NCBI GenBank assembly: GCA_977020255.1 | Contig: CDROCS010000288.1 | Coordinates: forward strand, 1,798,001 to 1,862,000 | Length of the DNA stretch: 64,000 nucleotides | DNA from: Obrimoposthia wandeli | Taxonomy: Eukaryota | Direction: 5' to 3' | In this document: one piece after another, positions 1-64,000 of the stretch | How the letters are laid out: the number at the start of each line of letters is the position of its first letter | Position numbering within the stretch: the first letter of the stretch is position 1 | Translations under genes and position numbers: made by a program | The notes under the pieces: model-generated | Seen by the model: the letters and a program-made list of their open reading frames with translations, nothing else | Databases searched by the model: none | Told to the model about the DNA's origin: nothing

Positions 1-290
1 TCTTTCAGTGGTATTGTGTGTTTTATGACAGGTGTTTCTCCTATGTCATACGGATTTTTAGCTATTACTTTTGGAAATTTATGTATTAGATCAAGTAATT
101 GTTTCTTTTCTCTGGTTGTCAGTCTTTCTGAGTGGATTACTATTTCTTCGTAATCATTCGTATCTTTATCCAGTTTCATGGCACACATAGTGGAATTCTC
201 CATCTGTACTATCTTTCCCAACCTCATCCCTCTGTATAACAGGATGTCGTTGTTGGTTGTGTTCATCAGTCTAACTGGTATTTTGTGATT
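1..290 (-). pseudogene. Gypsy pol segment immediately upstream of reverse transcriptase
   Basis: Manual translation: HKIPVRLMNTTNNDILLYRGMRLG...EKKQLLDLIHKFPKVIAKNPYDIGETPVIKHTIPLK, matching the typical L..ll..y.dvf....dlG.t....H.I.l motif that precedes Gypsy RT. Confidence 0.75.
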
Positions 291-291
291 T

Positions 292-810
292 TCAATCATA
301 CATACTGTACTCACAATTGGTAATTCGTATTTTTTCTATAAAATCTCGTGATGGTTCGAATACGATTGGTCCTTTATCTTTTGATAATGTGTGGCCTTGA
401 ATAACAAATTGTGATCTTTTACCGAATTTTATGGGGTTTTCTATAATCACATCTATTTGATTTATCTGTATGTTTGACGTGCTATCTTTCAATCTTGGAT
501 CTTGTAAATCGATACTTATTCCTTTGAGTTGTGACAGAACATCCATTCCTAAAATAGTTGGTTCAGGACATTCTCTCATGATTCTAACTGGTATAGTGAT
601 CGTATTACAGCCTATTACAAATGCACATGGTAATATTCCCGTCTCTTTTGCAGGGTCTCCGTTGGCCGATACCAAGAATTCATCTGGTTCTGCCATTGTT
701 TATTTCTGTTCCTCTGTCAAACAATCTTCACTCACTATCGATGCTACTGCACCTGTGTCAATTAAGGCTTTTATTTTTAAATTATTGACTCTAATGATAG
801 CTGCTGGTCG
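292..810 (-). pseudogene. Retroviral-type aspartic protease (PR2), interrupted by an in-frame stop at 700-702
   Basis: IKALIDTGAVASIVS active site; FLVSANG flap; ILGMDVL C-terminal motif; ORFs 700..1029 and 292..696 are in the same frame, separated by TAA-ACA. Confidence 0.85.
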
Positions 811-904
811 CTGTGCTTCATTTATATTTCCCATATGGTATATTGTATTTATCAAATTATTACATTTTGTCGGTCCACTTCCTTTGTTTGGATAATGAAA
901 TCTA

Positions 905-1884
905 ATATTTCTCACTTGTCGATCTATAATCTTTCTACAAATCGGACATGTTACCATTTCGTTTGCACATCTCCGACATGTTCTCACATGTCCACTCGGT
1001 AAAAAGGCAACTTCTACTTTGTTGACCATACAAACTGCGCATTCCGGATCTTCCAGTATGTATTCTAGTTCGTTTATGTATTATTTCTCTTTTGTTTCAA
1101 TTGTACTGTCATCTTTATCTCGTAGTAACTCAAATATTGATCCGTATCCATTTCGCGTAGTTTTTATTTTTAATTCTACCAATTCTCTAATCCTGTCTGC
1201 TTCTTTTGGGTACAATCTTCTCACGAATGACACTACTGGTGTATCTTGTTGAGCCAAAATATCTTTCGGTATGATTTGGTATTCGACTATACATTCTGTT
1301 TTTGGTTCTTTTTGCTTATTTTTGTTTTTAAAATCAAAAACTCACAAAATTCGTGATGTAAACTTGCAATGCGTAAACTATCAATAATTCGTTCTTTTCT
1401 GCACTTGTGGCATTTAATTACGTCTTTACCATCCTTTTTTATAGCGAAATGTCCCTTTTTTGCCAGCTTTTTAAGTATTGGATCCTCAAAAGTTACCTCT
1501 CCATATTTTTCGTCACATTCGTTTATTTCTTGCATTACTTCGAATATGTCTTCAGTTCGACAATATTTTTTATTTCAACGCACTTTATTTGTACTGTTCC
1601 TCCTTCTGGAATCTGAACATTATTGTCAAAATTTGGTGTTTTTCCTGCTTGAATTTCTGGATCATTTGCAGTTCTCAGTTTTAGGAGGAATGAACATATT
1701 GGCGCTTTCAGTTTATGTAGTCTCATTGGGTTATCTACTTTTTCCCAATTTTTAAATTTTACTCTGCAATATACACAATGTTAATTAACATTTGTAAACC
1801 AGTTCTCGCCATTTTACATGCAATTTCTTTTGAAAAGTGTGGTTTTAGTGACTTCTGTCTATCCCTCTCGATTCTAAAAGAATC
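905..1884 (-). pseudogene. Inhibitor-of-apoptosis (IAP) module: BIR-BIR-UBA-like-RING, reading in frame into PR2
   Basis: BIR1 (~1884-1682): MARTG..[frameshift]..CVYCRVKFKNWEKVDNPMRLHKLKAPICSFL. BIR2 (~1520-1335, divergent): LAKKGHF..DVIKCHKC..HHEFCEFL. UBA-like (~1240-1110): TPVVSFVRRLY..IRELVELKIKTTRNGYGSIFELL. RING (~1044-905): ECAVCMVNKVEVAFLPSGHVRTCRRCANEMVTCPICRKIIDRQVR. Confidence 0.85.
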
Positions 1885-2038
1885 GGTTTTCCCTATATTC
1901 TCATATGTTACTTTTCTCTTCCTCATTACTTGTGGTCCGTTGTTTACTTCTTTCTAGTGAAGTATCGAATTCACTAGCGCTTCCTGTGTCCTGTTTCACT
2001 ACGAGTTTCCCATACAGAAACTAGTGTAGTATTTCCTT

Positions 2039-2450
2039 TCATCTGTAGGTCAATCTCAATATCTTCATCTTTATCACTGAACTGTTGTTCCTTGAACTCT
2101 TTTTATTTGGCAATATTATTATTCCTTCAAACATAAGTATCACGCCCATCCCAATTATGAATGGACTACCACAATCTGTGAATATTCTTGCATTTATCTG
2201 CAATGCTTTTCCCTCAATAGTTAATTTACATTTCAGTGTTCCTTCTGATACTACATATGTTCCATTTACGTTGACAAATGTTTGTTTCCTATGACATACT
2301 TCTTCTATTTCTTTTGATGACAAGATTTTTTTACTCGGTACTGATACTGCAGAAACAGTATCGACCTCGGCAAGATATTTTCTTCCGTTCATTGTTACTG
2401 ATACTTGTGGTGGAGCATTTGGATTCTCATTAGATATCCTAGACTTCAGA
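2039..2450 (-). pseudogene. First aspartic-protease-like domain (PR1), in frame with the glycoprotein cytoplasmic tail
   Basis: VSVTMNGRKYLAEVDTVSAVSV (DTG changed to DTV), FVNVNG flap, PFIIGMGVI C-terminal motif, within ORF 2039..2779. Confidence 0.7.
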
Positions 2451-2699
2451 ATTCTTCTGGAATTATCTTCTTTATCTTTTTCCTCTGCCTGTAGAATTTC
2501 ATTATAGTTCACTCTATGCCATCTTATCATTAAAATTCCTCTTTCGAACTTTTCTTTCTCTTCCTTCAGTTCCTTCATTGGGTATGGGTTTGATGCTGAT
2601 TCTTTCTTGTCTTTTAGTGGAATTTTTGAATTTCCTGTATTTGGTATTTTTGCATAGTCTCCTGGACTATCGTTATCGTCGTTTCCGTCTCGGCGGTTC

Positions 2700-4716
2700 T
2701 TTAGTTCTCGCGTCATAGTTCTGGCTTGATGTTGCTCCTTCTTGAGGGCTCGTAACTCATTCTCGTGATGATGGGGCATTAGGTATTTCGCTAAAAATTG
2801 AAAACATCCAATTATAAGCTGTCAGGTGATTCCGGTTATCCTGTACAAACTATATGTAGGCAACACCTGAGCTATAATGACCTGTACAAATTTTATTTTA
2901 ACATAAATACCTATGATACCTGAAAATAATTTTCCTAAAACAAGGAATTTTCCTCACATCTTCCTAAGTGTCTGGTGTGCTGCTTCCTTGAAATGACTTA
3001 CCGACAATATCATATCAAAATTCGAATATGTAGCTCCTGGTGGTAATGCACGGTGTACTATTTCCGTAAGTACTCTGGCCCTTCTTACTGGAAACATTAT
3101 TTCGTTCCAGACCGCTTTTAGATCTTTCTCATTGTATAAACCTGCATTTTCGATATTCCTTACCGCTTCGAATTTCATTTTTCCTTTCAGTGTCATCATT
3201 TTTATAATCTCTGGAGTCGCTGTTTTCTTACGGTCAGCTAAGGTTATCCATAGATCACTCGTCATCTGATATTCAGTTTCCATTATATTGGAGCAGCTGA
3301 TTTCTTTAGTTGGAGTGTCATTAGGAAGTATCATTATAGAGATTGGTTCTACAAAGAGTGATTTTAAATTATACGTCACTGGCAATTCGCTTGTGCATCG
3401 TTCTGTTTTTCTCAACTGTACCGCTACCTTTTTGCACTTAAAAGTATATAGTACTTCTCCGGGAGAAGTTCTCCCATGGTTTTAGCAAATACTCTTTCGT
3501 CTAGAGGCAATAATGGTGCTACCATGTCTGGATTTGTAATAGCTAGTGCTAACTTAGTTCTTATGATCTCCTTGTTTAACTGGCAATCTCTCTCAACCAT
3601 CATCTGATATAACTGTTCCATTTGCATCAATCCTTTATGATAATAGAAATCAATTTTATTATTAAAATACGTGTGTAGCTGCATATCGTTAGGTTTTAAC
3701 TTGGTTCCTGCCATTGCTATTGATTCTCTTGACAAAACTATTCCAGGATAATTTGTAGTACTAACAGTCATTCCGCATCGCACTTTATTTCCTTTTTTGA
3801 TAAATATCAATCTTTCTTCTGTTGATGTTGCCATTAACAGCGTAGGTGTTAGCATCGTAGGAATTGGTCCTGTTTTGTTATGAAATCCTTCTCCGCCTTT
3901 ATTATACAGGAAACCTTTTATTTTATTAAATTTGATTTCTTTCAAAAATATTAACGAGCATTGTTTTGGATCCACTTGATACACAATTGTGGATTCCCCT
4001 GTATGACAAGATGTATCTGTCATTCTACATTCCGGATACTTCATCATTCGTTTTGTAGTTTTATCAAAAATGGCTGTCCCTGTTTTAAATTCAATCTCGT
4101 AAGTCACATTTATTACTAAGGCTGTTACTTTGGTACCACGCATATTTTTTGTTCCTCCAACGCAAGATCCATCAGCCCATCATTGTCCTATTCTCGTAAC
4201 TGTTTCATATCGTCTCACACCAACTTTCGCGTCGGGTGCGTAATTCTTATCTATTTCTATTTTTTCTGTTCGAAATGCGTCTTCGCAATCTTTCGGAAAT
4301 ACCTTGTGTGGTTTATACGGTGTGGTAGGTGTGATTTCAGACAAGAAACTTCTATGACCACAGTAAAATTCATGATAATTTGAATGAACTGAACATTCCT
4401 TCGCTTGTACTTGTAGTTTATCAATTTCCTGGTATACGAAATAGTTTTCTACACCTTTAGCTTTTAATTTCGATGGCTGTGATTCTGGACAGTCTTCGCT
4501 GTCAAGCAGTGAATACTTTTGTCCCATCTTTGGTACGCTACAGTCGTACGCTACTAGTGCTGATGCATGTTGCATTCCCATAAACATTACTAACATCATC
4601 ATCATCATCGTTGTGGACATATTTGGTTGGTTGTTCCTTTCTTTCAGACGGTATTGTTTATTTTCTCTTTTACGATTCTCATGACATTGTTCGTCATCAT
4701 CTTCATTCGTTTTCAA
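2700..4716 (-). pseudogene. Chuvirus-like (Jingchuvirales G / class III-type) envelope glycoprotein, fragmented
   Basis: Internal signal peptide MMMMMLVMFMGMQHASA, then LVAYDC..YSLLDSEDC..KECSV..FYCGHRS; TYFNNKIDF..MEQLYQMMVERDCQLNKEIIRTKLALAITNPD; AGLYNEKDLKAVWNEIMFP; membrane region LFSGIIGIY..YSLYRITGIT..IIGCFQFL. The motif order follows chuviral G as I recall it. Confidence 0.75.
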
Positions 4717-4752
4717 AATTGTTTTAGCGTAATCGCTTAATTTCGCCCAACC

Positions 4753-5790
4753 TCAGTTTTCGTCGATACGTTGTTGTAATACATTCTCAATCAGATACAT
4801 TGCTGCACTTATTCCTTGTTTGACTTCGTGAGCTTGACTCGTTCCTTCCGTCAATTGGAAACATAGGTATGTAATTGCTGTGATTAACTTTTTATAAGTA
4901 ATCTGATTTTCAAATAATCTCGCTAAAACTTCACCATCGTAGAATCTGTCTACTGATACATGATATCCCTGGTTTGTAGTCATTCTTTTTACTGCTGACA
5001 TTTGTGATCTAACTGCTCTAATCAAATTGTCTGTTATATCGGTAGTTTAATCTTTGTACATTTGGAACAACTTCGACTTTACTTGCCTGAGAATTCCTGT
5101 AAGTATGTCTTTATTTCACTCTGCACTATACTTCTCTAATGACGCTGCTAACTGTCCAATGCAGTGGTGTCTCTTCTCATCCGTCTGAAGTGCAGTTAAA
5201 ACATTTCGCAATATACTTCCATCCTTTCTAAGTCTTCAGAGTCCTCTTCGAAAATACTGATACTCAGCTTGATTCTCAGCTTGATCATACGGTTCATCGT
5301 TATATCGTATCTCTTGACTTTGTTCTGCTTCATTCTGCCCATCCTTCATTATCTACTAATTTCTGTTGTTTCACAGTGATGACATCAATTTTCTCTTCTA
5401 ATTAGTTTTCTATCAGATATCCAAACTCGACTGGTACATCTTCATCCTCCAGTGATCTTCCTTTATAATAAAACAACATATTCATTCCGTCTATTCCGAG
5501 TTTCTCTGCTAGTTTTTCGAACAGTTTTAATAGTTTGGAATAAGTTAAGTTTTTCGTGTATAATCTGTCCGGAAATTAATCAAAGTAAAAATTTCATCGT
5601 CCCTTTTTGATTTGATCTCTGTACGTAACGACCGTATCCTTTCAATAATCCTCGTGCTCTTTGTAGGTCAAGTTATCATGACTATATTTAACCAACTCTC
5701 CTCGCATTTTTTCCAATCTGTGTACTTTAATTGTTTGTAGTTTTACCAAAACTTCTGGAGCTTCGCTCGCTTCATCTAGCGGTTGATTAA
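4753..5790 (-). pseudogene. Unidentified decayed coding region between gag and the glycoprotein
   Basis: ORF 4753..5025 plus stop-interrupted frames with the same strand bias; no motif recognised. Confidence 0.35.
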
Positions 5791-5794
5791 ACAT

Positions 5795-6855
5795 TTATTT
5801 AGCTTCACTAATTATCTTTTTCACATTTTTCATACTCTTAGCATGTTTTGCTGCTTCTATATGACCAGTCATAGGTTGTACGTTACACGTTTTGTCTATT
5901 GGTGTCTCATACGCTTCTAGTATTCGGTTCATTAAATCATTCATCTCTTCTCTCGTGTGCAGCTTTTTCCCTTGTTGCGACAGCGTAAATGAATTCGCCA
6001 TTTTTGTATGTGGTGAATCTTTGATTATTCCAAACATCCGTTCGAATTTACTATCACTATCTTCAAAATCTACTTCGCGTCTAAGTTCGGTCTCGCGATT
6101 CCTATCGCTGTTATCATTTATGTAACTAAAATTTCCTTTCGGTTTTGGTGACCTTTCACGACTATTTGTCTCGTCAACATTATTATTACTATTATATCTT
6201 CCTGAATTATTGTATCTCTCAGCTCCTTGATGTCTGTCTGCATAATTATTGTATCTGTCTGGCGACTGTTGTCTATCCATATACTCGTGCGTGCGGCCAA
6301 GGTTCTCAAAACATACGCGCATTCATTCACGCTCTCGTCAGGTTTCTGTTTTTGTTCTCTCAAAATTCGCTTATTCACTTTTGCTAAGTCTCCCAATACC
6401 AATTTTTCAAAAAAAGCATCAGCACGTTCTGCTTCTGTCAAGTGTTTATACACTTTGAGTGCTAATCCTGTCAAATGCACCTGTACGCAGACACCTTTTT
6501 CTCTATCGTTCCATCGTTGAACGTATGCGCAACTCAAATATTCAGCGAGGAAGTCACAAATACTTTCCTCATCTCCTTTAAACTTTGTAATCTGCAATGA
6601 TCCCGAAACTTTTGGTCTCAGCGTTGCATTCAAAACGTGTGCCAACTGTTCTGCATTCATATTACCTAAGTTATTTCCTGCATTATTGCCTGGTTGAGCT
6701 CCTGCGTGAGCCATGTTTTCAGCTATATTTTCAGCTATTTCTTCAATATTATTCAAATTAACTTCCTCAATCTCTTTTAGGTTGGCAATTTTGATCTCTT
6801 CTTGATTTGATGCTTCAATAACTTCAATTTCTTCTGGGTTTACTTCACCAAACAA
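5795..6855 (-). pseudogene. Retrotransposon gag (capsid-like domain), frameshifted
   Basis: ITKFKGDEESICDFL..QRWNDREKGVCVQVHLTGLALKVY..LREQKQKPDESVNECAYVLRTLAAR, the typical Gypsy gag major homology region. Confidence 0.8.
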
Positions 6856-7159
6856 ATCAGTATATTCAAAACTGTCGGTTGAAACTGCTGATTGATTAAC
6901 GTCTCTTTCTGATATGTTTTCTTAGATTCTAGCTTCTTCTATTACTTCTTTATCTGTTTGAAAAACCTGTTCAACTCGGTTCGAATTATTATTTATATAT
7001 TCTTGTAGAATCTGACTTTGTCTTCTAGTATTAAACGCGGGTCCTTTTTTTATTCGTTGTCTTATCAATTATGTATTCGTTTATTTCCTACGATATCGAT
7101 TTACTTATTACTTTTATATCTCTTTTCTCAACTATCATTTTATGAATTCTTATACCAAT

Positions 7160-7692
7160 TTGTCTCTTCGAGGAACTTATCTACTCGATTTATCAACCTA
7201 TTTAATTTATCTCTTCGAAGAATATATCTACTCAATTTATTTAATTCGAGGAATATATCTAATCGACTTAACTTATTCAATTTATCTCTTAGAGGAATAT
7301 ATCTACTCGATTTATCTTATTCAATTTATTTAATTCGATGAATATATCTACTCGACTTAACGTATTCAATTTATTTACTTCGAGGAACTTATCAACTCGA
7401 TTCACAAACCTTTTCAACTTAATTACTTCGAGAAACGGATCAACTAGATTTACAAATATATTCAATTTACTTACTTCGAGGAACGGATCAACTCGATTTA
7501 AAAACTTATTCAAATTACTTACTTCAAGGAACGGATCAACTCGATTTACAAATATATTCAATTTACTTACTTCGAGGAATGGATCAACTCGATTTACAAA
7601 TATATTCAATTTACTTACTTCGAGGAACAGATCAACTCGATTTACAAACTTATTTAAATTAATTACTTCGAGGAATATATGAACTCGATTCA
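7160..7692. repeat. 48-bp tandem array (about 11 degenerate copies) in the retroelement leader
   Basis: Unit CGAGGAACGGATCAACTCGATTTACAAATATATTCAATTTACTTACTT; 16-aa periodicity in the overlapping ORFs. Confidence 0.9.
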
Positions 7693-7800
7693 AACACTTA
7701 TTCTCAATTCTCTTATCTCAATTTACTCATATATTCTTCTCTATAACTTATTTTTAATTTACTATCTTATTCTACGTGAATTCGCTGTGTCCGATGAGTT

Positions 7801-7819
7801 ATCCTCACTCGGGGCATCA
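7801..7819 (-). promoter_or_regulatory. Primer-binding site complementary to elongator tRNA-Met
   Basis: Minus strand reads TGATGCCCCGAGTGAGGAT, resembling TGGTGCCCCG(T/A)GTGAGGAT (complement of the tRNA-Met(e) 3' end); 8 nt from the LTR end CCCCAACA. Confidence 0.7.
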
Positions 7820-7827
7820 ATTTAATA

Positions 7828-8211
7828 TGTTGGGGTTTCTATTTGAAATTAGATCTTCGTATGGAGGCCCCAACGTGAGTTCTATAGAACTAGGGCTTGC
7901 AGATGGTCGTGGCCTATTTAGATGTTTTCTTACTTATCGAAGTCTCAAAATTTGAAGGTTTTCTTATTGTAGTGTGAGGTGTGTATAGAGTTGTGTGCAC
8001 AAGTTATTGCGAGGTTCCCTTATTGTAGTATTGTGTATGGAGGGATTGGTATTGTACTGATGTGTGGTGGTTAATTCAAGGTACGCTACTTTTTTTAGGA
8101 AAAATCTATTCTTTATTTCACACTAAACTAAGTTTCTAAAAATTATAACAACTAATCCTATGACACTTTATTCAACTTCACACACTAAATGAGGATGTCC
8201 TTAACCTAACA
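7828..8211 (-). repeat. Putative 5' LTR (minimum extent; may extend to 9466)
   Basis: TGTT...AACA termini (plus strand TGTTGGGG at 7828, CCTAACA at 8205-8211), adjacent to the PBS; the partner LTR is not in the window. Confidence 0.5.
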
Positions 8212-9466
8212 TATCGATTTTAATTTGACTTAGTAATTTTAAAGGTCCTGTTTTTATTCTCTGAATTGACCTTATTCAGTGGAGTAAATTTGTAAAGGTC
8301 AAGTACATTGTTTTTGTCAAGTTCCCTGTTTCACTTGTGTGAAACTAACACTTACAAGACAATTATAGAACAATTTAAATTAACAGTTACAAATTTCAAT
8401 GTAAATTCGGTTTCACTGTTTCACTTCTGTGAAACTAACAATTACAAATTCAAATACGTTTTCGGCTTCCTAATTTCACTAGTGGGAAATGAACAATAAA
8501 TCTCACCAATTCCGCAAATTTATGAAATGCCAGATATTATTTTTATTTCGGTTTACTTCTCCCCTCTTCCTAATATAACGATCCACCAAAAGTCCACTGA
8601 GAGATCCTCAGATAGCTTCACAGAATCCACTCTTATCTTGGCTCTCCAGTCGTATTGATATCTGGTCTTTCTGGAAGCACTTTCACAATTACTTTAGGGC
8701 AACTAATATCCTTTTCGAATTCACTTTCTGCGTTGATCTCGCTGACTTCTCCCAATTCCAAGTTTGTTGAAGTACTTGTTTTCCGGCTCCGAATTGTTGG
8801 TGGGATTTGGTTTCTCTCTCAGGTCGAGTTTTCTTATTGTTCCATTGAGCTGCGATTCCTTGTCTTATCGTTTTATTGAGCTGTGATTCCTTATGTTTGA
8901 TTTATATTTCTTGTGAGCTGTGTTTGCTGTCACTGCACTTTTATATCTAAACATTTGACGGCTGGCCTCCTTCTCGACTGTCGATTAGTGGCGAGTCTGC
9001 AAGGGAAAATTGCACTTTAATTAAAAGCACTAAACTCTAAAACAACCAAAATCACTCACTCTCGACAATTTCCACAGCCGGTGTCTTCTCACGGCAATGT
9101 CTGGTCTGCAATTTCCTAATGACTTCGTCGTGTGACTCTGCGAGCAAGTTTCTTCTTGGCAATTCTTAATGGATTTCTCAATCTAGTTTTTATATTTACT
9201 TCTTTCTTTATTTATTATTGTGAATTAATTACTCTTACTTTTTGTCGTTAATTACACCTGTTCTCTTTTCTTAGGTGTCTTAATTACTCTCAATCCTTTT
9301 AGGGCCCTGAACTTTTCTACATATCTCACACCAAACATGACCTTTTGAGGTCCTAACTTCCTTCTAATTTATCAATTTTAATTTCATTTAGCCTTGCTTC
9401 CAAAGTTTTTATTTTCCTATATAATAATTAATTAATTCTGTAAATATTAAAATTCTGATCCTAACA
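8212..9466. repeat. LTR-like segment ending in CCTAACA, with a GACC-N7-GGTC hairpin shared with segments at ~48.5 kb and ~52.5 kb
   Basis: GACCTTTTGAGGTCC at ~9340; the terminus at 9466 interrupts the end of the TBP-like pseudogene. Confidence 0.4.
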
Positions 9467-9879
9467 ATATCATAACTTTACCACTGGAAAATATATTTAC
9501 AAATAGCGGTGTAAACTTCAAATATCTGAGTGCAGGAAAAATGTCAGGTTCAAACATGTATTCTTATTTCATTTTCTCTGCAATTTTATAAATATTTATT
9601 GATTTCCCAACATTACCTGAAACTGTGATTGATTGTATGGTGCTGATTATGAATTCCAAATGGTAAATTGATGTCATTCAACGGTGTTTTGCATCCCATA
9701 AAACGACAACTTCCTAAAAAATTCAATATGGAAATAAAATAAAAACTAACCTGAAGGAAATATGACAACTGTGAAATCATCAAACCTTTCTCATATTGTT
9801 TCGGCTTTCACTCATTGAATGGTAAGTGCGAAATATCATCTTCTATTCTTCCTTTATAATTTATATTTACGAGCTTCAA
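9467..9879 (-). pseudogene. TBP-like pseudogene homologous to the Polinton gene at 38900-39364, with an apparent 37-bp GT-AG intron (9714-9750)
   Basis: LVNINYKGRIEDDISHLPF..KPKQY / FDDFTVVIFPSG^SCRFMGCKTP / IQSITVSGNVGKSINIYKI..MFEPDIFPALRYLKFTPLFVNIFSSGKVMIL; co-linear with the Polinton protein; two stops and two frameshifts. Confidence 0.8.
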
Positions 9880-12800
9880 TAGATAAAAATTATTTTCTGT
9901 AAATTATTCTTTATATATGGCTGAACTTACCTTTTTATTGCACATTTCTTGTAAATATCTTGCAAATCTATTATAATTGGATGATTCAAATCTAATATAT
10001 TTCTTCCAATCAATTTCATTTTAAAATATTGATTTAGTCCAATCAAATTGAATGGTTTAGTCATATTAGTCAATGATATTCACGTCTTTGTTACAAATTA
10101 GTATAAAAGAAAGCGCCATTGGAGAACAAATAATTATAAATGCATTCATATCAAAGACAATTATCAGTGATATTGAGCGATTATGATGATTTAGAAATGT
10201 AAGAAGATTCAGGTAAAAACTTGTTTTGAAGAAGTGAAACAGTATTTCAAATATAAAGTCAGATTCTTGAAGAAGGCTCAACTGATTGCTTTAGTAAATC
10301 CTGTGACAATTGAAATAAGAAAGTTTAGCTATTATCTATCAAATGTTCAAAGACAAGATTTTCATTATCTTAAACAGAAAGTTGATAAAGCAATTCGAAG
10401 TTTTACATTCAATAAGAACGAATTCTAAACCAGCGGAGCTGATGCAGCATTTTTAGATGAATATGGAAGAAAAAAAGATTTTGATGCATTACGAAAAAGA
10501 ATCAATGGACTGTAACAATTCAGCTTCATGGATACAAGAAAGTTGAAATTCGAACAAAGCACCTATGTGGAAAATTGAATGTGCTCGTGTCCATATGTTT
10601 CAACTATTTATTTACTTTATTTTTACCATGTTTCTTTCATCTGCATGTAATAAATTGTAATGTTTTATTTATTTTTATTTCATAATATTTGTATCTTATG
10701 TGTATTTTTATAAACATTGTTTTATAATCAGTTGCTTTGATTTAGAATGGATCGCCTTCTCAGATATGTAGGAAATTTTTATTATCCGGAAAGAATTTCA
10801 GAAGAAAAACCATGTAATATATTAAAGAGGCATCAAATTATACGAATAATAAATTCTGGGAAAATATCAAAAGTAGAAAATAAATATCGAATTGAAACTT
10901 TCACATAATCTGATATTCATAAATAGAAAAATATTTTAGGCTTTTACATACCTGATTATGTATACGAAGGAAATTCTTTCCAGCTTGAAACTGATCCCAG
11001 TCTGGCTTTTAGAGATAATCTAGGTTATTTAATTGTTCCTATTTTAGATTAAAAAAACTATGGAATATTTCAATACGACTCAATGGATATTATACTGATG
11101 ACGGGAAAACACAACCTCTTTGGACTTTGAATGAAGCTAATATGGTGTTTATATTTGATTTTTTTAAATAAATGTATTGAAATGAATTTTGTCTTGTATT
11201 TTATTATTTTCTCCTATAAATTATATAAATCTGACCTAAATATTTTGTTCTTTTAACATATATAAAAGATGTAGTAATTTATTAATCTAAAATATGTTAT
11301 TAGATTTCCTTCTAACATACATAAAATAGTAGTCATATATTCATATAAACTCGTCGTCATCCAACTCAGCGATTAGAGTCGCTTGTAATTGTGACTGAAT
11401 TGATTAGATTTGCACAGATAAATGGAGAAACCAGAAAGACTGAGAGTGCTGAAAAAAATTAGATTCGCAGGAGACAAGCCATATAAGTCAATAATAGTCC
11501 CCGAGTTTCCAAGAGCCACGTTGGGACCAAAAAAGAATGGCCGTATCAAATCGGAGACGCAGAGGAAGATCCGAATCAGTCAATTAAGAGGAATTAAAGC
11601 GACCAAGAAACAAGGACCAGATCAAAAAGATACCAAAATAATCTACACTCTGGCGCATTTAGATAATTATCGCCGCAGTCAATAGGTTCCGGCTTCTTTT
11701 GCCTATTTCAGGTCTTGGTTTTGGCCAAACCATTTTTGAATCTAAAATTGGCCTAACCGGCTTAATGTATCAGCCCCACATAACACAACAATAGTTTTAG
11801 GGATCATCCAATTATCCTAAACACAGGCTTTGCAACACAATCCTACAAACCTTCAGACAATAGAAAACGCCTTCAGATAATAAAGAATAGGTAGGCCACT
11901 TCCATCTGTAAGCCATATCGCTACAGAACTCACGTTGAGGGCCTCCATACGAGAATTCTAAGTAGGTTTCATTAGAAAAACCCAACAAATTTAATGTTTA
12001 TTTATTTTTGAAATAATTTTTGACCTGTGTATTGATACAATATTTTATTAAGAGTCATTAAACAGTATCAAATTTATAATATCTGTTATTGTAACGTTAT
12101 TTACAAATTTGTATATTTATATATATCTATGTTAATATTTGATCTTTAAGGACTTGGAATAATAAATATTTTATATATAATTAAATATCTATTTACTCAG
12201 AATTTTATTTTCAATTATTTTCTATGAAAAATATTATTTGACATGTAATCTTTCTTAGACCCAAATAAAACTAAAGATTGATCTGTATAATTCATGAAGT
12301 GTGACTCAGGTCATTATTATTTCCCATAACTTATTTATGATGGTATAAACATTTAACTTTACGCTTACGATGTAGGTAAGTAAATTAGTGGATGGGAAAA
12401 TGAATGCAAAATCCACGAAAATCAGACATCGGTATGTAGCGTGTTTTAAATATAAAAATAATCGACATGAAGATTTTTATGAAACAATTTAATAACCTTC
12501 TAAAGAAGATGATTTTGTATAAATTTACTCTAATTAGTTTGATTCTGATATAACATAAATTATATTCTCTGCATTATTATCGATTAATATATTTATTTTG
12601 TAATTGTATTTTTTATAACTATTTTCATTATTTAATCTGTAACCGCCTAGAATATAAAAACATCTGGCATCGCAAAAATTTACTAGAATATGAAGGTACT
12701 ATTTGAAAAAAAACTGAAAATTACTCTTAAATTGCATAAGATGAAATAAATAGCTACACAAAAAGGAAAACAAAATTTAGTAAACCATCAAAAACATTTT

Positions 12801-12884
12801 GTATTAAAAAGAAAATATTTTATATACACGATAAAAAGCATGATCTGATCGACTGAAAGTGGAACAGTTAACACGAGACAATGT

Positions 12885-14920
12885 CTACAACTCTGTCTTG
12901 GCATCATCCTTCTTGCTGTCACCCTCAGCTCCTCCAGGTGGTGGTGGGGTTCCTCCTTGTTGCTGGTACAGCTTCGTCATGATGGGCTGTACCACATCTT
13001 CGAGCTTCTTCTTCTGAGCCTTGAGCTCCTCAGCCTCAGCATTGGCGTTCTTCTCGAGCCAGCTGATAGCTTCCTCGGCCGCCTTCACCACTATCTCCTT
13101 GTCGGCTGGAGTCAGCTTTCCTCCGAGCTTCTCCTTGTCATTGGTCTGGGTCTTAAGCGAGTAAGCGTATCCTTCCAGCTCGTTCTTGGCTTCGACCTTC
13201 TCCTTAACCTTCTTGTCCTGCTCGGCGAACATCTCAGCATCCTTGATCATCTTCTCAATATCCTCAGTGTTTAATCGGTTCTGGTCTTTCTGGATGACGA
13301 TCTTGTTCTTGTTACCAGTACCCTTGTCCTCAGCAGACACTTTCAAGATGCCATTGACATCGATCTCGAATGTGACCTCGATCTGTGGCACTCCACGAGG
13401 TGCTGGTGGGATTCCAGTTAGATCGAATTTACCGAGGAAGTGGTTATCCTTGGTCATAGGTCTCTCTCCCTCAAATACCTGGATGGTAACGGTGGGCTGG
13501 TTGTCAGCGGCAGTGGAGAAGACCTGGGATTTCTTGGTTGGGATGACGGTGTTCCTGGGGATTAACTTAGTCATGACTCCACCCACAGTTTCGATACCCA
13601 GGGTAAGAGGACACACATCGAGCAGAACAATGTCACTGGTATCCTCGGCACCACCAATGATTCCGGCCTGTACCGCAGCACCGAAGGCCACAGCCTCATC
13701 AGGGTTGATGCCTCTGCTAGGCTCCTTACCATTGAAGTACTCCTTCACAAGCTGCTGCACTTTGGGAATTCTGGTACTACCTCCAACCAGCACAATCTCA
13801 TGTACATCCTCCTTCTTCATGTCACCATCCTTCAGCACCTTCTCCACTGGCTTCATCGTGGACTTAAACAGGTCCATGTTCAGTTCCTCGAATCGAGCAC
13901 GAGTCAGTGTCTCACTGAAGTCATCTCCTTCAAAGAAAGATTCAATCTCGATTCTGGCGCTATGTGCGTTACTCAGTGCTCGCTTTGCCTTCTCTACCTC
14001 TCTTCTCAGCTTCTGGATAGCCCGATTGTCACCAGTGATGTCCTTACCCTTCTTCTTCTTGTACAACTTTCTGAAGTACGCCATCACTCTCTGATCGAAA
14101 TCTTCACCACCCAAGTGAGTATCACCATTGGTGGCAACCACCTCAAACACACCGTTATCGATTGTGAGCAGGGATACATCGAAAGTACCACCTCCGAGAT
14201 CGAACACTAGAATGTTCTTCTCGCCTCCCTTCTTGTCCAGTCCGTAGGCGATAGCGGCAGCAGTGGGCTCATTGATGATTCTCAGCACATTCAACCCAGC
14301 GATGGTTCCGGCATCACTGGTGGCTTGTCTTTGAGCATCATTGAAGTAGGCGGGAACAGTCACAACAGCATGAGTTACCTTCTTACCGAGATATGCTTCA
14401 GCAATTGTCTTCATCTTTCCAAGAACCATTCCAGAGATTTCTTCCGGTGCGAATTGCTTGGCCTCTTCACCAATATTGACCTCAATTACAGGCTTGTTGT
14501 TTTTGTTGATGACCTTGAAGGGGAAATGCTTCATGTCTTCCTGGACAGTCTTCTCCTGGAATGTGCGACCAATAATTCGCTTAGCATCGAACACTGTGTT
14601 CTCAGGATTGGTGGTCAATTGGTTCTTGGCGGCATCACCAATCAATCTCTCGCCTTCTGGAGTGAAGGCAACATAAGAAGGTGTGATACGATTTCCCTGA
14701 TCGTTGGCAATGATCTCAACACGGCCACCTTTGAACACTCCAACACTGCATTTTTAAATCAATTTTATTGTCAATAAAATAATCATTACCATGAATATGT
14801 TGTTCCGAGATCAATACCAATAACGGTACCGTACTCTTCCTTCTTCTTCTCCGTTTTCTCTTCAGTAGCAAATACCGACAGTATTGCTATCGCAAATATA
14901 AAAAAGAACTTAAGTTTCAT
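12885..14920 (-). CDS. HSPA5: ER Hsp70 chaperone BiP/GRP78, 663 aa; exons 14920-14790 and 14745-12885, 44-bp intron 14746-14789
   Basis: Signal peptide [18 protein letters not shown]; [12 protein letters not shown]^VGVF; Hsp70 signatures [14 protein letters not shown]-like and [13 protein letters not shown]; C-terminal KTEL; GT-AG intron restores the frame. Confidence 0.97.
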
Positions 14921-14973
14921 TTCAATTTGTCTCTAAAAGTGAATTTATAATATTTATTTCTGATAATCAATTT

Positions 14974-14982
14974 CTTTATATA
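14974..14982 (-). promoter_or_regulatory. Probable TATA box of BiP
   Basis: TATATAAAG on the minus strand, between the ERSE and the ATG. Confidence 0.5.
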
Positions 14983-15025
14983 TCGTTAATTACACGTATA
15001 AAAATGTGTAGTCAAATCTATTCGT

Positions 15026-15044
15026 CGTGGTGTAATGTGATTGG
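15026..15044 (-). promoter_or_regulatory. ER stress response element (ERSE-I)
   Basis: Exact CCAAT-N9-CCACG (CCAATcacattacaCCACG), about 105 bp upstream of the BiP ATG. Confidence 0.85.
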
Positions 15045-16324
15045 CCGGCTCTTATTTACGTAATATCTTGTAAATACGTTGTAATGTTAAAACAATTGAG
15101 AAATCAACTAATAACACGTATAAGTGACAAACACCAAATCTACATTTAAAAAATGTAACTAAATATATATAATTTTAAATTTTGAATATATTTTGTAATA
15201 CCCTGCATTTTAAAAAATAAAAATAATTATTTAAATATAGATTTTATGACACATTGGCTTTCTTTATTAACAAAATAATTTTATAAAAAAATTCATGTGA
15301 AATTTATAATTAGTGACAATACAATTATTGATAATTTCATATATGTAAAAATATAAAAAATAATATTATTATTATTAATCATTTTGATACTTTTTGTTCG
15401 TTAAATTGTTTATATTTTTAGTTAATTATTTTACAACAGTTTAAAATAAGAAATTCTGAAGCGTTGATTTGAAAAAATTAAGGTTTAAAATAAACTTATA
15501 CTTAATTTTATATTTTTCTTTAAGATGCATTATAATAAATAAATTCTTGCTTTTTTAATAATATAATTGTTATTTTTTATTTTTAGTTTATTTTATGTAC
15601 CTATTTGTTATTTTTATAATAACACTTTAATCATGAAAATACTGTACGTAAAATAATGTGGACTTATTTTAAAATGAAAATTACTTAACTTCAGACTAAA
15701 AATGTTAATATGTATCAGGCACTAAAAAGTTAATAAAAAGTAATTTTGTATGAAATGCAAAACTTATTAATATTACAGTTCAATATTAAAAATATTTCAT
15801 GCAAATAGTAGATAAGTTGTTGTATTCTAAAGAGTTTAAATTTTATTTCTTTAGATTGTTAGTATAAGCAAATATAAAATTTAACGGTAAGGATAATTTT
15901 ATTACACAATGATTGTAAAATGAGGTTTAAAAAAAACTTTCAAATAAAAACAGTGCAGTAGAATATTTTAATATTAGATGTCAGATAAAACTATAATAAA
16001 AATCTTTGGGAATTTTAAAATAGAATCACTTAGATTGCTTATTATAGAACTGTGTATTGTGTTCATTACAATATAACCAAATGTATTTTGTAAAACTAAA
16101 GTCGATTTCAATTGAGATTTTTTTAATATTTAAGTTAATAAATTTATTTATAGTAAAATTTAGAATATTGATTTTAGAAACATTTATTATTCATAGTAAA
16201 CTTATATTTGAATATTTCAAATTGATGATTACATATTTTTATAATTAATTATTAATTCAATAATATATTTTATATATGGTCATGTAATAATTAATAGTTG
16301 ATAATGCAATTTTACAACACATGC

Positions 16325-19300
16325 ATGAAATTTCCCTCCACACACGTGCCCGGTTTTAAAGGACAGTGGTAATCCCAGGGAGTGTGGATTAGCCCCGACA
16401 TATCCTCTTGCCCAAGTTTTAATTTCCTCATTAACATTCTTAAACTACATTGTTGCACAAAACTGAACCTTAATCTGGCCTGATTTAGTCACTTCTGATT
16501 TTAATATATTCTCAATATTTGAATCTACATCTACGTTTGATAAAAAGTTTATTTCCCATAAGCACCTTAACTATAACGTATTTGTTATTTAGATGATACT
16601 CTATAGTAACACCGTTTTCCCTCCATTTCTTTGGTGGGGCATTATCAAGAAATTTGCCTCGCCTCTTTCTATCTACAATTGCAAACAAAAATCCCCTTTA
16701 GTGAACAACAAGTCTACTAGTTTTATTAAATAGAAGTCCTGTTGATGTTTTCGACTGTGCTGCTGATATTGAGGCTATGGTGGCTGATGTAGAGGCTATA
16801 TTATATAATTTAAAACGAATTACCTCTTAAGCCAGTCAAGCATGACCCGGGTGCCACCATCGTTGATCGTGGTTATGAAATCAAAGACACGCGGGATATG
16901 TGGCTCTGAAGGTCGATAATTTATATACTGAATAAAATGTATTAATAAAATTGTATTTATTTTAAACATTACCTCTAAAGCGTGCAAACATCGATGTAGG
17001 CTCTTGCACTGAAAGGGCATGACAGTTGTATATGGGAACATCATCGGTGATGTCAAAGAAATTTCTGATTTAAAAAAGTAATAAATAATTTAAATGCGCT
17101 TTTTAAATTCAATTTAAAAAATCATAACCAGAATTATCTTTGAAACCTGATGAAGCAGATTCAACTGCCGCTGGTTGGGGAAGTAAGTCGTCTTCGTCGA
17201 CGGCATCCATCTATCTGCCATTATTAAACTGGAAATCGGATACGTCGATTCCGTCCAACCAGCTGTTATTGCTCCACTGCGTTAAATGCTGTTCCATCAA
17301 GAAATCCGGTTGAGTGATTTAATCCATCCAGTCATTGTTCAAGAGTTGAGTTGCAGACACTATGTTCTTCTCCTCAAAGTCCTTCTTCTTTCTTGGTGCA
17401 CTTTTTTCTGGTCCTTCTCACGCTCCAGCTGTCATGCTATTGCATACTGTTTATGGTTGAAACAGAATACATGGCTGTTGGTTGTGGATTCTCCAGTTAT
17501 GCCATGAACTCGTTCAACCCAGCACCGAGCCAGATCCTCTTCAAATTCTGGTTTATTGATGCCCAGAAAGAAGAGATGCAGCCTCCCAAGCTCTTGCCAA
17601 GTTTTGACTGAGACTGGATGGCTGATGAATAACCGGTGGCGTTGGAGTATAGTTTATAGACAAGGTCTCATGCTGTCGGCGCTGGCTGGGAGAAGGAGTA
17701 ATCTCGATCGTTAGGGATTTTTTCGTACAATATCAATATCAATATTAATTTTTGAAATGTTGCAGAAGCAGCTTCAATGCCAGAAGGAATTCTAGTGAAA
17801 CAGTACTGTGTCATTTTGGTAAAATATGCAGTGGTTAGTTTTGAATTTAAAGATAATTTGACATGATAATATACACTACCTAAGTCTAGTGATGTAAAAT
17901 ACTTCGCATCTACGAGTACATCCATCATTTCTTTAGTATTTGATAATGTAAAAATCGGTATTTCAGCAACTGCATTTAATGCTCTGTAATACAAACAAAT
18001 TCTTATATCATCAGTATTCTTTTTTCTAACGCATACAAGAGGTGAATTCCACAGAGATTCACATTTTTCAATTATACCCTTTGTTTTCATTTATTTTAAA
18101 TTATCGTTTATTTTAATCTAATAAATTATGTGGTTGTCTTCTAGGGTTAATAACAATCGGAGGTCCTTGCGTCACTATGTTATGTTTTACTATAACTGTT
18201 TTACCTATATCCCATTTGTTTTGCAAGGGACAGGGATATTTTAAGTTTTGAATCATTATATTTATAGAATGTCGATCATTCATAACATCATAATTTATAT
18301 TGTTTAAACAATTTACAAATAAATTTATATTACTAAAAACGTCAACATATTTTTAAAATTCACAAATATCTAAAGTACTACTAATAAAATCCCTCATACT
18401 CACACATTAACATAAGTTAAACGTTCATTGCTCAATATGACACTTACATTGTTGTTATCACTCTGACAACCTCCTCGTGCAGTGGATAGTTGAAGTGTGG
18501 GTCACGTCTTCTAGCATCTTTTTCACTGACATCTCCAGAGTCGTTGTCTTCAACTACAGCAACTGGAATCCGGCCTCTTTGATCTCCTCTAACTTCGTAG
18601 CAATGGTGCTTGAAATGGCCTTTCTTCTTACAATGGGAACAACTTACATTATGGCATTATGCTCTCTTATATCCCAGCTCTTTACAAGCCCTGCATCATT
18701 TTGTAATTTGCGAATTGTAATCGGAATTTCTTTGGTACGTTCTCTTATTTCCATATTCCTTTTTCTCAAACCGATATTGACTGTTGTCCTTTTTCATTGC
18801 ATTATTCTGGTGTTGGTAATCATGTTGTTGATTCAAATGGTGTTGTTGATAAGGTGCTCTGTCAAACCATTGTTGGTGTGGTCTTCTTTCTGCTGCGTTT
18901 GCATAACTCTTTCTTATTTTGATAGCAGGTAGTTCTTCAGTTGAAGTCAAATTCTTTCTGATCGTGTCCATCCGAGAAATAGTTTATTTTATTTCCTTCA
19001 AATCCCGAACATTGCGTAGCTTCAATTCTTTCAATGCATCTGAACTCATCGAGTTATCCAAAATGCATTTAATGATACCTTCTTTAGTAATAATCTTCTT
19101 TGTCAATTTCCCTACTTTTTAAAGTATGCATAAACATTTTCTGTTGTTTTTTTGTAACTCATAGTCTATGATAAACACTGGAACAATGTTTTCTTCAGTA
19201 GAAAGGCTTTTCTGTGTCGTTCTTTTTTCACTCGTCTTCTCGTATTCATTGTTGGCTTCATTTGATAGGAATACGTTGATGAATGTCGCTTGCAAATTTT

Positions 19301-19450
19301 CTGGAGTTTAGGAAATTTCAAAAAATCGTGTCATTCCGATTAAAAATTCTTCTATATCTTCACCCATTTCATAAATTTTTGAACTTGGAATAAAGGCATT
19401 TAAGTGTTCTGGCGTGGTCACCTTGTTAGTAGACCGAATTTCAGGCATAA
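16325..19450 (-). mobile_element. Heavily deleted Gypsy element: gag remnant (~19450-18700), RT fragment (17668-18090), PPT and the start of the 3' LTR at 16400
   Basis: RT: GIIEKCESLWNSPLVCVRKK..IRICLYYRALN..YFTSLDLGSVYYHV..FQKL; PPT-like GGGCAAGAGGA followed by TGTCGGGGCTAATCCACAC, homologous to the LTR edge at 63544-63607. Confidence 0.75.
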
Positions 19451-20837
19451 CTATATTGATAAATAAACAGCATTCAATGTTGTGCTGAGGATATCTTCTA
19501 TATATATATATATATTCTATATATAGAGGTCATTATTGAGCAATGCGAACATACCACACAATCACCAGCATACAAAAAAAATACAAGACAAAAATTAATT
19601 TCAATAAATTTATTAAATTAATACATCAAATATAAAACACCATTTTAGCTTTACTCCAAGTCCAAAGAGTCCAAAACTTCTTCGGTTGTTGAAATCAAAA
19701 TGAACTTTTGCGGTTGTTAAAATCAAAATGAACTTCTGTAATCATAACTCTTAGATTTAGAATCAGTTCTCATAAACATCAAATTTTCAAAGAATTTATA
19801 ACCTGCAATTAAAAATTATTAATGGAGATTCAAATTAACCACTTAGTGTCACACATTGTCTGCTATGGCGACTTTCCACAGTTCAGTTAACATGAGGCAG
19901 GGGAAATATATAGGTAGACAAATCACAGATATTCCTCACAGCAACCAAAAGTGCAAGCAAAAATCAATAAGTGCACGTAGATACAAACACATATTGAAGG
20001 TCCATCAGAATCCGTCCTCTCCACACTCATAAATGAGAGAGAACACAGGGATTGAACTGAAAAGATAGATGTTGCTGTTGTTGCACTGCTGGTCCGAGAC
20101 AGAGAATGACCACGCATGGAAAAGGCCGAATGGCAGACCGCACGAGGCACAAAGTGAGATAAGACAGATCCGAAAAGACATCGGGCCGCAGTATCAGGAG
20201 AATGAAAGGAGAGATTAAGGCGAGGAAGGATAAATCACACACACAGGCTGCAAGATTGAGGTAGCATAAATATAGTTAGTGTGGAAACGATTTAGCAAGA
20301 GAGGAATGGATGCCGGTATACACAAATGCAATACATTTCAAAAAGGGGTCTCCTTGATGAAAGAGAAGGGGGAAATTGATAGACACAGGGAATGTCAGTT
20401 CGTTAGAGGGATAGTGATGGTGACCGTTTGGGAGAGATTTGTCGCTGGCCGATGCTGTTTGTTGATGAATTGCGACGGACAGGACAGATGAGGCGGCATT
20501 TCACAGGAGACAAAGTGACACGAGAGGGAGACCGTAGCCGCTGTTGTTGTTGCCACCACTGTCACGGTTGTTGGTCGTCAGCCAGAGAGAAGAAAAGGAG
20601 GCTAAGAAGGAGATTGCATCAAACCGCAATCTCCAAAAACAACTTGACAAAGAAGGGAGAGGATCGGTGGGGAGAGACAGTGTCAGTCAGTCAGTGCCGC
20701 AAAGATTGACAATTTTTATAAATTGACAGAAACGAAACAATGAAGATAAATTTCAACAAAAGTAAATTCTGCAGATAACCATAGACTTCATGTGTTTGAA
20801 TGATTTGAGAAATATTAATGTTATAAAGAAGTATAAG

Positions 20838-21802
20838 ACGTTTTGAACAAGGACGTTTGGACTCGAAAATTTTGAACACGGATGGTTTGGACTCGGTATT
20901 TTATTAAAGTAGAACGTTTTGAAATTTCCAGATATTTTTTCGTAGAAAATGGTGTTCTTTCTAGTAAGTTTGTTTGGGTCAATTTATAAGAAATAGATGT
21001 TTTCCGAATTTTTGTTGTTGTAAATTTATAAGACAAAAATTAATAGGATCCAAAGACTGAATTTGTCGCCAATATTGACTGAGTCAGATGATAGAAACAG
21101 TACTGAATGTGAACATTAACACCAAACACAGACTGGAGAGAATGCTCTACACCTCGTTCAAAGTCAACTATAACCACAAATGAATCACACTCTGCCTCCG
21201 ATAAAGTATCACAAAAAGCGAGACGTTGCGATGGGACTCGGTGACGAATATGATGACACGTTCCTCCGCATCTAGGCCATGGTCGTACATGAGGAAGTTG
21301 ATTGGGTTTTCATCAGTGGTATGGCACCAATGACCAGCAAAGGTCAGCTGCTGTAGAGTCTGGGGAACTGTGGGTCAGTGAGCAGCACGGGCACGGTGAA
21401 GTATTCTTATAACTGTATACGTCACTGGAAATCTGACTTTGACCTCGTCCGGAGTAGTAGTAGTAGATAATGTGCAGATTTGGTTGAGTTTGTCGTTGGT
21501 AGTGTTGGCTTGACGTTTCACTGAATGGCACCACAGTTCAATATCTACTGCAGTCTATTCTGTATTTCTTAGAAATTGACCCAAAACTAAAATATGCATT
21601 TCCTATAAATTGATCCAAAACTTTATTTTGAGAATTAACTATTTCATATATAAATTAACTGAAAAAATCTCTTAGAAAGAACTCCATTTTCTACCATAAA
21701 ACTGGTAAGTCTGAAATGTCTTACTTTAAAAAAGGCCAGATGGAACGTTCGAAACCGGAATGTCCGAGTTCGAAACGTCCGTGTCTGAAACATCAGTGCA
21801 CC
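20838..21802 (-). mobile_element. Degenerate Mutator-like (MULE) deletion derivative
   Basis: Transposase remnants FLMYDHGLDAEERVIIFVT and IVDFERGVEHSLQSVFGVNVHIQYCFYHLTQS (DFE...C.FH motif) at ~21077-21297; imperfect inverted repeats at 20868-20896 and 21764-21791. Confidence 0.65.
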
Positions 21803-23144
21803 GTTATAAAGATATGAATTATTTCAATACTATAGAAATGTGGCCAGTTAATTGCAAATTATTGGATGTATAAAGATTTTGAGTATGATTTTTATAAATA
21901 ACTAAAAATGGAGTATTTATCTTTTATCAAATAGCTTTGAAATACTATTAAAATACATTTCAAGAATTTAAAAATGAAGTTTTTTGCTCAAAAATGGTTG
22001 AAATTAATATTTTTGAAAATTTTATTTTCAAAATATTTTTGTATGATTTTTATTTTTTTTTATTATACATGTAGTTTCAATTATTAATATATTTAAGTAT
22101 ATAACTACTTCGACGTTTTGACACTTTACCACTTGAACAATTATATAAGATATAAAATTGACACAACAAAAAATTATTGTAGAACGGGGTAAAGTAAAAT
22201 TAGCCCAGTTTCATTTCAGGATCATTGAAATATGTAATCAAACATTGATTTAAATTTTGACACTTTTAGAGTTATTCAATTTCTTTCTCGCCTTTTGAAA
22301 AATTCTTTCTGCTTCTTTCTTAGTTGATGATGTAACATCAAGATAAGCCAAACTATTTTTAATGATTACATTTTTAGAAGTATTACATATTAAATTAGAT
22401 TCATTCAAAGAGCCAATTTATCACTGAAATAACACCAAACCATGTTATTACCCAATATTCTATAACAAACGTACCAGTAATCTTATCATATTAGTTAATA
22501 CGTAATAATCAAAATAAAAAAACAGTTCAGATGCAAAATAAATGTCATAGATAATTTTTTTAATAAATTATAATTTCATCATTTGTGCATCATTACATGC
22601 AATTTGTTTTTATAATTATCTCAAAATGTGTAATGTATTATCGTTTTAGCAAAATTTAAATAATAATCCTGGAAATTACTTTGATACAAAAGCTTCATGA
22701 ATAAGTAAATTAATGTTTGAAATTAACAGCATAGATCTAAATGGAGATGAAACAACAACAACAAGCTTTTATCAAATGTCAAGTATTTAGAACTTATTTT
22801 AAACAGCTATTATGTAAAATATAGTTAATGATTTAGACGTAGAAAAGACGTTGTTAACTAAATCTGAAAGAGAGGAACTATTTTTAAAAGCTGAAGTATT
22901 GACTTCTATACTGATTGATTAATTATCTTAAGAAATTGTACAAAGAAGGAGAAATTAATACAGCCGTTGCTATTTATTTGCAATGTTTACAGAATCTGGA
23001 AATAAAAACAGCGTTTTCGAGCTTACCAAAATGTTTGAGAGCTGTTAGTTCAGTTACCTGTACAAAATAATAATCTGAATTATGTTCTTTTATCAATGTT
23101 ATATTTAAGTTAAACAACAAAAGATTCTCAAATATTAAAATAAT

Positions 23145-25008
23145 TTCCAGCCGGGATTCAGCCGGGATTCAACAAAAACAATTTTTTACTGAGAAATAAA
23201 ACTTCGATGGAACTGAAATTTTGCATGTAATTTGAGATCGATGTCTGGTCACCGTTTCCAAAGTTTCATTCAAAAATATTTATTTCTTCCGGAGATATTC
23301 TCCACCAACCCAGGTTCTACCAGCATTTATACATTTCTGAAACTAAATATCGAAATGTCAATTTCCGGCTCGCGCAACCGCCGAACACAAACCGCTGAAA
23401 TTTGGCAAGCAATTTGTGATCGATGTCTGGCCACCGTTTCCAAAGTTTCATTCAACAAAAAAGTTCAAGGGTCCAAAGATATGACTCAATAATCTTAAAA
23501 ACTTTATAAGACCTTGTCAGTGGTATATATAATTTTGTTAAATTTCTTAAAACCAAGCTATTTAGTGGGTTTAACACAATCTAATGTTAATTATTCAATC
23601 CGTTCAATGGTTCTAGAGATATGAGGTACCAAAAGTCTATATTTAGGGGAAAATGTTGAAGTATTAAAACAAAACATCTGATTCTTTCTAAAACTTAATG
23701 CAAAGTAGGAATAGATATTTGCAAGTGTTTAAATCCATCTGTAAGACAATCAAAGTTGTAATTGTTGCTAAAGTTTGGATCTAAAGGGCAAATGGGCAAC
23801 TCTTAGGAATCGTGGGACCATTATTGATGGAAAGGTATGGATAATTTTAATAAACAATGATAGCCATTTCCATTGGTCTTATTGGTATCTCTATTCTGTG
23901 TGAACTTTAACTTCATAGCACTGTCTAAATAACCTACACTGAGTGGTACATTTACTATCTCTGATATAGTGAGGGGAGATGTTGGTCAATGCGGATCTCC
24001 TCAACCACGAGTCATATTGACAAACGGCTTTTTGTATAGTGTTCAGGATACTCTAGTCTATGTTTCTGGAAGATTTCAATACGGGGGATATTATTGGGCC
24101 AATGTTTTATCAATGGTCAAAATATGGTACTACAAGGTTCATTTTCGATAATTTTCAATCCTAATGGAGCAATATGGATAGCACCATCGTGTTCCTGATC
24201 ATCGATATAGTATATAAGGAATATAAAAAATGTGAGGAAATATATTGGTAGAATGAATATATTAATAAGACAAATGGAAATGACTATCATTGTTTATTAA
24301 AATTATCCATACCTTTCCATCAATCCCACGTTTCCTAAGAGTTGCCCACTTGGCTTTTAGATCCAAACTTTAGCAACAATTACAACTCCGATTGTCTTAC
24401 AGATGGATTTAAACACTTGCAAATATCTATTCCTACTTTGCATTAAGTTTTAGAAAGAATCAGATGTTTTGTTTTAATACTTCAACATTTTCTCCTTAAT
24501 ATAGACTTTTGGTACCTCATATCTCTAGAACCATTGAACGGATTGAATAATTAACATAAGATTGTGTTTAACCCACTAAATGTTATGGTTTTAAGGAATA
24601 AAAATAAATTATATATACCACTGACAAGGTTTTATAAAGGTTTTAAGATTATTGAGTCATATCTTTGGACCCTTGAATTTTTTTTGTTGAATGAAACTTT
24701 GGAAATGGTGGCCAGACATCGATCACAAATTGTTTGCCAAAATACAGCGGTTTGTGTTCGGCGGTTGCGCGAGCCGGAAATTGACATTTCGATATTTAGT
24801 TTCAGAAATGTATAAATGCTGGTAGAACCTGGGTTGGTGGAGAATATCTCCGGAAGGAATAAATATTTTTGAATGAAACTTTGGAAACGGTGACCAGACA
24901 TCGATCTCAAATTGCATGCATAATTTCAGTTCCATCGGAGTTTTATTTCTTAGTGAAATAATATTTTATTTGAATCCCGGATGAATCCCGGATGAATCCC
25001 GGCTGGAA
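23145..25008. mobile_element. Fold-back / non-autonomous DNA element with ~740-bp inverted arms and a ~380-bp spacer
   Basis: Arms 23145-23883 and 24265-25008 are reverse complements (TTCCAGCCGGGATTCA...TGAATCCCGGCTGGAA); the same ORF appears on opposite strands (23232..23492 +, 24632..24910 -); no TSD identified. Confidence 0.85.
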
Positions 25009-28000
25009 AAGATGACGTCATATACGTATATAGGCGAATGGACAGTCTACCACATTTTGCGAGTTTATAGTGTTACCAAAGGATATATGAAATATATGAA
25101 AAATTTCAAGTTACAAATCTAATTATTTTTTTGTCTATTAGAATGAGACATTACAAATTTTTGATCTGTGGGAGTTTCATTACATTGACAAAATCAATAA
25201 GAATGAAATTATTTTACATTGATTTAAGACTATTACTTGGAGAGTTGTTTAGGTCATACATATAGCAGCTAACTATAGATGAATTAATAGGCAATGGCAC
25301 TTTTTCTTGACATGTTGTTAAACAATTTTAAATAGCATTTCCAATATTAATGTCAAGTTCAATATGTTCAAGCAACTTTGATTACGTTCTTATGTGTTCT
25401 CTGCTAAAACTGTAATTTTGAATTTGATATGAAAGTTATTTGTGTGTGATATAAGACCGTTTTACGAGATTGTATAACTAAAACATGATTTTTAAAGAAT
25501 TTTTTATCATTGTTTTTATATAATTAAAATACTTTTATTTCAGCTGGCCAATCATTTCTTGGATGAAAAAGATTGTATCCTTTTAGTTACTTTCTTTTTT
25601 TTATATTTTCGAAGTTACATAGTATTATTTATCAAAAACCTTTCTCTGAAATTAATGAAATTTATTTTTATTAGGGTTGATGAATATGAGGTAAATTAGG
25701 TCACAGTTAAAAATTGTCTATTTAAATATTTTTTACTTATTTTATGTCAAACTTATTTTGTATAAATCAGTGTGAAACGCTTATCAAGTTAGCTATATTT
25801 TGTTAAACGTACGTTTGTTTAAGTACTTTTTATTAGTTAAAAATGTTTTATAAAATAGCTAGATTTTTTTTCTCATACATTAAAATTAATTTTGATATGC
25901 AGCAGAAAATTGTAATGTATAATTTAGAAAATGAACAAAAGTAGACCTTCTGTTAGACTCTATCCCTTCATAACCAATTTACTCTGTAATTAATAATTTA
26001 TAGTTAAGAAAGGGAATAGTTCAAAATTGACTTCTTTTTATTATATGCAGTAATTTAGAAATTTGACAAATATTTTTTGATAAATGATTTGTAAATTTTA
26101 CTGATAATATTTGGAAATGAACCCACTGCGATAAAGGATAATGGAGAGTGAGCAATTTTGGATCGCTGCACACACACACATTGCTGGAGGTGGCAACAAC
26201 ACGAATTAAATTTACTTTGTACGTTAAAACAAATTTAGACAAAAATCAAATTGAGAAAAGAGTTTCAGTGATTTAATAATTATTATTTAAATCATAGGGT
26301 AATACGTAAAATATACGAAATTATGCAACTAAAATAAGAAACCAAATGTGATGTATATATTCATGAAAATTTATATGAATGAAGAAGTGATTTTTTTAAA
26401 GATGAACTATTGAAATGACCAAATAATCTATAAAATCACTTAAAATATTGCATATAGGACATGAAAAGACATGAAAAGAGCATAAAATAGTGTTACAATT
26501 TACAATTTTTAAATCAGAAATACAATTATTATTTATAACTTTTAGAAACCATTTTTATTTGAATAAAATCATTATGAGCAAGAGTGGGTAAAACTTTGAG
26601 ACTATGTGTCAAGTTGAATTCTTGAAGCTTTATAATTATTGATATCTTACTATTTAAAATTTACTATTCTTAACATAAATGAATTTTTATTGTAAATTTA
26701 TAATTAAACTGTTTTTTAACCATTTTAATTCTTTTAATATGCATTTCTGTGTTTTTCCACCATCAACGTACACCAAGCTTAAACTAGTCACTTTGTAATC
26801 AGTAGTTTTTGATATGAACGTTATTTTAAAACCTTTTGAATTTGGGGTTATTGTTTATTTTTCTTAGAACAGATTATTTTCTTATAAATATTTTTACTCA
26901 ATTAAAATCAAAAAGATGAAAAGTCTGTCCACTTTATTCAAGCCGAACGACTTTATTACGAGTCAGCCTTGTTGGATACTGCTGCATTTCAGAAGAAAAT
27001 TAACGGTTTGTTATTTCTGATTATCCATAAGTATTTATCCATTATTCAATTAAAAATTTTATATTTACATCATAAATGGGATTTTTAATAATGATTTTTT
27101 AAAATCTATGAATTTTCATTCAAATAAAAAGAAAATAGACAGATATGATTAAAATTGGTGCACCGAATTCTTCTTTACACATTCAACGTAATTTAAAAAT
27201 TAACCAAATTGATTATGGCTTAAATGATAAAAATTATTACAGTATTTTTTTACTTAATCAAAATTTTATTTAATGATCGTTTTTTTGTATTTCTATCATA
27301 TTTTACGTTTAAATTTTCGATTTTGTTTAATTAATTTTTGTTTAAGAACGAGAGAGAAAAAATTTAATTTACGGTAGTATTTTTTTCATTACAGTTATGA
27401 ATATAAAAAAAACAGAAAATCTTACACACTAGAGCAGAAAAAAGTTAAGTTATCATGAAAATTTTCTAAACACGTTGCTATCTTTAGCGAATAAATTTAA
27501 ACTGCTTATTGGAACAATAAACACCATTATCAAGAACAGAGAAAAATATAAACATATCTAAAAACTCTAAGAAAAACATCGTCAAGACAGAGGTCATTTA
27601 GTGACTAATGATATGCTTCAGTTTATGGCCATCAATATTGCAATTAAATGTGGTTTTACATATCTTAAAGGGTTTACCAGTTGGGTTACTCGCTTCAAAG
27701 AGCATAACAGTTTTTAATATTATGGTTCAATTCTCACAGTATTTTTTGAGAAAAAATTTCATAATATTATTTAATAGACGCCCTGAAATATTCATTAAAT
27801 GAAAAAATTTCATTATTTTATTTAATGAACGCCCTGAAATATTCATTAAATGAAAAAATAACTGTAGTAGGTAGATGTGGCACTTCTGGAACAAAGCCCC
27901 CATGCAATTAAATCTAATATATACAATTAAGAAAACCCTGATCAAATCTTTGCTTTCAAAAAGGTGAAAATTGTCTTGGAATATAAATAGGAGAAAAAAT

Positions 28001-28089
28001 GGCCGTGATTTTACTATCAAACATTATTGTTCAACAGAAGATTATCAATATCGTTTTTGACACCAAGGTTAAAATAATTTCGAAAATAT

Positions 28090-29631
28090 CTACAGATGCT
28101 TTACAGATGAAGGGCCAGCTATGTTTGAGATGGAATCTGGATTTCAAGTTCAAGTAAAAGGCATTGATTATATTATTCATCGTAAGGCTTAACAACACTT
28201 GTAGCTCCACTAGGGAAGGTTTTGAAGCAAACAATTCAAATTGTGAATTATGTTGAAGAAGGAGCTCTCAATTGTTGACTTTTCAAGCAGTTTTGTATTG
28301 ATTTGAATACAGGCTTTTTTTTCTTAAAAAAATGTTTTACATGAAGGGTTTTAAGATGAAATGTAATCGAGCAAATATTTGAGCTAACTCAAATTATTTT
28401 CCAAATTAAGGGTAATATAGATTTTTTTACCAACCAAAAATAGATCATGTCCATTTCTTATTTGGTTGACAATTTTGAACAGATGAATAAACTGAAATTT
28501 CAAATACACAGAAAAAATAAAAATATCATAAAATTTATATATTTCTTAAAAGCTTTCATGAGCAGGCTGAGAAATTGGAAAAGAAACATCAAAATAAAAT
28601 GTCTTAATGTTTGATAAACTATCATAAATTCTTGTTCATAGTGAAGACAAGGAGATATCAAAACAAGTAAAATGCATGACATTGTGTAGTATTGCAAAAC
28701 TGAAAAATAAATTTAATCAATATTTACATGAACTCAGTGACGATTAATTGCATTTAGTGGGAAATATATTCAATTAGTCAGTTTATAAAGTTCCTAATGA
28801 TTGTCAAAATGAAATTCTGTAGATGAAGAATGATTCGGAGGTATGAAATGTGTTCATAAAAAAATTATTTATATAATTTCTGCCCTTCAATTGTGATTCT
28901 TACCAGAAAGTGGCAGAAAAAAATATTCATACATTGCTTTCATTTGTTTGACATATTTTTTGGGACAAAATTTTAAATCATATTGCAAATAAAAATAAAG
29001 TAGATTGAAGGTTGAATATAACTGCGTTGTGCACTTACAAGTCCTCATTCACGTTTCCTAAAATTGACAAAGAAAAACAAACACATGCTTCTAATTAACT
29101 GTAATCTTCATAAGAATAAAATTCATTTCAATACTACAGTAATTATTCACCTATAAGGGGTCCCACCTATAAGGGTGTCCGGTCACCGAAAATTTCACGC
29201 TTCACCTATAAGGGTGCCCGGTGACATCTATAAGTGATTCGGTGTCGGTCTCTCTCAAAAACATGTTTTAATGAATACCCTTACAGGTGAATAATTACTG
29301 TATAGCATGCTATTAATATTTTTGTTTATTGAAGTATACTTTAGTTTACTCTGTCAAGTTATTAGTTTGAAATTTAAAAGTTACTGTAAATTCAAGTTTT
29401 TAAAAACTTATCCACATTTTGTTATGATATTAAATCTATAAAACTCTACAATGAAAATAATCCATGGCGATATTTAAATGCTAATATGGAAAAGAATAAA
29501 GATTTAAGAATATATATTATATGATTGATTTATATTATCTGAAATGTATATTTGGAATCAGGAAATGTGAAAATGAAATTCTGTCATATCATCAAAAGCG
29601 TGCATTTTGTAAAAATGGTTGAGAACAACTG
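28090..29631 (+). mobile_element. hAT (Charlie/SPIN-like) transposase pseudogene with 3' TIR
   Basis: FTDEGPAM..SGFQVQVK..IIHR..VLKQTIQIVNY..LNC*LFKQFC; C-terminal YQKVAE..LRCALTS..KQTHASN*; TIR GGTTGAGAACAACTG at 29617-29631 followed by ATCTAAAT. Confidence 0.7.
29137..29300. mobile_element. 164-bp Tc1/pogo-type MITE inserted in the hAT element
   Basis: TIR CAGTAATTATTCACCTATAAGGG / CCCTTACAGGTGAATAATTACTG, TA on both flanks, internal CACCTATAAGGGTG subrepeats. Confidence 0.85.
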
Positions 29632-30485
29632 ATCTAAATGAATGAATTTGTTTAATTTTTTTTAAAATATTAACTTTTAAATTATCTTCAAACATAGTAA
29701 AATGAAGAAACCTTATCGATCGAGATACAATTTAACATTATCTGTAATTGAACCTGTCATAATCCTCTGTAATCAAAAGTACGTAAAAATACCAATTAAT
29801 TATTTCAATTTATATATCCAATATTCTCACAAACATTATTACACAATTTATCAAAATATAGGTGAAAGTCATCATTTGTAATTTTGTTGCCATTTTGAAA
29901 GAGAACTGTATCGATGAATGTTATGAACAGAGATCACTGGAGAAACATACGTAGACTTGCTGCCAGCAGACGACCTGATCAATTCCGAGCATTCAGAATC
30001 AAAGGCGGATAGGATAATAGAGTATGAGTACATAATCAAATATTTTGATGGAACAGACCAGTAAGTTTATGTATAATTACTTGTATACTAAATAAAAGAC
30101 AGTTTATTTCAATTTTTAATCAAAAATGAGTTTTTCAAACTCAAGGTGAAAATTTAAATGAAGTTTTTAACTTTATTTTACTACATGACGTAAAGCAACT
30201 GATATAAGTAAACACATTTAAGGATTTATTATTATTCTTATTTTACTTCAAATTAGTTATGTATTAAATTTATTAAATTTTTGTTGTTAAATTTGCGAAA
30301 ATTCTCTGGAGATAGGGATTTGAAATGAGAATCTGCCTCTAGTATGCTGTGAAGATACTGTGGTAATTTCAACGGAACTAAATTGAACAAAAATATATGC
30401 AAGTTCAATTATCCAATCTTTAATGCATTAACCTAGATGATCTGTAAATATTACCATGTTTCTGATTTTTATTGAGTATTAGGTT

Positions 30486-30557
30486 TTGAATCGGAACTTG
30501 AACCATGGGCCTCACCACTTACAAGTCGTTTATTTCACCTCTGAACTATCGCGGCCC
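30486..30557 (-). pseudogene. tRNA-derived sequence (possibly Thr-TGT pseudogene or SINE head)
   Basis: A-box-like TAGTTCAGAGGT, loop CTTGTAA, B-box-like GGTTCAAGTTCC; acceptor and anticodon stems do not pair. Confidence 0.35.
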
Positions 30558-33500
30558 GTAATCTCTCCCCATAAATGAACTAAGAATTTCTAAAAGGGTA
30601 TTATACACTTACAATTATCTGTAATTGAATTGTGTCAAATATTCATATAAACATGTCTGTTTTGATTTTGGATATTATGTTACAGAAATGAAATTGCTAT
30701 AAAATCTACAACTACTAACAAAATCGAAATGTAGTGATGTATTTATAAATCTAACAACCTTCTTCAAACTCAAAAGACTTCTAAATTATCGAAAGATGTA
30801 AAATAATGCTATATAAAAAATTACTTTGCATATATGTATTTAACTACATAATATCATTAAGTTATTAGATTATCTATTTAAAGAAATTTTGCAACTATAT
30901 TAAAATGAACAGTTAAGTATAAGTCAATTACTGTGACCACATCCTTTTTAATGTCTAATTTTTCAAAAAATAATGAAAGTAATTAGGATACTCTGTGGCA
31001 AAGAAAATTGCTAGAAATTTTTTAATCAGGTCATTCATTACATGCTCGTGAGGACATTGAGATTTGTTGAAGATGCCCGCTCAATCCGGTCATCACATAT
31101 TTTTCAAAGTAAATTTACTGTAACATTTAAGCAAATCTTTAATAAATGTATGGTCTATTTGAAAAAAGTTATTTTTTGAATTAGACCATGGCACCTTAAA
31201 ATACATTATATGTGTTTGAATACAGACCAGACTTAGCGTTAGTTTATGCTGAAAAGTTATTGAAAATGAAGCAATGTATACTTGGACCTCATCACCCATT
31301 GACAATTCAAACTGTGAACGAGATTGAACTATTCAAAACAAACTATCTGATGGAAAATCAAAGTAATTTTCATTTTTCTACATTTATACTTACATAATAA
31401 CATAATCAGATAAAATATATTTACAAAAAAGTATTGAATAGTACGTTTCGACACTGGGGAATGAAAACAAGTGTAGTAATATGTTCACAAGTCACTTGTA
31501 AGCGTTATTTCCTTTTGCCAATATTTATTCACAACTTCATTGCGTATCAATTTAGAAATTTTATGAGCAAGTAAAGTAAGGTTTCAAAATTTCAGTCATG
31601 CAAATCGAAATTATCAATTTAGTTCTTTTTGATTATTTTTGTCTTATATCACTGAGCCTTATATAAAAGAAATTATGGCAGGGAAATTTAAAACTATTTA
31701 AGATAGAACAATTTGATATTTCTCATTATTCTAATGTATATATTTATCAGAGATTTTTCAAATATTCAACCGATAAAAATAAATTGAAAGGAATTTTACA
31801 ACATTTGTGTATTGGCTGACTAGGTTTGACAAAACAAATAACATGGCTTCGTCAACTGTTATCACAGCTGCTTCCTGCGTAAATTCGTGTGTAAAGTTTA
31901 TGCATGGCACTAACTCCATGGTACAATATCTGGTGAAAGATCTAAAAAAGAGTTAATCGTAACTATTTACCTAAACTGTCACCGATATTTAAAAATCAGT
32001 GAATTAACGCTTTCTTTTTTGTTACCCATCAGAAAATTCTATATCGCTGTTTTTTTTAAAGAATTTTTATGTTATTTGAAAATGAAATTGTACAATGTAC
32101 ATGTTGCAATATCCAATTTTTATAAAATGTCCATAGAATTTATATTGTCTTATCAACTTTTTTCAATTATATTGTCAGAAAAAGTACCTGGATATACTTT
32201 GAATTAGAAAATTGTCTGTACATCGTGAGACAATGTTAACTTACTGTGTATAAATTCATACGATCAACTAACAATTTATTTATAATTGTCAATTCACAGC
32301 TCGTACTCTTAACTCACAATAACAATACTCTCCACCAAAAATCACATAAACACAAACTATGGCCATTTACAAAATGTTTGACTATTTTATAGCCATACAA
32401 ACACACTCTAAAGTGCAAGATACGAAGCTCAAACCGGCTTATTGGTCATTTCTCCAATTAGCCCGGCCTCTCAACCAAATGACTCTGTATTCTTGCTGAA
32501 TCATATTATGAAATTTACTTATAGTACATTTAATAATATAAATTTCCAACCTCTACATAAATCTTTCTGTTTTGAACTATACTCTTTTTTATTATTTTTT
32601 AATAAAAATGTACTAAATTTGTTAAGAAGTAACTAGTAATTTTATAAAAGTGCATTTTTGTAAAAAGTTAGTAAACAGTAAACCATAATCTCAAATAAAC
32701 ATATTTCTTTAAAAAAAATTATTAAAGTAAAGAAAGTACACTGAATATGATGACATTGAAGATCTAATTACTTTTCAATTTTCATAACTTCAATATTTAA
32801 GTTTCAAAATAAATTTATGTTAATTTTATGTATCATTTTGTTTATTTTCATTTAATTTTATTCGTTTATTATTAGTGTTTGTTTATAATTTCAGTGTTAT
32901 GAAAAGTGAAACTTACCTTTTGATTTAACTAAATTTAAGTTTGTAAGTTAGGAAATATAAATATAACCAGACTTACGATGTTATAGTTTCTGGTGTAATA
33001 AGATTTCACAGTTTATTTCGTTATTTATATTACGAGCTAATTTACAAAATGAAATAATCTGTGGTTGTTTCGTATCGAATTCTTTATAACCTTTTCAACC
33101 TTCTTTTACAAATTGTGATTAGTTATAAGATATTAAGTACAATAATAAAATTTTTGTTGAAGTCTGAAATCAGAACATCGAAAATCTGTTAACTTTCTAT
33201 TTTCATAAATTCGAAGCCTAAATTTTGAATTTTCGAGTAATCAAAACTTACATTTCATATTTTTTAAATTAGAAACTCTGATAATAAATTTTAAAAATTT
33301 TAAAAATATCATTATTATACTAAATAATAGCAAAATTATATTAGGTTTGCTTTATTCAAAATAATTTCAACTAATCCATTTTATTTCCTAAGGAATTAAT
33401 TTAAAGGTTTAGAGCAGCGGTTCCCAACCTGTGGGTAGCGACCCCAACTGGGGTCGCCTGACAATTTGCCTGGAGTTGCCTAAGGCAGCAAGGCCTTTTA

Positions 33501-33916
33501 AAAAGTTGTTTTATGATACCGAATGTCCTTGTGTTGTATTCTCGCTGTAATATCACTATTATCTAATTATAATGGTCAATTAACTCATATTCTACCAAGT
33601 TAGACAAAGTTGAAGATGTTCCTGAGAATGCACAAGAGGAGTTCATTGAACTCATTACCAGCGATGCAACAAAAACTGATTTTTCTTCAATATCAGTTAC
33701 CAAATTTTGGATCAAGAGTTTGCAGTCATATCCTGTTCTGTCTGAGATCGCATTGCGCCTGATTCTTCCTTTTCCAACAACATACCTTTGTGAAACAGGC
33801 TTTTCAAGCTTGTTGGTTATCAAATCTAAATACAGGAGCAGAAGATGATCTGCGTTGTGCTCTTGCAAAGACTGCTCCAAGGATTTCAGATCTGGCGAGA
33901 AAGAAGCAATCACAGT

Positions 33917-35075
33917 AGTAGGTAGAAGGATGGAGTCTAGACCACTTGACCCCCCCTGTGTGCGCACAGAATGTTAAAGGATTTTTTCACCATAAGGGTG
34001 TCACACCATAAGGGTATATGTTGCCTCACCATAGAAATGTCACACCATGAAGGTATATGTTGACTCACCATAACGATGTCTTGCAACACCATAAGGGTCT
34101 GGCTCAGAAAGGTTAAGATAGAGGGGAGGGAGGAAGGGTCAATTGATCTAGTCTCCACCCTTCTTTGGTATACCATTAAAGGGTTGTGATCGTCCATAAT
34201 TTAAAGGGTCAGGCATAGTTTTGACTTGAAGGTTTTAAGGTATGGTCATGACCGTCTATGGTTGGCCATCACATCTAAAGGGTTGTGGTTGTCCATAAAT
34301 CAAAGGGTTAGACTCAGTTTTGACTTGAAACTTTGAAGGTATAATTAAGGTCAACTTTGGTTGGCCATCACATCTAAATGGTTGTGCTCGTCCATAAATC
34401 AAAGGGTCAATGTCAGTTTTGACTTGAAACTTTGAAGGTATAATTTAGGTCAACTATGGTTGGCCATCACATCTACAGGGTCATGGTCGTCCATAGGTCA
34501 AAGGGTCCGGCTAATTTTTTTTTTTTAAATATCAAGGTTTTAGTACATGGTTGTAATCATCTTTAGAAGGTGAATTCACCCATAAAGTATGGCCGTCCAT
34601 AAATCAAAGGGTCGAGCTATAGACCAAATCAAGTTTTAAATGTCAAGGTTTGAATACATGGTTGTAATCATCTTTAGAAGACGAATTCATCCATATATGT
34701 ATGGTCGTCCATAGATGAAGGGTTAAAGAAAAGTTGGAATTTCATAGTTTCAAGTACATGGTTGTATTTGTCAACATATTACGCGTTTATTCATGTAAAA
34801 TTTTTATGGTCGTTCACAAGGTAAGGGTTAGATTTGGCATAAATTAAGAAATTATATAGTGTTCAATCAATTATTCTATGTGAAAGTTCACTCTTAAAAG
34901 TTAAGGAATGTATTACGTAATCACACATACACTATTCTATGTGAAAATTTAGTATAAAGTTCACTCTTATCAGTTAAGGAATGTATTACGTAATCATACA
35001 CACACTATTATATGTGAAAATTTAGATCAATATTTTTTCCTAGGCTTACACATCCAAAGAATTATGTTAAAATTT
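33917..35075 (+). repeat. Polinton left TIR with internal tandem subrepeats
   Basis: Reverse complement of 45688-46537 plus extra subrepeat copies (e.g. GGTTGGCCATCACATCTAAAGGG units). Confidence 0.9.
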
Positions 35076-35136
35076 ATAGTAAATCAAAAATAAATAAGAA
35101 AGAAGTCAGAGAATAATACAAAATTAAACACATTTA

Positions 35137-38100
35137 TTATGTAATTTCATAATGTCCATAAGCGCGGCTTCTATTTTTCTCGATCCAATAGCGTTTGTCA
35201 TCTGATGAGCTGAGAGCAGTCTTTTGTGTTATGATTGTGTATAGTTGATGATTTATTGTTCCAAACTTCTTTTGTGGTATAGTATATGCATTACCGTTTT
35301 CATACACGTCTAAATATGTTTGATGTACAACCGTTGATCCCTTAAGATTTACTCCTTTTGCTTTATTATTTTCAAAGTCATCTTCAAATTTAAGTGAATT
35401 ACATTTACAAAGTAAGAAAATCCATTCTTTATACATTCTTCCTTCCGATTCATCTTTAAATAAACCTATTTTACTATTAAATTTATTAGAATATAATGGA
35501 TCATTCACATTATAATTTGACGTATCTAATAATCCATCTGCAATCATTTTTGGTAACAACTGCTTTCTTAAATTAATGTTTTTACATTCCAAAAAGAATG
35601 AGTCGGTATCACCGGCAACTATATTAATTGAACAATTGAATAAATTACGATATATTTGCAAATCATGATACTGAAGAGTATACATTCGTAATTTGCTAAG
35701 GTCTAGTACAGCTTGGCCTATATAATTTGGTCGATCGAGACAAATAAAGTCTTTTCTTAATAAAACAGCTATTAAATTATCATGAATTTCAATTGTTCGT
35801 TGAAACATAGGTTTGCTAGTATATGTAATTAATTTTGTAGAACTAGTGCAGATGCGAAGATTCAACCGTTTCTTAACATTTTCAACGGTCTTTCCATACA
35901 AACTAACATTTTTAAGTTTATAAAAATCTTTGTCACATTTATTCGTTGCTTGTGATCTCATTTCTGAATTATATTCTATATATTCTGCGAATATCTTAGC
36001 CTGAGAGAATTTTACTGCTCGATGAATAATTGTTACCACTGCTCCTAAACTAACATACATCTGCAATAGTCTCCAATGAATAACATAATGACTTTTTAGC
36101 GAATGCGTCATTAAAAGTTTTTCAACTTTTTTACCAGGTGGACATTTCTTTTCTGGAGCTATAGGAAGATCGTCTAAAAAGTCATGAAGGTTTTCTGGTA
36201 TTACCAAGTCTACTTCCATAACATAACCATATTCAATATGTTCCATGTTCACATTTTTCATTTCATGCAATATTTCGTTTAATTTTATATCATCAAGAAT
36301 CCATTCAAAATCTCCTTTTGGTAAAGGTTGATCAAGAGCCCATCCATATAAATTATTAACATCTATATATAAAAGACTTGTTTCTTCATCAGCGACTACA
36401 TGATGCTTATTGACAAATGTCATTCCTCCTCGTATACCCGAAGAAATCATGTTGTACATTTCAGGATCCTGCATCAGTTCAACCTTATGTTTTAACATTT
36501 TTAGAGCACTTGCCCAACTCAACCCAGGAATGCTAAAAAGTTAAGTGGTTCTAAACCATCTTCACTGAGAGCTTTTCTTCTGAATGTTTGAAACACGTCA
36601 GCTAATAAATATACGTCAGTCTTTAAGTAAACTAACATATAATCCAACATATTTCTACAATTGGTTATTTTCCAAACATCTTGTGCTTTTTGATATTCAG
36701 TGTCTGTGATTTTATCATTCCATTTTACTGGTAAACTTAACTTATTCTGGAGGACATTTAATGATGTAGCAAAATCATATAGGAATATTCCTTTGCCATC
36801 AATAAGTTTAGATGGAAAAACTGATCTTGTTAATGGAATAGTTGGTAATTTACCGGCTAAATTTTCCAAAGATGATTGCAAAAATTGCAAAGAATCTATA
36901 AATCTCAGAGTTATTTGACCTAATCTTACAATCATGGCTTGAAACATTTCCGTTGATTGTGGTATAATATTTATATCCCAGTCAGTAAATTTATTCAATG
37001 CATATTTTAAAATATGATGTAAATCATAACCTCTGAGATTATGAAACACAATAGGTAAAGTTGGACAAAGTTTTCTTGATAAATTACATTCATTGCATGC
37101 AGGATCTAGATACTTGCCAGTAAAGTGATCATGATCTTTAACATATTTTTCAGATGATTCGTGACATAAATAACATTCATCGGCATTGCTAAATGTACGA
37201 ATCTCTGCATTTGTTAAGGGAATCATTACGTTTTTAAGAGCATCTAAATACCATGGCAAAACCTTTTCTTTAGCCAAGTTCTCTATTGACTGAAGAAATT
37301 TAACTATGCAGTCATCACCAACATTATGTTGATACTGGGTTTCAATTTCATCTGTACTCATAAATAACATACCAGATGCGACAGGCATATGCTTTTGATG
37401 ATAACTCTCATCTGGTACTAATACAGATTCAAAATCAGCGTAAACGACATATTTCGGTGATATAGTTTTTGACCAATCGTTGAATTTAACGTACTTATTC
37501 TTAGGCATAGTATACATTGTAGTGCTTTCTTGATTATAGTCACATAAAACTTTATGCTTTTCTAATTACAAATCGGTTTTGAAACCATGTAAACACTTTT
37601 CACACCATTTTCTGCTAATTCTAGTCTTTCCAGTTCGAATATTTAATAGTCGGTTAAGACAACTTATTCCTATATAATGAAACCGTTCCTTGGATTCTAG
37701 TAACAATAAATTAACTATAGTTCCTTCCTTCATTTTTGATTGGTATACAACATCGATATAAGGATTCTTGATAACATCAGTTTTTGATTCTTTTTCACTT
37801 ACCTCGTTGAATATGAATACATTTATTATTATACCAGGATTTTGCCGTTCAAATTTTGATATATTTGATATTTTCATAGGCATGTCTTCGGTATTATATA
37901 CAAAATCATTTAAAAATCTTTCATAGTTGCTTGGTCTATTTCTATGTGATTCTATTTCATTATATTTAAGTATTGACAATATTGCATAAATAAAGCAAAG
38001 ATTATCAGAGTTTAGAATATTTATGACTGCTTTAGATTTTGTAAGAGAATTTGGTGATTTAATATATGAATGACCTGACAATGCACAAATTTGACTATAT

Positions 38101-38408
38101 TTAGTAGCTATAAATGCATATTCAAGTATATTCATCAATTTCCAACAACTACCCTTTTCTGAATATTCTTCAACTTTATTTTCCATTGTATCTTCCATTT
38201 CTGAAATTATAGCATGTGAAAAAATCATTGCTCGATGTGAAGCATACCATTCTTTAGTTTCTCCATCATTCTTTTCAAACCTCATTCTGATGATGTATTG
38301 AATCTTTGCATTTCCCATTAATTGCACTATTCTTTCTAGTTCATTTAATAATGAAACTGGAACCTTAAGACTTACAAGATTGAGATGATCTACTTTCATG
38401 GATATCAT
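35137..38408 (-). pseudogene. Protein-primed DNA polymerase B with an endonuclease-VII-like HDH..C..CN insert
   Basis: YADFE, HDHFTG..ACNECN, FHNLRGYD, DSLQFL, IRGG, YIDVNNLYGWA, YGKT, DTDSF motifs; in-frame stop at 37566-37568 and a frameshift near 36540. Confidence 0.93.
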
Positions 38409-38488
38409 TGAATAACTATTTTTTAACGATGTTTTAGTCTGTATATTGTCATTTTTTTTACGTTTTCGTGACGGAGTAGAAGCTGGAA

Positions 38489-38827
38489 TTACTTTATTGA
38501 TGGTTCATTAATTATATCAGTTCTTTTGCTTAAAACCGGTACTTTAAATAATGTTTTCTTACTACCATTTTTATATTCTTTTAAATGACTAATATGTCGA
38601 CTATAAAAGAAGTTGTAATCAACATTTTCAGTGCTTAAACATTGTGGACATATGAAATAATTTATTCTTTTGTATGAATAACCATAATAATTTTTCATGA
38701 TATCATGACAGACTTGAGGATTAAAATCTGTTTCCGATGAACAATAATTTGAATAAGTTTTACATATACTCATCTGATGATATGATTGGTATTGAGACAT
38801 TGATTGATTTGATTGGACTTGAGACAT
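38489..38827 (-). CDS. Polinton hypothetical protein with a CPQC..H motif
   Basis: Intact 112-aa ORF divergent from the TBP-like gene. Confidence 0.5.
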   Translation of the reverse strand: MSQVQSNQSMSQYQSYHQMSICKTYSNYCSSETDFNPQVCHDIMKNYYGYSYKRINYFICPQCLSTENVDYNFFYSRHISHLKEYKNGSKKTLFKVPVLSKRTDIINEPSIK

Positions 38828-38899
38828 TTTGATCTAAAAAAATAAATAAAAATAAATATATATATATATAAATACAATAATTTAATTATTTTACTTACA

Positions 38900-39364
38900 A
38901 TGTTAACAAATATTAATTATAAAGGAATTTGCTTAGATGATGTATCCAAATTAAAATTTCGAACACGACCAGAACAATACGTTTATAAAGCCAAAGATTA
39001 TACAATACTTATTTTTAGAAATAAGAAATGCAGGATTATGGGATGTAAGGTACCTATTAAAAATATTTCTTACCCTTTAAGAATAAATATACTTGGTATT
39101 CAATCAATTACGGTATGTGAAAATTTAGATCAAAGTATCAATCTATTTAAATTATGGAATGTGTTACGTAATACATGTTCATTTGACCCTGAGGTTTTCC
39201 CAGGCTTAAGATTAAATATTTTCAATCCATTGTGTGTAAATATTTTCACATCTGGAAAGGTCGTAATTTTAGGTATTAGAAATTTAGATTTTCAAAATCA
39301 AGTTAACGATATCATGACATACATTAAAAAAATTTTATATAAATACGAAACAATTTCTAATTAA
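38900..39364 (+). CDS. TATA-binding-protein-like protein (two-repeat TBP fold), Polinton-encoded, intact ORF
   Basis: TNINYKG..TILIFRNKKCRIMGCK (repeat 1); IQSITV..SFDPEVFPGL..VNIFTSGKVVILG (repeat 2, hallmark of TBP: YEPELFPGL..LIFxSGKxVxTG). Confidence 0.85.
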   Translation: MLTNINYKGICLDDVSKLKFRTRPEQYVYKAKDYTILIFRNKKCRIMGCKVPIKNISYPLRINILGIQSITVCENLDQSINLFKLWNVLRNTCSFDPEVFPGLRLNIFNPLCVNIFTSGKVVILGIRNLDFQNQVNDIMTYIKKILYKYETISN

Positions 39365-39379
39365 ATCATTCAATTTTAA

Positions 39380-39730
39380 ATGTCTTATAAAGCTGTTCAA
39401 AAGTATTACGAGTATGATATGTTCTTCTTGGCATCTGCATGGATTCATCCAATGACTATGCCAGTGACATTATCGAAAACTTCGTACAATTACCGAGTCT
39501 CTGATTTTGACAACAAAGACATTCAACAACTCAATGATGTCATCAAATATTTGAAGATTGACGTTGAACTTGAGAATGAGGGTATATTTATGCGCGGAGA
39601 TAAGTGTAAATTTTATGATTGTTCCGGAACAAAGATTTCGGATAATCAAGAAGATGGAAGAAGTTGGATGCTCGAAATAAAAATTCTCGGATATAAAATA
39701 AATAAAAAGAATCAAACAACTCTCATCTGA
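39380..39730 (+). CDS. Polinton hypothetical protein
   Basis: Intact 116-aa ORF between the TBP-like and ATPase genes; beta-rich, function not recognised. Confidence 0.5.
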   Translation: MSYKAVQKYYEYDMFFLASAWIHPMTMPVTLSKTSYNYRVSDFDNKDIQQLNDVIKYLKIDVELENEGIFMRGDKCKFYDCSGTKISDNQEDGRSWMLEIKILGYKINKKNQTTLI

Positions 39731-39839
39731 AGGATTCATACAGCGACCGAATATTTTGATGTTTAATAAATAAATATTTAATAAAATGTTGTTATTGTTA
39801 TAAACATGGACTTATTCTGATATATTTATTTTATATTAA

Positions 39840-39873
<34 letters not shown>

Positions 39874-39875
<2 letters not shown>

Positions 39876-40504
39876 GTTATTAACAAACAATTCGACTTTT
39901 CAAGTAGTAGGACCAAGTGGTAGTGGAAAAACTTTATTTGTTTGTAAATTATTAAATTCAAAAATGTTTAAAAATAAATTTAATAAAATATATTGGCATC
40001 AAGGTGGTGACGGAGAAGCTGGTTTAACAAACCAAGAATTTAATAAAATAAAAAAACATTAAGATTATTAACGGTTTTGATGAAAATTGGACTACAAGAC
40101 TCGTAAAAGGTGATGTAATTGTTATTGATGACTTATATCAAGAGGCTAACAAAGAATATGATTTTAATGATTTATTTACAAAAATTGCAAGACATAGAGA
40201 AGTTACTGTAATTTTTATAACCCAAAATTTATTTCATCAAGGAGGAAATCATCGTACTCGTAATCTTAATGTACATTATTTGATTTTATTCACAAATCCT
40301 AGAGATCAAACAGTGATAGATTTTATTGCTCGTCAAGCATTTCCTCATAACAAGAGTTATTTAATTGATGCGTTTCATGATGCTACATCTTTACCTCATG
40401 GTTATTTATTTTTAAATTTTACTCTATCATGTCCTGATGATTTAAGAATTGTTACTGATATATTTAACCGTAATGGTATTACAGTCTATAAACAAAATAA
40501 ATAA
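39874..40504 (+). pseudogene. A32/FtsK-like packaging ATPase, premature stop at 40060-40062
   Basis: Walker A VVGPSGSGKT, Walker B IVIDDL, KIARHREVTVIFITQNLF, YLILFTNPRD. Confidence 0.9.
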
Positions 40505-40524
40505 TAATAAAGTTTTAAAATAAA

Positions 40525-40935
40525 ATGAATTTTAAAAAGAGTATTTTTAAACATAGTAAAAGGACAGATAAAGATGAAGTTAAAAAATTAATAAACACTG
40601 TATTATATGATCGTAATAATATTGAATTTTCAAAAAGTTTACCTTATTTTAAAACCTTAATTGACGTATCAAAAACGAATAAAATGAAAATATTGAAATC
40701 ATTTCCAATTTATGTAGTTGATGATTTAATAAAAATTTTAAATAAAATAATTTATGGTAAAATTAAACCTGATCCTAATATTTTAAAATATAAAAATTCA
40801 TTAATAAATTTAGCAAATTCACGTGGTAAAATTAATAAGAGAAACATTATTTACAATCAAAATGGTGGATTCCTATTGGCCATACTGCCCGCTATAGCAT
40901 CAGTAATAGCTGGTCTTATAAGTTCAAGAAGTTAA
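40525..40935 (+). CDS. Polinton core/cement-like protein ending in an adenovirus pX-like GGFL..I motif
   Basis: C-terminus NQNGGFLLAILPAIASVIAGLISSRS. Confidence 0.6.
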   Translation: MNFKKSIFKHSKRTDKDEVKKLINTVLYDRNNIEFSKSLPYFKTLIDVSKTNKMKILKSFPIYVVDDLIKILNKIIYGKIKPDPNILKYKNSLINLANSRGKINKRNIIYNQNGGFLLAILPAIASVIAGLISSRS

Positions 40936-41063
40936 AACTATGCAATACTTTCGTTTTATACAAACATATAAACAGATTAAAATATATTTAACTTTTATAA
41001 TAATGGGGATAAACAATACAAAGTTGTCTAACTTATTTATAAATTTTAATTCTTCATGCTGCA

Positions 41064-42090
41064 ATGGAAAAGATTTGGAACAATCCAGAAGATCCAGACG
41101 GGTATACAGGGTTAGAAAAATTGACAAAAAGAGTCAAACAATCAAAAGCAAATACACAAAAATGGTTAAGAAATGAATTATCATATAGTTTGAATAAACC
41201 TTTAAGACGTAAATTTCCTACTAGATCATATAAAACTAATGGTATTAATTCCTTATGGCAGATGGATTTAATGGAAATGATACCTTATTCTTCAGTAAAT
41301 AACGGATTCAAGTATATTTTAACTTGTATTGATGTATTTAGTCGTTTTGCAAGGGCAGTTGGTATTAAATCAAAATCGGGTATTGATTTATTACATGCAA
41401 TAGAATCTTTAATTGTTGATGATGTACCAGTAAATATCCAAACCGATGAAGGTAAAGAATTTTTTAATTCACATGTTAAGAAATTATTTAAAACTGAAAA
41501 TATCAATCATTATTCAGTATATTCTCAATATAAAGTTGCAGTATTTGAAAGATTTAAATAGAACGTTAAGAGAATGGTTAAAGAAATAGTTTACTAAACA
41601 AGGTAATAAGAAATGGGTGAATGTATTACCAAAAATTATTTATGCTTATAATAATTCTAAACATAGAGGTTTAGATGGTTTAAAACCTGTAGATGTAAAT
41701 AATAAAAATGAATTTGATATTTTGTTGAAACAAAATCTAAAAGAAAAGAAAGTTAAATCTAAATATAAAATTGATGATTATGTTCGAATATCAAAAATAA
41801 GTACAAGTCCATTTATTAAAAATTTTAATCAAAATTGGAGTGATGAGGTTTTTCAAATTCATGATATTAATTATAAACAAAATCCAATAATGTATATTTT
41901 AAAAGATATTGATAACGTCATCATCAAAGGAAAATTTTATAAACAAGAGTTACAATTAATTGATAAACCTAAACTATATCGAATACAAGAAATTTTAGAA
42001 ACTAAAGGTCGTGGTAAGAATGAACAATATTACGTAAAGTGGCACGGATACTCTGAACCTTCTTGGATATTTGCTTCTCAAATTGAATAA
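41064..42090 (+). pseudogene. Retroviral-like DDE integrase with a C-terminal chromodomain-like region; frameshift at ~41557 and stop at ~41586
   Basis: LWQMDL, YILTCIDVFSRF, IQTDEGKEF, ERFNRT, YRIQEIL..YYVKWHGY..SW. Confidence 0.92.
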
Positions 42091-43103
42091 TGTCAAAATA
42101 TATTATTTTACCTAGTAATAGTTGTCCAAGTACTCAACCTAACAATACAGCCAATCAATTTACTGTAGATTGGGAAAACTCTCTAAATTTAGATGGTGAA
42201 TGGGAGGTTGCCTTGACTGAATTTGTATTTAATTATACTCCTTTAACAATACAAACTAATTCAAAAATACTTTATAAAATGGAAAAGATAAAAATGAAAA
42301 TTTTCGATGTATCTTTTGCAATTTTAAATGGATTAATTTTTAATAATTTAAATAATGTTTTCAATTTCAAAATTACAAAGGATGAAAAATTAGAAATAAG
42401 TACAATTAACAGTATTCATCGAATGTTGTTAAAATTCAAAACTTTAGAAGAATCAAAAATTATAGGTTTTAATGAAATACAAAAAATTTCTAGTCATGTT
42501 ATAACAAGTGATGAAATTGTTGACATAAATAAAAATATTCATGCTAAAATGAGAATTACAATTTATTCTTTAGCTGAATATGAATACGAAATAAAATTTA
42601 ATCAAAATTATTTGATACAAGATAGTTCTTCATTATGTAATATTATAGCCAGTAAATGTAATGAAATTTTTAAAAGCTGTAATATAGATTCAAACGGATT
42701 ATTTGATATTTTAATAAAGAAAAATGTAAAATCAGTTTTATTTGACCAAAAACTTGCATCTTTATTAGGTTTAAATAATGTTTTCTTTGAGAAACGAATT
42801 AAAGGTTTTCAAGAACCAACACTTTCCAGCTCATATAATCAAATGTATATTTATACTAGTTGAACAGATTCTGTCTTAGTAGGATCTGATTATGTTCCAC
42901 TGTTAAAGTCTATTTGGTTAAAATCATTAAAATATCGATATGGAGATGTAGTAAATGTTAAAATTGATAATCCAATGTACTTGAAAATGAGAGATTCAAG
43001 TATTAATAGAATCGAGGTAAATATACGTGATGATTCTGGTAATTTAATTCCATTTTCATATGGAGCAAAAACTAGTTTAACTCTTCATTTACGTAAAGTA
43101 TAA
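42090..43103 (+). pseudogene. Minor capsid (penton-like) protein, premature stop at 42861-42863
   Basis: YIILPSNS..NNTANQFTV..LNLDGEWEVALTEF; reads on in frame YIYTS*TDSVLVGSDYVPLLK..IEVNIRDDSGNLIPF..LHLRK. Confidence 0.85.
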
Positions 43104-43139
43104 ACAATATAAATATATTTAAAATATAAAAATATAAAA

Positions 43140-43544
43140 ATGAATACATCAATTATAAAATTTTATAGCAAAAGTCAACAGGGCGGTGAACTTCCCTATT
43201 TCATTGGTAAGCAATATGGATCTAGTTGGTTTCAAACTATTTCTAGATTAGCTATTCCATTGTTAAAAAAAGTTGGTTTATCAGCAGCTACAAGTGCTGC
43301 CAATGTAATTGGTGAAACGGTAGGAACTGCGTTAACAAATCCAAAAAACATAATTTCATCTCTCAAAGAAAATACAATCAAAGAAGTCAAAACTTTGATT
43401 CCAAAATTAAAAAATAATGCTGTTGATAGTTTAAATAAAGTCGCAAATTGTGTTGAACAAAATGGAAAGGGTCTTAAACGTAAAAGAAATAATTTAAATA
43501 GTATAAACAAACGTCTTAAAGGTACTATTTTCCAAAATGACTAG
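43140..43544 (+). CDS. Polinton core protein (pVII-like, QxGG motif)
   Basis: FYSKSQQGGELPYFIGKQYGSSWFQTISRLAIPLLKK. Confidence 0.65.
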   Translation: MNTSIIKFYSKSQQGGELPYFIGKQYGSSWFQTISRLAIPLLKKVGLSAATSAANVIGETVGTALTNPKNIISSLKENTIKEVKTLIPKLKNNAVDSLNKVANCVEQNGKGLKRKRNNLNSINKRLKGTIFQND

Positions 43545-44757
43545 TATAAAATCTGAATTGTGTATTTTCGATAGACCACTACCTCAAGTAGTGATTGAAA
43601 ATTCATGTTTTGAAGAAATATTTCCAATCAATTCAATTACTGGAAAAAATTTAAATGACATAGAATTTAATATTCATGCATCTGAAGAAGATTATCTGGA
43701 TTTGAATGATACTTTGTTAAATATTAAATTAAAAGTTGTAAATGAAGATGGTACTGATTTAATGAAAGATAGTGATGTAACTCCAGAGAATTACATGTTT
43801 CAAACTTTGTTTAGAGATGTTATTCTAACACTTAATAATGTAAAGGTTGAAGGAGGAAATGGAACGTATACTCATAAGGCTATATTCGATACTCTTTTGA
43901 ATTTTAGTAGTGATACCAAGTATACTAACCTTGAATGTAGTGGGTATGATGATGAAGCAGAAAATCGTAAACAATGGATTAGTGAATCTAAAATATTTTC
44001 ATTATGTAATTCAATTAGATTAGATTTCTTTGAACAACCAAAATATTTGATTCCAGGGATTAATGTTCATTTGAGATTTATGAGAAATCAGCATAATTTT
44101 TCGCTCTATTCAGAAACTTCAAAACCAATTATTCAAATTCTAGATGCTAGATTGTATGTTAGAAGAGTAAAAGTTGATTCTTCAGTAATGATTGGACATC
44201 AGTTAGGTTTGCAAAGTCAGAATGCAGTTTACCCAATTAGAAAAACTCAGTTAGTAACATATTCAATTCCTCAGGGTTCTTTGGAACTTAATAAAGATCA
44301 AATATTCGGAGACTATCGTTTACCCAAGTTCATTTTGATTGCTTTCAAAGATACACCTCAGGGTGGTAAGGAATACAAAGTTAAATCTTCTACGTTCGAT
44401 ACATTTAATGTTTCAACAATATCATTAGCTAGAAATACATATTATCGAGAAACTTATAATCTAGATAATAACAATTTTTCATTAGCATATATGCAGTCAA
44501 TTATTCGAAATATGAATATTTTAGATAAAAACGTGAATAATGGTATCAGATTTTCTGATTTTAAATCAGGAAGTTCGATTTTCACTTTTCTATTAGCACC
44601 AGATTTTGATATAAACACTACTCAAGTGCCTAAAACTGGTAATTTAAGACTTGAAATTAGATTTAATTCTCCTTTGACCGTACCAACAAGTGTTTTGATT
44701 TACGGAATATTTGATTCCGAAATTCAGATTACGAAAAATAAAACTGTGATTGTATGA
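43537..44757 (+). CDS. Major capsid protein (double jelly-roll), intact 406 aa
   Basis: KSELCIFDRPLPQVVIE, YLDLNDTLL, KYLIPGINVHLRF, ARLYVRRVKV, GNLRLEIRF. Confidence 0.9.
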   Translation: MTSIKSELCIFDRPLPQVVIENSCFEEIFPINSITGKNLNDIEFNIHASEEDYLDLNDTLLNIKLKVVNEDGTDLMKDSDVTPENYMFQTLFRDVILTLNNVKVEGGNGTYTHKAIFDTLLNFSSDTKYTNLECSGYDDEAENRKQWISESKIFSLCNSIRLDFFEQPKYLIPGINVHLRFMRNQHNFSLYSETSKPIIQILDARLYVRRVKVDSSVMIGHQLGLQSQNAVYPIRKTQLVTYSIPQGSLELNKDQIFGDYRLPKFILIAFKDTPQGGKEYKVKSSTFDTFNVSTISLARNTYYRETYNLDNNNFSLAYMQSIIRNMNILDKNVNNGIRFSDFKSGSSIFTFLLAPDFDINTTQVPKTGNLRLEIRFNSPLTVPTSVLIYGIFDSEIQITKNKTVIV

Positions 44758-45130
44758 AGTAAGCTTATTGTATATTATATTCTTTATTAAAATTAGTACT
44801 TTAGAAATTCATAAATCCGGAAAAATATTATTGAATAACAAATTTAATGAAGTATATTCATTGGATAAAATTCCATCATTAAAACCCGGAGGTTACATTA
44901 TCAATACTCATACTTCAAATCTACCAGGCGAGCATTGGATAGCAATATTCGTTGACAGATTCGAGATTCGAGTGTTTGATCCTTTTGGATTCTATTATCC
45001 TGCAAAGTTGGTGTCTACACTTGAAAAAGAAAACATTCCAGTCTACTATAATCGAGTTAAATGTCAGAATCCATTAACTAAAAACTGCGGACCTCTGAGT
45101 CTTTTATGGTTGAAACTTCAACACAAATAA
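44750..45130 (+). CDS. Adenain-like cysteine protease
   Basis: IINTHTSNLPGEHWIAIF, FDPFG, Q....KNCG catalytic motifs. Confidence 0.88.
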   Translation: MYEVSLLYIIFFIKISTLEIHKSGKILLNNKFNEVYSLDKIPSLKPGGYIINTHTSNLPGEHWIAIFVDRFEIRVFDPFGFYYPAKLVSTLEKENIPVYYNRVKCQNPLTKNCGPLSLLWLKLQHK

Positions 45131-45181
45131 TTTTAAGTATAAACAAATATATCATTATAGTATTTCATTTTATTTTTTCAA

Positions 45182-45634
45182 ATGGCTTTTATTGATTTAG
45201 AATGTTTTATTGATAATAATGGAGAATATATTCCAAAGGAATTATGTATAATGTATGTGAATGATATGACTTGTCCATTTCATTACGTGTTTAAAAATCA
45301 AATACCATGGAGTAGTTTATCATTTACAGTTAAAAGAAAAAATCTATATTTGATAAATCATCATCATCAGTTATCCTGGTTTGAAGGTGAAAGCTCTGAA
45401 ATTCATATTGATGATGTTGAAACAATATTCTATGTTATGGATTCTATTGATGGAAAGAAAATTAATTTAGTGAAACGAATGTTTCCAAATTTGAGAATTG
45501 TGAATTATAATAAAAGTTTCAAAAATTTAAAGAAAATGCCAAAAAATATTCGATGTCTGTTTAGAAAACACGGAAAACATTGGGCTTATTTGAAATGTTT
45601 TTCTCTATGTATTGATTATATAAATTGTATATAA
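45182..45634 (+). CDS. Polinton accessory protein, DEDD-exonuclease-like
   Basis: FIDLECF..PKELC..HHHQLSWFEG pattern. Confidence 0.5.
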   Translation: MAFIDLECFIDNNGEYIPKELCIMYVNDMTCPFHYVFKNQIPWSSLSFTVKRKNLYLINHHHQLSWFEGESSEIHIDDVETIFYVMDSIDGKKINLVKRMFPNLRIVNYNKSFKNLKKMPKNIRCLFRKHGKHWAYLKCFSLCIDYINCI

Positions 45635-45687
45635 ATATATTCATTAATGATATTTGATTTTAATATATAATTTATGTTATTTAAATT

Positions 45688-46537
45688 AATTTTACCATAT
45701 TTCTTTAAATGCATAAGCCTGGAAAAAACTTTGATCTAAATTTTCACATAGAATAGTGTGTGTTATTACGTAATACATTCCTTAACTGATAAGAGTGAAC
45801 TTTCACATAGAATAATTGATTAAATACTATATAATTTCTTAATTTATGCCAAATCTAACCCTTACATTGTGAACGACCATAAAATTTTTACATGAATAAA
45901 CTCGTAATATATTGACGAATACAACCATGTACTTGAAACTATGAAATTCCAACTTTTCTTTAACCCTTCATCTATGAACGACCATACATATATGGATGAA
46001 TTCGTCTTCTAAAGATGATTACAACCATGTATTCAAACCTTGATATTTAAAACTTGATTTTGTCTTTAGCCCGACCCTTTGATTTATGGACAACCATACT
46101 TTATGGGTGACTTCGTCTTCTAAAAATGATTACAACCATGTACTAAAACCTTGATATTAAAAAAAAAAATTTAGCCCGACCCTTTGACCTATGGACGACC
46201 ACAACCCTTTAGATGTGATGGCCAACCATAGACGGTCATGACCATACCTTAAAACCTTCAAGTCAAAACTATGCCTGACCCTTTAAATTATGGATGACCA
46301 CAACCCTTTAGTGGTATACCAAAGAAGGGTGGAGACTATATCAATTGACCCTTCCCCCCTCACCCTATCTTAACCTTTCTGAGCCAGACCCTTATGATGT
46401 GGCAAGACAACCTTATGGTGAGTCAACATATACCCTTATGGTGTGGCAAGACACCCTTATGTTGAAAAAAAATCCTTTAACATTGTGTGCGCACACAGGG
46501 GGGGTCAAGTGGTCTAGACTCCATCCTTCGACCTACT
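45688..46537 (-). repeat. Polinton right TIR
   Basis: Reverse complement of the left TIR, with fewer subrepeats. Confidence 0.9.
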
Positions 46538-46990
46538 CACAGCCTTCTCACTGACGCTTTTTGGTTTTCGCAATTCGAACTTTTTTGTAGTTTTGTTGTG
46601 TTGATAAAATTATTATGATTCAATTATTGAAAATTTGTAAATAAAAAACATTGTGCCAATAAATTTTTTGTAGTTAAAATATAACAAATTGTTGTGTTGA
46701 TAAAATTATTTTATCCTTGGGGTCACCGCAACTTGGCAAATGTTATCAAGGGGTCACCGCACCAGAAAGGTTGGGAACCGCTGGTTTACAGTTATAAAAT
46801 TTAAGTCTTTTATAAGGAAAATTTAAAAAATTAACAGACTTCAATGTTATGATTTTCGGTTTAATAAGACTCCACCTGATTTCTTTGGATTAGTATAATT
46901 ATAGAAATAATTTTAATAATCTAACATTGCTTATAATAGTCAATAAATTGTCTAGAACTGTCAAAGCAGCCTATCAACAATTCATACAAG

Positions 46991-47410
46991 ATGGACAATC
47001 TTGAGAAACCCAAAGAAAAATTAAATTTTATCAAATCGACCAAAATAGACAGAATCCAGACCAGAGAACTGAAATATAATCAGAATGCAGTCGGTAGTGA
47101 AGTAACACAATCTTTGTCAATGAAAAATGACATCTACGCTGATATAGAGCGAATATTTCGGATTTCTATGTTAGCCTTTATAGTATTGTTGTTGTTGGTA
47201 TTTGTAATTGTCTACTCCTACTCCATATACCTCTCTCTAACTTCCAAACATACGGAATCAATACATGTACTTCAAATACCGGATAAAGAAAGCCTAGACA
47301 TCAAAGACGTATTTGTAGAAAATAATTCATTCGATGTAGTCATAAATCCTATCAAAAAGACGTATCGTGAAATTCGACAAATTGTGGGACAATGGTTGAG
47401 AAAGTCTTGA
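46991..47410 (+). CDS. Orphan single-pass membrane protein, 139 aa
   Basis: Intact ATG-to-stop ORF in very AT-rich DNA; hydrophobic stretch ISMLAFIVLLLLVFVIVYSYSIYLSL. Confidence 0.5.
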   Translation: MDNLEKPKEKLNFIKSTKIDRIQTRELKYNQNAVGSEVTQSLSMKNDIYADIERIFRISMLAFIVLLLLVFVIVYSYSIYLSLTSKHTESIHVLQIPDKESLDIKDVFVENNSFDVVINPIKKTYREIRQIVGQWLRKS

Positions 47411-48329
47411 TCAATCCTATAAATCAATCTATTGATTTTATTTTTAATTACTTTCTAGAAATTTTACAAGTTATTATCTTGAAACTTAAAAGATTTTAGA
47501 AATATTTCGTTCGATTATTGTTTCTTTGTCGTACTGCATTGAATTTGTGGTCAATATTTTCAATATATAATTTATTTGCTTTGTCTTCTCTTCAAAGTAT
47601 GAAATTTAATTGACAAAATATTTTTGAAAATAACAATATATTTAATATAGTGCTAATATATAGTAAATTTTCAAAGAATTACTCAAAATAACTCAATGTA
47701 TTCTAAACTTGAAAAAAAATAATGGAATAACTTTCTAAATAAAATTGATTTTAACTTTTCTGAAGCTGTAGACAATTATGCAATTCTTGACATCAATAGG
47801 GAGACTGTTATAAAAGGGAAGAAATTAGTGTTATATCTTCGTTTGTACCAGGAAGTTATGTTTCGGTTAAATATAAAATTCACGAATCATCTCATTTATA
47901 TTAAATGCCGATTGAATGAGAATTTAGAAAGAAAACATTGAATTATAAATTTTACAATAAATTTGTGAAAAATAATAATTAATCGTTTCTCTTGATACTT
48001 ACACTATTTCTTTAACAAAAATACAAAATCTTACCTACCAAGTTAACTTAATAAAGTCTCATAAGTTATAAGTTATAGTTTAGGATTTTCTATATTTACA
48101 TTATTATGTAAGTATATAGAAATTATCTTCAATTAATAAATGAAATAACCTGTAATAAAAGGTTATTTAAGTATAAATATGTAATAAAATTAAGGATTCA
48201 GATTAGAAATGTACACTTCTATTTGAGTATTTTTATTATGAGGTTTACTTTTATTCTTGTCAGAATAAAATGAAATTAACAAATTAAAAAAATCATAATT
48301 ATATTTACTTATCATAAGTTCTTGTCGAT

Positions 48330-49548
48330 AAGCTGTAATTTATCTAAGGAAATATCTGTAAAAATATGAAAAGAAACAAACAGTAGTATTAAATACGTTA
48401 AATTAGGAAAACTAAAATAAATAGCAATTATTTATACAAAAATTTAACCTAACACACAAGGTCGAATTAAATAAAATAAATTAGTCTCGAAATAATTAAA
48501 ATATGTACATGAAGTAAATTGAGACCTTAAAGAGGTCGAAATATTATGTAAATATATAGCAAGAAAAGTGTAAAAAGCCGTCAGAAAATAAAATTTAGTT
48601 GAAATAATACCAAAAGAAAAAAAAACTAAGGAATATGGTGTCTGGGTCTGAATATAGAATTACGTTAAGAATTTTACTAGTAGACACAATTAACAGATTC
48701 ACGTAGCAGAATCAGAAGCAGAGAAATTCGGCCATCTGCTTACAGGGAAATCGATATCACATTAGCGAAAACCCATTGGTGCAGCATAAGCACAAGAAAA
48801 TACGCCGTTTCCCTATCAGCACCTCAATCGCAGAGCACTTAGTGACAATAATTTAGACAAATCCGATGAGGTAAATTACTATTTAAAGAAATTGTCACTG
48901 ACTGGATTACGTGAATCTAAGTGAATATAGTAGCGCTGCAAGTAAATAGAGTCAGATAACAGAACAAATAGAGAAGTTCGGAAGACAGTGAGCCTCGTAC
49001 GAATCTATTATCAAATCTTGAAAAGGCCGAATCACCGACTCGAGAAGATACGTTATAGCTACGGTGAAATTAAAAAATAGAGAAATCTAAAATACTGAAT
49101 AGTCTGATTGTGAATCAATTGTAATTGTTTGTTATCGTCGTTCGTATAATCAGTTGAAGAATAAAGTAGAGTAAAAAGTGAAAAATCATTATCTATTGAT
49201 TAAGTTATAAATTGTGAATAATTTGTAATTGTTTGTTATCGTCGTTCGTATAATCAGTTGAAGAATAAAGTAGAGTAAAAAGTGAAAAATCATTATCTAT
49301 TGATTAAGTAATCAATTGTGAATAATTTGTAATTGTTTGTAATCGTCGATTGTCTAATCAGTTGAGAAATTGTAATTGTTTGTAATCGACGATTGTATAA
49401 GCTGTTGTAAAATAAAGTAGAGTAGAGCTTCTTTGGAGGTATTGTTTGTATAACAGTCTTTTGCTGTTGTTTATTATAACCGAATATTTCCCTTGTCTGT
49501 TTCAAACTCTTTAGCTGTCGTCACAATCACATATTTTCAGCAAAACAC
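48330..49548. repeat. LTR-like segment containing a ~104-bp tandem duplication (49110-49420); boundaries approximate
   Basis: GACCTTAAAGAGGTCG hairpin and context similar to 52323-53567. Confidence 0.4.
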
Positions 49549-51739
49549 ACCACCTTCAGATTTCGGTATTTGGAATAATATTTTTTAGTCTTAATTGTAT
49601 TCTCCATTTAAAATATAATCAAATTTAAACTCCCTATATTGTAAAACGAAATATTGAATCGGATATATAATTTTTTATATAAATTGGCTTATTCATAAGA
49701 CTGGCTTATCTTTGTCGCATTTTTATTTCAGAAATTTGTATTTTTTGGTCTCTTGATTATACATGAGAATTTAGGGTATTATTAAATATATGTTTATTTA
49801 ATTCTTTTCAATTAACTACCTTTACTTATAAGTAATTAATTGAAATATAAAATTCTGACAATTATTGCTAGCCAATGTAATTGCATCCAATATTTTCTCA
49901 TTTATTTCTTAAAATTGAAAACAATTCTGATTTATTTATTCAATATTTTTAAAATTTATTTAATTGGTAGTCCAGAATATTTTATAGTTATTAAGTTTGA
50001 AAATAAAGTTTGAACGTAATTATGGTATACTTATCATTATAGTCATAAGTAATTTTAAACCAATTTTGACCTAGAATTAATTAATTAATAAATCATTCTA
50101 CTGACTAAATAATCTTGTCTTGTTAAAATAAAATAATTTTGTTGCTTTAAAATATCTAATGGGATGGTGGTTATTTAATAAAATCCAATAAAATTCATTT
50201 TATGCATTTGAATTGGACCAAAAATAATATTTTGCATAAGGTTCCAAATTTAAAAAATTGGATCAAAATGGTTTATTTTTAAAAAATTTGACTCGGAAGT
50301 CCTTATTACTTCATTTATTTGAGGGTTTATTGTAAAATTTTGTCAAAAATAAAGCCAATATTCTAAGTTAAGTAAGAAGAACGGGAACCTATTAGTCGCG
50401 GAACTCAAACTCCTTTAGTTCGCGAAGAAGCATTCAGACTCTTAAGGTTAATTTTTTATTAATACAAATAATTATTTTATTTATCTTATTTAATTTTCCT
50501 TAATCTAACACTGTCATAATGATCACTGCATTCGATAATTTTTTTTCAACTAATGACTGTTCGACTTGATCGGTTTCTGAAATCTTTTGCTCTGGAGGCA
50601 ACCATTGTTTTGTGATTCCTAATTGTAAGATAGTTCTAAATGTGTTCTTCCATTAATTTAAAATTTCTCAGGAACTACTGCTGTCTCCTGAAGTGTTATT
50701 TTTATTCACGTTTCTTTCTACAATTATCCATCGATGATATGATTAATTTAAAATTTTTATTCAACGTTGTGTTTGTTTTAGAGTTTTTTTAGTTTTAATT
50801 TAATTTTTATCTTATTTTTCTCAGTCGTACTTTAGTCAATCAAATATTTAATTTAATTGTCTGTTTCAGGACCTTAATATTATCAAAACTCATACATCTG
50901 CCAGGAAAACATTAAATAGCTATTTGTTGAATTTATTTTCAATAACCGTAAGAATATCTTCAATAATTGTTAATTTCAATAAAAGTAAGAATATATTCAG
51001 TAATTGCATTATACAATAAAATAATGATGATTTTTAATAATTTAAAGTCTTTATTCAGTGACATTCCTTTAAATATCTTCAGACAAGCACCACCCATGTG
51101 ATCAAATTCCCTGACACACGCACATTGAAGGTATAATAAACGATGGCATAAACGAAGTGCACATATCACAGAGACTGCAACTGCTTCTTCTGCATGTAAC
51201 TCAATGACCGAAAATCACAGCCAACATTGAATGATGTCTGTAGAAATCTGAATCATGCTACCGTAGTACATCGGGCTCGTGGTTAGTCTGATCTGTTTTT
51301 TTTTAGATTGAGCAGATAGATCAGATTGAGCCAACTTCGATCGCAGATCGAACTGGACCAAATTGGTCCACTCGATCCACGATCGAAAAGCAATCAACAT
51401 TTTTCTCCCTGTCACTCTTATCTCTAACTTCACAGAATAACCCACATAATTTACCTTGTTTTCACGAATGAGCGATAATTTCTTAAACCTTTGAACTAGG
51501 GAGACACTGAGATACAAGAGCTACTGAAAGATTATCTGATTTGTCGTGTACATTTAGAGGGATTGTTAAATGAATTTCAACGAAACAGTTTATCATCAGT
51601 TTTAACAGTGTTAACAGTAGGCAAATCTGTTATCAATTTATTCAACTCTTCTACGTCACACTCTCATATCACGTGTTAGATGTTGAGTAAGAGCCTACAA
51701 TTTTCCCTGAATCATCTAGTACTTCATGAAGTTCTCCTG

Positions 51740-51860
51740 GCTTCGATTTTCCATCCAGATATCGAAGAAACACCTGCAACTGATCTGTTTTTTTGCAATA
51801 TGTTTTTTTGTCACACTGAAATGCAAGCATTCCACTGGCCTTCAAAGCCTTCACGTTCTA
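51740..51860 (-). pseudogene. hAT transposase remnant
   Basis: ALKASGMLAFQCDKKTYCKKTDQLQVFLRYLDG resembles the hAT F..Q.DE.TD....QL.VF.RY motif. Confidence 0.4.
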
Positions 51861-52322
51861 ATTCTCAATGTTCCCGGTCATATCAAGTATTATCCAACTA
51901 ACTGTCGTGCCAGATAACAGCTTATTTCGAAACACATATGCAAACTGTTCATAAAACATAATTTCCAGTCTTTCTAGATCTTAATAAGAAAATAAGTTTG
52001 AAAAAACAATGCAAATATCATAAAAAATTGTTTAAAATATGTTAGACTTAATTATTTATAAAAGTTATCAAATAGTTAAATATTTATTTTATTAATAAAG
52101 CTCTTTAGATATTACAATAATTTCTAGCCTACAATGTGAATCAAAAAATGTCAAACAAAAGTTTTGTTTAAAAAGATCTGTTAATTTAAATCAAATTTTA
52201 TTTGAATTTTTACATATGTAGACGTACAATTTACTATATAAATATGTTACTGGTAAACTTAATATTTGATGGAATTTACAGGTGGGTTGATTAAAGTTAG
52301 ATAGGAATTTAAATTTTTATAG

Positions 52323-53567
52323 TATTAGATTAAGGAAAATTGAAAATAAGATAAATTATAATAATTAATTATGCTAAAATTTAAACCTTAAAAATCAAAG
52401 GTCGAAACAAATTTAAATTAGAAATTAAAAATAAATTGATTTTAGAATAAAATGAATTAAAATAAATTAGGACCTTGAAGAGGTCGTGGAGAAATATATA
52501 TTAAATAAGTAAAACAGTGTAAAATAAGGCTGAAGGAGATAATATTGAGTTCAGTTTGAATTAATGGAAAAACGGTTAATACACGAAAATCGAAAGGTAA
52601 TTTGATTTTGTGTGAGTTAAGCCACTTGTTTAGAAGAAACTCTCAGAAATCCGCAAAGCACTTATCTCCTAGAAAAGAATTCAGCAGCAGTCGCAGAAGA
52701 TAGCTCAGAACCACTTAGAGACTGTGAATAGAGCAGAGTTAAATTTTTATATACAAAAGAATTTATTTCCTAATAATGTCAGAAAAATATCGGGAACGCA
52801 TTTGATCTTAGTGTTAAAGAAAATTAAAGAAATCAGAATTGGGCAATGACGGACTTTGATTGTAAAAAAAGAAACATATTAACGTCCGAATTGAGTTGAA
52901 AAACGAAACATATTATCGTCAGAATTTGATTTTTAAAACGGTGAGAATAGTGGTGTATATTTAGTAGCCAAACTTGATTTGTAAAAGTGTAATTATTTAA
53001 TAAAATAACTTTATTTGTAAAATCGTATTTATTAAAAGAACTTTATTTGTAAAAGTGAATTTAGTAAAAGAACTTTATTTGTAAAAGTGAATTTAGTAAC
53101 AGAACTAGATTTGTAAAAGTGAATTTAGTAACATAAGTTGATTTGTAAAAGTGAATTAAGTAACAGAACTAGATTTGTAAAAGTGAATTTAGTAAAATAA
53201 CTAGATTTGTAAAAGTGAATTTAGTAAAATAACTAGATTTGTAAAAGTGAATTTAGTAACAGAACTAGATTTGTAAAAATGAATTTAGTAACAGAACTAG
53301 ATTTGCAAAAGTGAATTTAGTAAAATAATTTGATTGGTAAAAGTGAATTTAGTAACAGAAGTTGATTTGTAAAATGAATTTAGTAATGACTGGTGGATTT
53401 TAATTGACATTCGGGTGCTTGTCACAACAGAAAGGCTAGAAGTGAAGTATATCAGACTCATAAGAACCCGGCAGACTGACCATCACGGAATGATCATAAC
53501 ATGTTAAAGGGAAATTGGACACGCGCTTTCTCGCGCTCATAGTACAATGCGTTTAAATGTTTCACAC
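52323..53567. repeat. LTR-like segment containing a 32-bp tandem array (~52975-53385, about 12 copies)
   Basis: Unit GATTTGTAAAAGTGAATTTAGTAACAGAACTA; GACCTTGAAGAGGTCG hairpin; one terminus matches 50470-50509; minus strand reads AAGGGG-TGTG at 53567. Confidence 0.5.
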
Positions 53568-54729
53568 CCCTTGTTGGTTTTTTAATGTTTTTATTACTAC
53601 CCACTTCTGGGATTTTATTATTGCTGTTGCACTCTTGGCCGAGTCAGTCAAATAACTCTCTCCCTTGCCACCTCAAATTACAGGTGTGTTGTGATTGGCT
53701 CGGTATTCATATATAAGGAGCTGGTATAAATATGTAATGTATATAATATGGTAAATAAAGACTTTAAATTGTAATGTATATATTATGGTAAATAAAGACT
53801 ATTCAATATATTTTAAGAATCACTTTAAGAATTGTTCAACAACAGTCCAAATCCAGTTGTTAATTTTCTGATATCAAATGCTATTTATATCTCCACCCAT
53901 AGCCCACCGATCCGGCGGCCAAGCAGACAGGTGGGGATTAGACCATCGCAATACAACAAAGAGAGAGATAGATATAACATCAGGGAGAGGGAGGAATTCG
54001 CAGATCTGGAAATTCCCGGTTCTGCACACATACACAGATGTACAGCCGGGAATTGTCGCTGTCACTCAAGGCGATCCTCGGGACAGTCCGATCTGGACTC
54101 GGCTGCGTGGATCTCGGGTAGGGTAAATGATTGATACTATAATATTTTATTCGATCTCAGACCAAAATGCCCCTAAAGGTGCTACCTGATCTGCGATCGA
54201 ATCCTCCTCATCTGCCCACTTTACCATCACCATTGTTATCTCTGGCTTCGCGGAATCCACCGTGAAGTCAGAGATAACAAGCCATCTCCCTGAAGAGCCC
54301 AGCAGGGCGAAACGGGCTTTTTTCCCGTCGGAGATTGACCACTCTATAACCAAAATGCCAAAGTGCATTCATTAATTAACTTTTTAATTAATATTTTTCT
54401 AAATTGTCTTTCAACAATTTTTCTTATTCCCAACAAATAAATTCTCACTCTTCTACAAAATCATTCTCAACAATCCTCGGGATTATAAAAAACTCTGTAC
54501 TCAGATAATTTTTTAAGAAGATTATTCCTAAAACTCACATCATGGTAAATTTCATTTTATCTTTCTAAAAAAAATTGTGATAAATCTCAGTTAAAATTAA
54601 CGACATGTGTATAACCAGAAGTCTATGTGTTCATCAAGTCATAATAATGTTATAATAATACTAGATGTGTGTTAGGTAATACAATTTTGAACAAAAAGAA
54701 TGAAGAAAACAAATAAAAATATAACTACC

Positions 54730-55904
54730 TCATTCAATAATAATCGGAGAACTTTGAGTTCCAGACTCTGTGTTTCCTTTACTCGTCTCCATCGAGTAAC
54801 TCTGGCTGTTTTCACCAATTAGGGAATTTAACGTCCCCGTCAGATCAAATTCTTCTCTTATCATTATTTCTTTTTTTATAAAAATTTTTCTGGTGTTTCT
54901 TGCTTCTTCTATACTAGTGTGGATGCCTGCTTGTGTTTCTAAATGTAGATATTGACGCACCATGTTTGCTAGTCCAATATTTGGATGATTGTGGTTTAAT
55001 TCTGTTCTTATTGTCTTTGAAATTCTTAAATCAACGATGTAGAATAACATCCAATTCTGCAAGCGTAAAGCTTTCAAATCGTTTGTTAGTCCTACACCTA
55101 TGATGATGTTACCATACACAATATTCCTTACTTCCTCAATTACTTCATCAGCATCTCTACATCCTTGTAACTTTCAATCTGGGAGTCCAGTTATTCTAGT
55201 AACGTAATTTCTTACTATATCCCTAGTTACACACAGTGTATCTATAATTACGTCACCTGCGTAATTTATAATAGAAACACTTGCCAAAACTGGCTGTTTA
55301 TCCACTGATATTACCATTTCGCAATCAATGAACAAAATTGTAGGTTTCTGTGCGCCTCTTAACTCAAAAAGGGCTATTTGTTGTGATTCTTCCGATTTTC
55401 TTATTTTTTCGATAAATAATAGGTTTGGACCTTTTCCTATTTTTATGTCATATGCTTTCTCCAATTGTGCTGCTTTCAATATATATGTGTGATTTTTTAT
55501 CATATGAAAATTCAATGTTTTATCTGATTTCGCCTTCAAATGGACTATTCCTAATGCTACATGAAACTACATTTTTCACAATCATTATTTTCGAAAAATT
55601 CACCTAAGGCAATTTGAGTTGGCTTATTGTTATTATTCATAATTAATACGCTGGTTCGCTCTTCCTTTGTGATTTTCAATTTGTTTGGAATAAACGTCTG
55701 ATTTATAAATATATTTCATCCACTTCCATTTTTGAAAAATGCTATACTAAATTGACGCATTCTTCGGTATAGAAATCTTGCCAATGCTGTTCTTTCAGGT
55801 ATATTTTCCGATGTTCCTCTATTTATTTTAACTGATGTTGTGATTTGATCTGACCGAGTGTGTTCCCTCTGATCTGGAGTCATATCCAGTTTATTGATAT
55901 CCAT
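54730..55904 (-). pseudogene. Protein with a C-terminal REX4/ISG20-like DEDDh 3'-5' exonuclease domain; in-frame stop at 55174-55176
   Basis: LFIDCEMV..LASVSIINYAGDVIIDT..NYVTRITGL..IIIGVGLTNDLKAL..IQ-like TQAGIHTSIEEARNT; intronless. Confidence 0.8.
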
Positions 55905-56039
55905 CTGTTTGTTTATAGTACATTTAATATTTGTTTAAAAGAAAAGATTAAATAAAAATCAAAAGATTAAATCGGTCATGCTAAAAATGAGAATTATTAA
56001 TATGAGGATTTATAAAAGTCAACTGTGACTGATTAAATT

Positions 56040-57065
56040 TTAACCAGGATTTTGTTCACTGATATCTCTATCAGAGTTATGTTCATTAACAAGTATAAAA
56101 TTATCATCCATAGCAGGGTATATGGTCAGGTAAGAGTTGATCATGTTACCAAATATCATTATTTGTCTTCGAAGTGAAGTCATAACCGATTTTCGGTCTT
56201 GTATTTTTTGAATCAAATAGTCTGTGTAATCAAAATTCTGAAATAATTTCAATTTTAACTCATCAATTGTCAACTCATTATTTATTTTTTCTTCAACACT
56301 TTGTTTAATTATTTGTTTCAAAGCTTCGTTTTGTTTGGTTACTTTTATATATTAATTGTCTCACTGTTTGTATACATCTCGAACCTTCTTTTTTAACTTA
56401 TTACATTTTCTGCAAGGCTTTATTATTCCTTTCATTACTTATCTAAAATGATAATTATTATGTCAGGATACGTTTCCTGGTTATTTATGTTTTATTAATT
56501 GTTTTGAATTTTATGTTTATATAACAGTTGTTTATTTAAATAATGTAAATGTTTACGTACTATTATTTGTATTTTCGAACATAATACTTAAGTTATTGTG
56601 TAATTTATCTATAAGTTTGTTAGTTTCGTCAAACGTTTCATATTATTTGATTAAGTGATATTTGTTTTCTTATTCTAAATTCTTACTTATTAGGGAATTC
56701 TATTAATTTTCACATCCAGAATCATCATCCTCCAATTGTTGGAATCCGATAAGTTGATTCACCATTACTCTCAACGATACTAAAGAATCTAAAGCTTCTC
56801 TGAGTCTTCTCACCAAGGATTCCCTGTTTATCTGGCTATATTCTAATCTCACCATTGCCACGTCAAAAGCATTGTTTAGACATCCACTTTCCATTTCCTT
56901 GTTTCCCAGCTGTGATCTCAGATTTATATTTTCGATCATCAATTTATTTTTCCATTTCTTCTGTATTCTATATTTTCTTCGGTTTCTTTGCATAATTTTT
57001 GAATTTCTCATTTCTAAATTTTTATAATTTATATTAGTTATTATATTTTTACAATTTTTAAACAT
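56040..57065 (-). CDS. Two small coiled-coil-like accessory ORFs (56703..57065 and 56040..56321)
   Basis: Same strand and A-rich composition as the flanking retroelement genes; no motif recognised. Confidence 0.35.
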
Positions 57066-57169
57066 TCTATCTATACATGTTTCTTTCTCGCATTTTATTT
57101 TCCAAATTGATCATTATCGCTTAACTTTTATTAAACTGTTAAATTATTAGTATTATTATTATTTTTATT

Positions 57170-58560
57170 AGGTTCAATTCACAAAGAGCTCTCTTTTGCA
57201 TATTTATGGCTTTCAATTACTGTATTTATTGATGTATTAGATGAGTTTGTGCAGCTTGGTATTATAAATGTCGTTATTGGCCCTGGGGGTCCGTAAAATT
57301 TATGTAACAATATAGATTTTGTGTCGTAATCTGTTTTTGTGTTTTTATTTATATTATTACTCGTAAGATAATGCCGGATATTTTAATTAGAATTGTTATT
57401 ATTATTATAAATTCTATTTGATATATATTTTCTGAATATTTTTGTTGTATGTTATATGTTATATTTTTAAAATTTATCAGTTTTGAATGTTTTGTTTCGT
57501 TATTTAAATAGATTGATTGATTTTGTATGTTTTCTGTAGAGGTGAATGGTAATGTTTTCTTAGATATTTCTGTTGTGTAGAATGTTGAATATTTTTTATT
57601 TTTTGTTGTGGTCACTATTATATTTTATTCTATTTTTACTATCGACCAACTTCCGCAGAAAATGGTTGGTTGGAACATTCTGGTTATTTTATTTCCTATG
57701 GTTTCTAAAGTAGTTAAGTTTTTATAATCATTAAGTATATGTCCTCAAGCTCTATAAATCATTGGTTTATTTGTGATAACACATTCTCTATATTGTATTA
57801 TTATTTTCTGTGATTGTTTTAAAATTTTTATAGTAAAATTTAGATTTGTTTGTGATTTTTCTAAGTGTTTATCTTGTATTGTCCAGAAATTAGAATTTGG
57901 TTTTCTATATCTTATTCTTATAAGAGTTTTGTCAAAATTGTCTAATTTTAATTGAATTTTCCATTTTATTACTGTTTTAGATTTATTTATTATTTTCGTT
58001 TTTGTTTCTATAATTGAGTTTAAATAATTGTGAGTTTTTATATTTCTTCGATAAAGTGTAATCTTTTGTGTATCCGATTTGATCTTAATTTCATACTATG
58101 TTTCTGCTTGTAAAAATGGTATTGTATATTTTTTTGATTTTATTCCTCATATGGTTATGTTTTGATTTTTTGATTTTTGAGTAATTTGTAAATTTCCTGT
58201 CTTGTTTGTGAGAAGTGAGAATTTTAACTTAACTGAGGTTAATTCAGGTATTATTGTGACTAAACCAAAATTTTCAACAAGGTGTGTTGTTGAGTCGTAT
58301 TTATTTATGACATATTTTTTATATTTCAATTTAATATCCTTTGTTTCGTGTAAACTTTTACTTATTATAAAATAAATCGAAAATATTATTAATATTTTTG
58401 CAAATTCTTTTATTGATATTATTACTGTATTTATCCATTGAGATTTTTTATTTTTAATGTTCCTTCTCTGTGAGTTTTGTTTTGGTAACATCTGTAAGAC
58501 TGTATTTTTTGTATTTGATCTTAAATTATATTTGTGGTTTTTTACTGTTGTGTTTTCTTC
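57170..58560 (-). pseudogene. Env-position membrane protein fused to the integrase tail: signal-like segment, FN3-like ectodomain, transmembrane helix
   Basis: ILIIFSIYFIISKS; KTVIKW..IRIRYRKPNSNFW..NFTIKIL..IIIQYRECV (57981-57779); FIIIITILIKISGIILRVII. Confidence 0.45.
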
Positions 58561-58710
58561 GGGTACCTGTCGAAATCTGTTTATATGTACTCTTATTTCT
58601 TTTAGTTTTGGATCATTATCAAGTTTCGCTGTTATGTTAGTTCCATTGTTACTAATCACCGTATAAGGTCCTTTAAATGGTTTTGTTGGGTTTAGAAATT
58701 AATAAATTAG
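58560..58710 (-). pseudogene. Gypsy integrase C-terminal GPY/F module
   Basis: KPFKGPYTVISNNGTNITAKL..IRVHINRFRQ; upstream pol is missing or displaced by other sequence at ~58740. Confidence 0.7.
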
Positions 58711-59854
58711 TCAATTTAAATTGACATTTAAAAAAATAATCTGAAGTACCCACAATTAGGGAGAAATTCCATTTTAGCCTCCGACGTGGTAAAAACCCCG
58801 TTTCGCCTTGCCAGTCTAGTCAGGGAGGCGGCTAGATAAGTGGTTTTGACCACCAAAGATTTTTCTGCCCAGAAAAGACATCAATGTCCTCATGTGCCAC
58901 GGACAAGTTGTGGACTTTCCCTCACCGTCTCCTCCTACCAATCTGTAACCTGACTGCGGTTCTTCGGACGGCGGCATCGGCCGTCTCTCCTCCATCATCC
59001 ACCAGCAGTCACAACAATCAAAACAGCGATGACCGCAAATTGTTCTTCTCTCCCTTTGCTGCACATACACACACTTCAGCCTCTCTCCCTCTGCTGCACA
59101 TTATTGATTTTTGGTCTATGTGATTGACAATATATAAATCACGGCGAGACAATTTTCCCGTTACCACTGCTGCGACAAGAGTCACTCTCAATTTATCCCT
59201 CTCTCCGGATCCCTGCCTGTCAATTCTCATCCCGCTATCTCGGCGGCATATACTGTTGCTATATCTCCTCTCTCATCCCTTGCCTCTCAACTTGACGGTG
59301 TCCCTCTATCCTTGTCAACCAGTCTGCAAGCAAATTCTCTGTCTTGTGACTATCTCTCTCTCCATTCTACCTGCTGACATTTCTCCCTCTCAATCCCCGC
59401 AAATTTTCTCTCAGCAGCGGCAATTGTCTACGTGTCTGTATGCACAGTGTAGTGTTTAAAGCTCTAACACTATACTAAAAAAATCAATGAATTCGGCAGG
59501 ATTCTGTGTGTTTTTGGGCAGCTCGACGATTCAAGTGAAAATTTCAACCATGCTCCGAAACGGATCTAAATAAAGCGACTTTCATATGTGCGACCGATGA
59601 TCAAATGTTGGCATGGTTGAACATTCGATATGTGATTTATTATATTACTCTCCCTCTCTCGAATGAATCTAAATATAACTTTATTTTGCTGCACATACAC
59701 ATACGATGCACTTTTCCCTCTGCTGCACATTGACATTTGTGATCGACAATATAAATAAAGTAGGTGTCTCCTGATACGGACACTACCTATTATTACTTGT
59801 TAAAATTAACAAAAATTTACTGTGAACATTTTGATATTTAAAAACTGAACTGTT

Positions 59855-59995
59855 GATTTTGATGAATTTATTGTCTAATGAAATTTGACTGAAGCTTCTT
59901 TTCCCAAATAAAAACTCGTGCATTTTGGTGAATTTATTGTCTAATAAAATTTGACTGAAGCTTCTTTTCCCAAATAAAAACTCGTGAATTTTGGA
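59855..59995. repeat. Two ~69-bp tandem copies
   Basis: TGAATTTATTGTCTAAT(G/A)AAATTTGACTGAAGCTTCTTTTCCCAAATAAAAACTCGTG occurs twice. Confidence 0.85.
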
Positions 59996-60123
59996 AAACA
60001 AACAAACAAAATTAACATTATTTATAAATATATCAACTTGAAAATTTGATTGTATTTGGGTGCGATCTTCAAGAGTTTTTAACTGACAACATTATTAACA
60101 ATTTGGTAACATTCATAACAATT

Positions 60124-60136
60124 TGGTGAGCTCGAC
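60124..60136 (+). promoter_or_regulatory. Putative PBS (tRNA-Trp-like) of the plus-strand gag element
   Basis: TGGTGAGCTCGAC versus TGGTGACCCCGAC; 3 nt after the LTR-end-like CATAACA. Confidence 0.45.
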
Positions 60137-60476
60137 AAAGAGCACAGGATTACAAGGAGGTTACTACAGTTACTACAGGCTAGTTATTTTTATTTATTTT
60201 CTGATATTTTGTTGTTAAATTTAATATTTTATTATTGAATTACAGTTCTCTCAGGATATATTATTCATTTAGACTAACTGCTTTTACCAATTAACATATT
60301 ATTGATAATTGATTCATTTATTTTACAATATTATTTACAGTGGATATGTTTTATTTATTTGTTGATACTTATTCTTTAGAACAGAATAACATTTTAAATT
60401 GTTTTCAGTAGACTTATATTTAGTTTTACCGTATTGTCTTGATTTGATTTCACATTTTTCAACTTTAAAATACTGA

Positions 60477-60870
60477 ATAGTTGAGGGGTTTGCAGCTTTG
60501 CGCACAAGCCTCGTAAGTTTAAAATACTAAATAGGAATTTAACTTAAAAATTATATAAACTATTATTAATTTGAATATAATAGTTACATTTACCTTGATT
60601 TAGTGAAATTTATTGAAAGATTGAAAATTTCTTTTGCATTTTTAACTATAGTTTGCTTATATATTGTATATTTTTAGTTATTTAACGATTATATTTGACA
60701 TTTTTAAATTTTTCATATAGTTGAGGTGTTTGCAGCTTTGCGCACAAGCCTCGTACATTTTAATTACTAAATAGTTGAGGTGTTTGCAGCTTTGCGCACA
60801 AGCCTCGTAAGTTTAAATTACTAAATAGTTGAGGTGTTTGCAGCTTTGCGCACAAGCCTCGTAAGATTAA
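60477..60870. repeat. 54-bp repeat, four copies (one dispersed, three tandem), in the retroelement leader
   Basis: ATAGTTGAGGTGTTTGCAGCTTTGCGCACAAGCCTCGTAAGTTTAAATTACTAA. Confidence 0.9.
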
Positions 60871-61907
60871 ACATAGTTTTGTTTTCTGAAACATAGTCGA
60901 GTTCTGTTCTCTAATTTTCTTGTATAATTTGAGTTGTGTTGGTCATTTTAATTGTAAAATTAATAGAAAATAATTTATTGGTTTTCGGAGTTCTGTTCAC
61001 ATAAAGGCTAAACACTGGCTGTTGTAGGATAGAGTTTTGAACACTGACAAATAAATTACAATAAATTTTTTAAGGAAAAATTTAACATTTTCCTTCAAAC
61101 TGGTTTACCAATAAAGATTCGTTTTTGAGAACTATAAATTGGAGTGGATTTGTCTATTAGGGGCGTAATAGTAAAATAAAAAGATAATAAAAGTTTAAAG
61201 AATTATATATATATATTTTTGAATAAAAAATAAAACTGATCAAAAATTTGAAATTTTGTCGCAAATTGTCTTGTTTCCCAAGTTACGTCGAGTGCTATCA
61301 TAAAGACTATATACTGGTTGACGGTGGTAGTGCTCAAAGTGATAAGAGACAGAGATTTTCTGAGAGAAATTTTTGAGTCTTGATATTTATATATATAAAT
61401 TAAAAAACAACATAAAATAAAATAAAACTTCGGATAGATAGATTTTCTCCAGAGATTTTCAGAGAACGTGTTTTTAATATTGTTAAGAGAGTTTGATTTT
61501 GAGATTGACTAAATAACTTTTACGAATATCACTGAAATATTTTTAGTTTCAGCACGCATTACGCATTTTTCATTTTTCACAATATTTGTTTTTGAAATTT
61601 TAAAATAAATTATAACAACACAAACCCAAAGTACTATCACAAAAAACAGACACACAAAATAAATAAACAAAAACGTAGCGCTAGCCTTCACTGGAGAAGA
61701 ATTCAAACAAGATTAGTTAGGACAGACTCCAGTGAAAAAACGATTCAAAGACCCAAATCACAAATCAGTTTTACAACAAATAACGATTTACTTACACAGA
61801 CTTCCTCACTCTTAGAACATCTAAACCTAACATTAACTTCAGATACAGAGAGTTTACCTTCACCACAAACATCTGACTCGGATAGTTCGTCAGAGATAAC
61901 GGAAGCA

Positions 61908-63220
61908 ATGGCCGTACCAGAACCACCTATTGTACAAATAAACAACGAACAAATAATCAATCAACCTCAAATAATGGCTGAACATAAGTTAAATGTTCCA
62001 TTAGACGCTTTCAATGGCGATAAATCTTCACTACCTGAATTTTTAAATAGATTTGATTCATTTGCTCAGGCATTTGAATGGACTAATGTAGAGAAACTTA
62101 GGGTTTTCCGGCGTATTTAAAGGGCACTGCCTTAACAATTTATAGAGGATTAACTAATGAACAGAAAGACACATGGGACCATTTGGTCCAGAATTTTCAA
62201 AATATGATTTTAGGAGCACAGTCTGAACAAAATTACCTTAACCAATTTAGGCAACGTGAACAACATATGGGAGAACCCACAAATATCTTTGCAGTTGAAT
62301 TACGAAGATTAGCCTTAAAATCATTTCCCGGAATTGAGGAAGTCTTAAGAGAACGCTTACTCCTACATCAGTTTCTATATGGGCTAAACAATAAAATAAA
62401 AAATCACCCAGCACTACTAGAAGTAAAAAATTTTCAACAGGCTGTAAATAAAGCTCAACTTGTAGAAACAAGATTAAACATGTTACAACAATCTGAAGTT
62501 TCAGTATTAACCTTTGAAAAAATACAAAGACCAACAACACCACCAAATTTCAATCAAACTCAAAACTATAACTCAAACAGACAATCTAATTACCAAAACC
62601 AACAACAATATACACCACCGACAAATAACTTTTATAGAAATCAAACAAACAGAAACTATACAGACTCACAAATTACACAAAGACCTTTCCAGAAATGTAC
62701 AAATTGTGGACTACAAAATCACACAATAGAAAATTGTCATAAAATAACCAACAACAAATTTTGTAGATTTTGTAAAAAAGACAATCATACTATTGAAACT
62801 TGCCGAAAATTGTTATGCAGACAAAGTAATAATATAAGACCACAAAATAATAACTTTAATAATCCAAATAATAATTTCAAAAATGCAAATAGTAATTTTA
62901 GAAGCCCATATAATAATTTTACTAATTTTAATAATCAAGCTAAATATTTTAATACTAATACAAAATTTTGTAAAATTTGTAATATGAAAAATCACAATAC
63001 TGATGAATGTAGCAAACTAAATACAATGATGAACCAATTTGGTAACACAACAATAAAACAACAACAACAACCACAACCACAGATTCAAAAAACAGTACAG
63101 TTTAACAATCAAAATCAACAATATGTTTACAGAAATCCAATACATACTATTGAAAACACTGATAACTCAAGAAACAGAAAAAGTCGCATTGATGAGATTA
63201 AGACAACAAGAAATAGATAA
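61908..63220 (+). pseudogene. Gypsy gag with three CX2CX4HX4C zinc knuckles; frameshift near 62120
   Basis: FNGDKSSLPEFLNRFD..W; QFRQREQHMGEPTNIFAVELRRLALKSFP..QFLYGL; CTNCGLQNHTIENC, CRFCKKDNHTIETC, CKICNMKNHNTDEC. Confidence 0.88.
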
Positions 63221-63543
63221 TCGCTACAAAGAAACACATCAACAATACCAAAACAATGAGCAAAACACAAATAGTACCAACTCTCAATCCGAATTCGGAG
63301 ATATATTTAGAAATGGTTGTCTAACATTAGAAAAAAGAACACAAATAAGTACAAAAATAAATCAAACTACTCAAACACAAAATACAAAATCTAAAAGTAA
63401 AAATAAACAAAAAACACCAAAAAATAGTAAAAAGACAACTCTTATAAATACATATAATTTCAACAAAATCATCCAGAATTTATGGAAAATAATTCATGTA
63501 ATATTTACGATATGTATAATTACAAATATAATAAGTAGGTGGA

Positions 63544-63668
63544 TGTGTCCGGTCTAATCCACACCCCACCTTGTCCTTTAAAACCGTGCATGTGTGTGGA
63601 GTGAAATTTCGTGTAGGTGTGTGGAGTGAAATTTCACTCCACACACATGCACGGTTTTAAAGGACAAG
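63544..63668. repeat. Start of an LTR folded back on itself (38-bp perfect inverted arms 63570-63607 / 63631-63668)
   Basis: PPT-like AAGTAGGTGGA followed by TGTGTCCGGTCTAATCCACAC, homologous to 16325-16400; arm CTTGTCCTTTAAAACCGTGCATGTGTGTGGAGTGAAAT and its reverse complement. Confidence 0.8.
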
Positions 63669-63676
63669 TGGGGGGG

Positions 63677-64000
63677 TACATGGCCGTTCTTAGTTGGTGG
63701 AGTGATTTGTCTGGTTAATTCCGATAACGAACGAGATTCTAACCTGCTAAATAGTATTTGTGTGATAAGTAGCACAAACTGACTTCTTAGATGAATCAAT
63801 GGCCTTTAGCCAAATGAGATGGAGCAATAACAGGTCTGTGATGCCCTTAGATGTACGGGGCCGCACGCGCGCTACAATGGCAGTATCAGCGAGTATTCAA
63901 TCCTAGCTAGAAATGGCCGGGTAACCTGCTGAAACACTGTCGTATCAGGAATTGTGGATTGCAATTTTTCCACATGAACGAGGAATCCCTAGTAAGTGCA
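63677..64000 (+). rRNA. 18S rRNA fragment (3' major domain), 5'-truncated, runs off the window
   Basis: CATGGCCGTTCTTAGTTGGTGGAG, TCTGGTTAATTCCGATAACGAACGAGA, GCAATAACAGGTCTGTGATGCCCTTAGATG, CGCACGCGCGCTACA, GAACGAGGAAT conserved blocks. Confidence 0.95.

Follow-up and report, generated by a model that had tools for sequence, protein, structure and literature searches.

Our analysis of the window (the whole 64,000-nucleotide stretch of Obrimoposthia wandeli DNA considered here) indicates, with good confidence, that it holds the remains of one member of a giant, high-copy Gypsy-type LTR retroelement family of the Burro kind, in which an IAP lies in one frame between two proteases, was likely captured from a spliced host mRNA, and would have been kept for helping infected cells survive. 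In particular, window 889-1875 encodes an IAP-like module made up of one BIR followed by a second, derived BIR, a segment resembling a UBA, and a RING of IAP type; aspartic proteases of the decayed element flank this module on both sides (all element coordinates are on the minus strand, and domain limits within the module were transferred from a natural unbroken copy). BIR1 (1676-1875) retains its four zinc ligands but is broken by a frameshift, and its Pfam match (PF00653, E 5.9e-7, window 1535-1777) covers the C-terminal half only. The second BIR (1300-1523) matches weakly (E 0.068). BIR1 has the canonical form CxxC-x16-H-x6-C, with ligands kept in 29-30 of 30 copies, whereas the second BIR reads CxxC-x18/19-H-x3-C, a derived form common to the whole clade described below. 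The UBA-like segment (1102-1254) has no match in Pfam; it aligns weakly with the UBA of cIAP1 (2.6 bits) at the expected place and has a counterpart exon in a cellular IAP gene. The RING and its tail (889-1059; PF13920, E 2e-12) share a frame with protease 2, and in the frame at 700-1077 the RING continues into the DTG protease with no stop between; unlike the RING of canonical cIAP/XIAP-type IAPs, it is not at a free C-terminus. The original prediction, made from the letters, had named two BIRs, a UBA, and a RING running on into a protease in a dead copy, and this description holds, with Pfam matches for BIR1 and the RING, a weak one for the second BIR, and none for the UBA. Specifically, five frameshifts and six in-frame stops lie between protease 1 and the dUTPase-like part, the third RING cysteine is replaced by serine (it is C in 28 of 30 copies), and the copy is truncated ~80 nt left of the window, before the reverse transcriptase (RT), with no RT found within 20 kb downstream.

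The remainder of the window copy can be followed part by part. The 3' end of the 5' LTR, ending CCCCAACA, lies at 7828-7926; the rest of this LTR is unrecognisable, position 8211 being a possible, unconfirmed start. A primer-binding-site-like motif, which we take to correspond to tRNA-Met, follows the LTR end at 7803-7819 and is also present in other copies, and the 5' leader (7148-7742) consists of tandem repeats with units of 44-48 nt. The gag region and its downstream spacer (5600-7050) are broken, ~1 kb with the CCHC knuckle being absent from this copy; the family as a whole gave one CCHC knuckle match. A ubiquitin/SUMO-like domain maps to approximately 5385-5550, with matches to PF00240 in other copies (E 0.009 and 0.024), the better of which is below the curated cut-off, yet at the expected place upstream of the Bcl-2-like stretch and the envelope. 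The possible Bcl-2-like domain (4735-5160) is weak (PF00452, E 0.11-0.16): it shows a BH2-like end only, has an hhalign probability of 14%, and has no match in the ESM Atlas, and two structure predictions, one of them for this stretch, had mean pLDDT of 39 and 41, too low for use. Elsewhere in the same genome there are eleven Bcl-2 family matches (L176-L186), three of them nearly identical and none of them the retroelement's segment. The envelope-like fusion glycoprotein, of Monjiviricetes type, occupies 2780-4620 in three broken pieces (PF24664, E 5e-30, 4e-17, and 3e-16). In one other copy, a DEDDh exonuclease frame (PF00929, E 4e-9; L025:3363-4340, minus strand) stands at the envelope's place and is probably an inserted element. 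Protease 1 (2135-2404) and protease 2 (520-813) both have profile matches, with limits mapped from an unbroken copy. The conserved segment between protease 2 and RT (180-468) is dUTPase-like by position only; it has no Pfam or PDB match, carries a strong purifying signal, and has a homologous segment in an unnamed polyprotein, P0007.

Other features lie elsewhere in the window. Pieces of other Gypsy-like elements (RT, integrase C-terminal end, and gag) are at 17749-18223 (minus), 58147-58698 (minus), and 61596-63220 (plus). A long foldback element at 23148-24994 has arms that are 94-95% complementary and 182-nt internal repeats. An uninterrupted 622-aa BiP/GRP78-like Hsp70 frame ending in KTEL (identified by eye) is at 12885-14753 (minus), with a GC content of about 50%, versus 25-30% in its surroundings.

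The window copy belongs to an abundant family of giant Gypsy-type LTR elements, a class that rests on LTRs and gene order. The LTRs read TG...CA, and gag is followed by protease, RT, RNase H, and integrase in the order found in Ty3/Gypsy LTR retrotransposons. Matching 4-bp flanks were found in both of the two-LTR elements checked, which are other copies, and in three of four solo-like LTRs, with a mismatch in one case; nine further LTRs read adjoin internal sequence. The element spans about 23-27 kb. A DNA search of its own genome (1.35 Gb) gave 5,278 candidates and a protein search 24,790, numbers that are not copy numbers. All 40 of the DNA candidates scored match at ≥83%, and the 114 protein candidates scored all match over close to the full length of the IAP (358 aa) with 89-100% identity; by our own count, 59 lack any stop. 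Divergence among copies averages 9% and is 11% for the window copy.

Copies were also picked by the protease-2 region alone, to avoid selection by the IAP itself. Among 29 other copies so picked, the RING is present within 1.5 kb in 29, the UBA-like segment in 27, BIR1 in 25, and the BIR2-like domain in 24. The case in which other copies lack the IAP, raised beside the original prediction, is thus contradicted by both sets of copies. Zinc ligands and catalytic residues are conserved; the Asp of the two proteases is retained in 24 of 24 and 28 of 30 copies. Natural stop-free frames in other copies read envelope-PR-BIR-RING-PR-RT (1,415 aa), PR-BIR-RING-PR-RT-RH-IN (1,602 aa), and gag-ubiquitin-like-envelope-PR1; the first two answer the proposed search for an IAP, a protease, and an RT in one ORF. 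From the overlap of these frames (gag to PR1, envelope to RT, and PR to IN), we infer a single gag-env-pol ORF of ~5,400 codons in working copies. The earlier prediction missed both this ORF and the upstream envelope gene. After the integrase, the polyprotein continues into a dual-specificity phosphatase (E 1e-42; L105:1806-3992), and close to the 3' LTR the element has a further, small RING ORF outside the polyprotein (L105:5529-6263). No whole open frame was found among seven long regions read, so the family may be inactive in this genome. That the twin proteases arose by nested insertion of two elements is rejected, as both proteases occur within single natural frames.

The IAP module is under purifying selection. 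Single-base codon changes were counted against the commonest codon in each column, and changes shared among many copies, which arose while the family was replicating, were compared with private changes. For the IAP, the nonsynonymous-to-synonymous ratio (N/S) of shared changes is 0.21-0.36 times that of private changes in four settings, from 0.21 in the 30 DNA-picked copies (p 7e-10) to 0.36 in 70 copies with CpG changes left out (p 5e-4), with p-values that are generous, since shared changes were counted without a tree and the copies are related rather than independent. Open frames are over-represented among the 40 copies picked by protein; the 30 picked by DNA give the same result. In the same count, the ratio is 0.06-0.12 for the enzymes and 0.56-1.69 for the linker that precedes the IAP. 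Among the IAP domains, the BIR2-like domain gives a firm signal, the RING and the UBA-like segment a weaker one, and BIR1 the weakest (0.31-0.59); for both BIR1 and the RING alone, it is non-significant once CpG changes are left out. These observations support an IAP that belongs permanently to the polyprotein, in frame and under selection, and not one inserted later into the window copy. That a processed host IAP landed by chance in the window element only, and has no role, might be suggested by the broken state of this copy and its intronless IAP; the in-frame presence of the module throughout the family, the RING in all 29 protease-2-picked copies, and the purifying selection refute it, and we give it practically no weight.

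The frame and tail of the RING suggest how the module would work. IAP RINGs need a free C-terminal tail to dimerise and to act as E3 ligases, and Tyr-Pro is a pair cut by retroviral proteases. The element RING continues into protease 2, so cleavage would be needed for a free C-terminus, and conservation of its tail extends as far as a Tyr-Pro (Y in 30 of 30 copies and P in 27 of 29). In 124 of 141 other IAPs, the protein stops 13 residues past the final RING cysteine; Polinton IAPs stop 18 residues past it and the cellular gene 17, whereas the element continues. (The accompanying RING-only tree is a quick version on 60 columns: 8 of 159 rows without a RING match, and one duplicate dropped.) Since IAP RINGs normally end the protein and the tail is conserved to the Tyr-Pro, the proteases would be predicted to release a near-native IAP. 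In working copies, one polyprotein of ~5,400 residues would comprise gag, the SUMO-like domain, the possible Bcl-2-like domain, envelope, PR1, IAP, PR2, RT, RNase H, integrase, and phosphatase; the flanking proteases would cut out the IAP, leaving its RING to end near the position at which cellular and Polinton IAPs end; and the released IAP would be a free E3 ligase that damps caspase-driven death of the cell making the element.

Direct binding of caspases by the element IAP is uncertain, because two positions of the BIR1 groove, which we take to have a role in caspase binding, differ from those of BIR3 of cIAP1 and vary between subfamilies, and because BIR1 is the least constrained IAP domain. 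The altered groove would also suit a module that is mainly a counter-defence ubiquitin ligase or signalling adaptor, acting alongside the phosphatase, the SUMO-like domain, and the second RING, rather than a caspase inhibitor. Each of the eight RING ligands, like the tail F/Y, is retained in 28-30 of 30 copies, which agrees with such a role, as does the ubiquitin- or signalling-related nature of the element's other cargo. We nevertheless consider this somewhat unlikely: a possible Bcl-2-like domain lies within the same frame as the IAP, and the BIR+RING region of Burro1 is reported, in the passage of PMC13465017 that cites Lee et al. 2026, to guard stem cells from caspase-mediated death. The same passage lends backing to the earlier proposal that the IAP keeps host cells alive.

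The IAP has a cellular relative in the same genome. When 1.84 billion proteins were searched with a profile, three stand-alone proteins aligned with the IAP over its whole length (P0008, P0050, and P0075), and word-index protein searches returned two and one distant proteins only; the N-terminus of P0008, used as a query, led to one locus in the element's own genome. The cellular IAP gene (G000:C369:359239-346141, minus strand) has six exons, five GT-AG introns, no internal stop, and the same derived second BIR as the element. The element IAP is colinear with this gene and intronless across its exon joints, which argues for capture through mRNA. In a 21-row tree, the element, Polinton, and cellular IAPs and the three database proteins form one clade (100/100), outside which fall 10 canonical IAPs, and the inner branching is without resolution. 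An AU test mildly rejects the element IAP and this genome's cellular gene as exclusive sisters (p 0.032), which suggests as donor an earlier form or some intermediate; the best fit is a capture long ago. The IAP was thus likely captured from a spliced host IAP mRNA, with the cellular gene as the likely source-gene lineage, and the earlier suggestion of a captured host IAP serving as a polyprotein domain is borne out to this extent by the clade and by the selected, family-wide frame. Viral contigs contain eight loci with canonical-looking IAP ORFs; two of the eight were placed in the tree, a comparison of host and viral IAPs being what the original prediction had proposed, and both fall outside the clade. 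No IAP of this kind was found among 156 candidates from metagenome contigs. The genome search with a canonical IAP was dominated by Polinton copies, and other cellular IAPs may be hidden beneath them.

Polintons of the same genome carry IAPs of the same clade. When the genome was searched for BIRs, 28 of the 30 best loci proved to be a stand-alone IAP of the element's type that lacks introns, and among 150 BIR matches scored there are many open frames of 301 and 341 aa. All four of the Polinton IAP regions read contain packaging ATPase, integrase, capsid-like, and polymerase-like genes, and three of the four lie within terminal inverted repeats; at least two Polinton families are represented (e.g., L118, L128, L132, and L136). 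A Polinton-like element at G000:C4062:168570-185099 (L198-L200) has 5.3-kb inverted repeats that are 97.6% alike with an IAP gene in each, and a core with ATPase, integrase, and capsid-like genes but no polymerase frame reaching 150 aa; the BIR and canonical-IAP genome searches repeatedly show comparable pairs of IAPs spaced 10.6 kb apart. The window itself contains a Polinton (33913-46537) with terminal inverted repeats, polymerase, ATPase, integrase, and capsid genes, a TBP-like ORF at 38846-39364 (identified by eye), and no IAP match.

The retroelement might therefore have obtained its IAP from a Polinton, or given it to one, by a single capture followed by exchange between mobile elements. 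The intronless stand-alone Polinton IAPs are 31-46% identical to the element IAP in aligned parts, and an AU test does not reject a joint LTR and Polinton clade (p 0.12). The best tree leaves the two unjoined, however; the best pairwise match of the element IAP is the cellular gene (207 bits), not the Polinton IAPs (144 and 126 bits); and the element keeps a second-BIR start that the Polinton IAPs have shortened or lost. We regard such exchange as quite unlikely, and capture from the spliced host mRNA as the preferred origin. A broader proposal, possible but held only tentatively, is that one cellular IAP lineage was taken up in one genome by two unrelated element classes, an enveloped giant retroelement and Polintons, and possibly passed between them, the space between the twin proteases serving as an exchangeable cargo cassette from which captured proteins would be freed with ends close to native. 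Should repeated capture or exchange be true, different selfish elements within one host would share apoptosis control as a target, and the benefit reported for Burro1 may extend beyond the retroelement.

Baculoviruses and other large DNA viruses have captured host IAPs of BIR-BIR-RING type. These are free genes of canonical type and, for the two viral-contig IAPs tested (L188 and L190), lie outside the element clade. IAP and Bcl2 homologues are described for adintoviruses and Polintons in the relevant passage of PMC8502044, a likeness to the Polinton-type elements found here with a free IAP of the retroelement's clade; that passage connects Polinton IAPs neither with an LTR element nor with any named source gene of the host. 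In a literature search with Grohme et al. 2018 and Lee et al. 2026 outside its scope, no report was found of an IAP clade common to an LTR element and Polintons. A closer relative of the retroelement in layout is P0007, which reads env-PR-[cargo]-PR-RT-RH-IN and is 43% identical to the element over 952 aa. Unlike the element, P0007 has no BIR or RING match; it has C2H2-like motifs (identified by eye) between its proteases and a third protease after the integrase. Twin proteases without a BIR or RING between them suggest that the space they enclose may be an exchangeable cargo slot.

The nearest known system is Burro. The planarian element Burro/GYPSM1 has one ORF of 4,873-5,140 aa with gag, a SUMO-like domain, BCL2, an in-frame env related to mononegavirus glycoproteins, BIR, a dUTPase-like domain, and RT-RH-IN (PMC6431247, section 7). 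A BIR in a Gypsy polyprotein was thus already noted for GYPSM1/Burro1; of the earlier interpretation, the IAP as a polyprotein domain and its kinship to a host gene are supported, while the idea that an IAP is not standard Gypsy cargo is not supported. According to the passage of PMC13465017 citing Lee et al. 2026, Burro1 has taken up a 'B-IAP' with BIR+RING, distributed across freshwater and land planarians, that shields stem cells against apoptosis mediated by caspases; an in-frame IAP in an LTR element that keeps host cells alive is therefore already published. The excerpts used from PMC11410931, PMC8532177, and PMC13238120 add nothing further on element domains. Like Burro1/GYPSM1 and Burro-2 to -4, the present family has one huge ORF, gag, a SUMO-like domain, a mononegavirus-like env in frame between gag and pol, a BIR (+RING) module, a segment between PR and RT, and then RT-RH-IN; it also has very many copies, and decayed Burro copies are reported in one species in the excerpts used. 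Set against the Burro elements by their descriptions, the family here has a dual-specificity phosphatase after the integrase and two proteases around the IAP. Unlike Burro1, it is about 23-27 kb rather than over 30 kb, and it has one CCHC knuckle match and no MATH/TRAF or ankyrin Pfam match in the frames scanned.

We therefore file the family as Burro-like and not as Burro1, because the strict Burro1 features (MATH, ankyrin, and a length over 30 kb) are absent and the evidence for the Bcl-2 and dUTPase domains is weak; compared by domain description rather than by sequence alignment, it works like Burro1 and has its rarest traits. This resemblance also makes a planarian host likely. What is added here comprises the likely source-gene lineage, the same IAP clade free in Polintons, the two proteases bracketing exchangeable cargo, and the phosphatase domain; the first three may already be covered by the primary Burro papers. 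To the known Burro1 picture, this genome contributes the intron-bearing gene lineage from which the IAP likely came, evidence that the captured module is under selection, the prediction that the RING tail must be cleaved, and numerous Polintons whose IAPs belong to the same clade.

Follow-up and report, generated by a model that had tools for sequence, protein, structure and literature searches.

The stretch at positions 9467–9879 of the window, the whole 64,000-nt piece of DNA analysed here, is in all likelihood a dead fragment of a Polinton (Maverick) family, virus-like mobile elements whose TBP-like gene holds an intron that the active element carries and the host's splicing machinery removes. 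Taken alone, the copy in the window is an unremarkable decayed piece of this family (family B), and the case for the intron comes from comparing many copies of family B and of related families. On the reading that we prefer, host RNA polymerase II would transcribe the element in the nucleus, the major (U2) spliceosome would remove the 37-nt insert, and the joined exons would yield a mini-TBP of ~150 aa; as inferred from its protein family, this protein may help the element to begin transcribing its own genes. Gain of the intron probably took place within this clade of Polintons, once or twice at one site; amplification of the elements would then have spread it, and the genomic copies, the one in the window included, would have decayed neutrally thereafter. 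These elements thus likely need the splicing machinery of their host, although Polinton and Maverick genes are generally described as free of introns (PMC8097293).

A decayed TBP-like gene within a Polinton relic

The features of the window that bear on this reading are as follows.

9150–9466, minus strand: edge of an unrelated repeat that cuts off the relic; its copies stop matching at 9466–9475
9467–9713, minus strand: exon 2 of the family-B TBP-like gene, decayed and cut ahead of the C-terminal helix
9714–9750, minus strand: 37-nt phase-1 GT-AG insert, a putative U2-type intron, with the same site in families D, E and F
9751–9879, minus strand: exon 1 of the family-B TBP-like gene, decayed (without start codon, with a stop at 9810–9808 and a frameshift)
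9467–11350, minus strand: relic, left part of a family-B Polinton; 80% nt identity to a young copy (9465–11236), old copies extending the match to ~11350
10140–10425, plus strand: decayed homologue of the 107-aa family-B ORF upstream of the TBP-like gene (81% aa, residues 32–101)
10768–11049, plus strand: decayed homologue of a 98-aa family-B ORF (73% aa)
14746–14789, minus strand: host BiP intron of 44 nt, for size comparison
~33917–46537, no strand assigned: family-A Polinton with inverted termini, pPolB pieces, integrase, ATPase and capsid-like genes
38900–39364, plus strand: intronless TBP-like gene of family A, 154 aa (PF00352, E 6.5e-13)

The initial annotation had proposed homology between 9467–9879 and 38900–39364, and this is borne out: tblastn of the 154-aa ORF against the 64,000-nt window gave minus-strand matches at 9873–9649 and 9665–9465 (joint E 2e-20), covering residues 2–124 of the 154 in the family-A TBP-like protein in two frames. 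The 37-bp GT-AG segment that it had described is likewise there, beginning with GTTAGT, ending in TTTTAG, meeting an in-frame TAG at once and lying in phase 1, and once it is removed the codons on either side align with the family-A protein without gaps. The copy is dead, with its start codon lost, stops at 9810–9808 and 9566–9564, frameshifts in both exons, and the last 30 residues missing beyond a cut at 9466/9467 made by another repeat.

The same annotation had placed the gene outside any Polinton, which is wrong, since the stretch is a high-copy repeat whose neighbours are two further family-B genes. Among 4911 first-look candidates, all 40 scored nucleotide hits matched at 87–100%, and a protein search for family-B copies returned 150 hits in 150 scored. 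The relic spans ~1.9 kb and stops short of the element terminus; a search of the 50 kb to the left did not recover the rest of the element, nor was a second LTR of the truncating repeat at 9466 found. Those 50 kb hold pieces of at least three Polinton families, and elsewhere Polintons are nested across families, with B inside E (L327, G000:C1071:598214-608098; L322). Two other elements lie in the window: a decayed minus-strand element at 292–6714, probably an env-bearing retrotransposon, with a match to a viral fusion glycoprotein (PF24664, E 9.8e-16, at 3424–4143) and a weak aspartic protease match at 2039–2779, and a 1.85-kb element at 23148–24994 whose inverted arms are long and nested (315 and 361 nt, 94–95%).

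Better preserved copies reveal the kind of element from which the relic derives. Homologues of family-A genes adjoin ten old B copies with flanks. The elements around ten young copies share a fixed gene order that includes pPolB, integrase and capsid-like genes among others. The neighbours of the B gene match the family-A integrase, ATPase, capsid-like and pPolB genes at 25–75% aa, the integrase being a 311-aa ORF (PF00665, rve, E 8.3e-14) and the packaging ATPase a 215-aa ORF (Pox_A32, E 1.4e-06), which adjoins the TBP-like gene in D, E and F also. Conserved ORFs without a library match occupy the places expected of a penton protein and a protease; by gene position and motifs they are candidate penton and cysteine protease genes. 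One full B element (G000:C288, ~32289–47595) has inverted termini of ~430 bp (434-bp arms, 84%) with AGTAG ends, and its flanking duplication is alike at five of six positions. In many B copies (young copies; 9900–9880 in the window), the start of the TBP-like gene is overlapped by a stop codon of an upstream frame (TAATG), as in coupled reading frames.

The family-A element of the window provides an intronless comparison, and all 150 scored genome hits of its TBP-like protein were at 96–100% aa. Its pPolB pieces match PF03175 (E 1.4e-13) and those of B, D and E copies at 40–58% aa. Its 406-aa protein gave no direct match in Pfam or PDB, and its nearest atlas clusters (0.97) carry PF21738 on 15–65% of their members; through these atlas neighbours, we read this protein and its B homologue (54–68% aa) as putative double jelly-roll major capsid proteins. 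A broken ATPase and a protease-like gene (39874–40495 and 44870–45121) also lie in this element, absent from the 100-aa ORF list.

Other candidate interruptions were set aside. The pPolB of the window's family-A copy is broken in two places, which were rejected as further introns because the junctions are continuous frames in family B and the breaks are private to that copy. An extra 27–30 nt in the homologue of ORF 45182–45634 was also rejected, being in frame, identical in many copies and read as coding. A pattern search for a possible break between the 46-aa and 109-aa ORFs of family B gave no match.

The insert across copies and families

Within family B, the insert was present in all 68 distinct copies that span the site, at 33–42 nt (modes 37–39), with GT in 58 and AG in 60 of them. 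Among 19 young copies (mean 96.7% nt), exon 1 measures 130 nt and is stop-free in 17, the insert measures 34–40 nt with AG in all 19 and GT in 15 (the other four having a changed donor G), and in 17 the frame, if left unspliced, stops at 44 aa; as these copies were picked by an exon-2 search, exon 2 is biased to be intact in them. The 29 old copies have mismatch rates of 0.073, 0.061 and 0.072 at codon positions 1, 2 and 3, against 0.054 in the insert and 0.061 at GT/AG. Because the copies decay neutrally (0.061 at GT/AG versus 0.054–0.073), the keeping of GT/AG within the family reflects inheritance and not selection, and we rejected it as proof of the latter.

Comparison between families gives the decisive evidence, a spliced intron being typically marked by an interior that drifts as its position, phase, ends and length stay fixed. 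At the same codon, and in the same phase, two Polinton families just left of the window (L209, L212) are interrupted by 37 nt with GT-AG ends and other interiors. Family E (30 copies) has 37 nt in 28, GT in 26 and AG in 28; family D (19 copies after removal of one duplicate) has 37 nt in 18, GT in 18 and AG in 19; and family F, which is old (mean 75% nt between copies), has a mode of 36 nt in 23 copies, with GT in 20 and AG in 18, four of 27 rows having been dropped before the count (three partial, one near-duplicate). Phase 1 is common to D, E and F. The interior of the insert is no more alike between families than shuffled sequence for B–D (0.42, shuffled 0.47) and B–E (0.48, shuffled 0.50), and stands at 0.70 for D–E. 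The elements that house the D and E genes also hold ATPase, integrase, capsid-like, protease-like and pPolB genes, and the core genes are uninterrupted in at least one D copy. With the insert found in full B elements and in D, E and F, the suggestion of an intron-bearing Polinton family, one of the origins offered initially, gains support.

The flanking sequence evolved as coding sequence. Between B, D and E, synonymous sites approach saturation, with a pS of 0.66–0.92 against a pN of 0.16–0.38, in exon 1 and exon 2 alike, family D being represented by one copy, with four others skipped by the pattern; exon 1 has no indel between these families. To judge from these rates, both exons are under purifying selection during family divergence. 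In the four codons from the acceptor to an internal Met, the changes between families are synonymous and leave the amino acids as they were, which argues that these codons are translated together with exon 1, as a separately started exon 2 would not need them. Without removal of the insert, reading ends after ~44–50 residues, at once inside the insert in B and a few codons into it in D and E.

By sequence similarity, the predicted product is TBP-like. Exon 2 of family B alone matches PF00352 (E 4.2e-12), and the family profile matches both repeats of archaeal and eukaryotic TBP (PDB 1mp9, 2z8u), the second repeat most strongly. In the predicted model of the family-A protein (pLDDT 92.6, pTM 0.83), the first repeat has strands and no helices, and the intron site falls at a turn between two strands, so that both exons would be needed for the modelled fold. 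Fourteen related proteins start at the internal Met that opens exon 2 (P0074, P0081, P0085, P0101, P0110, P0111 and eight more); some of them may be intron-bearing genes of other organisms cut by gene callers, and automated gene calls should be expected to cut this TBP-like gene to its second exon.

The site is uninterrupted in all 35 copies of families A and C; family C (L169, L170, L172, L173, L175) has an intronless 144-aa TBP-like gene, 55% aa to that of A, in the same gene order. All 27 metagenomic relatives covering the site are also intronless, a count biased by the scan's two peptide patterns, which suit intronless A-like proteins better than family B; a Polinton ATPase adjoins the gene in 8 of 28. 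A scan of viral contigs gave only five distant TBPs of canonical or giant-virus type. No copy with precise loss of the intron was found among the 68 B copies or in contigs from reads. Four sequencing runs of one sample cover coding and non-coding sequence alike, as DNA would, and so give no evidence on splicing; none of the nine joints listed lies at the insert ends.

Host genes, phylogeny and competing explanations

The host supplies a standard for the size of the insert. Among 22 host introns inferred by alignment in tubulin, BiP and TBP genes, 12 are 37–50 nt (37, 40, 42, 44, 44, 45, 45, 47, 47, 48, 48 and 50 nt) and ten are longer. The size match to the 44-bp BiP intron that had been pointed out is accordingly loose: the insert does fall in the host's short class, but at its lower edge, only one of the 22 being shorter than 40 nt. 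Five host TBP-family genes were found, none of them interrupted at the matching motif of repeat 1. Host TBP1 and TBP2 have introns before and after the core of repeat 2, and the TBP2 donor, GTTAGT, is the same as that of family B. Two canonical host TBP genes stand head to head ~600 bp apart (G000:C238:871798-874002; L156, L157), their introns (47 and 48 nt) being placed alike; C968 holds further TBP-family genes, and two intronless paralogues are on C60 and C1092. The assembly also holds bacterial-type ftsA/ftsZ loci of several kinds (L278–L299), which are contaminant or symbiont contigs.

In a quick tree of 79 rows, host and canonical TBPs are separate from a single clade that takes in all element proteins (SH-aLRT 100), and B, D and E fall together (89). 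In a quick tree of 45 rows, family F branches apart from these three, with intronless rows between. A careful tree of 27 rows, made without 18 long or redundant rows that included the host outgroup, again joins B, D and E (89/88) and puts F apart with intronless rows between, which needs two state changes; a single clade of B, D, E and F is not rejected on it (p-AU 0.207). A tree of the ATPase joins D and E, its deep nodes lacking resolution.

These results bear directly on the direction of change. The intron could be old: the common ancestor of all TBP-bearing Polintons in this host lineage would have had it, with precise losses in A, C and the metagenomic relatives, which is a variant of our preferred explanation with its direction reversed. 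The separate placement of F in the free trees and the two state changes of the careful tree speak for it, but the single intron-bearing clade that the data tolerate, the uninterrupted site in every A, C and metagenomic sequence covering it, and the lack of any precise-loss copy among those searched make it rather unlikely. One gain, two gains at one site and an old intron with losses are all possible histories on the sequences compared; gain is favoured because many relatives are intronless.

Another reading is that nothing is spliced and the gene is simply split, a 44-aa peptide being followed by a 105-aa single-repeat TBP made from the internal Met by reinitiation or recoding, with GT and AG incidental. 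Such a Met does stand in frame five codons into exon 2, 14 relatives start at it, and exon 2 is recognised by PF00352 by itself. We consider this improbable, however, as GT, AG, phase and a length of 36–38 nt are kept in four families with diverged interiors, the codons from AG to Met evolve as coding, and the differing stops of B and of D and E leave no shared end for a separate peptide. Still less probable is that a single dead copy received the 37 bases by chance, or that they are an introner. In favour of this, short GT-AG spans of 34–40 nt start at 1.5% of window positions and GT with AG at exactly 37 nt at 0.25% (chance level), and introners do enter polinton-like elements of dinoflagellates (PMC11957031). 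Against this, the same codon is interrupted in four families, and, when the B, D and E inserts are searched for in a 1.77-Mb sample, 142 of 144 matches lie in TBP-like exons, the other two being AT-rich and partial; the loci of this sample are biased towards these elements, and it is not genome-wide.

Two further origins raised in the initial annotation have fared badly. Domestication, in which a Polinton TBP-like gene became a host gene, gained an intron and later decayed, could draw on the absence of Polinton core genes beside the window copy and of the rest of the element within 50 kb to the left. The copy is nevertheless one of many, lies beside two other family-B genes, and has intron-bearing counterparts inside full elements, and the neutral decay of old copies argues for excluding domestication, which we regard as very improbable. 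Capture of a host paralogue of TBP or TRF, its intron included, would have a precedent in nematode Mavericks, for which host-derived cargo genes with introns are described (bioRxiv 10.1101/2022.07.12.499685). It is, however, the least probable origin that we weighed: on the tree, the proteins join the intronless Polinton-type ones (SH-aLRT 100) and are separate from host TBP and TRF, and the introns of the host genes lie elsewhere than at the repeat-1 motif.

If the preferred reading of a host-spliced intron is correct, it is conceivable, although we hold it to be doubtful, that the intron is a switch and not a passenger, so that splicing of one message would gate the element's transcription programme. 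What suggests this is that the insert is the only interruption found among the element genes compared, that it sits in a predicted transcription factor, and that it is at the host's minimum size (36–38 nt). Were it so, these families would be tied to hosts able to splice micro-introns, and would be nuclear viruses dependent on host polymerase, not helpers of cytoplasmic giant viruses.

More generally, an intron held at one codon of an element-type gene across four diverged, amplified families would mean that the RNA of active Polintons goes through the host spliceosome, and this would argue for nuclear transcription. The presence of families with (B, D, E, F) and without (A, C) the intron in one genome offers a natural comparison of how introns arise and persist in virus-like elements.

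Comparison with known systems

The openly accessible literature searched gave no account of an intron in the TBP-like gene of a Polinton; passages of PMC6431247, PMC12220804, 10.1101/2023.08.22.554363, PMC11296320, 10.64898/2026.10.13.758929 and PMC9004415 have no bearing on it, those of PMC12220804 concerning group I introns in PLVs. As to the protein, cellular and archaeal TBPs (PF00352; 1mp9, 2z8u) are similar in both repeats, whereas here the protein is ~150 aa and its model lacks the first-repeat helices. A TBP-similar gene in a midsize linear dsDNA element is shared with a MELD/adinto-like virus, where it appears as a figure label for non-animal datasets, with no intron described in the passages available (Starrett et al., 2021, PMC8502044).

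In their general make-up, the elements resemble vertebrate Mavericks, with terminal inverted repeats, a 6-bp target duplication, pPolB, integrase, ATPase, protease and capsid genes, and most copies decayed. The available passages on those elements report no introns within intact elements' genes and mention neither TBP nor TATA (Barreat and Katzourakis, 2021, PMC8097293), whereas four of the families described here have an interruption in a conserved TBP-like gene. For nematode Mavericks with wasp or krma cargo, intronless core genes are described together with intron-containing genes aboard (Widen et al., bioRxiv 10.1101/2022.07.12.499685). Their cargo is, however, a recent capture from the host, while the gene described here is of element type, with intronless orthologues in sister elements and no origin from host TBP. 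Spliceosomal introns occur within the maverick-polinton-like elements of dinoflagellates as introners which, according to the passages available, were mostly inserted after integration (Gozashti and Corbett-Detig, PMC11957031). Those introners are repeated and transposon-made, in contrast to the one intron at one site seen here, apparently inherited through amplification and without dispersed copies in the 1.77 Mb. Set beside these systems, the families described here very probably represent a Polinton variant in which a gene of the element's own type would depend on host splicing.

Follow-up and report, generated by a model that had tools for sequence, protein, structure and literature searches.

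A piece of the element's own TBP-like gene in the inner terminal inverted repeats of a Maverick/Polinton family: a probable relic of capture and decay

Maverick/Polinton elements of vertebrates measure 12.7-24.6 kb and carry terminal inverted repeats (TIRs) of 46-1447 bp, and a terminal motif of (AG)3 or (AGT)2 is given for Maverick/Polinton elements in the accessible text of PMC8097293. TBP is named only in one figure legend within the available part of PMC8502044. The TIRs of Galileo in Drosophila mojavensis grow by tandem repeats, up to three units, and by the addition of the element's own internal sequence (accessible text of PMC3573991). In Turmoil-1, a Harbinger element of C. elegans, coding fragments of 131-205 bp lie in both inverted ends, where they are decaying (accessible text of PMC2572040). 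No description of self-derived TIR sequence in Mavericks was found in the literature searched, which covered the accessible portions of PMC8097293, PMC10748475 and PMC8502044 among others and was sparse in subscription papers.

The window analysed here is a stretch of 64,000 nucleotides from Obrimoposthia wandeli, and all positions are those of the window. It contains a copy of a high-copy Maverick/Polinton family, called family A, with these features:

33917-46537: family-A Maverick/Polinton element, 12.6 kb, assigned from its TIR pairs and its pPolB and rve hits
33911-33916, + strand: left target-site duplication (TSD) CACAGT, agreeing with the right TSD at 5 of 6 bases
46538-46543, + strand: right TSD CACAGC
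33917-35070, + strand: left TIR, about 1.15 kb, inner limit approximate
45695-46537, - strand: right TIR, about 0.84 kb, inner limit approximate
34177-34840, + strand: outer TIR array of 99-111-nt units, with no detectable likeness to the element interior
35137-38408, - strand: protein-primed DNA polymerase B (polB) region in three ORF pieces (PF03175, E 1.4e-13, above the cut-off)
38489-38827, - strand: 112-aa ORF, first gene of the polymerase module
39380-39730, + strand: 116-aa ORF, which in other families lies upstream of TBP on the opposite strand
39874-40504, + strand: packaging ATPase-like region, split near 40055 (best match Pox_A32, E 0.0013, below the cut-off)
41064-42090, + strand: rve integrase with a chromodomain-like tail, split (PF00665, E 1.2e-10)
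43537-44757, + strand: probable double jelly-roll major capsid protein (Atlas neighbours 0.97; PF21738 on 15-65% of members)
44750-45130, + strand: adenain-like protease (best match Peptidase_C5, E 0.0066, below the cut-off)
45182-45634, + strand: 150-aa terminal ORF reading toward the right TIR, with no AATAAA between its stop and the block described below

A protein-primed polB, an rve integrase and long TIRs with a 6-bp TSD place the element among the Maverick/Polinton elements (adintoviruses), which it also resembles in its length of 12.6 kb and may resemble in its ATPase-, protease- and capsid-like ORFs. The polB assignment is backed by tblastn synteny with other elements; the putative capsid ORF reached a recognition value of 2225, under the 2300 mark, and found no match in Pfam or PDB sequence searches. 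Several ORFs of the window copy are interrupted by stops or frameshifts. Another family-A copy (L037/L038) has a perfect 6-bp TSD (6/6). The element ends in AGTAGG..CCTACT, missing the (AGT)2 motif by one base, and an AATAAA sits right at the last polB stop, about 85 nt ahead of the left TBP-derived block. Family A is abundant and young: its TBP-like gene has 1338 candidates in the genome, the best 40 of which lie at 99-100%, and the inner TIR has 1485, of which the best 40 were scored.

Around the element, several neighbours were recognized by eye. The Maverick appears to be inserted in the decayed 3' end of a hAT-like transposase (33560-33916 and 46544-46790). An Hsp70/BiP-like host exon with a KTEL end lies at 12885-14753 on the - strand, and positions 1-7700 (- strand) form a decayed LTR-retrotransposon-like region with gag-, protease- and envelope-like frames, a RING-like ORF at 700-1080 and a tandem array at 7150-7715. 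A pair of 750-nt inverted repeats with 93% identity at 23148-24994 is probably another TIR element.

The gene and the TIR sequences that resemble it are laid out as follows:

38900-39364, + strand: TBP-like gene, intact ORF of 154 aa (PF00352, E 6.5e-13; solved TBPs, E 4.8e-15)
39094-39208, + strand: donor segment, about 115 nt, codons 65-103, the IQSI..FPGL region of the TBP repeat
34857-35048, + strand: TBP-derived block of the left TIR, arranged A-b-C-link-B-C-link-B-D, gene sense inward
34883-34952, + strand: 73-nt tandem unit 1
34956-35025, + strand: 73-nt tandem unit 2 (93%)
45714-45829, - strand: TBP-derived block of the right TIR, one unit, gene sense inward, with an exact 23-nt match at 45728-45750

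The TBP-like protein has one clear TBP repeat, at residues 64-148, and a degenerate N-terminal half. The family-A gene has no intron. Its protein has 16 environmental relatives at 43-52% and five distant matches in viral contigs at 30-36%, and older sub-lineages of the gene are present elsewhere in the genome. The donor segment divides into parts A (39094-39110), B (39114-39136), C (39137-39172), a 22-nt spacer and D (39195-39208).

An earlier note on this DNA had proposed that the inner ends of both TIRs are built from the element's own TBP-like coding sequence, and our comparison bears this out. Local scores of gene against TIR were 63 on the left and 47 on the right; none of 3000 first-order Markov versions of the gene reached them, and neither did any of 514 other 465-nt windows in either orientation (best 31). 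When the protein was kept and its codons were replaced by random synonymous ones, 2 of 3000 versions reached the score for the left TIR and 53 of 3000 for the right. The synonymous null averaged 35 and the Markov null 22, which shows that the TIR carries the codon pattern of the protein. The 23-nt word pointed out in the note occurs just twice in the window, at 39114-39136 (+) and at 45728-45750 (-); the left TIR keeps 20 of its 23 nt at 35011-35030. Three further shared words were located: TTCAATCAATTA at 34862 and 39099, with one mismatch in the right TIR; GGAATGT(A/G)TTACGTAAT at 34905, 34978, 45765 (-) and 39156; and TTTTCC(C/T)AGGCTTA at 35035 and 39195, of which 45714 holds a variant. 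The gene-derived part is confined to the inner ~200 nt of a TIR of ~1.1 kb, and the nine outer 120-nt TIR windows matched the element interior no better than the Markov null. A 26-nt likeness of the outer TIR units to the 112-aa ORF (E 0.01) falls inside the null range.

Some details of the note needed revision. The limits proposed for the shared segment, 34843 in the TIR and 39076 in the gene, are too wide; junctions in older TIRs place the start of the gene-derived part near 34857 and 39094. The shared words are collinear only if a tandem duplication is allowed, since the gene reads A-B-C-D and the TIR reads A-b-[C-link-B]n-D, that is, A, a shortened B, one to three units of C-link-B, and D. 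The segment is indeed amplified, but to two 73-nt units in the left TIR of the window and one in the right TIR rather than the three or so suggested. The link is similar to the end of A, and in the gene C and A are separated by about 75 nt, so that the 73-nt unit appears to have arisen by slippage between these two parts. Unit number varies in the family: among 42 distinct ends, which were chosen for bearing the motifs, 25 have one unit, nine have two and eight have three.

The block is family-wide. Under a lenient fuzzy match, D was found in 44 and A in 41 of 45 distinct inner ends; the exact 23-mer is kept in 18 of the 45. These ends are not a random sample, since the loci were picked by gene or TIR searches. 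When the window and 20 stretches taken from 10 copies were searched with an anchor, 18 ends were recovered, each of them with the block. Sub-lineages that bear it are up to about 10-20% apart.

The direction of transfer was from gene to TIR, as the note had supposed. The segment encodes residues conserved in 14 environmental relatives and in solved TBPs (Q68, S69, L82, P97, E98 and F100 are invariant or nearly so in the 14), and the TIR copy is broken by indels. The TIR of the window agrees with the bases of older gene lineages at 39095, 39148 and 39150. All five TIR leads tested were closer to an older gene copy, L135, than to the gene of the window, with 66-69 matches against 63-65 of about 79, a gap of 1-4 bases. 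In five arms of older TIRs the longest exact match to L135 is 54, 43, 39, 38 and 23 nt; in the window TIRs it is 15 nt, and their longest exact matches to the window gene are 20 and 23 nt. Older TIRs that retain the gene's A-B junction account for three of the four matches in a pattern search, and in older TIRs the gene piece joins the outer unit directly through a TAG common to both, while sequence like the outer unit returns after D. The closer match of older TIRs to the older allele suggests that capture came first, followed by tandem amplification and decay.

More than one event may be recorded in the block. At 39129, most innermost B blocks carry the younger gene base (the exact younger tail is present in 21 of 42 ends) whereas older lead blocks carry the older base, and in one locus, L191, the innermost B extends for 19 nt as unchanged gene sequence. 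This split at 39129 suggests a second capture or a later conversion rather than a single event. Pattern searches of the genome found no gene copies bearing the TIR-type bases.

The note had also named the block as a possible recombination substrate, and one locus is an example. At G000:C55 the 4.1-kb polymerase module is tandemly duplicated: its sequence matches that of the window in descending order from 39364 to 35011 and then jumps back to 39136, which puts the crossover inside the shared 23-nt block. The two halves are unlike, at 98.4% over 1576 nt and 92.9% over 672 nt, which would argue against a simple assembly slip. Such events are rare, as three of four genome searches for hybrid TIR/gene patterns gave no match and the fourth gave four, namely three older TIRs and the recombinant at G000:C55. 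Several shortened derivatives were also noted. An old 0.57-kb derivative, L190:283-854 (G000:C1147), has both termini and two TBP-derived arms 55 nt apart, and these arms fold into a stem of ~55 bp (z -16.65). A 3.5-kb non-autonomous derivative, L105:655-4180 (G000:C1574), has inverted arms that reach into the polB 3' end, and deleted family-A derivatives that include the TBP-like gene lie head-to-tail at ~2.45-kb spacing (G000:C3529:30900-41300 and C819:106500-112000).

A protein search gave 36,028 TBP-like candidates in the genome, 150 of which were scored, and Mavericks with a TBP-like gene seem to make up one of the major repeat classes of this genome, often nested within each other. Ten loci were drawn from this search; eight were extended, and seven with both ends were compared, TIR against interior. 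C432, which lacks its far end, and C4694, an inverted duplication, were left out of the comparison. Three of the seven elements, from two lineages, have a long TIR-to-interior match, with nulls of 30 shuffles each. In C2837 and C1910, which belong with C432 to one family, 73 nt at the inner TIR end match a mid-element stretch at 89-90%; the donor is a stop-free frame of 283-365 codons, and the score is 104 against a null maximum of 49. In C4559, stretches of 63 and 136 nt match at 84-87% a GT/AG-bounded sequence between two parts of polB, a probable intron, with scores of 85 and 187 against null values of 30 and 33. The remaining four elements (C5219, C1857, C1043 and C819) gave weak TIR-to-interior matches only, of at most 33 nt. 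The captured pieces of both lineages have the donor sense pointing outward, opposite to family A. That they differ in content and point the other way favours general capture over autoregulation of TBP.

Further features of the other families were noted along the way. The TBP-like gene has a short GT-AG intron in some, and polB a probable one (L088:1-450; L095:6975-7124 with L096:1-285; L100:648-860). Beside the TBP-like gene, BIR/RING (IAP-like) motifs were seen by eye (L095:5900-6880, L088:600-900). An intergenic motif is repeated around the TBP-like and IAP-like genes of the C4559/C5219/C1857 group (L095:5745-5845, L096:350-532, L079:9269-9362, L089:9303-9395); it has a 21-nt relative in the TIR and is possibly a shared promoter element. 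The termini of family E are long hairpin-like palindromes with poly-C/poly-G arms, unlike those of family A (L102:3045-3219, L087:5860-6030). A TBP fragment at L087:5714-5857 that was considered as a TIR piece was rejected, being part of another family's copy. In the window itself, a disrupted TBP-like gene at 9430-9873 (- strand) belongs to a second family, B, which is older than family A and very abundant, with 4894 candidates for the gene and the best other copies at 87-91%. None of eight family-B loci gave usable TIR pairs, and some have long tandem arrays with periods of roughly 49 and 98 nt.

Four other accounts of the family-A block have to be weighed against capture and decay. It could be the scar of a rearrangement, in which a TBP-like gene that once adjoined the TIR was inverted into the middle of the element and left a remnant behind; the note had raised a former terminal position of the gene. 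Such a position is possible. Six other elements have the gene within 0.8-2.4 kb of the left TIR and the polymerase module co-directional at the far end, and the family-A layout is theirs with the block from TBP to the terminal ORF inverted. The fragment is oriented inward like the terminal gene of those six elements, an agreement that alone has a one-in-two chance, and TIR-adjacent sequence does get recruited, as C1043 and L105 each carry the 3' end of polB in duplicate, one copy per end. Against this, the piece comes from mid-gene with TIR-unit sequence on both sides, and its near-identity to a family-A allele implies that it arose long after the divergence from families that share about 45-50% amino-acid identity. 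A terminal position is also not needed, because two other lineages captured central sequence without such a move and keep the ancestral order. We regard a scar as unlikely. The reverse transfer, in which TIR sequence overwrote part of the gene, or a chance likeness of AT-rich sequences, is highly improbable. The right TIR taken alone is equalled by those 53 synonymous versions, and single sites such as the shared state at 39129 could have passed from TIR to gene; but the Markov versions and other windows never reach the score, older TIRs have exact matches of 38-54 nt, the segment retains residues of an ancient protein family, and gene copies with TIR-type bases did not appear in the pattern searches. 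For the segment as a whole, the nulls, the long exact matches and the protein conservation refute both reverse transfer and chance.

Two accounts give the block a function. In one, read-through of the convergent terminal genes, or hairpins from short derivatives, would yield antisense or small RNA against the TBP-like gene, which the note had suggested as autoregulation. Transcripts reading through at either end would be antisense, no AATAAA separates the right terminal ORF from the block, the exact 23-nt match is of small-RNA size, and the old derivative at G000:C1147 does form its stem. The polB gene, in turn, has an AATAAA right at its stop, the blocks of the window fold no better than shuffles (z 0.10, -0.54 and -0.22), fewer than half of the ends (18 of 45) keep the exact 23-mer, the TIR has drifted from the current allele and fits older ones better, and the pieces of other lineages point outward, one of them being probably intronic. 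TBP autoregulation is thus not supported, and an RNA regulator seems very doubtful to us. In the other account, the captured unit was kept and amplified for putative protein-binding sites that would aid transcription or replication from the ends. The unit's palindrome ATTACGTAAT, which we take to resemble PAR/E4BP4 bZIP sites, is lengthened to 10 bp in the TIR by a single change from the gene; TTACGTAA is present in each unit, the block is retained in 44 of 45 ends, and the accessible text of PMC3573991 considers tandem binding sites in the TIRs of Galileo. The palindrome is lost from some units (L033, L034, L041, L042, L045 and L047), the unit count ranges from one to three, and TTACGTAA also occurs twice elsewhere in the element interior. 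This account is quite unlikely in our judgement. A broader reading, in which inner Maverick TIR ends are recurrent and occasionally refreshed capture sites (the donor differs in each of the three lineages) whose pieces are kept for module shuffling and, through short hairpin derivatives with small RNAs against the element's genes, as a brake on copy number, we consider rather unlikely.

The observed homology, its direction, the fit to an older allele, the variation in units and the single recombinant are best explained by capture and decay, with the TBP block as a by-product of replication that has no dedicated regulatory job; we give this reading a probability of about 0.62. About 115 nt of the TBP-like coding strand was copied into the inner part of one TIR in an ancestor of family A, most likely by a polymerase template switch at a few bases of microhomology during protein-primed strand-displacement replication. 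The displaced strand may have paired through its TIRs, holding the interior in a loop during the switch. Because the block is present at both ends, TIR-to-TIR conversion would then have transferred the piece to the other end. Part of the block became, apparently by slippage, a 73-nt unit in one to three copies, and the block has since drifted from the gene, its direct and inverted homology sometimes driving rearrangement. The same capture seems to have recurred independently in other Maverick lineages of the genome. The inner TIR block itself is real, family-wide and, taking these lineages together, recurrent. Its retention in nearly all ends could reflect selection, which counts against the relic reading, and the absence of a function is argued indirectly, from sequence.

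If capture and decay is correct, the block bears on how Mavericks replicate. Maverick replication is inferred and hardly observed, and distant internal sequence at both inner TIR ends fits a looped, TIR-paired intermediate with end-to-end copying; three lineages with dated intermediates would amount to a fossil trace of replication. Capture also offers a source for tandem units in TIRs and for changes of gene order between families. As a marker, the block can be traced through more than 1000 candidate copies, and the short derivatives could show if captures feed small-RNA silencing.

Adenovirus provides the model for the replication steps. There, panhandle replication and repair of the inverted terminal repeats are known, and pairing of the displaced strand through its terminal repeats would let sequence pass from one end to the other; for family A this panhandle would serve as a mechanistic model only, by analogy. 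Compared with the Mavericks described in the literature searched, family A stands out by its TBP-like gene, a piece of its own coding sequence in the TIR and the terminus AGTAGG. A viral antisense miRNA or hairpin autoregulator would have a stable precursor, which is seen in the derivative G000:C1147 and not in the blocks of the window. Similar to Galileo, family A combines tandem expansion with recruitment of the element's own interior. Galileo, a cut-and-paste element, recruits mostly the TIR-adjacent region and does so mainly in non-autonomous copies (accessible text of PMC3573991), whereas the family-A donor is coding, lies 4.0 kb and 6.5 kb from the two blocks rather than next to a TIR, and has given rise to a block that is fixed throughout a family with full gene sets. 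Turmoil-1 is alike in that the direction of transfer was argued from protein conservation, and it differs in that its donors are the host genes rsp-2 and cpg-3 (accessible text of PMC2572040), while the family-A donor is the element's own gene. With precedents in Galileo and Turmoil-1 and none found for Mavericks, the family-A block represents recruitment of sequence into the TIR, which most likely came about as a side effect of replication.

Follow-up and report, generated by a model that had tools for sequence, protein, structure and literature searches.

The window analysed here is a 64,000-nucleotide stretch of Obrimoposthia wandeli DNA that contains a Polinton/Maverick of 12.6 kb. The element has the hallmarks of this group, namely terminal inverted repeats with a 6-bp target-site duplication, and a protein-primed DNA polymerase B (pPolB, PF03175) and an rve integrase (PF00665) that both score above the Pfam cut-off. 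Its features are as follows.

33917..35040, no strand: left terminal inverted repeat, starting AGTAG, with the 6-bp target-site copy CACAGT before it
35137..38827, minus strand: protein-primed DNA polymerase B region (PF03175, E 1.4e-13), split into four ORFs in this copy
38900..39364, plus strand: element-encoded TBP, 154 aa, predicted two-repeat saddle
39380..39730, plus strand: 116-aa gene, conserved neighbour of the TBP gene
39874..40504, plus strand: packaging ATPase, called by motif and position (Walker A GPSGSGKT visible), with a frameshift in this copy
40525..40935, plus strand: 136-aa basic protein with a hydrophobic C-terminus and no Pfam match, which from its features we take to be core protein X-like
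41003..41176, plus strand: conserved small ORF with a Met-Gly start and Cys-Cys, overlapping the integrase start in a different frame
41064..42090, plus strand: rve integrase (PF00665), interrupted by stops in this copy
42090..43103, plus strand: minor capsid (penton-like), called by position, one internal stop
43140..43544, plus strand: 134-aa gene with an amphipathic segment
43537..44757, plus strand: major capsid protein, 406 aa, called by size, position and conservation
44754..45130, plus strand: protease, presumably adenain-type from its motif, with a predicted 38-nt GT-AG intron at 44759-44796
45182..45634, plus strand: 150-aa conserved gene, no Pfam match
45721..46537, no strand: right terminal inverted repeat, followed by CACAGC, which matches the left target-site copy at 5/6 positions

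The capsid, penton, ATPase and protease calls rest on motifs, size and position, and the capsid ORFs, minor and major, have no Pfam match. The homologs of a 112-aa ORF at 38489-38827 are part of the polymerase ORF itself in the related locus L083. For the 116-aa gene, the structure model reached a pLDDT of 84.7, the homolog search and Foldseek gave no match, and all Atlas matches were below 0.9. GT-AG introns are conserved in the element genes and point to transcription by host nuclear Pol II, and no RNA polymerase or TFIIB gene was seen in the element, so the "self-contained" promoter system proposed in the earlier note had to be given up.

That note had also reported six TATA-like words ahead of start codons, and on recount all six sites and distances proved exact: four copies of TATAAACAA, and TATAAATA at 38867 and 39338, 33 and 42 nt upstream of ATGs. 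As it had also stated, three of the four TATAAACAA words lie within or over the end of the upstream gene. We found further sites that it lacked, namely TATAAACAA at 41872 and 41938 inside the integrase gene, with no annotated start within 125 nt of either, and TATAAACA at 39799, 40967 and 44610. The boxes and TA tracts of this copy are listed below.

38857..38874, no strand: canonical TATA class, (TA)7 tract with TATAAATA at its end, placed centrally between the two divergent ATGs (38827 and 38900) at a distance of 33-43 nt
39338..39345, plus strand: TATAAATA before the 116-aa gene, 42 nt, within the TBP coding end; class uncertain
39799..39806, plus strand: TATAAACA box of the ATPase gene, at 75 nt here versus 53-54 nt in 25 other copies
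39844..39873, no strand: (TA)15 tract before the ATPase, a slippage expansion specific to this copy
40487..40495, plus strand: TATAAACAA box of the 136-aa gene, 38 nt before the ATG, in the last codons of the ATPase
40967..40974, plus strand: TATAAACA box of the hidden small ORF, 36 nt before its start
43099..43107, plus strand: TATAAACAA box of the 134-aa gene, 41 nt before the ATG, overlapping the minor-capsid stop
43502..43510, plus strand: TATAAACAA box of the major capsid, 35 nt before the ATG, within the 134-aa ORF
45138..45146, plus strand: TATAAACAA box of the 150-aa gene, 44 nt before the ATG

Within the 12.6-kb Polinton, the coding strand carries nine copies of TATAAACA and the opposite strand none, with 0.69 expected, and the 6.9-kb plus-strand gene block holds six copies of TATAAACAA against 0.35 expected. 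Four of these six fall in the -60 to -31 windows, which make up 4.35% of the block (p=5e-5). Over the full window, the enrichment against shuffled sequence that the earlier note had called for was also found, with 9 motif matches against 3.54 in shuffles and 9 reached by 1 of 100 shuffles. In this copy, the minor capsid and protease genes have no box within 130 nt upstream; the nearest to the protease is 144 nt away (44610).

Each scored TATAAACA site is intact in nearly all of 27-29 own-family copies, which diverge by only 2.6% and are therefore uninformative about conservation. Relatives were drawn from 57 metagenomic loci in 41 clusters with at most 74% DNA identity to the window; scans of viral_contigs gave no relative of the capsid or ATPase, and only six distant matches (30-40% identity) with TBP. 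We counted one start per cluster and gene (107 starts), requiring that the alignment begin within 18 residues of the query start, that a Met lie within 12 codons and that 130 nt of upstream DNA be present. The 136-aa, 116-aa and polymerase genes were excluded for unreliable starts, and a few chosen starts, such as that of the minor capsid of L067, are possibly wrong. The results showed that NATAAACR lies ahead of 93 of the 102 non-TBP starts of the 41 relatives, compared with 15 of 1338 equally sized antisense windows, which bears out the conservation expected of a real promoter element by the earlier note. TATAAACA was found 104 times in sense against 13.7 expected, 7.6-fold over a third-order Markov model, and 3 times in antisense against 8.2 expected; TATAAAA, TATAAAT and TATAAAG were not enriched in the relatives (ratios 0.68-0.83). 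With C at base 7, TATAAACA falls outside the canonical TATAWAWR. Among the 93 sites, base 1 is C, G or A in 18 (A in 3), and 10 carry G at position 8.

None of the 107 ATGs has a TATAAAC in the 1-32 nt upstream of it, and the closest edge, at 33 nt, fits a TATA at -30/-31 (PMC9504043 Table 1). A pyrimidine-A peaks at motif position 32 (29/93 sites), which is a weak signal. The motif had been described as "positionally fixed", which holds only in part: among the relatives, 53 sites are 33-59 nt from the start and another 22 are 60-119 nt away. For the 134-aa gene alone, 13 clusters have the box at 33-56 nt, whereas in 10 it is 98-116 nt upstream.

The gene block has a GC content of about 26% and many sites lie in coding DNA, as would be seen if the box reflected chance in AT-rich DNA or protein conservation of Ser-Ile-Asn-Lys and Tyr-Lys-Gln. 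However, near gene ends 63 of 93 Ile-Asn pairs are written ATA-AAC, as opposed to 8 of 130 in gene interiors (p=1.6e-23; like the other p-values, it overstates certainty because related elements are non-independent samples). The box is kept at synonymous codon positions, that is, it is conserved at the DNA level. The same test on Tyr-Lys-Gln/His was uninformative (20/21 vs 1/2, p=0.17). Box sites are spread over all three reading frames and are found in non-coding DNA too, and also in loci of 40-44% GC. The Markov enrichment, with antisense depletion beside it, and the codon test refute the chance and protein-conservation reading, to which we assign practically no weight.

TATAAA, CATAAA and GATAAA are variants of the poly(A) hexamer, and 26 of the 93 sites overlap the stop of the upstream ORF or fall within its final 39 nt. 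In L082, L083 and L077 the last gene has a box some 45 nt ahead of its stop, and no ORF longer than 28 codons follows. These observations would suit a 3'-end signal of the upstream gene, or a signal serving both as 3' end and as promoter. On the other side, 43 of the 93 sites lie at least 40 nt before the upstream stop, where cleavage would cut coding sequence; the first base is rarely A; a poly(A) signal does not include C7 and A8; and the sharp edge is set by the downstream ATG. A role at the 3' end is accordingly very improbable. The invariant core ATAAACA also matches the forkhead consensus, RYAAAYA, and virophages and Polinton-like viruses have promoter motifs common to their helper viruses, so that a host factor of the forkhead family or a late factor of a helper virus might read the core, with the TBP link being incidental. 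Against a forkhead factor, GTAAAC, which would serve it equally well, is found ahead of just 6 of 107 starts, TGTAAAC is rarer than expected (ratio 0.57), position 8 can be G, and the strict strand and 33-nt edge suit a core promoter better than an enhancer site; against a cytoplasmic helper speak the spliceosomal introns. We hold this reading to be improbable, and TATAAACA is likely the core promoter of most genes in this Polinton clade, at least 33 bases upstream.

The box is not limited to "late or structural genes", as had been suggested, being present also before the ATPase gene, the 150-aa gene and, in the two relatives L083 and L073, the polymerase ORF. The early idea that the polymerase gene never has a box was rejected on these two loci, because of which the early/late split of box use is not clean. 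The TBP gene itself is different: in 11 families it has the box in none and a canonical TATA in 6 (5 have neither), whereas a canonical TATA precedes only 3 of the 102 other starts. Since this is so, the TATAAATA word at 38867, which matches TATAWAWR, is most likely a host-type box, presumably read by host TBP. Its treatment as a variant of the TATAAACA-type motif was rejected in favour of a second, host-type class; TATAAATA occurs 4 times against 1.77 expected and is not enriched. In two related families GATAAACA lies 37-41 nt ahead of the 116-aa gene. As to the (TA)n tracts that the earlier note had placed at the divergent promoter and ahead of the ATPase gene, the former persists at 6-16 nt across 30 copies, while the latter was dismissed as a functional feature, as it is long only here, at 30 nt. 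Of 25 other copies in which it was scored, 24 have 8 nt and one has 6 nt; 4 more were not scorable.

The comparison of Polintons with and without TBP, which the earlier note had named as a check, gave the expected outcome in the one lineage available. A second Polinton lineage of the same genome, without TBP, has the box ahead of 0 of 40 starts and holds 3 box sites in 46.1 kb. This control is a single lineage with copies 79-99% alike, so box and TBP may simply be inherited together, with no reading of the one by the other. TBP matches near this lineage came from TBP-clade elements, nested or neighbouring (L185, L192, L197), and L177 gave one weak TBP match (E 0.2). TBP was seen in 5 of the 57 metagenomic loci; no relative that lost TBP was found there, most contigs being too short to score TBP, and in this genome no different TBP variant was found paired with a box other than (T)ATAAACA. 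The proposal that the box is the target of the encoded TBP thus stands to the extent of a conserved, promoter-like box linked to TBP by conservation, codon constraint, TATA-like spacing and absence in the TBP-less lineage.

The element TBP scored 48.8 bits against PF00352 (cut-off 22.9). Its model is a two-repeat saddle (pLDDT 96.6) that superposes on human TBP 1CDW with a Z of 13.6 and an rmsd of 2.5 Å over 147 residues; no helix precedes residue 82, and the first repeat is without both helices. Of the intercalating phenylalanines, F39 (97/98), F100 (98/98) and F116 (98/98) are kept in the family and the fourth is not identifiable, its position by repeat spacing being Arg here; the missing Phe could make DNA binding weak. 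TFIIB uses the acidic C-terminal stirrup of TBP, and as judged from sequence this stirrup is retained (E98 in 96/98; E or D at 96 in 95/98). TBP positions were compared by way of the yeast numbering. At I194, V203 and L205, three positions that alter the specificity of yeast TBP (PMC1636458), family members have R (75/98), C (78/98) and N (98/98), and the host TBP, which is intact and canonical, retains I, V and L. The modelled TBP fold has a family-specific DNA face, and the element TBP is likely to bind TATAAACA.

Alternatively, TATAAACA would be a weak TATA read by host TBP/TFIID, and the element TBP would compete, repress or bind the termini in replication. The intact canonical host TBP and the ordinary TATA spacing of the box agree with this; moreover, wild-type TBP has been crystallised on a C(-25) variant (PDB 1QN3), in zebrafish TATAAACA is a minor word at the TATA position, ranking 18th (PMC9504043), and TATAAACA or ATATAAAC is among the top-20 TATA-position words in 3 of 14 organisms (PMC9504043 Table 1). 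But C7 is retained while canonical variants are not enriched, base 1 varies, the same elements put top-ranked canonical boxes before the TBP gene, and the TBP-less lineage of the same host has no box, which makes the host-TBP reading unlikely. We consider it rather probable that host TBP expresses the element TBP, which then reads TATAAACA for host Pol II. In the proposed mechanism, host TBP would read the canonical TATA ahead of the element TBP gene, here shared with the divergent polymerase gene. The element TBP would then bind (T)ATAAACA, its altered residues relaxing base 1 and selecting C at base 7, and the retained acidic stirrup would recruit host TFIIB and Pol II, with transcription beginning some 31 nt past the first T. 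The genes for packaging, capsid, protease and accessory proteins would be switched on jointly, and only with the element TBP present.

With cellular TBP (PF00352; TATAWAWR), the element shares the saddle, three of the four intercalating Phe, the [YF]EPE[LI]FP stirrup and the start-codon spacing; unlike it, the modelled first repeat is without both helices and the DNA-face residues are family-invariant and polar, and the box departs from the canonical TATA in its C at base 7 and in accepting C, G or A at base 1. The fold search also matched viral TBP homologs of large DNA viruses (Nucleocytoviricota, mirusviruses). These mostly accompany a viral RNA polymerase, whereas the element has spliceosomal introns and no RNA polymerase. 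Beta- and gammaherpesviruses encode TBPs (KSHV ORF24, EBV BcRF1, HCMV UL87) for a late box TATTWAA and, according to a preprint (bioRxiv 10.1101/2025.08.25.672222), have in common with the element a virus-encoded TBP fold, a polar DNA face, a minimal TATA-variant box before particle genes, early genes under host-type promoters, and the use of host Pol II. By the same account, ORF24 is a large multidomain protein whose N-terminal domain contacts Pol II; it depends on five other viral proteins, and according to the model it is not compatible with TFIIB. The element TBP is a TBP domain only of 154 aa that keeps the acidic stirrup. As a possible counterpart of the five partners, the neighbouring 116-aa gene was examined and gave no family or fold. 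The fold of the element TBP matches cellular TBP (E 1.7e-9) far better than BcRF1 (E 1.8e-3), and its box departs from the canonical at bases 7 and 1, that of the herpesviruses at base 4. Terminal inverted repeats, the 6-bp target-site copy, pPolB, rve integrase, ATPase, protease and capsid genes are shared with Polintons, Mavericks and adintoviruses, going by the accessible text of Starrett et al. 2021 (PMC8502044). There, the legend of Fig. 5 names a "TBP" gene in MELD viruses with adintovirus-like PolB, and the main text, to the same extent, does not contain the word "promoter" and gives no function for the TBP gene. Our literature search found no description of a Polinton TBP paired with such a box.

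A wider reading is offered tentatively, as one that falls somewhat short of an even chance: a clade-wide two-step cascade of animal Polintons, in which one 154-aa TBP has shed the helices used by host regulators, changed the positions that reprogram yeast TBP, and by itself brings host TFIIB and Pol II to a (T)ATAAACA box of its own. It would be the smallest known viral late-promoter switch, arrived at independently of the herpesviruses, as well as a TBP whose specificity has been altered in nature, which would help in understanding TATA read-out. If true, the particle-building genes of the element would be under a herpesvirus-style switch, and capsid-gene expression bears on whether animal Polintons live as active viruses or just as transposons. 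With a defined box and a matching factor, Polinton expression becomes testable. The spacing rule of the box already aids annotation, having singled out the unannotated conserved ORF at 41003 and the true protease start.

The window carries a Polinton, for which the following features were assigned.

33917-46537, Polinton, 12.6 kb, bounded by terminal inverted repeats and having a 6-bp target-site copy
38900-39364, TBP gene (PF00352, 48.8 bits)
Within the Polinton, pPolB region (PF03175 match)
Within the Polinton, rve integrase
Within the Polinton, capsid, ATPase and protease genes, assigned via motif, size and position, without a family match
41003-41176, + strand, small ORF with a Met-Gly start and a Cys-Cys motif
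44759-44796, + strand, predicted GT-AG intron of 38 nt, directly after the ATG and two bases of the protease gene

In this copy, the genes for the polymerase, ATPase, integrase and minor capsid are broken by stops or frameshifts. Its family is young and large, since the 1.35-Gb genome contains at least 150 TBP matches at 96-100% identity and at least 102 capsid matches.

The earlier note had described a fixed TATA-like motif before the Polinton genes as a candidate target of the encoded TBP, and its coordinates and ATG distances were all exact on recheck. Within the 6.9-kb gene block, the motif TATAAACA (the box) has nine + strand occurrences against 0.69 expected, and the element's - strand has none; the host flanks held 11 in 51 kb, both strands counted. 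Five sites were added to those already listed: 39799, 40967, 41872, 41938 and 44610. The first is the ATPase box, which lies at 53-54 nt in 25 other copies, and the (TA)n tract between it and the ATPase start is expanded in this copy. The 40967 box is located 36 nt upstream of the hidden conserved ORF at 41003, and the other three, with the next annotated start 144-218 nt away, were assigned no role.

We fetched 57 metagenome loci by capsid alignment and grouped them into 41 clusters, all with at most 74% DNA identity to the window. TATAAACA was found 104 times in the sense direction of the cluster representatives (13.7 expected under a third-order Markov model) and three times in antisense (8.2 expected), with no enrichment of TATAAAA, TATAAAG or TATAAAT. 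In an unbiased 7-mer test on 107 upstream regions, the top words were ATAAACA and TATAAAC.

Starts preceded by NATAAACR, the degenerate box, in the metagenomic relatives
ATPase, 8/8
Integrase, 3/4
Minor capsid, 11/12
134-aa gene, 24/26
Major capsid, 30/34
Protease, 7/8
150-aa gene, 10/10

Among 93 sites, base 1 was T in 75, C in 12, A in 3 and G in 3, while base 8 was either A (83 sites) or G (10 sites). Five further families from the genome of the window itself showed this pattern too; their capsids, where measured, share about 48-58% identity with that of the window. The box is very probably a real, conserved core-promoter-like element.

Up to 130 nt from a gene end, 63/93 Ile-Asn pairs were written as ATA-AAC, versus 8/130 in gene interiors, the sites fall in every one of the three reading frames or outside coding DNA, and ahead of one and the same gene the box was shifted between two positions yet retained. 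These results indicate that the box is a signal at the DNA level. A role as poly(A) signal is unlikely for 43 of the 93 sites, because they sit at least 40 nt before the upstream stop. Among 107 ATGs, TATAAAC was never found at 1-32 nt, with 53 occurrences at 33-59 nt and 22 at 60-119 nt. Animal TATA boxes begin at -30/-31 (PMC9504043, Table 1), so the 33-nt floor is as expected if the box is a TATA-type core promoter whose leader is very short. Pyrimidine-A shows a weak peak at motif position 32 (29/93 sites), in agreement with this spacing.

The TBP gene itself differed: NATAAACR preceded it in 0/11 families, and a canonical box in 6/11, versus 3/102 of the other starts; Fisher tests gave p=1.4e-5 and 2.9e-10, with the caveat that related elements are not independent. 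The canonical words were TATAAATA, TATAAAAG, TATATAAA and TATATATA, five of the six boxes lying at 33-38 nt from the start and one at 57. All four words rank high among cellular TATA words in Table 1 of PMC9504043, where TATAAACA appears once, at zebrafish rank 18. The 38867 box, halfway between the starts of the divergent TBP and polymerase genes, had been taken for a variant of the same motif; given these words and their ranking, it is most likely host-type. The class of the 39338 site is ambiguous. Polymerase promoters are mixed, being canonical in the window and locus L072, of the private type in L083 and L073, and neither in L071.

The protease gene and some of the TBP genes have conserved, predicted GT-AG introns, which points to transcription by host nuclear Pol II. 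Of 35 loci examined, 25 have the protease-intron donor and a frame-compatible acceptor, the shortest length that fits being 37-53 nt, and 19 of these 25 have a box 32-47 nt upstream of the protease ATG. In several families (L067, L136, L142, L148, L198-L208) the TBP gene carries a short intron-like interruption at the same codon; that of the window's family has none. In the window and in 22 loci (only loci with such an ATG counted), the small ORF and the integrase start overlap, the ORF always using one and the same alternative frame; 20/22 have a box 32-41 nt upstream. Its product is possibly lipid-modified. Given this overlap, translation of the integrase would start at an ATG further downstream, and the integrase may be limited in this way.

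We modelled the element TBP on a 98-sequence alignment, hand-picked from search matches of mostly unknown genomic context. The model (pLDDT 96.6) has no helix in the first repeat, and cellular TBPs match it across the full length. Compared with the host's own TBP, it retains three of the four intercalating Phe as well as the acidic stirrup. Positions equivalent to yeast V122 and T124 are R in 97/98 and M in 98/98. Presumably, judging by TBP structure, the first-repeat changes select C7 of the box and the lost helices free the protein from host regulators. Yeast I194, V203 and L205, whose mutation permits TGTA reading (PMC1636458), correspond to R in 75/98, C in 78/98 and N in 98/98. A surface so constant in the family, and so different from that of host TBP, suggests that the protein binds DNA with a preference other than the host's. 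Two intronless, full two-repeat TBP-like genes (L156/L209 on contig G000:C60, L157/L210 on G000:C1092), 37-38% identical to a cellular TBP, lie near decayed Polinton fragments and are probably host TBP-related paralogs.

By Pfam search, the same genome proved to hold a second lineage of Polintons (G000:C5437 with L195, L188 and L189; C1961, C2441, C1559), with a PF21738 capsid, an integrase fused to a PLA2-like domain, a protein X-like gene and an A32 ATPase, TBP being absent. In 26 stretches from 10 copies, TBP matches occurred only in nested or adjacent TBP-clade elements, plus one weak match; the C5437 copy, with inverted repeats at both ends, had no TBP, and its polymerase carries a deletion. 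The box preceded 0/40 starts of nine gene types, as predicted for TBP-less Polintons, in this one lineage; 46.1 kb held three sites, both strands counted. ATGs of this lineage are often preceded by TTTTAAAAA.

It is fairly probable that the box is read by the element's own TBP. As the TBP-less control is a single lineage, co-inheritance alone could produce the link. Wild-type TBP has also been crystallised on a C(-25) box (PDB 1QN3, by title). The pattern also has exceptions: the minor capsid and protease of this copy have no nearby box, L083 and L073 have one before the polymerase, and in three loci one lies close to where the last gene ends. These last boxes (L083:10011, L082:4159, L077:2492) lie about 45 nt before that gene's stop, toward the convergent polymerase gene, with no ORF of more than 28 codons behind them, and possibly drive an antisense or non-coding transcript.

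Nearest among working models is the viral TBP of herpesviruses, paired with a TATTWAA late box (10.1101/2025.08.25.672222). The Polinton element would be alike in its mode of working but is not a member of that group, as it lacks a Pol II-binding domain and had no partners found. A MELD-virus figure legend labels a gene 'TBP', and promoters are not analysed in the accessible text (PMC8502044, 10.1101/697771). The literature searched, with subscription journals largely outside its scope, yielded no account of a Polinton/Maverick TBP-promoter system; the available parts of PMC10558129 and PMC10680173 do not describe one, and those of PMC1935006 and 10.1101/2025.06.30.662289 give general TBP background.

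Elsewhere, the window carries a MITE-like element (23148-24994) with inverted arms of about 680 nt. The coding stretch at 12885-14534 (-), with a KTEL end, is by its sequence probably host Hsp70/BiP-like. Decayed LTR-retrotransposon-like ORFs, judged by eye, lie at 292-6714 (-) and 62204-63220 (+); they are gag, protease and envelope-like, and one bears an IAP/RING-like piece. Outside the window, an LTR retrotransposon at L183:6153-9589 (-) carries a fusion glycoprotein of Monjiviricetes type (PF24664, E 9e-49).
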